Assembly (NCBI GenBank): GCA_017499595.2 | Contig: CM038998.1 | Coordinates: forward strand, 248,001 to 312,000 | Direction of reading: 5' to 3' | From: Psilocybe cubensis | Lineage: Eukaryota | DNA length: 64,000 nucleotides | Shown: one piece after another, positions 1-64,000 of the stretch | Numbering within the stretch: position 1 is the stretch's first letter | How the letters are laid out: every line of letters starts with the position of its first letter | Translations under genes and position numbers: made by a program | Notes under the pieces: model-generated | Seen by the model: the letters and a program-made list of their open reading frames with translations, nothing else | What the model was told of the DNA's origin: nothing | Database searches by the model: none

Positions 1-978
1 GACATCAAATCCCAAAAGCTTCTGAATTTCCGGCATCTTGATTCGTTGGGATGTAAATTTGGGATCAAAGTAATGTGTCGGAAGGCCAAAAATACTGGCT
101 GCACAAGACATTCGAAGCATCGATAATGAAGTGGACCGACCAGCACTGAGTCCTTCCCTGAACTGTCAATGTAATTTGCAACCATTCAACAAAATATTAG
201 CATTCTATTGACAGCTTGTTTAATTTAAAATATCAATGACTTACCAATCGGAGAAATGTTTTACCCTTTGAGCTAGACGCCAACCGCATAATTGGATGAT
301 ACTTGGAGGGAATGTGCTCGTAAAGCTCTAGAGTTGCTCCAATAGCCTCATTAGCTGGCGATTTGTAACGCTCAATGCTGTCCAAGGCAAATGATGCAGT
401 AGGTAATGTTGGAGAAAACATGGCAGGTGTAACAAAGAGATTGTAAAAAAGTCCAAAATACCGCCCCCATTTTTTAACGTCCAGTGCCATATCTGTAACA
501 GCAGGGTCTACTTCGGATGAAATTGGGTCTACAACAGTGCCTGGAATACTTGCATTTTTAGCATTCTGCACACGCTTTGGTTGACGTGTGAGCTGGAGCT
601 TTAGATCTGCAACCTCCGCTTTAAGCTGTGAGTTTGCAGTCTGTAGAGACGAGTAGTCCTTTTGCAGTGTACAGTAGGCCTAGAATATGTCAAAATAATT
701 CATTTTCTGTTATAACATACAGAAATGCGAATGAACCACACCTTATAGAGCTGTGTCATGTCTAGAAATTGGGGAACAGCAAAAGATTCTGAAGGATTAT
801 TTGGTGGCAAGGAAGCGCTGGAAGAAGAGGTATCTAGTGAGAATAATGTTCCTGGATCTGCAGCAAGTCCTGGCATTGAATCCACAATAAGAGGAGGAGT
901 GCTAGTGCGTGATAGCATTGGGTTACTGCCAGATATACTTCTAGCAGAGCTTGGACCTTGGATACGACGACGGGCCAT
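1..978 (-). CDS. Plavaka accessory protein, 5' part (multi-exon, runs off window)
   Basis: ORFs 700-978 and 233-571 match 36630-36908 and 36956-37375 of copy 2; GT-AG introns. Confidence 0.7.
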
Positions 979-1696
979 TGCTTTAATGTAGGTAGATTAT
1001 GTCTACATAGACCTTTGGCTTGTTTTTTTATAAGAATCTCCCTTCTGCCTGCTTCCAAATTAACTAATAAACAATGTCTTCTATCTACTGATAACAAGGT
1101 AGATGTGAAAGTATTGTATTTTAGGCATCATTTTTCTTATAATTCATTGACATAGAATAGTCTGAGACTCATGCTGCTTGGAAGCGCATGCAATATGATT
1201 AGCAGATAAGCCTGTTGTAGCCACATGCCACTTTGATCAATGCACCCGGTTGATGGTAAAGGGATTCTCAATTTATTAATTCATCGCTAATGCACATGAA
1301 ATTACACTGATACCACATGAGCAACTATCTATTGAGACCTCCACCTGATATGTGAGTGCATTCTAACATGATGGAGTGCTATTCTATACTACAAATTAAT
1401 TGTATCTATGTTTAAGTCGTTGAATTTAGCCATGCCGCTCTCCAAACGCCTGTTACCATGTGCGATTGATTTGTTCTAAGTCAACTTTCTCACGGCTGTG
1501 AACTTTCTCACGATGTCGCATTCTTCTTTACTTGCATTTTAGGATGTGCCGATGTGTTACCGTTGGGCCGAAATTAAGTCTTTTAGTTTGATATGCCTAA
1601 GTATATATGAAAGCGCAGCAGTTCTTAAGAAAATACCTTTATTTTGGGTGACTGAGTACAAAGACAAGTACAATTAATAGCAAGGCTAACAGTATA

Positions 1697-4600
1697 TTAC
1701 ACATTTGCATGATTAATCAATTCTACATGACCTAAATCTGGATTTAAGCGCTCCCACATATCCTGATCAATGAGATCATTGACCAAAAATTCTAATCCAG
1801 TGACATCTGTGCTGTGATTTTTGGATAAAAGTGCACCCCAAATGATTGTATCAGCATGTATAAAAACAGCTGATGATCTTGGCCGAGACCGAACCCTGAT
1901 TAATCCCAAGTCTATGTCGCGTCGGCGAGCCAATAAGGATCGGGGAACGTCCATAGGCAAGGCTAGTGCCATATAATATGTTTGATTATGTAGCTCAATA
2001 CCAAATAGATACAAAAGCTGCACAAAAATGCATTGCTTTTGATCAACCTTGATAAGAGCAAAATCATATCGTTCTTTATGATGGAATTTAGGATTGGTTC
2101 GGAGTATATTGCTTTCTACCCGCCAGTCAATGAGTGATTCATAGAATACCTCAATAGACTGATAGGGTGTGATCTGAATATTGAGAAATTTGATGTTAGT
2201 TCAATGCTTCAAATTGCATGCAGAAGTCTAAGTCTGATAAAGGTTAATCACTTACTGGATGATCTGTACTCAACAAAACTCTACTTCCAACAGTTTGTGA
2301 GAGTGATTGACCCAGCCTTCGTCGGAATAAATTAAATGCAGCATCTTGTGAGTGGATAGTTTCCAGCTCAAGTTCAGATAATGTAATGGAAGGGAGCTTT
2401 GATCCAAGATGTATATGGTCATTCCCAGGCTTAGATTTTGCTGGCAGGTCTAGGCCGTCTCGTTCTTCTGCATCTTCTGTATTTTTCTCCATAGAAACAT
2501 CGAGTAAGTCTATTCCCTCACGTACAATATTTGACACAAGATCCATTTTGTTAACTTGGAGAATCTGATGAGTTAAAAAGATGTAGTGATTCAGTTATGT
2601 ATCAGATACTGCTCACATAACATAATGTAATTCATGGCTTACTTGTGGTGCTACATTCTTGAAATTGGTATGGTTCTGATAAAACTTTTTCAATGGTCCA
2701 TTTGCCTTCTCATATGGCTTTGTATTATAGTTGCGAGTTACACCTTTATTAAGAATGTCATCAAATATATGCTGGTGCGTGTGTGCCTTGGGAAAATTCC
2801 AAGACTTCTCCGGACTTTCAGATGCATACAACTATTTTGTTAAAATTTGTGACAAAGTAAGCCACAACCCAATATTTATAAAAGAAGCACACCTGAAGAG
2901 TTTTGCTGAATATTTCAAGATATTTCCGGCCATTACTGATTGATGTTTCCGTTTGCAGAGTTAGTGAAGCAAACATTCGAAGGTTTAGGTAGCTCCGAAT
3001 TAGCCGTAGTAGTAAATATCCACGTGGAGAAGCTTCAGCAGTCAACACATGTTGAGCAGCAAAAATGATAACCTTGGATAGGTGTTCAAACTTTCGTCCA
3101 TCAGACATTTCTCCGGTTTTGTTTAGTGCATCAAAGTGGTTGAGTGAAGGCCATGGGGGGATACTTTGCAGACCAAGATCTACACCAACCTCAGCATCCC
3201 TACCTAGATCCCTGAGCACAGCTTTCAGCTCCACCAACATATGTGATTTGAATAGTCCCCCATCATAAGCATGTAGCACATCAAAGGAGAGTGCTTTGTA
3301 TATATCGGTTCGGCTTATATCCCAGAACACATTCTAAAAACATGAAATATAATTTCAGCACCAGAGTAAACAATCACCCTGCTAATGGGCGCTTATTTGA
3401 AATATACCATAACATCCGTAATCCCATACGATTTAAGCAGCTCTTCGCTCTCTGTTGCATTTAAACTCTGGGAACGAATGTAAATTTGACGCATTTGAGA
3501 GGTTGTGCGTCGAGGATACACAGTTGAAATGTTGGAGAGCTTGGAATTTGGAACTAAACAAATTGGGCAAGGAAACAGTCCTGTTCGACCTCGTGTCAAT
3601 GCCATCATTGTCCTGTCAATAAAAACAAAAGTTAGTTATGCTATAGAACTCTACTTTAATAACATAGCTTACTGTTCTTCGTAGTCAGCAGATATTGAGA
3701 GAATATGAGGGAAAATATTTCGAATTTTTCCATCTCCGCATTTGATTGCAGCTCCAAAGGTTGCTGGCGCTTCAATTGATTGTAGAATTTTGTGTACGGC
3801 CTTGTGCCAAATTAACCGTTTGAGGTCAACGTAGCTGGCTTTGTGAGTATGGGCTGAATCCTCGTCTGGCTAATATAATGAGAGAAATTCAAATATTATT
3901 AGCAAAGGTATGGGCTATTTGAGAGATATTGAATCTTTAATAAAATAGAGACATACAATGGGTAACCAGCCAATGAGTCGACCTCCTCCAACTCCAGTTC
4001 CATTCCGAATATCAACAGGAAGGTTTGCACATCTTACCATGACAGGATAGCCTTTGACTGTTCCGAAGGATGATAATTGGGATTTATCTGCCCAAGGATT
4101 GATGAACATCAAACTAGCGTCATTTGGAATATCTGGCCGTGACTTTAACATATTAAACATTTTGTGAGTACATAGACTTGATTCTCAATGAAGTATTAAA
4201 ATTGTGATACCTGGATGTCCCACCAAGTGTTTGCAGTCCATGGCTCATCAATTATGCGCTCAAACCTCTCTCCTTTATACATAAACAACTGTTCTGCATT
4301 CCAGTGAAACCTTTGGACAAGTGCTGGATCCAGAAGAAGTTCACGGCACCATTCCCATAGGGGACGGTACCACACATTGTAGGTAAGGCTTTCACCCTTG
4401 TAATCGACCGAAATGGGAGTCTTGATAAACTAATCCAGTTGCCAACAGCTATCTGGTGAATAATAAATTGTTAAATCAAGTTGTAGTGCGCACGTACTCC
4501 CTGTGCACGGGTTTCCCGTGCAAAAGTCCATATTTGAGTTAAATTGGCATCAGTTTTCAGAGTGAATTCATTCGGTGATGCGATGGCTTGATGAATTAGG

Positions 4601-5319
4601 GCAATAAGTACCTCTAACTGATCATGACTCAGATGGGCGCTGAGAAATATCTCCGCAAACTCGAAGTCAAGACGTGTACGGAATGGGCGCCAAGGCCTCT
4701 GGTCCACATTGACAGATTTTAACGGTGAATCGCCTTCGCTGTCAAGCTCGCAGTATTCGTCAAAAGTATAATTTGCATCCGGAATTTGGGAGCTTGGGTG
4801 ATACTTAATGTGTATGTCTTGAAATTGGGGCGTGGTACTTCGAGCTTGCTCAAAATGGACATCTGATTCGGAATCCTCTTGCATTTCTAAATTACAACAT
4901 CATGAGTAGCTTTTTATCTGTTTTTCTATCAATTAAATGGTGCTTACCTTCGGAGAATATATTTGGAAAGTTTGGTACTTCTGGTAATATACTGGCCTCA
5001 TGATAATTGTTTGGATGTTGTTGTTGAGCAATTCGGATTGCATTGTCAACTATTAGAAATACAAGCATTAGAAATATGTATGCACAGAAGTAGGTACCAT
5101 CTTTCCATTTCTGCCCTCTTGCTCAGCAAGAGCAACAAATTCTGTGTCAATTTCCGGTGTGTGATGGTTTGAATTGGCTGGATTGAGTACGCATCGTCGT
5201 TCATGAGCTCCAATTCCACGAGGAAGGTACATGTTTGTGCACCAGGTGCACTCAACACGACCCGGATCTGCATGAGACGTCATGTACCCTTTTGACTGAG
5301 CTGTTTTACGAGGAGGCAT
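1697..5319 (-). CDS. Plavaka transposase (multi-exon, apparently intact)
   Basis: Motifs PWRPFRTRLDFEFAE, RPLWEW, DEPWTANTWWDIQ, WADKSQLSSFGTVKGYPV..ANLP..IRNG.G.GGG, SADYEE, CPICLVP, FDVLHAYDGG, WNFPKAH, NTKPYEK; ATG at 5319; sense codons at the positions that are stops in copy 2. Confidence 0.85.
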
Positions 5320-6028
5320 ATTTGGTGAGAGGCTTGTAAGAGAGAAGATAAGGGCGCTATTTGTTCATTTAAGAAAGCACAACTTCCACTGTAATTTATA
5401 CTTTTCTATGTCTTAAGAAATCAAGTAATATTAAGCTAGAAGAGTTCTATACCTTTTCTAGAAGTTTACATATCTACTTTCTTGTGGAACTAAGTGTCCT
5501 AAGCATGCTAAACTTGGTAAATGACAAAAAATCGAAGCCATTAAAGGCATTTAAAGTGTTCTATTGTCTCTTTTATTTGTGTTTAGTATCACGATATACA
5601 GTCTAATCATACAACTTAGTGCACAGATTGCCCGTAGAAGCATAATGTGTGGTGCTATCAGTGTTTTTGGTATGCTTAAACAACTCCAAAGCCTCTATCA
5701 ATTGTTTCCTCACGTCGTCTATGACAAGTCTGAATCCCTAGTGTACGTTATCTTATCTTAAGGTCATTTATAATATCACACTGCCCTTAGCATTAACAGG
5801 AGGCGGTCTCGCTTATCATACCACGTTGTGCATTTTAGCCCATTAACAATGATCTGATCAGTAAAATCGGGGCAATGATCAGACTAACGCCTGAAAAGGC
5901 GATCTAGAGGTTACCGACACACGTTGACGAAGCATGCTGCGTGTGTCAGCTGAAAAAATATGTGGAACTTCCTTCACTTCAGAATATTTATAGACTCTAT
6001 GAACAAAGAAAAGAAGTGGGCCTGTGAT

Positions 6029-6147
6029 AGTCTTCTATGATCAAGACAAAGTACGTCAATCACACGCGTAAGTTAAGTCTTCTATGATCAAGACAAAGGA
6101 TGTCAAAGTCTTCTCTGATCAGGACAAAGGATGTCAATCACACCGTG
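6029..6147 (+). repeat. Three imperfect tandem copies of AGTCTTCTATGATCAAGACAAAGGATGTCAA
   Basis: Copies start near 6029, 6076 and 6107; possibly subterminal repeats of the CACTA-like element. Confidence 0.8.
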
Positions 6148-6866
6148 TGACTGGCAACTGCCCTTCTAGAACTGTCAAAGCGTTTCAGCCATTCATACGT
6201 CGATTATACACCAGCCGATACGAAGGTGAGAGTGACGTTTTGTGGCTCTGTCAAAGAAAGTGGCACTGTAGTACTATTAATAAATACAAGCAGAATGTGT
6301 GGACCTCATTGGCTTCGACTCATTCGTTAGACAAAGAAAGTCCACCAGTGTGTGTCAAGCACATTGCGGTCCGCTGTATGAAATTTCAGAGGCTTGATTA
6401 AGATGTGCGGCATGAATCATCAAGATAAACAGATAATTCTAAACGTTCTCTGTCAGCTGATACCTAGATTTGGAAGATACAATTCGCTTTTCAGAGTAAA
6501 ATTTTACCATCCGATTTGAAGGTACGTTTCCCGAAACAGGATACTCTGACTTGATTAACTTTTGGTGTGAAGAAAAAAATGGCTTGAGCCATTAATTTTA
6601 CATTTTTGTGTCATTGGATCCCAAATCAATGTGAAAAGAGCGTCGTATGTATTATACCGCCACCTCATGTACCCATATCTCTCTCCTAGAAGACGGGGAG
6701 TTCATGGTCAAAGAAATGTGTCTCAACATGAGGCAGATTGAAGAGAATTGCTCATTGAATTGCCCGATGGTAAGCCCATCGTTGGAAGATATAAAAGACG
6801 TCTGGTTTGTCAATTATGTTTTCCCTCAGTGCTCAGTATCTAGTGCTTGGACCAGCACAAGTCAAG

Positions 6867-8776
6867 ATGTCCTTCAGAAGTTTCTACACCAGCGACAACG
6901 CACACCTTACATCCCCCACGGCCAGTTACCGCGAGCGTACGTGATTTTGAACCCATGACATGTTTAATTTGATCTCTGACATTAAACACGGTATCAGCCT
7001 TGTCCGATAGCTCGTTCACGTCGTTCCCTCCATCGATTTCGTCTTCAAATTGCAGTGAGGACAGCTTTCAAACGGCATATCAAGGCACCTTTTCCCCCCA
7101 GTTGGAGGATACCTTTGTTAATCATTTCGGGTTTTACGACGAGGTTGATTCTGACGAGAACACCTTTGCAACTCCTTCGGTGTCATCCGATGGCTCATTC
7201 AAAGCTGCAGACCCGGGGCATGGCATGGTGACTATGGTAAGGCTGAATTGTAGTGATTAATATCATATACTAATATTCTTTCAAACACACCAGGACTTGA
7301 ATGTTGGCAACACCAGTGAAGAAGCGCATATTGGCAACACTGGTGAAGACGCACATGTTCGTATAGTGATTTGTATAGTCAATATTTGACATTTTAACTC
7401 TCTTAAAATAGATGGATCAAACCCTTGATGTATCCGAGACTGATGACGATTCTGACGACGAGTACATGCCCTCTAATGACGAGCATGAGATGGTATGTAG
7501 TATGCAAAACAACTTTTCCGCTACTTACTAATTGTGATATCATTTTCAGATGATGACTGACGCCACAAATGTGCGCCTTACACGCTTGGAGGCAAATATT
7601 GGTGCCATTCTGGCTGCCATAAAGTCTCTGACAGCACAGGTTGAGGCGCAAAACAATGCCGCTACTCGAGTTAATCAAGAAGCCCCATGCTCACGTCGGG
7701 AAAGGCCATCAGACCCGCCCAGTGGACCCCGACGACGTTCTTCTGACCACATCGCACTTATGGTGAGTATTTTTCCCCAAATTTGCAATATTCAACATTA
7801 AAAGGAAATACAGCGCCGTATCCGTGCAGAACTTACTCGGCTTCTGGGTAACGATTTCATGGAAATGCAAAACTTACCCAGTAAAGACGAACTTGACGCG
7901 TTTGCATCCATGTGGAACTCCTCTATTGAGGAGGTCCGTCCACTATGCTGTGATATCTCTGCCTTCAGGATTGACTTGACTGGCTCTCCAAAGAGTCCCT
8001 GGAACCAGTCCGCCTCAAGGGTCTTTGCTAAGCATTTTATCAACTCAACATCGATGGGGTACAGTTACTTTCCCCTTGTCCAGAATTTCTTCTTCCGGCA
8101 TATGAAGTCACTCCAGGCAGCATTTCGTAGAAAGAACGCCGATGATGCTGATAGAAGAACCGAGACTACTGCCAAGCGCCGCTGGCAGAGGAAGCAGAAC
8201 GTGTGTGACTTAAACCCTTTCCCCAGAGACTTCTACTAACACTGCTGAATCTTGTAGCTTTACCATAAGCGCTTGGGCATTGCACAAGAGCATCCACTCC
8301 TCCAGCCCCATGTCGCTATGCTTCAGCGTTTGGGAATTGGTGGCATGAGTAGTGACGAAAGCGATTATGAGGATGAAGTTGAACACGGTGCTGTACCCAG
8401 CAGCGGCCCGGCTCCGAGGTATATCGTACATCAGCCTGCCTGGCGTGCTGCTTCCCTTTCGTTTTGGTTGCAAACCATCGACTCTGTTCAGATCATTCTT
8501 CGAAAGATCACTGGAAGGCACCGGGGTGCATTCCCTCGTCTTCGCGTCGCCTCGGAGATTGAGAGCTCTAGCAGAAGTTTTGTCCCGGACCTCCCCATCA
8601 ATGCGTACAACCCTGTTTGGTTGGCCTCACGTCCGTTTTTCCAATTCGAGGTTCGTCCAACAGATGAGACCTATAGCTTCAATCACGATAACCGTTTATT
8701 TACGTGAGTCCACTTTTACTGTTGGCACACTCACACTGCTAAACGAGTCATTGTCTACAGGTATTTCTCCATTTAA
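6867..8776 (+). CDS. Accessory protein of the CACTA-like element (multi-exon)
   Basis: First exon (ATG 6867) splices in frame to ORF 7000; last exon ends TAA 8774-8776; motifs FRIDL..SPWN, GMSSDESD, PAWR..WLQTID and LPINAY..WL, which I recall from ORFs next to basidiomycete Tnp2 transposases. Confidence 0.65.
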
Positions 8777-9524
8777 CTTTGTAGCTGCTGAATCCAATGG
8801 CAGTCACGTTGTCCATTCCTACCATAGAGGTCCCGAAAGAGGGATGGAGCGTAATATGTGTATTCTAGTACACACTCTCGTTACCTATTTCAGTTACAAT
8901 GTACATTTTTTGACAATTTAACAAATTGACTTGCGCCCACTTTATGTGTTATTAAAGTCTGCATTTCGTGAATGCAATTACATGCGACAAGGACCAGTAC
9001 TCTAACTTGTAATCACTTTTTCCGACTCACCTTCAATAATTATAGAGACGGTCGTGACGTGACTTAGGGACCGGTTGGATGTGAGAGCGTGTGAAGACAT
9101 ATAAGTCTGAAAAATCAGTTCTAATTAAGTTTTTCTGGGACCGTTGTACATGTATGACTACTATGGTATCAGAAATTAACATGCCAGTGAGGCATAAACA
9201 CATTCCATAAATCCATCTTTGACGCGCCTCGTTCAGCCTGCTCGTCAAGGGTGTGATCCGCGTGTTCGGCCTTTCGGCAAAACCTCGTGACCGTCTGCCA
9301 AATTTGGCAGGCGGTCACGAAAAATTGTTGACCGCACCTGTGAGAATGCCAGGCACTGTCCGCCACCTTTTGCCTTTACCACCACCTCAACTTTTTTGCC
9401 ACCATCCCCCTCCTCGTTACCGACGCTGACCCACGCGACACAAGGAGAGGAAGGGTACGAGTATGGTAATGACAACACGGGTAGGGTTTAGGTACGTACT
9501 CCCCCTCATTTGTTCTTGCAGCAC

Positions 9525-9770
9525 GCCTGTCAACAACATCGCCCACGCCACCCACTTGCTCGTCAACGCCGCCCACGTCCCACACATGTTAATGACCCAC
9601 ACTGCTGTCAACGCCGCCTACACCTCACCCACCCGCTCGCTTGTCAACGCCGCTTACACCTTCACCCACCCAGTTATCAATGATGGCCATCATGCATCCA
9701 ACCACTCGCTCGTCAATGTCCCTCCGCTCACACCTGACACCCACCCCCTCGTCAACGCCGCCGTACCTCG
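9525..9770 (+). repeat. Degenerate tandem repeat with core GTCAACGCCGCC (~7 copies)
   Basis: Cores near 9529, 9562, 9607, 9643, 9675, 9711 and 9750; reads as LVNAA repeats in ORF 9463-9861. Confidence 0.7.
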
Positions 9771-10151
9771 CACCATCCACACCTTCCGCACCGCACCCAT
9801 CCCGCGCCTCCGTCCAGTCCATCACCCCCCCCCCCCCCAATGGTCATACCACCGCCCTTGACGACCGCGTGCGAGTGTCCCACATCCGCCGCACGTCCCT
9901 CCACCAACCGTCGCCAACAAACGCATATCGATACAAACCTCCCCATCCACGTCGATTTGGCCATGGAGCCGGTTGGTAGAGACCCACAGACTGGTGTGTA
10001 GCGTGCAGTACAGTGGGTGCGGCGTGGAGCTGCCAATCAATGTGAGTTTTTACCGTTTATTTTATCGGTGACAATTCTCTCGAGAGACACACGATATACA
10101 TGTACAGCGTCGTAATGCATTAACTCAACCACTTGATCTCATCTACACCGA

Positions 10152-12803
10152 ATGCCTAGAAATTTTCGGGTACGGAAATACGCCAGCGCATCCGGTGTAG
10201 TTGAATCGCTCATCTCTCCCCTCCCAGTCCCCTCCCCATTATCTACAAAGACCACTGGCAACTACCCCGTGAGACGTAAAGCTGGTTTCATTTGTGTAAT
10301 AATTGAGTTGTTGAACTCGAATGCACATATGCAAACCACTCTCTCAGATTAACCACGCTGTTCAGTAGACGCAAATATACATGTCTCACGTAGATTGCCG
10401 TGGCTTAGCTAAAGTAGTATTGTAGGTATATGTACACCTTATGAGCCCCACCATGTCGCATTGCCCGCAACGAGTTCAATGAGGCACACGTGTGGGAAGA
10501 CAGAGTGCAAGGTGAATTTACACTTAAGCCCGGTAAGCCATTGTTGGATTTGTAGCACTGCGAGTATTTTTTAGTGCAAATTGAAATTGTATGCAGAATG
10601 GAGAAACACAGTTAATCCGAGGACTTCGCAAAGTCTCCCACAATCGATTGAACCACAAGGCCGATTGATCACGTCGAAGGTTTAGAACCTGGAGCCTGAG
10701 TAAATTTTACTGTTACCGAGGTCTGTGTCTTCGATGTGATTGAAATCAGTGTGCTTGATTGCTAGATCTTTCTTCGATCTTGAAATGGGCATTTGTTCGT
10801 TATCAGAAATTCTTAAGTATGATTGTTGCAAACACGATTCGGAGCCCTTTCTAATTTTCACAGTCGATACCATGGAGTCTGTAATTGAGGACTTTGACTC
10901 GTCCGATGCTTCAGATGACATCAAACAACTACCCAACCACAGCAGACGACCCTTTCCTCAGATTGAGAACTTTCCGGATATTGATGTTGGTATCGTTCAA
11001 CATGCATAATTTAAAGATTACACTCAATTTCCGCCTTTTTTTTACAGTTATTCACTCATGATTTCGGGGAGTTGAACGTGACAAGGTTTGCATTAAGCTC
11101 TATAACCTTTGTACTATACATTTACCTTCATTTAACAGTCCTGTGTATCACCCTCATGTGGACGAACACTCCTCCAGTAGACACCACCGTTATTCCGCCA
11201 TCGATAGGCAGCAACATGAACTCTCTGCAAATAATGAAGGGAATAGCGCCCAGCGGTTCCCGCAGAATATCCCGCATCAGACGCAGCAGAACTGGTCCCA
11301 CGACGTCGAACACGAGCTAAGGCGGATATCTGGATCGAGTGTACGACGTTTGGAAGCTCAAGATAGGTCTGAACACCGCCATAATGAGTCACTGAGCAGT
11401 GGACGCCGTGAAATGAGTCTCCCCTTTATGAAAGCACCCTATTGATTGGAACTAGAGGAGAAGAAAGCCCAGGTCCGTAGAGTGGTGGCATATTTTTTTA
11501 GATCCTCCACCGCTACTCCAGAAATTATTCAGCAGTTTGTGAGCGTCATGACTGGCACTAAGGACGACTATGGCGCTTTACTCGGGCATATGGATATCTT
11601 GGGCCCACTTACTAGCCATGGAGTCATTGGAGAGGTTTACAACCACCTGCACTTCATTGTTTTTGGGTACGAACGAGACGCCTACCCCCCGTACGTAACT
11701 ATATTGATACACCGACCATACTAAGTCTCTAACACAATGAATCATTTTACAGAACATCGCTCTCGTATACTCCGGTTAATGGCATCATCCAAGGCGAAAG
11801 GACTGAGAACGTAGTTGGACCATTCAACGACAACGACCCAGGATCAATTTCAGCGCCCAATAGTCCTAGAGACCATGTATCAAATCAAACATCCATAAGG
11901 GTGCCAATAGCTCGTGCAGCTTACGATCCTCCGCCCCCGTCCACTCCGTCACCACGGGATAACCCACCTACTACGTTAGTGGACCAGATCCCAAACAGAC
12001 CTCAGGAGCTCTCTGTATCCTCTACAGGAGAATATCCACGCTCTGCACGCCAAACATCCTCGAATTTTGGACAGAGGGATACTTTACTTATGCCCCAGCC
12101 TCTGCAAGCACCTATATTGCCTAGACAGTTTACCACACAGCAAGAACCCGCTGTTCATTCTAGCCCTCGTCGAGTCCCCTCTCCAGAAATGGGAGCGACA
12201 TCAACCTCATCTACTACCACTGCTGTGCCTGCATCTCTCCTTTCCCCTTTCTTGTCAACTACGCCAAGCACCTCAACTGCTTCCGCAAAAGCATACCTTG
12301 CAGCACTATCAGCTAAGGTTAATCGTAACGAATTTGAAAGTGTAGACGGTGGCACCATAGCGTACACTGTTACCATCTTGTGTTCTGAGGAGCCTCTGGC
12401 CGACCCTCCTATCGATGCCTTGGATGGACCACCTGAGCCAGGTGATCTGTTATTCAATCAGTACCCGAATAGTGCACAGTCACTTCGGAATGCTCAGGTC
12501 TGGATTTACCTTGACAGTGCCACTCCCCAAGACAAAGGCAATTGGCTCGATATTAAATCGCAGTATGGTACATTCTCTGGGCCGGGAATTTCCCACCCCA
12601 AAGCTCCGGATCGCTATCTTACTACGTATGCAGGAAAGGAAGGACGTCCACGTTGGATTAAGAAGAGTACGTGGGAATCTAATCAGCGAAAACATCTGGA
12701 AGAAGTTGATAGGATGCAGCGGATCTCCAAGGGCCGTGCAACAGCCACACCTACTCCCTCCGCAGCCCCATCTACAATTTCTAGAAGGTCAACTAGGGGC
12801 TGA
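10152..12803 (+). CDS. Hypothetical multi-exon accessory protein inside the CACTA-like element (5' structure uncertain)
   Basis: Chain of + strand ORFs with splice sites ending in the 300-aa ORF 11901-12803 (PGDLLFNQY..QVWIY..W..HP..RYL..PRWIK). Confidence 0.5.
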
Positions 12804-12918
12804 TGCAACGTTGGAATCCAATCTGGTAGCTAATTATAGTTAGCTTGTAAGGGCATGTAAATTACAACTCAAAGGGTCATGAATCAATTACTTTTCTTTC
12901 CACTTCTCCCTCAATAGT

Positions 12919-15900
12919 ATGATAAGGCGTGGCGGGCGTGGTGGACGCTCCCGACCTCCAATAGTGAGGTGCAAATGCAAATCGCACTGCACAACATTAA
13001 ATCCCGCTACGGGACTCTATGAGGGCGAAGGGGTCCTGCAAACACGTTCTACTCGGGACAACCATACCAAGGATGATAGAATGCTCGAGATGACTAGAAA
13101 TCTTGCGACTGCGTCTACTAATCTGGAGGTTAACGCTTCTGTGGATCAACTACAGCAGATTCGTGACGAAATTGATCTTATAACATCCCAGCCACTCTCA
13201 GACCCCCTTTGTCCTTTTGTCTTTACCAATAGACCAGAAGAGAATGGACCTTTTGTCTGGCCGAACGAGCACGATTTTTTGCTTCCAAATCATGGGTTAT
13301 ATGCTTTAAAAAATGAGCTCGTCAACAGGCCATACTTGATGACTGCAAATCGCTTATATGATATATACAACTGGGCCTCTAACCCTTTCATTCAACTTGA
13401 CGGCGATATTGACTCCTTACTGGACCACATAAAAGAGAAGATGGCAGAATTGGTGCGCTTGAAAGAGGTTGAATGGTGCCAACAACGAGGAAACAGTCGC
13501 ATAGATGGTCCATACGTCAATACAGGCAAGGACATCGATTCTTACCTTTTCAGAACTATGATTAATGAAATGTTTCGGACAGATATGTATTTCCAATCAT
13601 TTGGTCCAACAAATCCCAGAGAACGTGTTGCAGTATTTTTATCACTTGTTATGGAGAACATATTTTTCACACCGCGTCGTGCACTTTGGGCAATGCTAGC
13701 TGGGGCTAGGTCGCTACTTCGATCAAATATGGCCACTGAAACTGTTTTAGCGGAAATTCCTGCTGATCCAAGGTCGGGATCTTCTCGAGCGCGCCTCAAC
13801 CCCACAACTCGTCAATTTGTTGTCTGTCCAAAATGTCACAAATTGTACTCTCTAAAGCCAGGCGATAGTCCCCTTAATATCATCAACCCCTTCATTTCTG
13901 TATGTGTTGAGCGCCATACCCCGGAGTCAACAGAGTGTAACACACCCCTTTGGAAGAATCGCACCACATCACTTGGAACCTTGTATCCAGTGCCTATTCG
14001 GAAATATGTCCATCAAGACTTAAAATGCTGGGTTGGGCGTCTGTTATCTAGAAAGGGAATGGAGGCGATCCTCGACCAGCAGAATGTTGACCTCACTGAC
14101 AACTCGCCCACATCACCAATTGCGGATATATGGACCGCAAAGATATTCAAAGAGTTAAAGGATGCTGCAGGAAACAGATTCACTCCTGGACCTCCTGGAG
14201 AAGGAAGGCTGATTTTCAGTCTGTCAGTTGACAGCTTCAATCCTTTCCACAATAAAACCGCAAAGCAAACCTTGTCATCTACTGGTATTTGGATGGTTTT
14301 ACTCAATCTCCCCCCCCACCTCCGATATCTTCATGAGAATATGTACGTTGCAGGCGTCATTCCAGGCCCAGACAAACCATCAAAAGAAGATATATACCCA
14401 TACATTGAACTAGTCAGAGACGACCTCTGGGATTTCTGGTTTCAGGGTGTCCGCTTCTCGCGCACAGAGAGCAGCATTTTTGGTCGATTATACAAAGCAA
14501 TGCTAATTCCACTCATTTGTGACATGCTTGCTGCACGACAAATTGCTGGACTGGGTGCAACTACGTCGCACTGCTTCTGTACCTTCTGCGAAATGGATAT
14601 CGACGACATCAATATTGCAGATAGGGATGAATGGCCAGCTAAAGATCTCCAACATATTCGGCGAATTGCTGAACTTTGGAAGAATGCAAGTAGCGAGAAA
14701 GAGCGGGATGTAATTTTTGAGTCATATGGCATACGGTGGACCCCTCTGCACACTCTTCCCTACTGGGATGTCATACGCTTTACTGTGGTTGATCCTATGC
14801 ATGCGTTGGACCTAAACCTTTTTCAAAATCATTGCAGGTCGATCTTTCAGATTGACGTGGATTCTAAAGGTGGAGATGGAATTGGTTCAGCAGTCCGGCG
14901 ACAACGACGGCTCACTTCCGAAGATTCTCTCCGAAGCATGCGTCAGTGTCTTGTCCTCATTCAGTCCAACAATTCCGATTTGATTCCTATGCTTTTGCTA
15001 CATACCCGTCCAGTACTCTATCAGATCTGCGTCGATAACAGCATCATTGGGGAAGGACACCGATTCATTGTGGGAACTAAATGGATATTGGCAAATAATA
15101 TATCAGCATGGGTACGTCTGCTTACATGCTTCACATCTCAGATCATGATTTAACGAAGGTTTGTTGGTTTCTTCTCTAGAGAAATAGTTCGGCTTATCAA
15201 GGTGTTGCTGACCACCCTGACGTTGGTGAAGATGAACCAGCAGAAAACATACCAGAGATAACACAGACACCAAATCTCCCTGTTGAAAGCGGAATGGACC
15301 GCGCCCTTGTAATCCGAATTTTGAGAAACCTCTTTGCCGACGACGATCCCGAGATATCTCAGGACAGAGCGTATGGCCAGGGCTCTGTCCCCATATTTCT
15401 ATATATCTGCAATCTTGTCCAGATACCAACCACCGATGTTGACGTACGACGGAAAGCAGCAAAAAGGCGATTATTCAGAAAAATAACTAGTGAGGTGAGT
15501 ACGACTTCCGCTGTGACTGTAATAAAGCACTGACCTTGAGTAGATAGAGAAAGGCAACGACACAGCTCGCATGTTACAGTCTTATATTCCAATATACGAA
15601 TCTCCCCGTCCTGTGCTTGGAATTGATGTCATGGAGGAAGTGTGGGCAGATATGACGCGTACCCAGCTGCCTACGTGGGTCACTCCTGCTCCACCTGATT
15701 GGGGAACAACTAGAAGAGGGAAGCTCAGCGCTGATAACTGGAGGATTGTCTGTTCAATTCATTTGCCAATTACTCTTATTCGCCTCTGGAGTAACAACAC
15801 TGATCGTAAGCGTCAAATGCTTAATCATTTCATGGACCTCGTCTCCGCTGTCCGAATTGCCAATATGCGAATCACAACACCCGTTCAAATTGATGAATAC

Positions 15901-16950
15901 AATCGTTTAATGGCCCGCTACGTCTCTCAAATCACCACATTGTATGCCGATCAAACTCTCAAACCATCACATCACGCCGCTTTGCATATAGGCGATATGC
16001 TAGGTCTGTTCGGACCCAATCACTCACATAGTGGCGCGCACTACGAGCGATATATCAATTTCTTTCATCGTGTCAATACAAATCAGCAAATTGGTAATAT
16101 TTTCATTTAATGTATCAAGCACTAAAATGACATAGTTTTGTGTAGGTGTGCTAGAGTCCACATTGCTTCATACCTCTGCGCGGAGTGCCAACATACGGGC
16201 GTTACTCACTGGTGACTCGGACATTCGAACCTCGATTATGGAGCTCGTCAATGTCATGGACAATGTTGACCAAGAGGACATTCGAGGGTTTCGATTGGCA
16301 TCCATACTTGACCCTGAATCGCCCACATATACCCAAAGAAGCAAGTCTGATGTTCGCTCGCTCGATCCAGTATATCATCAGCTACTTTGTCAACGCCTAT
16401 CGCCAGACCATCAGCCGACCTTAATGCCACGGGACGGTACATTTCTGAAGGAAATTTCCCGCCAAGGAGTATGTTATGGAATATCTACAGCTTCAACCTT
16501 TAAAAACAGCGCAATCATGTTTCGACCTCATGACCAGCAAAATGGACCTTTACACGCTGGAATAACAAAACACATCTTCCGTTATCGTTATCCAACTGCG
16601 CACAACCAGTATACCGAGGACCATTTCTTTATTGTGCAAGAGCTCGTGCCAATTGATAATCCACTCATAACCGACCCTTATAGGACTTTCATATTTGGGG
16701 GTTTCCTTTGTAAAAACACGGGCCCTGAAGTAGTCATCAAGCTGTCGGAGGTTGTTTCTCATTGCGCTCTCACACGCTTAGAAGCCACCCCATTCAATGG
16801 TTTACTTCATGTCCTACCTTTAGATAGAGTAAGTTCACTTTCATGCATTTGTATCCTCATAGATTAATGCTAACATTTTGTTCAAAGCTGATGTTGGAGT
16901 TTGATTCATTGGGACTTAGTAGAGGTGAGGGTCCAAACGAACTAGACTGA
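12919..16950 (+). CDS. CACTA/Tnp2 (Transposase_21)-like DDE transposase
   Basis: Motifs CPKC, SVDSFNPF, LNLPPHLRY..N..GVIPGP, ICDMLAAR, FCTFC, LPYWD..VDPMH, GKLSADNWR, HHAALH..LFGP..YERY; the three downstream introns and the final one splice in frame to TGA 16948-16950. Confidence 0.88.
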
Positions 16951-17285
16951 GGAAACGTGGGAGATCCACATTTAAGATTTCGGCAAATGTCACGGATCAC
17001 GGCTGCCCAATGTCTTTCTGTGGAAACATAAGTATATTAATTTGTAGAGGTATGACAGAACAAATAATTAATATTATCGAAGAGGAATCAAAAATAACCG
17101 ATGTTGCATCCGCGAATCCATTAGAAAGGAAAGACAGAGCTTAAACAGTAAACAAAACAGAAGACGATCTTTCAAAAGGTAAGTTGCGGATATCGTGACG
17201 AATCATACACTAACTATTTTACAAATAGTATTCAAAGTATTTTCGTCGATTTCAGGGTAGATTATATGTGCCAATGCCCACAGTG

Positions 17286-19607
17286 TGACCTCATTATTTC
17301 TTGAGGCAATTGGCGTCCGAGGGAATTGGATATCTGTACCTTTGATTGATGCAGTCGAGGTCATCTCCCCTGTTGCAGCATTCAAAACGCTTGGTAATTA
17401 TATCCCACATCCATGGATACGTACAAGAAGAGCCAATAGGAGCGTTGTCAATTTTTGCCCACAAAACCCACTTAGTCGAAGGCGGATATACATTCGGCGG
17501 AATTTCGACCATAGTGACGAACAGAATTTGCGCACCACCTGAGTAGTACCCAATGTTTCTCCAGCAGACATTTGGAGTCTCAGCTATCCAATTGTAAAAC
17601 CGGGACGCTAAGGAAGCAATGTTCAATTATTGCAACAATTGTACGAGCATTAAAAGAATTTACGCGAGTCAAACGATCCAGTATCTTCGTGGGGCCAGTT
17701 TGGGTCCGGATTCTGGTCAGTAGGATGGCGGGATTCCGCAACAAGACAATAGTGAGCTCCCGATGGCAAAGGGGCAGGGTTGAGCTTATTAAAAGGGGTG
17801 TCTATTACATTGAAACTGTTGGCCGATGTTGATTTGATTCGACGAATAGCGGTTGTGTTTCCATCATGCTGATCGTCATCGTTAACCGATTGGCTGGCGT
17901 ACATAGAGGGGTAGATGAGCAGATCGCCTAGAACACAGAAAAGCCTCGTTTCAACGAGGTAATCGTTGCCCAAAGTGCAGTTTCCGCGGAGATAAATATA
18001 GTTTGGTGCGCCTTGCTGGAGATTGATGGTATTATTGGTGGACCAATCTACATTGGAGTTTCCACCACCTAAGATGGTAGTAAATTTGGGGTTGTTATGT
18101 GTTCCAACAGGTTGAATGTCTGTAAAACAATGTCAGATATTTGTATTTGTGATGCTACTAGCATAATCACCAGGTGAGTTGGATCCATACAGGGACCGTG
18201 GGAAATTATTCGTATCGTTTAACCTATCGCGGAACCACCATCCAGTTGCAGCGCCATATATCCTGAGGTTTTCTGTATTTTCAGCAGTCATTGAATCTGC
18301 ACCGGCTTCGGCCTCCGGAATTTTAGAATATTCCTGAAGTTGGTTAGCCGCATGACTTGCGTACTTCAAATGGGTGACAGCCTCATCGTGGAAAACAATG
18401 TTCAGGGCGCCCAATAAAAGAGTTTCTCCGATTGGGATGGTCCTAGTATCTTCTGAAGGGGGTTGAATAATGTTGGCTTGGAGAGAGACCCAGGCAAACG
18501 TATCGATGACTTCTTCGGGCCCTGGAAAGATGTTAAGTGTGATAATGTCGTCAAACCCGGGTTCTAAGTCAACCTGGACTCCAACATCGGGAGCGAGAGG
18601 GGACTTGACCATGTAGATGGTACCAGTTGTAGATGAGAGCGAGAACAATGTACCGCCTGGCATTATTGAGGTCTGGTGCATTTATTTTCAACGTGTTTTC
18701 TTGCCAGTACATTTTAGCAATGAAAAAAATTACATCAATGGTGATATGGAACTTAAGTGGCTCCGTACCGTCATCGAATACCCGAAGACGTGTAGAAACA
18801 CTAATGATGGGAGCTTTGGGATCAGCGACAATGACCTGAGAAATTTTAATTAACACTTGGTTTCTAAAGAAATACTTCGACGTACGTTGTAATAAACTGT
18901 CGAAGTGTCATTCTTCAAGAAGTCGGCGAGATCCTTCCAATTCTTTGCATCTGCAGGAGGACGCGGCAAAGTGTCCCTCAAACGTGTTTCTGGAGGAGGG
19001 GGAAGGATGTTGAGTGGGGACTGGGTAGCAATCAGGGCATAATTGACACCACCCATATTGGGCAGTGTGAATCTGAAAGGCGTGGCACAAGCGACGACTA
19101 CAGAGCGATTAGAAAATCTGATGACTCCCATACCAAACTTTAGTAATCACCTTCGTCCGGAGCGGAAGACTTGACAACCAATGGTCCAGGGCCAGTTGGC
19201 TTCACTTTGTTCCATACTTGAGGCCATAGAATGAGCTCGCTTGGTGCGGCACGGAGAACAACTGCGGTTTTAGCTCCGGGTTCGACATCGCCAATTGATT
19301 TTCCACGAATGTAAACGTAATTTGTGTCATTTGGTTGGACCGGAAGACTAATAAATTGGGAATATTCATCGATCAATAGATGTGGTGTAAGTCTGTTCCC
19401 GTAGTGTGGGATGATATCTGGCGTCTGCGGAATATAAGCATTCTAGTATAGCAAGAAAGGCAATATTGACAACTTACAAACGCTGTCGCCTTGGAGGACG
19501 GATAGTCGGATGTTAAGACTGTATGACCCTCAGGATAGGGTATTATGATTTGACTCGACCAGCTTACAGTTTCTAAAGATCAAGTTGTTCGTACGATGTT
19601 TAGACAT
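17286..19607 (-). pseudogene. Tandem-domain protein family, paralog A (3'-truncated)
   Basis: ATG 19607 (MSKHRTNNLIFRN); exon-by-exon homology to B and C; the last two exons (TRGCGF..., WPFSVGIHHPG...) are missing beyond 17286. Confidence 0.8.
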
Positions 19608-21252
19608 CAGGAAAGATTTGAACTTTAATTGAAAAGGTAGAGCTGGGGTTCCTTTAGAGGTAGACCTAATAATTATTGAGTATTGCGCAAGCTTATATAG
19701 TATTCTGTGCACTTCGTTGATTTCTACGCTTGATGAACTATAGTTGATGACCAATGAATCATTTTCCAGACTTGTCAATCCTCTTGCGTCATGGACAGTA
19801 TTTCTCCCAGGCTTTCATAGCTCTGTCCCTTCTTGATGCAATTGGCAGTACGGAAATGAAGTACACCGGCGCCAAACACTTCGACTACGAGAGATTCTAG
19901 GCCTATATCAGGTATGCCGTTGCACATTTGACAACTCTTCTGCTTCACGCTGTGGCCACATGAGGGGTATGCTCCCTGTACCAAATAATCACCGGACATG
20001 CACGCTTAACGTACAACAGTTAAAAAAGGGTCTTTTGAGGGCTTCACCTCGATTGGCAGCTTTTTCACAGACGGAATTCCAGCCATTCAGCCTACAATAG
20101 TCTGTGAGAACCTATGATCTATAAAGTTATATGCTTTTTTGTGTTTTGCAATATCCTTTTAACTTTTGACTTTGTTCGCTCATAATAATCATTCAAGGAC
20201 GTTTAACAAATTTTAAAGAGTGGTTTTCATTAATACAGTGTTTGTAGTATAGCATCAACGATAACAGTTAAGGCCATTACGATTTCTGCCCGACAACAGC
20301 AGGCTGCTTAGAAGCATTGTAATACATGATTCTACACCGCTTGTGAAAACACGACTCTCCGCAAAGTCCAAATCCCGGAATTAACAAAGCGCTGGAAATA
20401 AAAACCATGAGAATCCCCCAATCCACGCACGTCCCTTCCGCACCCAAATAGTACATGCAAATCAGCAGACCAATCTCGGCCCCAACGGTGCCTGGCACAC
20501 TCAGAGGTATGCGCTTATAGAACTTAGAAACAATGTCATGTTCTCAAGGCCGCGTCCAACAGATTTGCTGGCTCTCACCCAGAGACAGAAGCGTAGTTAA
20601 AAGCGTGTCAGTTAGAAAGAACGATGATGTTCACCTTTGACAGGGAGAATGCTTGAGATTGGGAGGGTCCGGCAAGAAGGTTTGCGTGTGATCTTTGCCA
20701 TCAGACCTCTCCTTCAGCGTTCTTCGACGTATTAGTATTACGCAGCCTACCGTCCGAGAACGAGAGTCGATTAATTAAATGTAGCTACTCAAATGATATG
20801 TCAGGAATCATTTTGACGGCTGAAGTTGACCAAAAATAGCAACACTGTTCTCATCTTTTGAGGATACGAAAAGATGGAAGTGGTTATTTATGAGATGCAT
20901 GATACTTCATAGTATATTCAGGCCTAATACCGCACCTTTCAATCCTCACGAAGTGTCAACGCACATTGGTAGAATGTGAGTGAGATCAGCAGATCACCCG
21001 CATATTTTAGCACAAGCTGACGGGCAATGGGCATCGGGGTCCAATACTATCGTTTCCACGTCAGCGCTGAGTTTTGTCAGTGATTATACTCGAGCTGAAT
21101 GTATATCCCACACGCTGAGAAACTAAATTTGCCCACCGAATAACGCTTTCCCATTTTAGCGCCCATTAGTATTACGCGTTAATTTCCGAGATATAAATAC
21201 GTTCATTAGCGCACAGACCGGGGTGAGTGTGAGTGGAAGGAGTACACTACGA
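18340..21252. repeat. Left arm of an inverted segmental duplication
   Basis: 18340-21100 matches the reverse complement of ~43715-46520; 21100-21252 matches the reverse complement of ~40772-40985. Confidence 0.85.
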
Positions 21253-21621
21253 AACACACCACACTGATAGCACATGACACGGCACATGGCACGCCTGCCG
21301 CGTTGGCTTCAAGTTCAAGTTCGAGTTTGAGTTTGAGTTTGAGTTCAAGCCCTTTGGCTAGTCCCTCACCCCATCACATCAAACCCTTCAATGTCAGTGG
21401 GAAACTGGGTCTTAAGTCGTACAATGCAGAAGTTCTCCGCAAATATATCAAAAATCATCAAAGTAAATGTGTTTTTTATTGTTATAAAAATGTGTGTTTT
21501 GTAGGGCAATAACAGGCCCGAAAAATGTATATCAGGATGTTTCTTTAAATGTTAATTGTTGCAGAAGCGTAAGAAGTTAGATTTGAGCATATGTCCCGCA
21601 TCATCACGGCTAACACTTGAG

Positions 21622-24450
21622 CTAATCATGAAGCCATGTATCCGAACCCATTACAAAGCCCGTAACGGGTGTTTTATGGGGCCAGGGGTTGGGACCGATA
21701 GTCTTAAAGTGATCTCCAAGATATTCAATATGGTTCTCACTGATTTCGGCATTAATCTTGTTCTCGAGTCCTGGATGATGTATACCAACGCTGAAAGGCC
21801 AGTTGGCTGCCTCTTCAGGGAGAGTAATAGTGGCCGCGGGATGGATCATGTTTGGCCTAGTACGTTAAAGGTGTGTAAGTGTGTAAGTCCTCGGGATATA
21901 CAATAGGAACTCGACCTACCCTCCGTTTCTCTTGTGCCTGACGAGCTGGATGCCAAATCTCATGTCATTTGGAACATTCTTGCCCTCGGAGAACCATTGT
22001 AAATTAACCCGGAATTTAATACCACCTGGAGGAATTCCTGTAAATCCACATCCCCGAGTCTATAAAGTTTTTTGGGCATCAATTTCATTTGGTCAATCGG
22101 AGGAAAATTAAAGTGCATACGGACCTCCCTGTCGCCCGAAGCAATTAGCGTCCTAGGAAATAGGATCTTGGCACCTTCAATCGAGATGTCTGAAGTCAAT
22201 TCCCCTGCGGTAACAATTATAGTGCTTTGCAATTGTAACCCAAGTCGATGAATACGTACAAGACGAGCCCACTGGAGCGTTAAAGGCTTCTGCTATCACA
22301 TACCACAGGGTAGACGGCGGATAAATGTTACGCGGAATTTCAATTGTAGTGGTGCATATAATGGTGGCACCGCCATGATAGTACCCAATGCATCTCCAGC
22401 AGATATTGGGTGTATTAGCTATCCATTCGGCAAATTTGGCACCTAAAGAAGCAAATTTCAATTATTGGACAATGTTATCAAAATAAAGAGAATTATTCAC
22501 CAGAGATAAATAAATCAGTGTCTTCGTGTGGCCAGTTTGGGTCCGGGTTCTCGTCAGTAGGATGGCGGGACTCGGCAATGAAGCTATAATGACTTCCTGA
22601 TTGTGGAGGGGCAGGGTTCAAGAGGTCGAAAGGCCTGTCCAGCACATTGAAACTGGAGGCCGATGTGGATATGATTCGCCGAATAGCCGTTTTTCTTCCA
22701 TCTTGATCATCGCCATCTGTAACAGCGTACAGGGAATACATAGGTGGGTAAAGAAGAAGACGGTCTGGGACGCAGAAAAGTCTCGTTTCAACAAGGTAAT
22801 CGTCGCCCAAAGTGCAGTTTCCACGAAGGTAGATATAATTTGGTGCGCCTTGCTGGAGGTTGATCTGATGTTCATTGGACCAATCTAGATTCGAATTATA
22901 ACCACCTAAGATTGTCTTGAATTCCGGTTTATTTTGCGTCCCGACCGGTTGAATATCTGAATAAATACATCAGGGAGGTTCAATCGACAGGCAGATCGCA
23001 CAAGTACCAGGTGAATTAGATCCATATAGTTGCCGTGGAAATTTGTTTACGTCAAACAAATGATCACGGAACCACCATCCAGTTGCACGACCGAGTATCA
23101 TGGTGTCGGAAGTCGTTGGAATTGCGCCAGCTTTGGCCTCGGCATCTTTCGTATTGATATATTCCTGAAGTCGGTTAGCCGCATGACTTGCGTAGTTCAA
23201 GTGAGTGGTGGCCTCATCGTGGATAACGATGTTCAGCGATCCGAGGATTTCATCATGGAGTGAGCCATCATTACCTCCTATATTAACACTGGCTCGAAGG
23301 GAGACGAAAGAAAGGGGGTCACAGAGACCATCTGGCGCAAGGAAAATGTTGATAGTAAGGATGTCGTCAAACCCGGCAGATAACGGGACCTCGAAATAAA
23401 TGAGCGGGCCTGGAAGCCTACACTTGGCCATATTGATAACACCAGTTGTTGAAGAGAGAGATACATATGTTCCCTCTGGAAAAGCCGAGCACTATTATGA
23501 TGTTGATGTTAACATCTCATCTCACCCGCACGGCCGTACGGTTTCAAAGGGAAGTAAATACCAAAATCGTGATAATAATCGGCAGTGGTTCTGTGCCATC
23601 ATCAAAGATGCGAAGACGTGTAGAGGCGCTAATGATAGGAGCCTTGGAATCCTCGACAACAAACTGAAAGGGATCATTAGCATTTGTTTTTCCATCAAAA
23701 GCCAGTTTTAACGTACATTGTAATAAACTGTCGACGTGTCATTGTTAAAGTAGTTAACAAGATCCTTCCAGTTCTTTACATCTGCTGCAGGAGGCGGCAA
23801 AGCATCCCTCAAACGTGTTTCTGGAGGTAGCGGTGTATTGAGCGGATACTGGGTAGCAATTAGGGCGTAAGTGGTACCGCCCATATTGGGCGGTGTGAAT
23901 CTGAAAGGTGTGGCACACGCAATGACTGCAGAGCAATTAGTAAAAATGTCACAACATCCACGCCAAAATATGACCAATTACTTTCATTCGGAGCGGAAGA
24001 CGTGACAACCAATGGTCCAGGGCTAATCAGATTTGTTTTGTTCCACACTTGAGGCCATAGAATGAGCTCGTTGGGTACGGCACGGAGAACGACTGCAGTG
24101 CGAGCTCCTGGCTCAACATTAGGGTCTGATTTCGCTCGAAAATAAATGTTGTTTATCTCATTTGGTTGGAGCGGGAGATTGATAAGATTGTCGTATTCCT
24201 GGATCAAGAAATTAGGATCAAGTTTGTTGCCGTAGTGCGGAATAATGTCTGGCGTCTGTAGGGATTTTAGTACTGGTGACAAAATATATTGATAAGGCAA
24301 TTCAGCCCACAAGCTCTAGATACTTCTTTGCCGAATAATTGGTCTTTCTTAATGCTATACACGTAGCCATTAGAGAAGGGCATTGCAATAGGACCCAACC
24401 AACTTACAGTTCCGAAACATCAAGTTGTTAGGCGGTACTTCATGAGCCAT
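21622..24450 (-). CDS. Tandem-domain protein family, paralog B
   Basis: ATG 24450 (MAHEVPPNNLMFRN); TPDIIPHYGN, LILWPQVWNK, GWWFRD, NYIYLRGNC, CWRCIG; ends GSDTWLHD* at 21622. Confidence 0.8.
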
Positions 24451-25729
24451 CTGGAGAGATTTAAGCGTTGGATACAAATATAAAGCTGGGGTTCTTTGAG
24501 AGGTAGAACTGAAGGATTCTTAAAACTTGTGCGGATCTATATAACATTTCGTGCATTTTCCAGCCTTGTCAATCCTCCCCGCACGAGGTACGATATCATT
24601 ACCGAACTTACACAGATCAGTTAAGCTGTTCTATATTTGAAGTTGCGGAAATGAAATGCGCCGGCGCCAAATACCTTGTATTATAAAAATCCTGGGTGTG
24701 TTTCACACCTGTGCTTCGACAATTGTCGAATACTCCCATCCTTTTCTTTTGGTGGCAGCATGATGGATAGAATCGCACAACACATCACACCTGTCCTGTT
24801 GAAGAAGAGACTGTATAGAACGATGCTTCTGGGCATAACCTTAGCATCAACGGTGTTTTGGCAACCCATATTAAACCTTGACAATCCCTTGTGTACAAAA
24901 TCATAAATGTTTTTCTTATATTTTCTGGACTTTAACAAACCTCTGTTTCAACCGAGATGGAGTGTATGTTGTAGTGTCAAGCATAGTGGTTGAAGCATTT
25001 TCCATATATAGAAGTCTGGGAGTGTCTATTACATTTGTTCTTGTAATACATCAACATGCGTCAGGCAGCCGTGCTTCTCCGCAAAACTCAGAGTCCGGGA
25101 TTAACAAATCAGAAATACAAACCATGAGAATACTCTTGAACCTACCTGTCTTCATTCATCGCCCAAAAACAGTATTTGCAAGTCAGCAAGCCAACAACAC
25201 CCCTGTGCCGGGCTCCCTAGACCACCCAGCGACAGAAGTTTACGCCAAAGCCGCTCAGCTAGAAATATCATGTTACATTTCAACCAACGTGCTCGCGCGC
25301 TGGAGTGTACCTTCTCGTGCGGAAGGAGACGCCGTATGTCGGCTGTGCAGCTGTCTTCAAGCAGCGTACGCTGCATCCATCCACTACGACTCCTTCCGAC
25401 ATCACATCATCTATCATCAATCATCTAATCTAACCTGAAACCCTGCTTTCCAAATCCTACTTATGGATCCATCAGCCACAAAAAATATACCTCTTCATTT
25501 ACCAGCATTCCTCTCTCTCAACGGCCCAATGTCATGCCCACTGCGGTAGCGTACAACCGTACAAAAAGAATAGTACAGTCAACTTACACTACTGAGTCTG
25601 TGCGTGAAGATCCTAAATTAAATTTTACAAAACCTGGAAAGCTGACACCAACATCATTAGTTTTTACCACTTTTTACCCCTTTAAAGTATCAAAGATCAT
25701 CGAACATCGAACATCAATTATGATTAGAT

Positions 25730-28700
25730 TTAGGCGGGTAGAGTAGAGTAGAGCAGAGCAGAGTATGTACAAACCACCGAGTACATCAAGCGCCCAGCCA
25801 CCTGAATCGTCCGCGTCATCCTCCGCCTCCGCACTCCCATAGAGGCCGGTATACGCCCTGGAGCTGGAGATTCAGAGGAGGAAAGCAGGCCCCAAAGCCC
25901 CTCGTCGCCCTCTTCATCACCCAAAATAAAAGCTTGCTTACCTGCCGATTTCATGTCTAGCACTGCCGATAACAACTTACTTACCTTACTTACCTTACTT
26001 ACCTTACCTTTACTCACCTTACAAAGTATGTTGTATATTGTATGTTAAAGCTTACTAGCCCTCTCCTCGAAAGCTCACTCCAATCTCCAATCTCCAATCT
26101 CCAGTCCCCATTCACATGTCATCACCATTCAATATTCAAGCCATTCAATATTCAAGCTTCAAGCCTCAAGCCTCAAGCTTCAAGCCTCAAGCTTCAAACT
26201 CCAAGTTCGATTCGTTCGATTCGATCCGATTCAACTTGAAATTCAATCCGATTAGTACCTAAAATAAAAAAGCGAAAAAAAAAAGAAAGAAATAAAAAAA
26301 GAGAGGTCAAAGAAAAAGGGAAAAAACGAAAGACAAAAAAAATTACGGTATCCTATCCTATCCTATCCTATCCTATCTGTGTGTCTGTATCCAATTTATA
26401 ACTGCATCCAGTCTGTATATGTGTATACGTGTAGCTAGTTGTAGCTGCATCGTTTCGCGAGTCCATTCCTCGCCTCACGCCTCGCCCCTTGCCCCTTGCC
26501 CCTGACCCTCACACCTGACCCTCACACCTGACCCTCGTACCTGACCCTCGTACCTCGCCCCCCGTACCTCGCGCACGCCTCACCAGGAGCATCACCAAGA
26601 CCATCAGCATATTTTCTGCGGAACACCAACACCAACAGCGGAAGAGGGCGAAGTGCTGGGAGAGGAGAGGAAGACGCGGATGTGGATGTGCGGTGCGTGC
26701 GCGCGCGCGCGTGGGGTGTATACATGTGCGCATGCAATGCAATACAATGCAATGCAATACAACGCGTAGCCAAGAAGTCGAATGCATTCATCGTCGTCCT
26801 CCAGTCATCGTCATCTGCACATCCCCCGCGCCCGTCGCCGTCCCATTAGCACCAGCACTAGCACTCGCACTCCCAGCACTCCCGCCCCCATTTCCATTCG
26901 CCCCAGAAGCACCGCCCCCACCTCCACCACTCCCACTCACAGCACCCCCAGCACCACCTCCACCTCCACCCCCACTCCAGCGCAGCCCAACCTCCAACAA
27001 ATCCCACCACCCAATCCCAATCCCAATCCCACCACCACCACCTCCCCCCGCCCCAGTGCTTCCTCCTCTCTTGTCAGGCGTAGCACCCGCACCCGCACCC
27101 GCGCTCGCGCTCGCAGCGTTCCCATCACCCCCCTTGCCCTGAGCCTCTTCATCGCCCTCACCATCCCTCTCGCCTTCGCGCACCAGGCGCACTCCAAGAA
27201 GCCCCTCCCTCTCCCCCTCACCCACTCCAAGATGCCCCTCACCCACACCCTCACGCATCCCGATCCCGCCCCCCAATCGAATTATACTTGGCATGGAACG
27301 GCGACATCGCAGCATGCGTTCTGACCTGTTCCTCCCCCCCTCCCCCTCCTCCTCCTCCTCCTGCGTTATTACTCCCTGAAAATCCAAAGGAGCTCGAAGA
27401 GTCCATCGGCGTCGCCGCACCAGCACCATACCCCGCGTTCGCCGAGGAATGGATGTTGGACGCGGCAGCGGCAGCGGCGCCCAACCGCGATTTCTTGAGA
27501 ATTTCATCTGCAATGTCCGCGCCGTATTGGTCTGCTAGTTGACTAGATAAAAAAAAAAAAAAAAAAAAAGTGCAGGGTTAGTAATAGTCATTGTGTTATG
27601 GTATGTAGATAGGGGGAGGAGGGGAGGAGGGGAAGTGGAGGAGGGGAAGTGTAAGTGTGAGGTGTAAGAGCAAGTGCGCTAGCTCCTCCATATCACATAA
27701 CACATAACACGAAATAACACAAAACACAAAACACAAAACAACAGAACACAAAATAACAGAACAGAACAGGTGAGACGAGACGAGATATCACGTATCGCAT
27801 CGCGTCTCACGTATCGCATCGCGTCTCTGCGAAGCCCAAGACATATAGTGCGGCGGCGGCGGCGGCGGCAGTCGTGGTCGTGGTACGACACGACGCCACA
27901 ACGTAAAAACGTAAGATGCGGAAACGTGAACGTAAGATGCAGATGTAACCCGTTCGCGTAGATGAAAGATGGTTAAATGAAAGAAGAAAAAAAAAAACAG
28001 AGTGCGGAGGAAGAGCGGAGATGAGCAGTGAGGCGAGGAAGTCAGGAGTGGGGGTGAGGAGGAAAACGTAAGAAGTGGAGTGGGAGTAGTGTAGAGTAGG
28101 GACTCGGGAAGGGCGAAAACGCACATCAACCGCCAAATCTGCATCCAAGCTGCACAATCCCCTAAAATCCCAAAAATCCAACAGAAAAAAAGAAAAAAAA
28201 GATGATGTAAAGAAAAAAACGCCAAAAAAAACAACGCCAAAAAACGCCAAAAAAAAAAGCACAAAAAAAAAAAAGCACAAAAAAAGAAACACAAAAACAA
28301 AAAACCACAACTCACTTGGCATAATTCTCCATAATCACCGCCATCGTACTCATATTCAACCTATACGCCTCAGGCATCATCCCCTTCCCAAACCGATACG
28401 TCACATGATTACTACACAGCAGCCCGGCAACCATCACCGCAAGCTGAAACGGCACCAGCACAAACGCCGCCGCATACCACCTCTTCAGCACGAACCTCTC
28501 AAAATCGAGGTAGGGCAGCTTGCACCCGGGGAGGATGGAGCGCGCGTAGCACGTTTGTGTTATGGTCGCTTCTACGAAGGGGGAGAAGTAGCCGCAGCAC
28601 TTGAGCTGATTCTGGATCCTCGCTCTGCCCTCCGGCCCGAGGGCCCTCGACCACTGCGCGTTGATCTTGCCCTCCAAATTGAACGTCCTCTTCTTATACG

Positions 28701-31690
28701 TCATATACCCTGGAGTAACGAGCAGGGCGAATGTGATCCAGGTGAAGAACGTGTACCACGCGAGGAAGCCGCGGTTGTTGAGGAGGATGCCGGCGAAGCC
28801 TATGAGGGATGTGAGGAGCCCGATGCATGATGCGAGTGTTGAGAGGACGAGTTCGGGGTGGTTCCCTGTGCGGATGATGTCTGCGTGTTCCCAGATGTCG
28901 AACCATGTCAACAGGCACACTACGAGTGCCGCGAGGGAGTACAGCACCAGCTGTGTATGCAGAGTAGAATGATGTTTGAATTTTTGAGAGGAAGAGAGGA
29001 AGAGAGGGGAGGGAGGGGGGGGGACGCACCATGCTGTTTGTGACTAACAAAATCCACTTGAACTTGTTCCACCTCAACCTCCCCTTCCCCTGCGGCATCC
29101 GCGCCTCATTACTCCGAAACGCCTCCAACCCCCCACCCCTCTTCGGCATCAAATTCTGCTCACCCCCCCCTCCTCCCTTGCCACCCTTCCGATTGCGCGT
29201 CCCACCAGGCGACACAATACTCGCACTAAACTTCGTCGGCAGATAATTCACACTCAGCGAAAGATTGCTCCCCGTCGCAACGGAGAGATTATCCTTCGAT
29301 CCTCGCGCAGAGGACGGACTCAGCCCCCCTCCCCCCCCTCCCCCTGCAGAGGCAAACGGGAGCGTAGGCGCAAGGAGCCCGTTGATATCCGTGAGAGACG
29401 AGGAGGTGCCGTGGTGCATGTCAGCGAGGATGGGCCGGGTGGAGTCGGCGCGCGAGTAGGAGGAGTTGGCGTGGGAGATGACGGAGGAGCGGCTGGGTGT
29501 GTGGGTCCCCGAGCCCGAGTGGGAGGTGGAGGTTGAGCGGGTGTGGGTGTGCAGGTGGGAGGGGGAGGAGGAGGTGGCGAAGGGGTGCGGGAAGGTGGGC
29601 ATGGGGGAAGGAGGGTGGGAAATGAATGGAAGTGGAAGGATGGAAGGAGCCGAATAGGGAATAAGGAAGGAAGGAGGTGGCGAGACCCAAACACAAAGTG
29701 AGCCGTAAACCAACGCAGAAGCGAACAGCGAATAGCCAAAGCGAACGTGAAAGTAAAAGAGAGAGAAAGAGAGAGAGAGAAAGAGAGGGGCGTCAGTCAA
29801 TCGGGCAAAACGATGAAGCGGGCGGCGGCGGGAATGTGAAAAAAAAAAGACGACTCACGGAGAATTTGGATCCATCTAACACCCGGTACACCGCAGTCGA
29901 TCAACAGCAGCAACAGCAATGATCAACAACAGCAACAATCAACAATCACAACAACAACAGTCAATCACAGAGGACAGATGGCGGGTGAATGAGAGTAGGT
30001 GAGCGAGAGCGAGGGTGTGGGTGTGAGTGCGTGACAGACGATTGTTGATACGTGGTGACGACGACGATGATGTGGGAAAAAAGAAAAAAAGAAAGGAGTG
30101 TGGAGCGTCGAGTCGAGCCAAGTGATATATGGGACGCCGCGTAGGCCAGGCGGTGCGTGCAGCGAGGTGGAGTAAACCAAGGGAGGTAAACGAAGGAATA
30201 AAGGAAGGGAAGGGTGTACGTTGATGACAGCGAAGACAGGAGGCGAGGCGAGGCGAGGCGTAACAACGGCGTAGCGTAAGCGGTGATGGGGAAAAATAAG
30301 AAAAAAAATTTATTGCGTAAGAATCATCCTCAAATCAACTTTATGAAACCAACAAAGCCAAAGCGGGTCACCGAAAAAAATTCGTTCTCATGCGCCTTTC
30401 CCACTTTCGCAAATCGAATCGAATCCGAATCGCCACCTTTCCCGACTTCCAGGCGGAAATGAGGGAGGTGGTGATAGTGATAGGGATTATGTGGATCCAG
30501 CCAAAGGCGATATAATCCGCGATTCGCAATTCGCGATTCACGATTCATGAAGGGGCAAGGGGCAAATGCAAGGGGCAAGGGGCAAGGGGTAGAATAACGG
30601 CCAACACACACCGCAAACCAGACAAGGGGTAGAACAACGAACAACGGCCCACACACACCGCAAAACGGACAAGGGGTAAAGACAAAGCACATACCAAATG
30701 CGGGCTCCCCGTCCGCTCAACATGATGCTGCTGCCCATTCTGATCCAGATACGTCGACCAGACGCGTTGCATTGCTGTGTGTGTGATTGTGATTGTGTTT
30801 CTGCTTTTATGCTTCTGCTTCTGCTTCTGGATGGTGTGTGATGATGTGATGCGATGCCGTGGGTTGGGGCGGGTTGGGGTGAGGGCGGGTGAGGGCGGGT
30901 GAGGGCGGGGTGAGGCGGGGTGAGGCGGGTGAGATAAGGCGGGACGCGGGATGAGGTGAGGTGAGGGCGGGCGGGATGGACGGGACGGTGGGGTTGGATG
31001 GTCGTATGAATGAAGGGAATGTGAATGAATGAACGATGAATGAACAATGAATGAACAACGGACAGAAGGACGGAAGGAAGTACAGGAAGGTAAAATCAAC
31101 GGACGGATGGACGGACGAAGGGAGGAAGAATCGTCGTGATGGTAAAAACAAAGAATGTACAACGCCCGTGCGTCCGTGTCCGTGCTTGCGCGTGGGTGCC
31201 TGCGGGGGGCGGGACGGACTCAGTCTAAGAAAAGGGAAAACGCGGGGTACAATACAAATGCCCACGCGACGCGAGTAGTAGAATGTAGAATGTAGAATTC
31301 AACAAGCAAAATTCAAAAACAAAAACAAAAACAAAAACAAAAACAAATCATCAAATACAAACACAACGTCTACTAACAAGGAAAGTGGCAAGAACAGCAC
31401 AGAACAGAACAGAATATATAGAACAGAAAATAGATATTCTGATAGATAGATAAGGGAACCGGGAGGATATTCGATAAGGACTAGCGACTCGGATAACGTG
31501 CGACCGACCGACCGAGGGAGCGAGCTACTCTTAGAATATATACTATACTATACTACACCCATACTATACTATACCTATACTATACAACGCTCAAGAAACC
31601 GGCGAACCCGCCATATCCAACCAAGCCATATCCAACCTAACCAAGCCATCTCATATCATATCATATCATATGAACATACATAGATAATAG
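25730..31690. repeat. Microsatellite/low-complexity island around the tetraspanin gene
   Basis: Dense runs such as (CTTAC)n, (CCTAT)n, poly-A, (GA)n, (AGGCG)n, (AAAAAC)n and (TATAC)n. Confidence 0.85.
27251..29602 (-). CDS. Tetraspanin, Tsp2-type (basidiomycete)
   Basis: Four hydrophobic segments; CCG motif (QLKCCGYFSP), CYARSILPGCK, HVTYRFGKGMMPEAYRL; introns 28951-29029 and 27543-28315 join in frame to NQLADQYG; start codon tentative. Confidence 0.85.
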
Positions 31691-32291
31691 CTTATGTCGG
31701 AAACCTCTAGATCGCCTTTTCAGGCGTTAGTCTGATCATTGCCCCGATTTTACTGATCAGATCATTGTTAATGGGCTAAAATGTACAACGTGGTATGATA
31801 AGCGAGACTGCCTCCTGTTAATGCTAAGGGCAGTGTGATGTTATAAATGACCTTAAGATAAGATAATGTACACTAGGGACTTGTCATTAATAGATGACGT
31901 GAGGAAACACTTGATAGAGACTTTGGAGTTGTTTAAGCATACCAAAAACCCTAATAGCACCATACATTATGCTTCTACGGGCAATCTGTGCACTAATTTA
32001 TATGATTAGATTGTATATCACGATACTAAACACAAGTAAAAGGGACAATAGAACACTTTAACTGCCTTTAATGGCTTCGATTTTTTGTCATTTACCAAGT
32101 TTAGCATGCTTAGAATACTTAGTTCCACAAGAAAGTAGATATGTAAACTTCTAGAGAGGTATAGAACGCTTCTAGCTTAATATTACTTGATTTCTTAAGA
32201 CATAGAAAAGTATAAATTACAGTGGAAGTTGTGCTTTCTTTAATGAACAAATAGTGCCCTTATCTTTTCTCTTACAAGCCTCTCACCAAAT

Positions 32292-35200
32292 ATTCCTCCT
32301 CGTAAAACATCTCAGTCAAAAGGGTACATGATGTCTCGTGCAGATCCTGGTCGTGTTGAGTGCACCTGGTGCACAAACATGTACCTTCCTCGCGGAATTG
32401 GAGCTCATGAACGACGATGTGCACTCAATCCAGCCAATTCAAACCATCACGCATCGGAAATCAACACGGAATTTGTTGCTCTTGCTGAGCAAGAGGGCAG
32501 AAATGGAAAGATGGTACCTACTTCTATGCATGCATATTTCTAACGCTTGTATTTTCTAATAGTTAACGATGCTATCCGAATTGCTCAACAACAACATCCA
32601 AACAACTATCACAAGAGTATATTACCAGAAGTACCAAACTCTCCAAATATATTCTCCGAAGGTAAGCACCATTTAATTGATAGAAAAACAGATAAGAAAC
32701 TACTCATGATGTTGTAACTTAGAAATGCAAGAGGATTCTGAATCAGATGTCAATTTTGAGCAAGCTCGCAGTACCACTCCCCAATTTCAAGACATACACA
32801 TTAAGTATCACCCAAGCTCCCAAATTCCAGATGAAAATTATACTTTTGACGAATACTGTGAGCTTGACAGCGAAGGCGATTCACCGTTAAAATCTGTCAA
32901 TGTGGACCAGAGGCCTTGGCGCCCATTTCGTACACGTCTTGACTTCGAGTTTGCGGAGATATTTCTTAGCGCCCATCTGAGTCATGATCAGTTAGAGGTA
33001 CTTATTGCCCTAATTCATCAAGCCGTCACATCACCAAATGAATTCACCCTGAAAAATGATGCCGATTTAACTCAAATATGGACTTTTGCACGGGAAACCC
33101 GTGCACAAGGAGTACGTGTGCACTGCAACTTTATTTAACAGTTTATTATTCACCAGACAGCTGTTGGCAACTGGTTTAGTTTATCAAGACGCCTATTTCG
33201 GTCAATTACAAGGGTGAAAGCCTTACCTACAATGTGTGGTACCGTCCCCTATGGGAATGGTGCCGTGAACTTCTTCTGGATCCAGCACTTGTCCGAAGAT
33301 TTCACTGGAATGCAGAACAGTTGTTCATGTATAAAGGAGAGAGGTTTGAGCGCATAATTGATGAGCCATGGACTGGGAACACTTGGTGGGACATCCAGGT
33401 ATCACAATTTTAATACTTCATTGAGAAACAAGTCTATATACTCACAAAATGTTTGATATGTCAAAGTCACGGCCAGATATTCCAAACGACGCTAGTTTAA
33501 TGTTCATCAATCCTTGGGCAGATAAATCCCAATTATCATCCTTTGGAACAGTCAAAGGCTATCCTGTCATGGTAAGATGTGCAAACCTTCCTGTTAATAT
33601 CCGGAATGGAACTGGAGTTGGAGGAGGTCGACTTATTGGCTGGTTACCCATTGTATGTCTCCATTTTATTAAATGATTCAAAGTTTCTCAAATAGCCCAT
33701 ATCTTTGCTAATGTTATTTGAATTTCTCTTATTATAGCCAGACGAGGATTCAGCCCATACTCACAAAGCCAGCTACGTTGACCTCAAACGGTTAATTTGG
33801 CATAAAGCCGTACACAAAATCCTACAGTCAATTGAAGCGCCAGCAACCTTTGGAGCTGCAATCAAGTGCGGAGATGGAAAGATTCGAAATATCTTTCCTC
33901 ATATTCTCTCAATATCTGCTGACTACGAAGAACAGTAAGCTGTATTACGAAAGTAGAGTTCTGTAGCATAACTAACTTATAATTTTATTGACAGGACAAT
34001 GATGGCATTGACACGAGGGCGAACGGGACTGTTTCCTTGCCCAATTTGTTTAGTTCCAAATTCCAAGCTCTCCAACATTTCAACCGTGTATCCTTGACGC
34101 ACAACCTCTCAAATGCGTCAAATTTACATTCGTTCCCAGAGTTTAAATGCAACAGAAAGTGAAGAGCTGCTTAAATCATATGGGATTACGGATGTTATGG
34201 TATATTTCAAATAAGCGCCCATTATCCGGGTGATTGTTTACTCTGGTGCTGAAATTATATTTTATATTTTAGAATGTATTCTAGGATATAAACCGAACTG
34301 ATATATACAAAGCACTCTCCTTTGATGTGCTACACGCTTATGATGGGGGACTATTCAAATCACATATGTTGGTGGAGCTGAAAGCAGTGCTCAGGGATCT
34401 AGGTAGAGATGCTGAGGTTGGTGTAGATCTTGGTCTGCAAAGTATCCCCCCATGGCCTGCACTCAACCATTTTGATGCACTAAACAAAACCGGAGAAATG
34501 TCTGATGGACGAAAGTTTGAGCACCTATCCAAGGTTATCATTTTTGCTGCTCAACATGTGCTGACTGCTGAAGCTTCTCCACGTGGATACTTACTACTAC
34601 GGCTAATTCGGAGCTACCTAAACCTTCGAATGTTTGCTTCATTAACTCTGCAAACGGAAACATCAATCAGTAATGGCCGGAAATATCTTGAAACATTCAG
34701 CAAAACTCTTCAGGTGTGTTTCTTTTACAAATATTGGTTTGTGGCTTACTTTGTCATAAAATTTTAAAAAAATAGTTGTATGCATCTGAAAGTCCGGAGA
34801 AGTCTTGGAATTTTCCCAAGGCACATACGCACCAGCATATCTTTGACGACATTCTTGATAAAGGTGTAACTCGCAACTATAATACAAAGCCATATGAGAA
34901 GGCAAATGGACCATTGAAAAAGTTCTATCAGAACCATACCAATTTCAAGAATGTAGCACCACAAGTAAGCCATAAACTATATTATTTTATGTGAGCAGTA
35001 CCTTATACATAACTGAATCACTACATCTTTTTAACTCATCAGATTCTCCAAGTTAACGAAATGGATCTTGTGTCAAATATTGTACGTGATGGAATAGACT
35101 TACTCGATGTCTCTGTGGAGAAAAATATAGAAGATGCAGAAGAACGAGACGGCCTAGACCTGCCAGCAAAGTCTAAGCCTGGGAATGACCATATACATCT

Positions 35201-35910
35201 TGGATCAAAGCTCCCTTCCATTACATTGTCTGAACTTGAGCTGGAAACTATCCACTCACAAGATGCTGCATTTAATTTATTCCGACGAAGGCTGGGTCAA
35301 TCACTCTCACAAACCATTGGAAGTAGAGTTTTGTTGAGTACAGATCATCCAGTAAGTGATTAACCTTTATTAGACTTAGACTTCTGCATTCAGTTTGAAG
35401 CATTGAACTAACATCAAATTTCTCAATATTCAGATCACACCCTATCGGTCTATTGAGGTATTCTATGAATCACTCATTGACTGGCGGGTAGAAAGCAATA
35501 TACTCCAAACCAATCCCAAATTCCATCATAAAGAACGATATGATTTTGCTCTTATCAAGGTTGATCAAAAGCAATGCATTTTTGTGCAGCTTTTGTATCT
35601 ATTTGGTATTGAGCTATATAATCAAACATATTATATGGCACTAGCCTTGCCTATGGACGTTCCATGTTCCTTATTGGCTCGCCGACGCGACATAGACTTG
35701 GGATTAATCAGGGTTTGGTCTTGGCCAAGATCATCAGCTGTTTTTATATATGCTGATACAATCATTCGGGGTGCACTTTTATCCAAAAATCACAGCACAG
35801 ATGTCACTGGATCAGAATTTTTGGTCAATGATCTCATTGATCAGGATATGTGGGAGCGCTTAAATCCAGATTTAGGTCATGTAGAATTGATTAATCATGC
35901 AAATGTGTAA
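32292..35910 (+). pseudogene. Plavaka transposase, inactivated
   Basis: Relative to copy 1: start ATG>ATT (32292-32294), CGA>TGA (34095-34097) and TGG>TAG (34282-34284). Confidence 0.85.
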
Positions 35911-36629
35911 TGTACTATCAGCCTTGCTATTAATTGCACTTGCCTTTGTACTCAGACACCCCAAATAGAGGTATTTTCTTTCGACCTGCTGCGCTTTCAT
36001 ATATACTTAGGTATATCACACTAAAAGACTTAATTTCGGCCCAACGGTAACACATCGGCACATCCTGAAATGCAAGTAATGCAGAATGCGACATTGTGAG
36101 AAAGTTCACAGCCGTGAGAAAGTTGACTTAGAACAAATCAATCGTGCATGGTAACAGGCGTTTGGAGAGCGGCATGGCTAAATTCAACAAGTTAAACATA
36201 GATACAATTAATTTGTAGTATAGAATAGCACTCCATCATGTTAGAATGCACTCACATATCAGGTGGAGGTCTCAATAGATAGTTGCTCATGCGGTATCAA
36301 TGCAATTTCATGTGCATTAGTGATGAATTAATAAATTGAGAATCCCTTCACCATCAACCGGGTGCATTGATCAAAGTGGCATGTGGCTACAACAGGCTTA
36401 TCTGCTAATCATATTGCATGCGCTTCCAAGCAGCATGAGTCTCAGACTATTCTATGTCAATGAACTATAAGAAAAATGATGCCTAAAATACAATACTTTC
36501 ACATCTACCTTGTTATCAGTAGATAGAAGACATTGTTTATTAGTTAATTTGGAAGCGGGCAGAAGGGAGACTCTTATAAAAAAAACAAGCCAAAGGTCTA
36601 TGTAGACATAATCTACCTACATTAAAGCA

Positions 36630-38950
36630 ATGGCCCGTCGTTGTATCCAAGGTCCAAGCTCTGCTAGAAGTATATCTGGCAGTAACCCAATGCTATCATG
36701 CACTAGCACTCCTCCTCTTATTGTGGATTCAATGCCAGGACTTGCTGCAGATCCCGGAACATTATTCCCACTAGATACCTCTTCTTCCAGCGCTTCCTTG
36801 CCACCAAATAATCCTTCAGAATCTTTTGCTGTTCCCCAGTTTCTAGACATGACACAGCTCTATAAGGTGTGGTTCATTCGCATTTCTGTATGTGATAACA
36901 GAAAATGAATTATTTTGACATATTCTAGGCCTACTGTACACTGCAAAAGGACTACTTGTCTCTACAGACTGCAAACTCACAGCTTAAAGCGGAGGTTGCA
37001 GATCTAAAGCTCCAGCTCACACGTCAACCAAAGCGTGTGCAGAATGCTAAAAATGCAAGTATTCCAGGCACTGTTGTAGAGCCAATTTCATCCGAAGTAG
37101 ACCCTGCTGTTACAGATATGGCACTGGATGTGAAAAAATGGGGGCGGTATTTTGGACTTTTTTACAATCTCTTTGTTACACCTGCCATGTTTTCTCCAAC
37201 ACTACCTACTGCATCATTTGCCTTGGACAGCGTTGAGCGTTACCAATTGCCAGCTAATGAGGCTATTAGAGCATCTCTAGAGCTTTACGAGCACATTCCC
37301 TCCAAGTATCATCCGATCATGCGGTTGGTGTCTAGCTCAAAGGGTAAAACATTTCTCCGATTGGTGAGTCATTGATATTTTAAATTAAACAAGTTGTTGA
37401 TAGAATGCTAATATTTTGCCAAATGGTTGCAAATTACATCGACAGTTTAGGGAGGGACTCAGTGCTGGTCGGTCCACTTCATTATCAATGCTTCGAACGT
37501 CTTGTGCAGCTAGTATTTTTGGCCTTCCAACACATTACTTTGATCCCAAATTTACATCCCAACGAATCAAGATGCCGGAAATTCAAAAGCTTTTGGGATT
37601 TGATGTTGCATTTGCTAACTCGGAAGCAGGAAAGGCCTCACCCAAAAAGGCTTATGCTCGCTTTCCACCTATTTTGTGTAAAAATGGCGATACTTCACGT
37701 GTTGACCATAGATTTCGAAACGGGTCTCTGTATATGGTACGAACAGTTACTTGCTTATGTTTTTTAATTATCAAGCTCACACTAAATATGGTGGCATGCT
37801 GTAGACTGCTCGTGCTACGCTTTTTGGAAAGACATCCGCCATGGACAAGGACAATGCTGTGTCTCGGGCCTCAAGCTTTTATCTAGGGTCGGACAAGCCT
37901 GCAAAGACAACATTTGGTTTAATTGCAAATATTTGCGGATTTGTAAGTTGCTGGGCCGTCTACCTTATTTGTTATATATGTTCATCTATTATCAGTGCAG
38001 ATATATTTTATCTAGCGACAAATCCTTTGGCGGGTCAGGAATTGGACCCGATACGAAAATTGACTACAATGCCGAAATCAATTATTACAAAATGTATCTT
38101 ACCCAACTTCATGCAAATCCGACAACTGCAGGGTATGTTGTTCGACTTCTCAAAGAGTGGGACAGTGAGGTATTTGCTGTCAATATTTCGGCACATGGAC
38201 AATCCGGACAGGACAGTGATGGAGAGGTTATTGAATTAGATCAAGCTGCCGAAATTGAGCGAGACATGGAGCGTCTGCATCTTGAAGAAGAATCCGAATT
38301 TGCTGTGTCTGCACATTCTGATACATTTGATGGAGAGGATTTTGATGAAACAGAGGATGCAGACAACGATATTGACGGTCAAAATACACGCTCTTGTAAG
38401 TCATAAATTTAACTGGGGTTCTATCATTATTTTTTGTGATTATGTTTGTTAATACTGCACTAATTTATACTTGCTTATAGTACTTGTTCCTATCCGGGGG
38501 ACTACAGAAGCAGAGCACTTCAATAACTTTGAAGAAGAAACACATCACGACGGTGCACGTCCACTCAATGAACAGCCTCGCAGCAATCTAACTTTAGATT
38601 CTGATATCAATATCATTGACCCGACGACTATCAATGCTGTGCAGAGCAGTCCATTGACACTTGCCGACCCCTTGACGGAATCCCTGCCTTCTCAAGCCAA
38701 TCCATCAGAACCCATTGCAACATTGACAAAACGGTTAACACGCACCGAATCTAGAGCTATAGTGTCTTGTCTAGCCATGGAAGAAAGATTTCCAGCCCAT
38801 AATTCTTTTCACACACCCAATATTAATACCTCCCATCATTCCGATGACAATGCCAACAATTCCTCTCCCACCAGTCATGACCCAGGCACACAACAAGGTG
38901 GGAAGTCTTCAACACGGTCCCGGGGTTCTGGAAAAAGAGGACGGAAATAA
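36630..38950 (+). CDS. Plavaka accessory protein (coiled coil, helical domain, acidic/disordered tail; loosely DUF6698-like)
   Basis: Multi-exon ORF chain; LFGKTSA..TFGLIA..RYILSSD..IDY..YY..LLKEWDSEVF; the DUF name is from memory only. Confidence 0.6.
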
Positions 38951-39658
38951 CTTATTACTGTCGATGTCCTATTGATAATATTAGTACATCCAGTGTAGAT
39001 TTTAAATCGAACTTACTGTCATTATCTGACTGCTATTAGTCCCTTGCAATTTGTGGGTACTGTAAGAGCAAAAGGATCTTATCCAATATGTGAGGCATAT
39101 CCAATTTACAAGGTGTATCCGATTTGCAAGGCGCATCCAACTTGCGAGGCAAAGAGTGAGGCCTTCAGAAGATAATTATGTTGACGAAGGTACGAGTTAA
39201 CCTTTCTTAACAGTTTAATATACGGCGCAATGGCTCAGTGGTTATAAAGGTAAGCAGTGTTTTCAAGGTAATGTGTTCGAATCCCGGTAAGTACATCGTC
39301 TTAATTAATACTCTAATTACAAATATGTCTTCAAGTGATGTGATAATGGCAAGCAACGCACCTGTCTTCTTTTGATCACGTTTGACTCTTCTCATTTTAC
39401 GGGTCGCCTAATCTTGTCTAATGGATCTTATCAGGTATTTGTTGCCTGATCATGGCCTACCTGATCACGTTGGTGCTTAATGATCATGCGACTACAATTC
39501 TGATCAGGCATTATCATACAAATTTAGCATTAACGGCATTAACGGCCTGATCATGCACCTAGGGAGTTTCCGACATAGGGTACTTCTTCTAACCATAACG
39601 CACCTCCCCCGCGCCCGCCGCTATACAGCCATACCGCCTGGAAACCCTTGTCAACCCT

Positions 39659-39778
39659 CAATCCCACTCCAATCCCACTCCAATCCCACTCCAATCCCAC
39701 TCCAATCCCACTCCAATCCCACTCCAATCCCTCACTAAATTTCCACTCCAATCCCTCACTAAATTTCCACTCCAAATC
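39659..39778 (+). repeat. Minisatellite (AATCCCACTCC)x6 followed by two copies of a 24-mer derivative
   Basis: Directly visible. Confidence 0.9.
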
Positions 39779-40771
39779 CATGCTCCCTCCCTCCCTCCTT
39801 AACGTACTTACCTGCTTATCATCTCCCGCTCCCGCGTGGTCACACGCCTTTACACGCCCACAAAAAATAGAAAGTAAATTGAATTGAATTGAATTGAAAA
39901 TAGCGCATCTGCATCACCTGTCCTTCTCTGTCCTCTTCCTTGTTCGCTCTCGCGGCGCGCCGCCGAGTCGGCGACTGGATGGTAACGCGAGAGGACAACA
40001 ACGGCGCAACATCAACCATCATTGATCAACCATCAACCATCAACTGGATCAATCAACGGGATCAATGCATCAAATTCGACGCTTCGATCAAATTCAAATT
40101 CAATTTCAAATTTCAATTTCAATTTCAAATTACACTTCAAGCACTAGCACGTGCCACAGAGCTCCTATCCCATCGCCAACGCCATCTCTCTTAAAAACTC
40201 AAACTCACTCCTCACTCATGCTCATCGACATCTCTCATGACCAGACCCAGACCCAGCCTCGCAGACGACCACATGTGCACCAGCAGTGTATGATGTACAC
40301 GTTCTCCGCCCACCTTGACCTTGTTCTCGCTTGTTTCTTGGCCCCGCCTCCCCTCCCCTCTCCTCACCTCACCTCGCCTCGCCTCAATACCAACTCAATA
40401 CCAGCTTCGCATTTACATTCCACTGTGCAATATGAATGTGAATGTCCAATGTCCAATGTCCAATAAATGCTGAAACTGAAATGACAATTCCACATCCCAC
40501 ATCCCACATCCCACCATGTGACCATATACCATATAGCTTCTTTCTTTCCAGCTGCGTGTTTCTTTTTCTTATTTCTTGTTTCTTGTTTCTTGTTGCTTTC
40601 CTGCTCTGCTTATTGTAGTACACCCGCTTTTTGCCTACTTCTTGCTCGCTGCTGCCCATTGGTGACCCTCTTCCTGCCTACTTCTTGCTCGCTCCCTCTT
40701 ACCCTGCGCCAACGCATAGTAATTCACATTATCAATTCGCATTTATACTTAGGTGTGTTATGGGATAGCAG

Positions 40772-46520
<5,749 letters not shown>

Positions 46521-49141
46521 TCTAACCAACTCAAGACATATTTCAACACGGCAAATGCAGAATCTACAGCTACAGCTACGGCCGCACAAGGGGAATCTGT
46601 GACTACCCAGAATGCCAGTCCATCATCATTTGATGCAACTGGATGGTGGTTCCGTAATAATTTAGGTGATACAAAGCACTTTCCACGACCCGCTGGCTTC
46701 CAGTGTGGTTCACCCGGTACGAATGCTTGCTGTTCTTCCTTTTTCTTAAGATGCAAATTTTAATCAATTTATGCTATTCAGATATTCAACCTATAGGAAT
46801 ACGAATTAGACCTGATGTCCAGACAATCCTGGGTGGGTCGAATGCGGGTACAGATTGGTCAGCCGCGAATCAAATCCAGCTTCATCAGGGAGAACCCAAC
46901 TTTATTTACCTTCGCGGGAATTGCACTACAGGCTCCGATTATACTGTTCAAGCGAGACTCTTCTGTATTCCGAGCAAAGTGGCCCTTTCTCCGTATCTTT
47001 ATCCGAACTATCCAGTGCTCGACCCCGAAAGCCACGACAAACCCGTAGCCGCCTATCGGACAATCACATCGACATCTAACAATAGCTTTAATGTGCTAGA
47101 CACACCTTTCGACATTTTAAACCCACAACCTTTGGAGTATGAGGATCACCACTGTCTAGTTGCTGAGGTTCGCCATATTAGCGACAGTGTGCCTGACCCA
47201 GATTGGCCACATGAGGATGTTTCGTCTTTCGACTCAGGTGAATAAAGCAACCTCTTCATTTATTTAGGTTATCTCACAGGATGGTATGTCGCTTCCTTAG
47301 CCACTGCACTTGGAGAGTGGTTACGTTATACTCCCACCGTTTGCTGGAGGAATATCGGTTTTATTCCTGGCGGCGGTGCACAAGTTATTTTGACCACTGG
47401 TGTTGAGATCCCAGATAAATTTTCCCCCACCAAGCAGTGGGTATTGGAAGCTGAGGCTCACAATGCACCCATTGGCTCTTCTTGTGCGTAATATTCTATT
47501 TTGAGTCTGGTGACAAGACATTTAAAAATGCTATCTACTCCACAGGGCTGCTACACACAATACCGTTTCAGGGATACCCAACACTCGAAAAACCTATTGG
47601 CTTTGAGCTTTCAACAATCACTAACCCCAATATGGTTTGCATGCATACCAATGTTTATCTATACTAATGGGCTGATGATCCAATTGTTTCCCAGACTCAA
47701 GGATGTGGTTTTAGTGGCCTCCCCCCAGGCGGTTATAAATTCTGGGCAATTCTAGAATGGTATTCTAACAACACACAGCATCCAGGTGACATGAGCCTTC
47801 ACTTACATCTTCACTCGGCGACGTCTACTGCAGGGTAAGCGTTATTACTAGCGTGTCTCCAAAAAAAACTTACACTATTTCATTGCACTAGACCAAACTT
47901 AATCGAAACTGCCCATAAGATCCTTCCTAAAGAGGCAGAAAATTGGCCGTGGTCTGTTGGCATTCATCATCCGGGAGTGGAGAACAAAGGCGACCAAAAG
48001 AAGACACACATCGGATATCTTGGCCCTCGTTACAAAAACGCTGGACTCAATCCGAGCATTTTGATTGGACCCACTCCAATCTACACTTATGGCACGGATA
48101 CTTGGATTTAGCCTTTGTTGAATGCCGTTTATGGGAGGCAAACTGCCTTTGGATGTGTTGGAGGTGGAATATTTCCATGTATATCGCTCCGCATCCCTTT
48201 TGATATTTCGTACATAAAGCAAAAATATCCATACATCTATTTCCCGGGCCTGCTGTTGCCCTAAGAAACATGCAATTTTGTATAGAATGTAAAGAAACCA
48301 AAATTTTTACTTTGATCACATTTAAATTGCGGAATATAAGAACCTAGATCCCGTTTGACTTCAGCAATAACCAAGCCTACTCTCGAGGTTCCAACTGTTG
48401 ACTTAGAGAAAATGATAAAATAGTGCCATATCAAGTGTAATTCGATTGGGGGGCGGGATTGGGTTACATGAGGGTGAGGGTCTGGGTCTGGGTTGGGGTG
48501 AGTAGGTGGGAGCTGATGGGGTGAACGAGCGTGAAGGGCTTCTTGGGGTGCGTAAGCGGTAGGGGACGGGGTTTAGGGGATGGTGGGAATGTGTTGGTCA
48601 CAAGCACAGCACCACACATCATGCCCTCCCCTCTTTGCCTTTTCACCTCTTCGCATCTCCTTCCACCATCTATCGCTTTCGGCTTTTGCTATGCTTGTTA
48701 CCCATATAAAACCGCCGATGCTTTTAGGAACCGAGGGGATAGGGGAGAGGAATGGACTTGTGATTGAATGATGCGACTTATTACAGCAGGCTACATAAGT
48801 ACACACACACACAGATTGGATACAGATAGGGTACCGTAACTCTGTGTTTCGTTTTCTTCTTCTTCTTTCTCTTTCTCTTTCTCTCCTTCTTTTTTTTCTT
48901 TTCTTATTTCTTTTTAGGTACTCATTGGATTGGAAAGTTTTAATTTGAATCAAAGCGCAGGGTAACAATGAAGTAAATTAATCTCATGCATCTGGATAAA
49001 CATTTGTATATGAGATTGTGCGTATACTATCGCAGAAAGCCTCGTCTATTCGTATCTTGTGTCTCGTTCTCTTCCTAGCCTCATGCGCAATCCGACTCCA
49101 GTCTGACCTTGCTTAACCTCATACCTCATACCTCAAACTTC

Positions 49142-52100
49142 CTAGGTATTTACAGCAACAGTCGGAAGCAGCCCCAAAGAGCCAAAATGTGTCTTGACCT
49201 CGCTCGTCGTCGTCGTCGAATGTAAACCCGTTGTACCCTCCAAATCTGTCCCGGTGTTAGTATTACTCTTAGACTCAGTCCCAACCGACGAACTTGCCTC
49301 CGTCTTCGTCTGCGGCTGCTCAGTGAGAGGCGGTATCGAATTTGTAAATGTAGATGTAAATGCAAAGGTAAAGTTATTAGCCGGGTCGGAGACTGTGGTC
49401 GGATTGGCGCGGCTGACACTGATGTCGCTGGAGCTGCTGGGGCTCGTGCGACTAGCACTAATATTGTTGGTGCTGCTGGTGCTGCTGGGGTTGGCACGAC
49501 TGGCGCTGATGTTGTTGGTGCTACTGGAGGTGCTGGGGCTAACACGACTGACACTGGAGTTGGAGCTAGAGACGCTCACAGGAAACAAGACATCGTTGGT
49601 GACAACGTACACGGACAGTCTGTTGGTTCCACCGCACAGCTCGGTGGGGTCTGCCTTGCACGCGCGCAAGCAGTCCGTGAGTGGGGCAGTATCTGCAAGT
49701 GCACTCGTGTTTGATACGGTCCCCTCAGGGAGGTTGAGGCCATTACCGCACCCTAGTCAATGCCCATTGTTAATATATAACATTCCGGTTCTATACCATG
49801 CTCTTTGAAAGACTACGCACAGCATCCATCTCCGAATTCAAGTCCTGAAATGGTGAATCCGTTCACGAGGCATGTCTTGGTGCATCCCGCAACAGTAGTT
49901 CCACCCTCAACATCCACAACGTCACTCAAAGTCCGGATATTTGTGCCATCAAGGTCTCTATCACAAAGCCAGTCAATACGTTAGAATGTCTGGACTGAGT
50001 CAGAACTAACTTGAAGCACCCAAGAAACTCGAATCCTCCAACTCTATTTTTGTTTGTCGGGATGGGCCCAACGCCCGTATGGGCACCAGGAAATCAGCGT
50101 GGTTAGCCCGCGTGCGACCTATTTTTGCGTGCCACGCATAAATGCGAATCAGCAAATTTGCGTGTCTTTCACATGACTTTGCGTGCGAAATGCTACATGT
50201 TGCGTGTGCATGGAATGTAAACGCGTGCAGTGTTATTGAGGTAGCGTGCTATTTGCATGCAAAATTCCGTATAAAACTCACATGAAGAGTAGTGTATAGT
50301 AAGCTATTTTCTGCAAGAATTGTAGTATGCTACGCATCCAGTTGGACTAAGTAATTAATGGTCATCCTACTTTGTATGACATAATGGTTTTGAAGATGTC
50401 CTTATTCTTGCTTTCCAGCCAACCTTTTGCAGGAACAAGGTTGTCGCCTAGAAGGTCATACATTATCTTCTTTGCCGGTGTAAGAGCCTTGTCTACTTCA
50501 CATGAATAAAGAGTTGATGATGGATCAGACAGTATATCATTGTCTGTGGGGATCTTCCATGCTTGTTCCCAAATTGACCTGACTTGGATCTCACAAAGTC
50601 CGTATCTATCACCCCACAAAGAGTCAACTATATTTGATTGACCCACAAATCTCACAGTATCAGGTTTTACTCCAGGATCCTGAATTGGCAACCTCGCCAC
50701 CAGCGTACGCCAAATAAATCCTCATTGTTCTTCAGATGAATTAAACGAGCGGGATAACAGAATGATCCATGCTTTGCCAAAACTCCTCTTTCTCGTCAAA
50801 GTCGTTTGTGTAAAGGCTTCTTTGAAAGAGTAAGATCTTCCATCTCGCTCAAAATAAAGAATTGTCATTTCATAGTGTAAAAAAACTGAGAGTGGAGCTT
50901 ATACCTGCACTCAGAGACTCGTCTGCTATCAGGTAGTGAAACTCGAGGAACAAGACACATAGATCCCAAACAGGAACACAAATGCATACCACAAGATACT
51001 CATTTAACGAATTCATTGAGTTTCACCTTTTAATTTATTTGAGATCTTTCAAACATTCAACATTAATGCCAAAGTCAAAGTTCAATCTATCTAATGGTAC
51101 ATCCGGACGTATTTTTGCATTAAACTACACCAAAACGCATTATTTTGTACTAGCGTGCAAGACTAAACTGCTTGCGGAGCCATCGCGTGCAGATTACAAT
51201 TGTTTGCGTGCCAATTGCACGCACTTAATTGGGTCGCGTGCTATCGCGTGCCGTCGCGTGCCATCGCGTTCTCGTGGGAAAGTGGATCGCGTGCTGCCTG
51301 CGTGGTAAATGCGTGCAATTGAGTGCACCTAGCGTGCTGTGGTGTCACGCTGGTGGTCGTTCAACAACATGAATTGCATGCCAAATTGACAAAATTGTTG
51401 TTTTTCTCCAAGTTCACCGTTTGATCGGATATTACCGATCATAAACCGTTGCCGATTTTATTGCCGAATCTTGGTTGCGGAGTCGGAGATTGTTGCGAGG
51501 CCACGCCGAGGGACACGGCATACCAAGCCGTCCCACAAGCTCATTGTTTGTATGGCCCCTCTAAACACCAAATTGTTTCATTGAAGTTCTACTGGTTCCG
51601 AGAGCCAAACACCTACACTTACCATGTATTGTAGACTGTTAAAGACATATATGTTGATTAATTCAAATACAGTATAGACATGTAATAATCCCTACATCCT
51701 AACTGCTTGATACCCATGGTGGTGGCTGCACATGGAATTGGTATAATACAAGGGCATACATTATTACACACCAAATAATTATAATTGAACGCTAACAACA
51801 CTGTTACATTACAATCCTACGTGTGACACAGCTGTGACATTGCGTGCAGAACATATCAATATGCGTGCAGAACACAGTTGTTGCGCAAAAATGCGTGTCA
51901 CGCAGGCACACGCAAAAACGCACGCACGCGAGCAGCCACGCTGATTTCTGTATGCCCCGCCCGTATTGTTATTTTGGAACACACTGATCAGTGAGGAACC
52001 TCTACACAGGAGAGAGCTGTCACCCGCACACGGGAGATTGCACGCCGCGTCGTCAACTTGAACAGCCGTGCCTTGGATATTAAAGTCACAAACTAACAGA

Positions 52101-52572
52101 AACAAAGAAAAACATCAATTTCCAGAGAAGTGCTAGGAGAATGTACGCACAACATTCATTAGAAGACTCTGTTCCAGCAAATTTGAGCGATGGGCTGAAC
52201 ACGCTGCCGCAGAACTCGGTGCATAGCGCGGGTGTCATGTCTTTGTCCATGATGGCGTGTTCCTGGAAAGTCCGTGATGGAGGCGCAGCATCGCTAGGAG
52301 CAGCCGTCAGCAACAGCGCGGCGACAGCACAGCAAAACTCACGTGAAACAACCTACAAAGGTCCATCCGGAAAGCGCTGCGTTGGGATTCGTCTGTGTGT
52401 CAGCTTGTCTTTGGGTTATTGAGAACGAGGTCGATCCGGGAAGAGAGATGCGCCCTGTGAATAGTTATATCGCTTTAGTATACAGTCTGGCATTTGAACG
52501 GAATGATGGTTTCAACAAAAGCAACTTTACTGAGAGGAATGAAAGAGGGTGAAGGAGGCGTGCAAAAGGCAT
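49142..52572 (-). pseudogene. Two-WSC-domain, Ser/Thr-rich secreted/cell-wall protein interrupted by a transposon
   Basis: WTFVGCF..MTPALCTEFC..FAGTE..ECC..CNLPCAGD; GFEFLGCF..CTKTC..GLEFG..C.CG..CKADPTELCGG.NRLSVY; start codon tentative. Confidence 0.8.
50081..51957. mobile_element. Non-autonomous TIR element, 1877 bp, 9-bp TSD (Mutator-like by TSD length)
   Basis: TSD CGCCCGTAT at 50072-50080 and 51958-51966; imperfect TIRs GGGCACCAGGAAATCAGCGTGG / GGGCATACAGAAATCAGCGTGG; many GCGTGC motifs. Confidence 0.9.
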
Positions 52573-54429
52573 TGGTTTGAGTGGGACTATCCGACCTTGT
52601 AGAACGTAGTTCAGAACCCAGAAAGTGTAGATAAGTCCTAGTAGGCGATTCAAATGCTGCTTTTATTTATATTCGATTTATCCAAATATACATTCCAGCC
52701 TGATACCTATAGTATCCAAAAAACACCCGCAACAGAGCAAGCAAGGACGCTGAAAAGAATACCACATAAAGAAATAGACACCATCTGCTTATTCAGGTGT
52801 CGGTAAAATTTGCAACGCGAAGTATTTCCCGTGTCCAGCAGACCTTGAAGCTCAGGCTGTCAGTTCAACATAATTAGAATAGAAATAGAGACGGCAGTAT
52901 ATCTGTAGACAGTTCCGAATCAAAACCTTCCGTCTCCGATACTTACTGCTGCTCCTGCAACTCTGGGTTATTCTGCTGAGATCATGATGGTGACAAGAAA
53001 AAAGACGGCAGGGTTCTATGACCGAAAGGAGTGCGGGTACTGCGGCTAAAGCATGGGAAGCAGTGGAGCAGGAGGAGGAACGGGAGCAGGAGGGTTGGGT
53101 TTGGGGGGTGGTATGTGTTGGAGGGTTTAAGCTGCGCTGTAATAGGAGCAGCGGCGGTGTTAATGGTAGCGGTTGTTGTGGAAGCGCTTCCATCATAAAA
53201 AGTGCGGGTAGATTACAAAGCATTATAAACCCAATAAAATATTTTTTTCTTCAAAATTCTTGCACTGCGTTACAACGCTCTTGAAATGTTGTAAGAAAAC
53301 GGAAATATTGCAGCATGAATAAATTTTTTCAAGGTTTACAATCTTATCCAATGTTTGCATGAGATTATAATTGCAAGAATTATGGCATTGTAATGGAATA
53401 CACAAAAATCATAATAAAAATAGTTCATATATTCATAAAACATACTACAAGTATATAAGACTAATTAAACAGAACCTAAATCTAATACCAAACCTGCTGC
53501 ACCCAATGATACAGGCAAGTGTCTCTGAACATGTCCTTTCCCCCTGTACCTCCTACTTCTCCTTCTACAACACTACCCACCAGATACACCCAATGCATGC
53601 CAGAGGCCACACGTAGATGGAGCATTTGGGGGTAGAGGTAATGTGTCATGTGACAACTGTGTCTGCAGTGGAGAAAGAAAATGTGAACGGTGAAGACACG
53701 GAGGCAGAGACAGACACACATTTGAACATCTGGAACAACTAAAAGGAGTATAGGCAAGTGGAGGACCAGAATATATGTGTCAAAAAAGGGGAAAATACCA
53801 ATAAAAAAGCGCATATACTTACAAGTACATGCCTTCAGAGTCTGCATTCAAGTGTTTGGGTGTCTGGGACCTTTCACGAGTGAAGTTAGCAGTGCAAAGT
53901 ATATTAAATAGGTACTCAACTTATTCCATCTTCTTTCAACTAGTGTTCAAAGCAGTTAATTCTAGGATGTGGGTCAGTAGTGACAAGCACCGAGTTATCT
54001 ATTACTCACCTGTCACCAGAGAAATAGCATCTACCAGTTTGGGTTGAAGGAAAGCATGTAAGGTGCTACATTGAAGATGAAGCATCAGTATATGCAGACG
54101 GGTACACGGAACCTGCCCCCAGGTATATCCGTGGGCAGAGGGATGGTGACAGTTTGAAGAAAGTACATTGATTTGCTTGCAACGAGACTTCAAGTGGGTT
54201 CAGGCGCCGCTTGATTTTATTTTCAAGCTCTGATATCTTTCTAAATCTGTTTTTGAACGTCTCCAAGTCCAAACTGGTATAATGTAAATTTGTATAAACA
54301 GTTGACACCAACACTGAAGAGGTTGGAGAGGGAACAATAACGAGGGGAGACCCATGAAATGGGAGACCCGCCAGGTATGTTATTGTGCCAAAGGTCATGG
54401 GAGTATTAACTTACACGCCAGCTTTCTGC

Positions 54430-55330
54430 TGTTGTTCGCCCTACCCGTACATTTTGTCTTTTCCGTCGTTGCATACATCCAGCTCACCTCTTTCCAGGCG
54501 CTCTTGTTGATATGGACACTGTGCGTTTCCGTCTTTTCCCGGTTTCTTCCTGCGTGGCACTCATTTTTGCCCCTCCCAGATCGAACTCAAGGCCAAGGAT
54601 CTCTGCGACAAGGAAAAGGTAGACTTGGAGACTATCGTCATCGACGACGTCTTCAAGCTCCTCCAGTGCGACAAGAATGGTCTCTCAGAGGAGGAGGCCG
54701 CCCGCCGTCTCGAGCTCAACAAGTTGGAGGTGGATGAGCAGAATCCTTTCCTCCAAGTACGTGTTGCCTTTTTTCCCTCTTTCCTGTGTTTGCATGCTTA
54801 CCTCGGTCCCAAGTTCTTGTCCTTCATGTGGAATCCCCTCTCCTGGGTCATGGAAGCTGCTGCCCTCGTCACTATTGTCCTCTCCAACGGACAGGGCCAA
54901 CCTCCTGACTGGCCCGACTTTGTCGGTATCATCCTCCTGCTTTTCATCAACTCTGCTATTGGTTTCTATGAGGAACACAACGCTGGAAACGCTGTCAAAG
55001 CCCTCATGGACTCTCTCGCACTCAAGGCCAAGGTCAAGCGTGCTGGCAACTGGTCAGAAATTGAGTCGGCTACTCTTGTCCCCGGTAACATGATCTCTTT
55101 CAAAATTGGAGACATCGTCCCCGCCGACTGCCGTCTTACTGAAGCTATCAACGTCTCCATCGACCAGGCTGCCTTCACCGGTGAATCCCTCCCCCAGTCC
55201 AGAAGAACGGCAATCAGTGCTTCTCGTGAGTGTCCTTTTTCCCTGATGACAAAATTTTTCTCGTTACTTACCAAAATTTCCGTTACTTAGGGGTTCTACC
55301 TGCAAGCAGGGTGAAGCTGAGGGTGTTGTT
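54430..55330 (+). pseudogene. PMA1: Plasma-membrane P-type H+-ATPase 5' gene fragment
   Basis: [69 protein letters not shown] missing before NKLE; frameshift near 55200; stops abruptly. Confidence 0.85.
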
Positions 55331-56438
55331 AGATAATTGAGGGTTATGTTTGCTGACCCCCAGAATTTTGCTTTCCATTGTATTCCTAATAAAAATACTT
55401 CTTCACATTGTAAACCGGCTCTAAAAATTGTTTGGGTTTTGAATGCTAAAACATTATTGAATTGGTTTGCATCGCTTTGTAATTTACTGTACATTTAGTT
55501 GATGTCTGCTGGTTGAAGCAAGCGCCAAGGTGGGGGCTGCTAGAGCCTGATGAAAATGGAGGATGATTGATGACGACAAAGCATCTGATTCCACTATGCT
55601 GATACGCTTTTATGCCCCTCTCCCCACCCGCTTGCATATCCTAATGTACGCTTGTTTAAAATAACAGCCGATAAACGGCAATTCCTTCCGCATGAGAAGA
55701 CGTACTCGTGTGTGGGCACGTTCATTGACATATAGCCTGATATTTCTAGCTGATGGACATTGACATTAACTTCTGTCGCTGGGTGGGAGCCCGCAATAGG
55801 GGTGTTGTTGCCCTGCTGACTTGCAAATACTGTTTTGGGTGCTGAAGTGAGGGCCGGGTCAGTTACGAGCGCGGAAGTGCCATTTTTTTGTTCAAGTTCA
55901 TTCTCCCACGCTATGCCGGGTCACACGGTCAAAGCTCCGATGTCCCAAAACCTGCTGTACTATATCAATGTCATTGACTAGACGTTCGGATTGACCACTG
56001 ATTCGGTTTACCCACCTTCAAGTACTACGTTTCTTCCGAGAATTGAAACTTAAGCTTGAGTGTATGAGCTATACATGATGCTACTTTTTTTCACCAGAAA
56101 CGATCCAAAAATGAGCAAAACGGATGAATGTTGGAGATTGATAGTTTTGCGATGCCGATGATGCCATCAAAACGAATGAAAGGGCGGCATGTCGGCGCCC
56201 TGCCTTTCACGTGCAATCAAGTTGAATCAACAGGTCGTATTGCGTTCGGAGTTGAAAATATTACTGATGTGCATACATGCCTATCCTCGTGCGTATGAAA
56301 AATTCAAACAACATTATTCCCTCCACAAGCTCCCTTCCTATTAACATAGACCCACGTACTGCGGTGTTAAGTGAGCTTTTTGCATCTTGCCCCACTTCCC
56401 ATGACTTTGATTGAACACACACATCTTGACCTTCTCGT

Positions 56439-57014
56439 CAAGGGGGTGCCGGTGTTCAAAATTCGGACACCACCTAGGTAGGTAGGTTGGCCGATCAGCC
56501 CCCCCAAAAAAAAATGTACCATATTTTTTTTGTCTAATTTCTGAGGAATTTCACAGTCCAAAGTTGTCTGTAATCAAGTTTAGAGCATTTTGGACTGTAT
56601 TTCATAGACAAATTATGTTTTTAAACAAACACAATGCCAATCTCGTTGAAATTCAGGTTAAAATCTTCATGATAGGTGGCCGGGCTTCAAACAACACAGA
56701 TATTTGACCTGATTTTGACTGAGATCATTGATTTACCGTCTGGACGCTGTCTCAAAGACATGGGTGTGCCACACATGTAAAGGGAGCAAACGGGGTTGTA
56801 ATTAGTTCTATAACTACTTAATTACACTTTGACCTGTCCGATGTCGGGAAATTGAGTGAATTTTGATGAAGTTCAATGTCTTGGCCCTTGGCAATTCCCA
56901 TTTTAGGCGATTTTGATCGTTATGTAATGGTCACGAGGTAGGTAGGTTGCCCAAATTACCTCGAAATAAAAAATATGAGGTCGTGTTTTTTTTTTGAACC
57001 CCGGCACCCCCTTG
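56439..57014. mobile_element. MITE, 576 bp, 8-bp TSD (hAT-like)
   Basis: TSD CTTCTCGT at 56431-56438 and 57015-57022; TIR CAAGGGGGTGCCGG(T/G)GTTCAAAA. Confidence 0.92.
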
Positions 57015-57671
57015 CTTCTCGTCCTATTTAGAGAAGCAAGCACTAGAGGCTCATTTATATCTCCTTCCTCTTAAGCCTCGATAACATAGTCTTTTTATGT
57101 GGTGCGTGCTCGGATCTGCTGCGCACCTTGCATTCTGGTTCTCAACGTCAAATTCTCCTGCGTCCCTTCATGTTTTTATCATCTTCGTTGACTAGCTATG
57201 GTTAATGGGTCATTTGTGGTCACGCATGTGGTAAGCCAGAGGCAATTTTAATCAAAGCAAGAAGGCTTATGGGTGGTTGATTAAGTCATAATGATCTGAC
57301 TACTTTATAGCAATACAGAGTTAGTTAATTATAGAACATCTTGAACATGCGGCGGATACCACGAACGTGAGACGAACTCGACAAATATGGAAATAAAAGT
57401 GAAAATCCGAATTGCGCCTGTCAAGCTGCTGGATATTTGATGGGGGTCCCACACGCAGACATTTAAATTACACACGCCATCCACATGGAAATGATTGCAA
57501 CTGTGTGAACATGGACACGCTTAGGAATCAGTCAATTTATTCCTGCCCGAGAGTCCGGATTCCGTAGGTGGATCAGTCACACGCCCCTAGCCATACAGGT
57601 AACCTATTTCCCGTCAGTGGGTGCTTACAGCTCTCCCCATCGTTATGAACCAATCATTCTTTTGGTACCTA

Positions 57672-59231
57672 TCAAGACAACTTCTTGCTGCCAATATGTT
57701 CAGCATCATATGAGTATATGAGAGTGGGACCTTCGTGCGCAGATGGAACATTCAATAATAGTAACTTTGATTTGATTCCAAAAAGGCACACGGGTTGCTG
57801 GCTTAGAAGTTCATTCGCAGCGTGGTACTGTGTGTGAGTGTGCGTGCCTATTATAACTCTGGCCTTCTCCTGTCGTGCATTTAAATAGGAAACAAATGAT
57901 TCGATTGATAACACCCTCTCCTGATTTTTTCCTCTCTCTTCCTGATCATCGACTCGTACATTGCATTGCTCGAAAAATTAAACACTGGGATCTCACTGTA
58001 CCATCCAGTTGTCGCTATTTCGCCTAGCTTCACTGAGACTGTGATCCATTCTGGCTCACTATCACGTATACACAACATTTAGAGACCGCGGCAACACATT
58101 GGTAATGAGAACGGGGCGCCTTCTATCACTAAACACTAGCTCACATCTCCCACTTAAACTCTGCTCGCGTTTTATCCCAGTGTGACAGTATTAGGTGAAC
58201 AATGGCCGTGTCGATGTCTTCCGGGGCAGGGGTATAATCTACAGGGGTTCGCTTTTGCCTCAGCATCACTGTCACCTGCTTCACCGTGACGGTGCCCCTA
58301 TAGACGCGCATATGCCCTGGTAGGCCATCCACCAGGGCCATTGTTATGTCCATCACCTTGTCACCTCTATGGAGCTCTGCGTTTATGGAGTTGTGTATCT
58401 TTACCGTTGACATATTGCGTTAGCGGGTAGATTGTGGATAAAATAGGGGTAGAGGCTTACTGCTGCGGTGTATTGTACCGGCTCGTGATTGATGACTTTC
58501 TTACTCTCAGTTGGTTTGTTAAACTTGAATATGAAGTCTGTGATATCGTCTTCTATAGTGGGTGAAGTTCTCATTGAAACTTGATAAATTGTCTCCACCC
58601 TCTTGCTGGATTAAAGCGCGACATTCAATAAAAAAGAACGAATCGTTAAGAGCATGTCCCTTGTAGTTCTCACTTAAATCTTACCCATTCCCTATATCCA
58701 TTTCCACTTTACTAATAATCAACGGATCCGGCGACAAAAAGGTGTCAGCAAGCACGCCAAAAGAATACATTACATGTTAACTCACTTCTTAATAAACTCA
58801 TCCATGGGGATAGCAATATCCACTCCAGATATGTGGTGCGTAAAAGTACTTTTGGAGCGTGCCCTGGCATCTGACTGCGTACATTCAGAGCCTTTCTCAC
58901 CCTGAGAAAATGACACTACCCAGTCCACACTGGCGAAATGAACAAACTGGGTGTCTGTCGCCGCTTCGATGATTGCTGTCGAGACCAGTGTATCTATGTT
59001 TAAATTTCGCTTGGCGAAATGTATGCTGAAATGCTCTTTTCTCGTATCTCCGTCATTCGACTCACAAACTCTGTGCTCGTATTGTGTCGATATTCTGTAC
59101 TGTAAGATACTTCTTGGTGCAGGCCCTTGAAGAGTTGAAGACGGCAATTCTACCTCTTCGGTGAGGTACATAGGGCCTTGCTCTGTCGCCTTTTTAAGGG
59201 AAAACATGGTGGTCTTCATGCTAGCGCTCAT
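57672..59231 (-). other. Possible degenerate hypothetical gene(s)
   Basis: Chain of minus-strand ORFs with protein-like composition, some overlapping in different frames; no family recognised. Confidence 0.35.
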
Positions 59232-60051
59232 AACCTGATGTTCGACTTGTTTTGTGCTGTGTATGCCACAATCGATCTACGTCCAAAGGGATAAAACTTA
59301 TTCGCGGGTTTGTTCTGAAACTAATCGAGATGAAACGACCTTTGAGGGGAAACTAACTGATTATCCGAAGGCTATCTCGTTTCCCCTTTGCCCCTCTTAT
59401 ACAACCAGCGCCTTCACACTTCCGACCATCTATTTGAGCTTATCTCCATATTCAGAACTCCACAATCGGCAGCAGCCTTTTACTTATCTGCTTCCTTTCC
59501 ATCCTAAACCATCAGAATATGTCGGTGGATCCCCGGCGTTTTTGCGCGCTTACACACACTGGCGTCGTCATCGAACTGTGTCCCAAAAAGGAAAGTTGTT
59601 TGGCTTTCAATTTCGCGCCGGCGATGGATATAGCTTGAATTAAGAAGGAATCTTCTAGTGCGCAGCAGGTATGGAGGATATAATAATATAACAAGGAAAA
59701 CCCGCAAGAATTTAGAAGCATGTGGACGTCCGTAGGGATTCCGAGATGGCGAGGTAAGGAGAAGTCTACCGTCAAAATGACTTTATGTCTTTCAGTAGGT
59801 ATCCCTGAGGGTAAATCAAAGAGTGGCGTACTATTCTTTTTTTCATTTTTGAAATGCATTTAGCTGACATTCGGACTTATCCACAGACATTTATATTAAT
59901 CTTAGGATGCTGTTGATCCCGTGGAGTCCACAAATTTAATAGATCTGGTGATATAAGGCTGTAGAAATTCACAGGATTATGGGTTGTGTGCGGACATGCC
60001 ACGGTTTCCGACGCATACATCAAGTATCATAAACAACTAATATACAATATA

Positions 60052-64000: not shown

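Follow-up and report, generated by a model that had tools for sequence, protein, structure and literature searches.

The window analysed here is a 64,000-nucleotide stretch of Psilocybe cubensis DNA. It carries three paralogs, A, B, and C, of a family of proteins of about 750 amino acids, whose genes and exons are placed as follows.

17287..19607, minus strand: paralog A, multi-exon, with a spliced model built from coordinates
19607-19568, 19518-19478, 19424-19151, 19097-18886, and 18835-18734, minus strand: exons 1 to 5 of A in the spliced model
18672-18171, 18119-17664, 17607-17425, and 17369-17290, minus strand: exons 6 to 9 of A in the spliced model
21625..24450, minus strand: paralog B, JR316_0000066 (P0002), 749 amino acids, full length
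45262..48108, plus strand: paralog C, JR316_0000071 (P0059), 758 amino acids, full length, located by tblastn (the end coordinate 48108 is approximate and marks the last residue in the tblastn alignment)

A and B lie about 2 kb apart in the same orientation, and C is inverted relative to A, head to head with it at a distance of 26 kb. The exon coordinates of the spliced models were taken from the three-way DNA alignment and cover exons 1 to 9. In these models, all eight introns of each copy run from GT to AG, with lengths of 49 to 70 nt, and each modelled copy has an open frame; exons 1 to 9 of A contain no stop or frameshift. As far as modelled, the three copies agreed by eye with their database entries, P0001 for A, P0002 for B, and P0059 for C. 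Exon 7 of A was 100% identical to P0001, a UniRef Psilocybe cubensis protein of 546 amino acids, which equals the A model through exon 7 with the sole difference that intron 7 is read through, leading to an early stop. An earlier note on this DNA had quoted peptide motifs for the three paralogs; all of them were present in the paralog named, and the quoted peptides were found in stop-to-stop frames of 17286-19607 on the minus strand. Databases hold at least nine P. cubensis entries of the family, clustered on one contig, and the family is patchy across Agaricomycetes.

When the region of A was searched against the window with BLASTN, C was matched at 44.4 to 46.5 kb on the plus strand, at 86.6 to 88.4% identity and in the 5' part only, and B was matched at 22.1 to 24.5 kb on the minus strand, at 71 to 76% identity with both parts covered. 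The earlier note had described A as a mosaic with a C-like 5' half and a B-like 3' half. This pattern was borne out by the identity profile in 100-nt windows, where A-C identity was 0.75 to 1.00 from 20100 to about 18370 and 0.38 to 0.66 afterwards. A-B identity was 0.42 to 0.84 in the 5' half (0.67 to 0.84 in exon-dominated windows) and 0.60 to 0.80 in the 3' half, so that the nearest copy of A changes at about 18390. Between a point some 0.9 kb upstream of the ATG and position 18390 or so in A, A and C share 87 to 88% of their letters, compared with about 55% beyond it; "near-identical," as the two had been called, is an overstatement for an identity of 85 to 88%. The single BLASTN alignment of A with C had 86.6% identity over 2,163 nt (18327-20479 versus 46542-44400), and that of the 3' part of A with B had 71.3% over 1,117 nt.

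When the genes of A, B, and C were aligned, 863 sites were informative, and these showed the same change. To the left of the break, 309 sites united A with C, 50 united A with B, and 39 united B with C; to the right, the respective numbers were 114, 251, and 100. The maximum chi-square of 224 placed the break between A 18393 and 18388, and a value as extreme was obtained in 0 of 2,000 shuffles. This is exactly the switch at HDEA, near 18390, that had been proposed from the sequence. The earlier note had also put it between two repeat domains, and the break does fall at the module boundary, in the final strand of the first module. The segments defined by this break are as follows.

18388..18393, minus strand: switch point by maximum chi-square, in exon 6, within the conserved ...NIVFHDEA... 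strand that closes module 1
18391..20479, minus strand: A-side portion of the A/C tract of high identity, comprising the 5' gene half, introns 1 to 5, and about 0.87 kb upstream
17287..18390, minus strand: 3' part of A with B as nearest paralog, comprising the rest of exon 6 and exons 7 to 9
44400..46542, plus strand: A-like tract within and upstream of C (BLASTN, silent sites), the likeliest overwritten part
46543..48108, plus strand: C's own deeply diverged 3' part

Protein trees were built separately for the two segments from A, B, and C together with 10 or 11 database proteins; the fragments P0013 and P0014 were left out of both trees, and the N-terminally truncated P0005 was left out of the 5' tree. 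In the 5' tree (13 rows, 321 columns), A and C formed a clade at 96/93 within an (A,C,B) clade at 99/98. In the 3' tree (14 rows, 286 columns), A and B formed a clade at 97/98, and C sat on a long branch (0.87) of unresolved position. The separate trees gave conflicting clades, and the topology tests were weak: in the AU test on proteins, an enforced (A,B) clade gave a p value of 0.04 for the 5' half, and an enforced (A,C) clade cost 11.9 lnL units at a p value of 0.16 for the 3' half, which is no rejection.

The long branch of C and this AU result leave room for a reading without any exchange, in which A and C would be sister copies from end to end, with either the 3' half of C or its local mutation rate running faster. 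The earlier note had named faster evolution of C's second domain as what would undo its proposal. However, the switch was also present at sites that leave the protein unchanged. dS between A and C was 0.23 in the 5' half versus 1.91 in the 3' half, and pS was 0.198 (bootstrap interval, 0.147 to 0.254) versus 0.692 (0.608 to 0.773). Fourfold sites were identical between A and C at 116 of 141 positions in the 5' half versus 27 of 74 in the 3' half. Intron identity between these two copies was 84 to 90% for introns 1 to 5 versus 54 to 55% for introns 6 to 8, and for introns 7 and 8 it compares with 69 to 73% between A and B. Since synonymous and intron sites thus jump at the same point, by about eightfold, faster protein evolution of C is no explanation.

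Derived residues pointed the same way. With a consensus of 10 further Psilocybe paralogs as the reference, at about 213 sites of the 3' half, C had no excess of derived residues (76, versus 70 in A and 67 in B), and derived states in common numbered 25 for A-B, versus 15 for A-C and 13 for B-C. RIP-like hypermutation of the 3' half of C was considered as a further candidate and rejected: the A-C differences there comprised 224 transitions versus 225 transversions (ratio, 1.00) and GC content was equal in all copies, so hypermutation is not behind the divergence. C's second half is older, not faster, as the silent and intron jump, the derived-residue counts, and the segment trees agree, and a history without exchange is barely credible. 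An exchange between the paralogs, probably non-reciprocal and by gene conversion or ectopic recombination, is real and well supported. The shuffling by one of these routes that the earlier note had suggested is consistent with both the silent-site jump and the discordant segment trees.

Which copy is the chimera is a separate question. The earlier note had named A, and two forms of this reading can be formulated: the 5' half and promoter of A were overwritten from C, or A is C's sister with its 3' half replaced by a B-like copy. The switch near 18390 and the discordant trees fit this reading too. Since the topology of three sequences cannot name the chimera, dates were compared. Silent divergence between A and B was uniform, with dS of 0.85 in the 5' half and 0.86 in the 3' half and pS of 0.508 and 0.512 (bootstrap interval of the difference between halves, -0.10 to +0.12). 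That between B and C was unequal, with pS of 0.544 in the 5' half versus 0.681 in the 3' half, and the difference was zero or less in only 0.8% of 2,000 bootstraps. With A as the recipient, this inequality would have to coincide by chance with equal A-B values. The contrast instead points to C.

Three dates were then fitted to the six pS values from the A, B, and C DNA, assuming uniform synonymous rates. A tree of ((A,B),C) with a tract from the A lineage moved into C gave a chi-square of 0.74 (3 df, p = 0.86); either form of the model with A as the recipient gave 22.9 (p = 4e-5), and the model without exchange gave 120. These p values are heuristic because the six pairwise values share branches and are not independent, and the pS values of 0.68 to 0.69 are near saturation. 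Silent divergence was also uneven along the gene, with codons 60 to 150 low in all pairs. Independently of the fit, the dS of 0.86 between A and B in the 3' half exceeds the 0.23 between A and C in the 5' half, so that B itself cannot have supplied the 3' half of A once A and C had split. In addition, the A-like gene of other samples, described below, keeps its likeness to B in the 3' end and in the flank. One observation does favor A as the mosaic: A had 48 derived residues at about 242 sites in the 5' half versus 70 at about 213 in the 3' half, as would result from import from a slower lineage. On balance, we consider a mosaic A unlikely.

Taken together, the uniform A-B silent divergence against the unequal B-C divergence and the fit of the date model suggest that A is probably the full-length sister of B, and that the promoter and first module of C were overwritten by an A-like copy. 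We put C as the recipient at about two in three. The direction from A to C is our inference and rests on roughly uniform synonymous rates; the mechanism would be gene conversion, or duplication-replacement with one homologous junction. By the consensus used above, derived residues in the 5' half numbered 82 in B and 48 to 49 in A or C, at about 242 sites. This excess in the 5' half of B, about twice the number in A or C, is unaccounted for by the preferred model.

The history proposed on this basis starts from an underlying tree of ((A,B),C). A and B would be tandem sisters, with a dS of about 0.86 over all the sequence that they have in common, and C would represent a much older lineage, at a dS of about 1.8 to 1.9. 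Later, at a dS of about 0.2, a stretch of the A lineage of at least 2.1 kb would have been copied non-reciprocally over the matching part of C. The copied stretch would have begun about 0.9 to 1.5 kb upstream of the ATG and extended as far as module 1 does, and one tract end would have been resolved within the conserved coding patch ...LLGALN(I/V)VFHDEA... (A 18388-18393). C, rather than A, would then be the chimera, in which the promoter and first module are of A type while the second module and the C-terminus are C's original, old ones.

The two tract ends differ in kind, the 3' end lying in the conserved coding patch and the 5' end in non-coding DNA. Upstream of the ATG, A-C identity was about 85% to about 20480 and, past an indel, about 70 to 71% to about 21104. 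This homology, which continues upstream of the ATG, indicates that the promoter region travelled with the first gene half; the upstream region of B is unrelated to that of A beyond about 60 nt. The outer part is a segment of its own.

20484..21104, minus strand: lower-identity upstream A/C homology (about 71%), beyond the indel at about 20483, non-coding

In the one frame tried, this segment contained 13 stops. A further match, of 114 nt at 85%, was found by BLASTN between 21122-21235 and 40944-40826, and open reading frames upstream of C gave no Pfam family above the cut-off. Classical conversion does not readily explain the upstream end of the tract, as paralogs so old should share no non-coding homology there.

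An end in non-coding DNA where no prior homology is expected, together with the step from 86.6% to 71% at about 20480, which hints at two or more events or at a duplication junction, would suit a different origin. Either A, C, or both of them would have received the tract from a third, unsampled paralog, or C would have formed by duplication and fusion of a copied A fragment with an old gene, and not by conversion of a full gene already in place. However, no annotated protein was nearer to A than C in this part of the gene: with exon 3 of A as the query (8 proteins at E<=0.001 among 138 candidates), C was 92% identical and the next match 71%. With exon 7 of C as the query, the best non-self match was a P. 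cyanescens protein at 59%. No third copy closer to A or C was found among the database proteins in searches with exon 7 of A, exon 7 of C, and exon 3 of A. Moreover, the equal A-B silent divergence in both halves means that A need not have been altered at all. A third donor or a fusion is thus improbable, and copying of the A-lineage stretch into C is retained as the preferred reading.

Interlocus (non-allelic) gene conversion and the chimeric paralogs that it produces are a general phenomenon of clustered gene families. A, B, and C resemble such cases in the abrupt change of nearest paralog, in a tract of low silent divergence set within an old divergence, in a tract end that lies in a conserved coding patch, in the nearby inverted copies, and in the intact frames. 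They differ in that the A/C tract extends about 0.9 to 1.5 kb into non-coding upstream DNA, carrying promoter and first module together, and in that a single event is seen between A and C, its tract already about 13% diverged, with no ongoing homogenisation. The direction, too, is here reconstructed rather than observed. In a search of titles and abstracts, no paper on gene conversion in Psilocybe cubensis was found, nor, among the matches listed, any relevant paper on the family or on subtelomeres, nor any on six accessions or locus tags of members. The process is well known, and this instance and this family are not described in the literature searched by title and abstract. The locus offers a clean, datable example of a cassette of promoter plus domain that moved between old paralogs in a basidiomycete. 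It also illustrates that a "mosaic" call based on three sequences may single out the wrong copy if the dates given by silent sites are left out of account.

The 3' end of A is a separate matter. Similarity of A to B stops at 17290 (tblastn), and A is without the last 125 to 130 or so codons that are present in B and C. A search for these missing C-terminal exons elsewhere in the window gave chance-level matches only (best E, 0.011 to 0.02, at 27 to 28% identity). Two features mark this end.

17286, no strand: structural junction at which the homology of A to B and to the A-like contigs of other samples ends
11733..16867, plus strand: long intron-free open reading frames directly 3' of the truncated A

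The reading frame at 12883-15153 matched Transposase_21 (tnp2, PF02992) with an E value of 1.5e-11 and 44.4 bits versus a cut-off of 28.6. The assembled A breaks off at 17286, which is also where the stretch described in the earlier note starts; this is the border of exon 9 and intron 9, and the transposase-bearing DNA begins there. As in tnp2/Transposase_21 DNA transposons, the neighbor of A has a reading frame above the PF02992 cut-off, and it adjoins the cut point. Unlike them, it has no detected terminal inverted repeats; a search for such repeats in the transposase-bearing DNA gave none that was convincing, with eight weak pairs and none of these at the ends.

Contigs from three runs of one other study (X1, X2, and X3) contained an A-like gene in a different context. 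These A-like contigs cover 17286-18961 or 17286-19036 at about 93% identity, with 115 other letters and 17 gaps, and the gene crosses the switch point without interruption. Beyond the A-like part, this contig continues on the 3' end and flank of B (21979-22025, 21673-21819, and 21445-21557), with a joint from 22025 to 17286 in all three runs and loose ends at 17286 in X2 and X3. A separate contig in those samples is B proper, at about 98.5% identity. Another contig covers 16057-17286 at 99.4 to 99.8% identity; past 17286, in X2 and X3, its letters are unlike the window. These contigs fit a gene that is complete and B-like to its end in other samples, whether as an allele of A or as a further paralog, and the continuity into a B-like end agrees with a likeness of A itself to B all the way to the 3' end. 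The divergence of A between samples might have been due to conversion by B or to relaxed constraint, but this idea was rejected, as the variants were symmetric: of the 36 listed at 17335-17676, from more than 280, the other sample agreed with B at 17, the window agreed with B at 16, and neither did at 3. A further contig (X4), possibly from RNA, overlaps A and B in short stretches of 24 to 62 letters alone and probably belongs to another paralog. The contigs of X1 to X4 leave 10501-16011 without cover, a blank that carries no evidential weight.

A HMMER search against 1.84 billion representatives gave 47 proteins at E<=0.001. Ten of these relatives were one further P. cubensis paralog, one metagenome protein, and eight named Agaricomycete proteins, from Jaapia, Sparassis, Serendipita, Hydnomerulius, Fibroporia, Rickenella, Cyathus, and Boletus; the named ones are all "hypothetical." The family is Agaricomycete-specific. 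Five exon peptides and four full-length members gave no Pfam family above the cut-off, the best matches below it being DUF3108_like (E, 0.023) and DUF1318 (E, 0.16). A sequence-profile search of the PDB gave no relative; one match at an E value of 0.06 was ignored.

An AF2 model of C from a 29-row alignment (pLDDT, 81.7; pTM, 0.71) showed a chain of beta-sandwich domains, with a strand at residues 306 to 317, a helix at 319 to 349, and a low-confidence linker at 343 to 364. When the two halves (24 to 296 versus 391 to 685) were compared by profile-profile alignment, they aligned with a probability of 98.7% and an E value of 1.9e-16, which indicates that the protein is an internal duplication of a module of about 300 amino acids. 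The "two repeat domains" seen by the earlier note were therefore rightly recognized. Foldseek gave no match at E<=0.001 with the domain as the query and only generic multi-Ig-domain proteins with the whole model (TM, 0.03 to 0.17). In the wide VIA-align search with the domain, the best Z was 6.0; 17 chains reached Z>=5 and none reached Z>=8, and the best matches were Ig-like or transglutaminase-type barrels. Since the fold searches gave generic beta-sandwiches only, no function was inferred. A family of duplicated beta-sandwich modules might nevertheless repay study, and nothing indicates a new mechanism.

In the ESM Atlas, feature scores of 0.90 to 0.97 were obtained to bacterial two-sandwich or CARDB-like clusters, which serve as leads only; a CARDB-labelled cluster of 199 amino acids aligned to residues 380 to 614 of C with a TM of 0.75 by cluster length. 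The bacterial proteins in question comprise "hypothetical" two-beta-sandwich modules of about 300 to 360 amino acids, and CARDB, NPCBM_assoc, or transglutaminase-C-like domains that are appended to secreted peptidases. The fungal AF2 models resemble them in being beta-sandwiches. In contrast to these modules, the fungal proteins have no Pfam (CARDB PF07705 included) or PDB sequence match and, by eye, no N-terminal hydrophobic stretch, and they consist of two modules plus a C-terminal domain. The bacterial CARDB-like likeness is thus a lead, a resemblance and no membership.

Pairwise dN/dS was 0.32 for A-C and 0.33 for A-B in the 5' half, and 0.30 for A-B and 0.21 for A-C in the 3' half. These values, from pairwise comparisons of three DNA sequences and none of them above 1, indicate purifying selection with no sign of diversifying selection in either half. 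With no family or function assignable to the proteins, the parallel that the earlier note had drawn with recognition or toxin families under diversification thus finds no backing. A broader version of that idea is a fast-turnover family with highly polymorphic members that swap cassettes of promoter plus module at the module boundary and thereby form new combinations of modules. It could cite the identities in the samples of the other study, about 93% for the A-like contig versus about 98.5% for B, and we give it only a slim chance. If true, such module swapping would suit cytoplasmic non-self-recognition or defence in mushrooms.

Divergence was unevenly distributed along A, B, and C, three paralogs of the duplicated-module family. 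In the first module, 82 of approximately 242 residues of B (5' half of the gene, 23008-24450) were derived relative to the consensus of 10 other Psilocybe paralogs, about twice the 48 to 49 of A and C. Silent divergence was not elevated in the 5' half of B. Codons ~60 to 150 (18950-19250 in A, with their counterparts in B and C) had low synonymous divergence in all three pairs; pS was 0.26 to 0.46 for A-B and B-C, compared with 0.5 to 0.7 elsewhere. This stretch could be a cold spot, or it could reflect an older exchange that involved B too.

In the public database protein of A (P0001, 546 aa), intron 7 is read through (17650-17664) to a stop, and the protein ends in ...GSFDSRKFF. If spliced like B and C, A gains exons 8 and 9. 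Only the first three to four bases of its intron 9 are present before the gene is cut at 17286. Contigs of one other study carry an A-like gene that runs on into a 3' end resembling that of B, and in them the piece at 16057-17286 is found in a different context with 99.4 to 99.8% identity. There are further loose ends at 10154/10189, the stretch concerned being 10189-17286. Between samples, the A-like gene differed by about 7% (17286-18961) and by about 10% at 17335-17676, versus about 1.5% for B (21389-23908). Either deeply diverged alleles or an additional paralog could account for this difference between samples.

Other features of the window
2-5919 and 31695-37606: inverted duplication with 5.9-kb arms, 95.5% identity
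11733-16867, + strand: four consecutive long intron-free ORFs of 356, 756, 188, and 243 aa
41385-43638, + strand: five ORFs of 109 to 143 aa in a row, directly upstream of C
54511-55290, + strand: P-type cation ATPase exon, matching E1-E2_ATPase and Cation_ATPase_N

Beside A, the second ORF (756 aa) of the row at 11733-16867 matched Transposase_21 (tnp2); terminal inverted repeats were looked for around this row, and none were found. The five ORFs upstream of C, which had no Pfam match, are probably exons of a neighboring gene, and they separate the two stretches (43719 and 40944) of homology shared by the upstream regions of A and C. The block at 26000-32000 had a GC content of 0.48 to 0.54 and a strong AT skew of 0.17 to 0.31, with long ORFs overlapping on both strands at 26.5-29.9 kb; two ORFs from this block had no match in Pfam. 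The axis of the inverted duplication differs from that of the A/C pair, and family C-termini gave weak tblastn matches (E values of 0.01 to 0.05) at corresponding places of both arms, 4708-4863 and 32746-32901.

Follow-up and report, generated by a model that had tools for sequence, protein, structure and literature searches.

A promoter and first-module tract shared by two inverted paralogs in Psilocybe cubensis suggests that gene C, not gene A, is the probable chimera of an uncharacterised protein family

The window analysed here, a stretch of 64,000 nucleotides of Psilocybe cubensis DNA (assembly GCA_017499595.2, contig CM038998.1, positions 248,001 to 312,000 of the forward strand), carries three intron-bearing paralogs (A, B, and C) of an unnamed family of proteins of ~750 aa, and the nearest relative of gene A changes abruptly from C to B within the coding region. 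Such an abrupt switch of the nearest paralog is the signature of ectopic recombination, or of an interlocus gene conversion tract. A first-pass annotation of this DNA had noticed the switch and described A as a mosaic with a C-like 5′ half and a B-like 3′ half. The observation was confirmed and the exchange between paralogs is a real, non-reciprocal one, but the choice of A as the mosaic was not supported, and it is probable that C is the chimera instead, i.e., an ancient family member in which A-type DNA took the place of the promoter and module 1 at dS ~0.2.

Gene A (JR316_0000065) runs on the reverse strand from 19607 to 17203 and is predicted to contain 9 exons encoding 658 aa; gene B (JR316_0000066), also on the reverse strand, runs from 24450 to 21622 (11 exons, 749 aa), and gene C (JR316_0000071) runs on the forward strand from 45262 to 48111 (11 exons, 758 aa). 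P0001, P0010, and P0002 map exactly to A, B, and C, respectively, and the locus name of A was taken from a cluster look-up. B stands in tandem to A, and C is inverted relative to A at a distance of 26 kb. Introns 7 and 8 of the predicted A model were placed using GT..AG and the intron positions in B and C; the database models for JR316_0000065, which are 546 and 555 aa long, extend into intron 7. In a sequence search, A, B, and C aligned end to end with 25 family proteins, and family members are found in Psilocybe, Jaapia, Hydnomerulius, Serendipita, Cyathus, boletes, Postia, and Phlegmacium. The family profile matches 378 proteins at E ≤ 1e-10, many of which are ~340-360 aa long and cover one module; among 12 proteins that were tested, one single-module relative carries a fused papain-type peptidase and another a fused beta-propeller. 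The three genes are paralogs of an uncharacterised Agaricomycete protein, and gene B is used here to represent the A/B lineage in its unrecombined state.

The peptides that had been quoted for the three genes were all found in the genes concerned, and the C-like character ascribed to the promoter and first domain of A was reproduced by blastn, with 86.6% identity over 2,163 bp between A 18327-20479 and C 46542-44400; the similarity reaches further than had been described, ~1.6 kb upstream of the ATG. In the 3′ half, the blastn match between A and C is 54 bp only, and A 17303-18405 matches B 22138-23236 with 71.3% identity over 1,117 bp. In sliding windows, A-C identity is 0.81-0.97 from A ~20470 to ~18500 and falls to 0.50-0.63 below ~18350, where A-B identity is 0.60-0.81. 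The switch had been placed at HDEA (~18390), and a maximum chi-square analysis of 573 informative coding sites (A=C or A=B) put it at the same point, between residues 317 and 318 of A, at the H of HDEA, with a score of 174.96 that was reached by 0 of 2,000 shuffles. On the 5′ side of the switch, 230 sites unite A with C, 39 unite A with B, and 26 unite B with C; on the 3′ side, the respective counts are 93, 211, and 86. Together with the codon alignment, this locates the recombination breakpoint in A at 18385..18400, inside the motif LGALN(I/V)VFHDEA.

The tract that A has in common with C occupies 18390..21253 on the reverse strand and comprises ~1.6 kb of upstream DNA, exons 1-6a, and introns 1-5. 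Besides the 2,163-bp match, blastn gave further colinear pieces in this tract. In a global alignment of the upstream regions, identity is 0.73-0.96 per 100 bp, with one window at 0.65, to about A 21110. At the C locus, the A-like tract (43719..46479, forward strand) comprises the same elements and ends at the HDEA codons, and a distal piece of the shared tract lies at 40772..40944 on the forward strand; this piece carries a (GTGAGT)n microsatellite and gives 85% and 93.5% matches to the distal repeat at A 21122-21253. Between these two pieces, the C locus alone has an interruption of 2.77 kb (40945..43718), of which the window holds no other copy and in which Pfam gave no match for the 5 ORFs tested; likewise, none of the 18 ORFs tested in 37786-43638 and 32247-37883 had a Pfam match. 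At the distal end of the tract (A 21253 / C 40772), alignment and blastn detected no A-C similarity in the neighbouring DNA.

Neutral sites change together with the coding sequence. The dS between A and C rises from 0.21 on the 5′ side to 2.1 on the 3′ side, i.e., silent sites are saturated past codon 317/318, and four-fold sites differ at 24/137 positions in the 5′ part and at 48/76 in the 3′ part. Introns 1-5 of A and C are identical at 177 of 207 positions (86%; z 7.5-11.4), whereas introns 6-8 are unrelated (z ≤ 1.3). The A-C tract is therefore a recent copy and not the product of constraint, as intronic, upstream non-coding, and silent sites are homogenised inside it and not outside. The same data bear on the alternative that no recombination took place, with A and C sister genes, and B outside them, over the whole length and module 2 of C evolving very fast. 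A long C branch in the 3′ part fits this alternative, as does an AU test on proteins (229 columns) in which an A+C clade in the 3′ part is not rejected (p 0.278). Yet a fast second domain would leave silent sites and introns in step on both sides, and omega is 0.20-0.24 in the 3′ comparisons that involve C, which shows no burst of amino-acid change. The alternative is refuted by the silent-site and intron data and is extremely unlikely.

Separate trees for the two parts of the protein, which had been suggested as a check, group A with C in the N part (support 97/94) and A with B in the C part (99/96), where C forms a long sister branch (0.95) to A+B. These support values favour a change of partner. 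In the AU test, an A+B clade is rejected for the 5′ part (p 0.031), but an A+C clade is not rejected for the 3′ part, at the p value given above.

A chimera created during assembly is practically negligible as an explanation. Clustered paralogs and repeats are a general assembly risk, and no specific support for such an error was found; A differs by 13% from C and by 29% from B, so that neither half of A can consist of reads from the other genes. In addition, a contig from an independent study's run, X5 (1,273 letters, 10 differences), covers 17715-18961 and so crosses the breakpoint, which argues that the breakpoint is not an assembly artefact. Runs X1-X4 contain 0.98-0.99 of the sampled words and may be the source of the window DNA.

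The direction of transfer can be approached through silent sites, and C is indicated as the recipient because the A-B distance is constant across the breakpoint, while the B-C and A-C distances both change. For A-B, dS is 0.83 in the 5′ part and 0.91 in the 3′ part by NG86, and 0.778 and 0.786 by YN00; nucleotide identity is 0.699 and 0.712, and four-fold sites differ at 38/100 and 44/103 positions. A is thus equally B-like on both sides: exons 1-6a are C-like, and exons 6b-9 resemble B no more and no less than the remainder of A does, which does not support a 3′ half derived from B. For B-C, dS rises from 0.905 to 1.94 by NG86 (0.824 by YN00 in the 5′ part, and not computable in the 3′ part), and four-fold differences rise from 33/91 to 39/72, although the confidence intervals of the latter overlap slightly (0.263-0.458 in the 5′ part and 0.420-0.652 in the 3′ part). 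The third-position distance changes between halves by +0.006 for A-B (CI -0.069 to 0.080) and by +0.107 for B-C (CI 0.029 to 0.188). Maximum-likelihood three-taxon branches for A, B, and C are.087,.613, and.087 in the 5′ part and.446,.279, and.815 in the 3′ part at third positions, and.12, 1.14, and.20 in the 5′ part and.58,.65, and 1.61 in the 3′ part under a codon model. The resulting A-B path is 0.70 vs 0.725 (third positions) and 1.26 vs 1.24 (codon model), and the B-C path is 0.70 vs 1.09 and 1.34 vs 2.26. The strength with which the recipient is identified is moderate (p ~0.01-0.02, a two-proportion calculation by hand on the site counts), and the evidence base consists of ~310 codons per half with distances near saturation, the silent rates of the two halves being compared within A, B, and C.

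The opposite direction, in which A is an old sister gene of B whose promoter and module 1 were overwritten by C-type DNA, with C as the donor and B and C unrecombined, is possible but doubtful. It predicts the same tree topologies as a chimeric C, and several observations are in its favour, namely the tandem adjacency of A and B, a short stem leading to A+B+C in the N part (0.17) that is near expectation, and A-B introns that look slightly more similar in the 3′ half. For the introns, z values are 2.2, 4.9, and 5.9 in the 3′ half and 3.6, 0.2, 3.3, 0.7, and 1.8 in the 5′ half, and length differences are 0-2 nt in the 3′ half vs 2-9 nt in the 5′ half; pooled A-B intron identity is 132/227 (5′) vs 79/128 (3′), a nominal gap of 4 points, and pooled B-C identity is 128/227 (5′) vs 80/154 (3′), the intron comparison being underpowered for direction. 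At the protein level, the A-B path shortens from 0.83 in the N part to 0.65 in the C part, which speaks weakly against C as the chimera. In 4 other paralog pairs, the protein tree path of the N part is no larger than that of the C part (N/C ~0.5-0.9), and the A-B ratio (1.28) falls outside this range and the B-C ratio (0.86/1.61 = 0.53) inside it. However, protein branch lengths cannot decide the direction, since each of the two hypotheses leaves one branch about three-fold off. Against a chimeric A stands the requirement that B-C silent divergence be equal on both sides, which the dS values, the third-position change, and both ML paths given above do not show. It would also need a coincidence, in that the younger A-B split, read from a faster 3′ half, and the older split, read from a slower 5′ half, would have to agree to a few percent. 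GC3 gives no ground for unequal silent rates, as it lies at 0.46-0.48 in each half of A and of B.

A third history would produce the same distance pattern as an A-to-C copy, namely one in which C is a recent whole-gene copy of A (dS ~0.2) and its exons 6b-11 were later replaced from a distant paralog that is lost or unsampled; C would be the chimera in this history as well, with an imported 3′ part. The long branch of the C 3′ part and the modest support for its placement in the tree (82/91) are compatible with such an import. Nevertheless, it calls for two events and an unseen donor, and a weak match between B and C beyond the stop codon (94 nt at 70%, E 4.7e-4) is in keeping with an old 3′ end that is native to C. 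The tree contains 8 P. cubensis and 5 P. cyanescens proteins from among the 25 family members found, and none of these is close to the C 3′ part, which is accordingly best read as native; the import is very unlikely.

The breakpoint lies at a structural boundary of the protein, as had been proposed for the junction of the two repeat domains. HHalign relates module 1 (residues 9-292) to module 2 (373-681) with a probability of 98.7% (E 4.6e-16), and the HHalign result and the AlphaFold model both indicate an internal duplication of a ~300-aa module in the family protein. The model shows two beta-rich blocks at residues 31-317 and 398-681; the last strand of module 1 is predicted at 307-317, i.e., directly before the switch at 317/318, helices begin at 319, and pLDDT drops below 50 at 342-365. 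The predicted architecture consists of two homologous beta-rich modules of ~300 aa, a helical/disordered linker, and a C-terminal tail, and the 3′ end of the tract falls in the conserved coding motif at the end of module 1, right before the hypervariable linker.

The function of the protein was approached through several databases. Pfam gave only a sub-threshold, DUF3108-like match for the exons of A (E 0.023), Pfam and NCBIfam contain no model for the module among the family members and single-module relatives (~350 aa) searched, and these profile-matching relatives have no described function. A PDB sequence search with the family profile gave one chance-level match (E 0.041), and Foldseek with the whole 758-residue model against the PDB returned generic multi-beta-sandwich proteins (TMq ≤ 0.13) that indicate no function. 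Unnamed bacterial clusters were found in the ESM Atlas, one of which (12% of members with CARDB) aligned to residues 380-614 and is a lead only. The names of the 10 relatives checked were all hypothetical or unnamed. No hydrophobic stretch was seen by eye at the N-terminus. At best, one may guess at a binding protein that is composed of beta-sandwiches and is not secreted. The searches lend no backing to a toxin or lectin fold, and for a diversifying recognition or toxin family, to which the first-pass annotation had likened the pattern, there is no sign of diversifying selection at the whole-region level, with pairwise omega values of 0.20-0.35 in all six region-by-pair comparisons.

Gene A itself is truncated. 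Its homology to B ends at 17286..17287, a structural junction which had been taken as the end of the gene but which lies inside exon 9, where the open frame continues to a stop codon at 17203-17205, so that the gene closes with 27 codons of unrelated origin. Equivalents of exons 10-11 were not found for A in the window by tblastn with four C-terminal queries (E ≤ 5). Other strains depart from the window sequence to either the one or the other side of this junction: reads of X5 cover 17286 upward and not 16500-17195, whereas X6 and X11 cover 16500-17286 and then continue into other DNA (16 reads in X11). Among these strains, 17286 appears to be joined to 51458-like DNA. The DNA abutting the truncated end of A holds a 744-aa ORF on the forward strand (12919..15153) with a transposase domain (Pfam Transposase_21, E 1.4e-11, 44.4 bits vs a cut-off of 28.6), which may represent a DNA transposon of the Transposase_21 (tnp2) type. 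No terminal inverted repeats were found around this ORF in 6000-17400, and the boundaries of the block 17287-51457 revealed no terminal inverted repeats, target-site duplication, or microhomology.

The following history would account for these data. An old duplication may have split the C lineage from the A/B lineage, as silent sites near saturation suggest, and a tandem duplication may then have yielded A and B at dS ~0.8-0.9. Later, at dS ~0.2, ~2.9 kb of A-type DNA would have been copied non-reciprocally onto the inverted paralog C, 26 kb off, so that the ~1.6 kb of upstream DNA, exons 1-6a, and introns 1-5 of A, i.e., the promoter and module 1, replaced those of C. A would then be native over its whole length, and C would combine an A-type 5′ part with an old, divergent 3′ part. 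The tract presumably halted where identity collapses at the divergent, hypervariable linker. Copying was probably one-sided and driven by homology, through ectopic gene conversion or a break-induced process, and not classical two-sided conversion, as the distal end of the tract lies in non-coding DNA without evident older homology; older homology flanking both ends of the tract, as expected for two-sided conversion, was not found.

Interlocus (ectopic) gene conversion between clustered paralogs is known, e.g., from plant NBS-LRR clusters. PMC3113787 is, at least in part, concerned with gene conversion in such clusters. The present case shares with this process the non-reciprocal copying of a tract between linked paralogs, an abrupt and supported breakpoint, the homogenisation of silent sites, introns, and promoter within the tract, tree support values that favour different partners on the two sides of the breakpoint, and a second pair of the family with a like pattern. 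It differs in that the A-C tract is long (~2.9 kb, including ~1.6 kb of non-coding upstream DNA) and ends distally in DNA without evident older homology, and in that A and C are inverted, 26 kb apart, and ~40% diverged outside the tract; given these differences, break-induced one-sided copying fits better than two-sided conversion. Chimeric genes also arise by partial segmental duplication, in which, as here, one gene supplies the promoter and 5′ coding part, a second gene supplies an in-frame 3′ part, and the junction falls at a domain boundary. Unlike in such fusions, the two partners here are homologous genes that share one exon structure, and they meet exactly in register within a conserved motif, which argues for homology-guided repair and not random fusion. 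Chimera formation of this kind is an ordinary type of event in clustered gene families; a literature search found no paper combining 'Psilocybe cubensis' and 'gene conversion'.

A second pair of the family, JR316_0000100 and JR316_0000120, shows 5 differences over the 345 aligned residues that precede the linker and 95 over the 415 that follow, with a change point at residue 348 whose score was reached by 0 of 500 shuffles. This pair switches at nearly the same place as A and C. The in-register movement of a module and the nearby switch of a second pair make it seem that the module boundary and the hypervariable linker limit exchange. A broader reading, which is unlikely, is that the promoter and module 1 form a cassette that is repeatedly copied between paralogs (A/C and JR316_0000100/JR316_0000120) and always cut at the linker, with module 2 and the tail diverging, in a transposon-rich, strain-variable block where A is truncated, interrupted, or partly absent. 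If true, this would describe a system of concerted evolution and diversification through which mushrooms remodel a non-secreted protein for binding or defence, and recombination would find a built-in boundary in the linker.

For users of the gene models, the chimera is probably JR316_0000071 and not JR316_0000065, and the database models of the latter enter an intron of a gene that is truncated at a strain-variable junction. For the biology of the family, the case shows the remodelling of a lineage-specific mushroom gene cluster, in which a promoter and a whole module were moved in register.

The peptides quoted in the first-pass annotation lie in shifting frames at three loci, which points to short introns, and an ORF scan of the region found no long bacterial-type ORFs. 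A protein search with one exon of paralog A as the query returned exact window matches among Psilocybe cubensis proteins, namely, A (19607 to 17203, minus strand) is JR316_0000065; paralog B (24450 to 21622, minus strand) is JR316_0000066 (749 aa, 11 exons); and paralog C (45262 to 48111, plus strand) is JR316_0000071 (758 aa, 11 exons). The introns of B and C are about 50-70 nt long. Both database models of A (546 and 555 aa) terminate within intron 7 and end in '...DSRKFF', i.e., by intron read-through (window 17203-17664), and exons 8 and 9 of A are in frame and open. With GT..AG introns placed at positions matching those of B and C, the predicted A gene runs through exons 8-9 to a stop at 17203-17205 and would encode 658 aa with 0 internal stops. 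By tblastn, A, B, and C are the only family copies in the window.

The pattern first noticed, an A that is C-like in its 5' half and B-like in its 3' half, was recovered by blastn, three-way alignment, and maximum chi-square analysis. In blastn, A 18327-20479 matches C 46542-44400 at 86.6% over 2,163 bp, whereas the A-C match in the 3' half is just 54 bp; A matches B at 71.3% over 1,117 bp (A 17303-18405) and at 75.8% in A 18756-19427. In the three-way alignment, A-C identity is 0.81-0.97 until approximately A 18500 and 0.50-0.63 beyond that, with B-C identity running parallel to A-B throughout the 5' part and parallel to A-C throughout the 3' part. Maximum chi-square analysis of the codon alignment placed the breakpoint between A residues 317 and 318, at the H of HDEA (window ~18390), within the motif LGALN(I/V)VFHDEA that is conserved in A, B, and C. 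The score (174.96) was reached by 0 of 2,000 shuffles, and site counts (A=C/A=B/B=C) change from 230/39/26 5' of the breakpoint to 93/211/86 3' of it. One contig from an independent study crosses the breakpoint, which excludes an assembly artefact as the source of the structure.

Separate trees per domain, built from 15-16 family proteins of P. cubensis, P. cyanescens, and three outgroups, switch topology from ((A,C) 97/94, B) 93/98 in the part before the breakpoint (N part, 321 columns) to ((A,B) 99/96, C) 82/91 in the part after it (C part, 229 columns), where the branch of C is long. The AU test rejected A+B in the N part (p 0.031), and in the C part (229 protein columns) A+C remained above rejection (p 0.278), so the protein data taken alone are compatible with faster evolution of C's second domain as the sole cause, the alternative named in the first-pass annotation. 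Silent sites and introns rule this out: A and C are identical at 177 of 207 compared positions in introns 1-5 (z 7.5-11.4), whereas introns 6-8 score like shuffled sequence (z -0.8 to 1.3), and dS(A,C) rises from 0.21 (5' part) to 2.1 (3' part), with omega at 0.35 and 0.20, respectively. Upstream of the ATG, non-coding A-C identity is 0.73-0.96 per 100 bp, with one window at 0.65, to about A 21110/C 43714. A further colinear repeat (A 21122-21253 vs C 40772-40944, 85-93.5%) is divided from the remaining tract by a unique 2.77-kb stretch at the C locus. Taken together, the intron, upstream, colinear-repeat, and dS data indicate that a copy event between A and C, at a dS of about 0.2, transferred about 2.9 kb spanning the promoter, introns, and module 1 (the first of two homologous beta-rich parts).

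By the three-sequence criterion, the recombinant is the sequence whose distances to both others shift at the breakpoint. The A-B distance is constant between the 5' and 3' parts in nucleotide identity (0.699 vs 0.712), NG86 dS (0.83 vs 0.91), YN00 dS (0.778 vs 0.786), four-fold sites (38/100 vs 44/103), third-position difference between halves (+0.006, CI -0.069 to 0.080), and maximum-likelihood (ML) path (third positions 0.70 vs 0.725; codon model 1.26 vs 1.24). The B-C distance shifts, i.e., dS 0.905 vs 1.94 (YN00 0.824 vs not computable), four-fold sites 33/91 vs 39/72, third-position difference +0.107 (CI 0.029 to 0.188), and ML path 0.70 vs 1.09 for third positions and 1.34 vs 2.26 for the codon model. 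A is thus equally B-like from end to end and C is the gene that switches, so that the mosaic was seen correctly in the first-pass annotation but most likely assigned to the wrong gene. Third-position ML branches (5': A.087, C.087, B.613; 3': A.446, B.279) fit this without extra assumptions: with B's own branch set to 0.279, the branches of the A lineage sum to 0.42 for the 5' part vs 0.446 for the 3' part. Hence, C is probably the recipient of A-type DNA. In the simplest history, the C lineage would be old, a later tandem duplication would have given rise to A and B, and an A-type copy would then have overlaid C's promoter and module 1. That C is the chimera through import of its 3' part instead is very improbable. 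A itself as the recipient is unlikely, though it draws on several observations: the protein-level A-B path shortens from 0.83 in the N part to 0.65 in the C part, N-part tree-path distances never exceed C-part ones in 4 other paralog pairs, the N-part stem of A+B+C is short, and A-B introns in the 3' half are slightly more alike and closer in length, in small numbers. However, relaxed constraint on module 1 can account for the protein-level discrepancy, since omega for the A/B/C clade is 0.34-0.35 in the N part vs 0.20-0.28 in the C part.

HHalign identifies two homologous modules, residues 9-292 and residues 373-681 (probability 98.7%, E 4.6e-16, 16% identity). The AlphaFold model of C (mean pLDDT 77.9, pTM 0.67, 23 input sequences) has beta-rich blocks at 31-317 and 398-681, connected by helices 319-349 and a low-confidence stretch (342-365), and a low-confidence tail (684-746). 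The breakpoint falls on the predicted last strand of module 1, with the linker, to which the switch had been assigned, directly beyond. Identity dips there in all paralog pairs, and the copy tract presumably stopped where identity collapses.

A-B homology ends at 17286/17287, within exon 9. The DNA adjoining this truncated end holds an intron-free transposase ORF (12919-15153, plus strand, 744 aa, Transposase_21 (tnp2) domain, E 1.4e-11); the same-strand ORFs nearby (11901-12803, 15571-16110, and 16148-16867) lacked Pfam matches, and a search around the transposase ORF revealed no terminal inverted repeats. In sequencing run X5 (another strain, independent study), reads about 99% identical cover 17286 upward and leave 16500-17195 uncovered, and inverted loose ends overlapping by 8 bases at 17715-17722 (A exon 7) look like a transposon insertion. 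Loose ends with identical inverted terminal sequence, overlapping by 8 and 7 bases, occur at X5 17715-17722, X5 21040/21235, and X11 21419-21425; this sequence was found nowhere in the window, and the ends look like insertions, absent from the window, of one transposon family. In runs X6 and X11 from other strains, 16500-17286 is covered and then joined to DNA that differs from 51458-51487 at one of 30 positions (16 reads show this in X11), so one haplotype in other strains may lack the 34.2-kb block 17287-51457 with A, B, and C, or may carry it elsewhere or in rearranged form. The two ends of the block showed neither inverted repeats nor microhomology. X11 has no depth over 17370-18760, and X6 contigs match 18932-21094 at about 96%, ending where A-C homology stops. 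From these read patterns, A is truncated, interrupted, or partly missing according to strain.

Elsewhere, DNA 3' of the B stop (21457-21542) weakly matches that 3' of the C stop (48223-48316; 94 nt, 70%, E 4.7e-4), which could reflect a 3' UTR element conserved across the family; in X5, a 36-letter piece adjoining A's truncated end also matches 21522-21557. An AT-rich 5.9-kb inverted repeat (2-5919/31695-37606, 95.5% identity, GC about 0.39-0.41) is possibly a segmental duplication or else a degenerate mobile element, with a Pfam match in 0 of 8 ORFs tested in its second copy. A P-type ATPase ORF (54625-55290, plus strand; E1-E2_ATPase, E 2.8e-16; Cation_ATPase_N) is an ordinary neighbour gene.

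Pfam, NCBIfam, and PDB sequence searches with the family gave no matches. Full-length relatives number 25 in Agaricomycetes, and the eight P. cubensis loci all lie on one contig. A profile search found 650 proteins at E <= 0.001 (378 at E <= 1e-10), many of them single-module proteins of about 340-360 aa; among 12 tested, two carry fusions, one with Peptidase_C1 and the other with a beta-propeller. Atlas clusters were unnamed and mostly bacterial, and Foldseek returned generic multi-beta-sandwich matches only. Inspection by eye saw no N-terminal hydrophobic stretch, and a non-secreted binding protein would be a guess. Outside the window, JR316_0000100 (P0168) and JR316_0000120 (P0007), two loci of the same 4.68-Mb contig, encode proteins with a near-identical module 1 (5 differences among the 345 aligned residues that precede the linker) and a diverged remainder (95 differences among the 415 that follow). 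Their change point (residue 348 of gene 120; score reached by 0 of 500 shuffles) lies in the same linker. Exchange between the clustered paralogs is real, statistically solid, and bounded at the module junction; events of this type are well known, in this case in an uncharacterised family.
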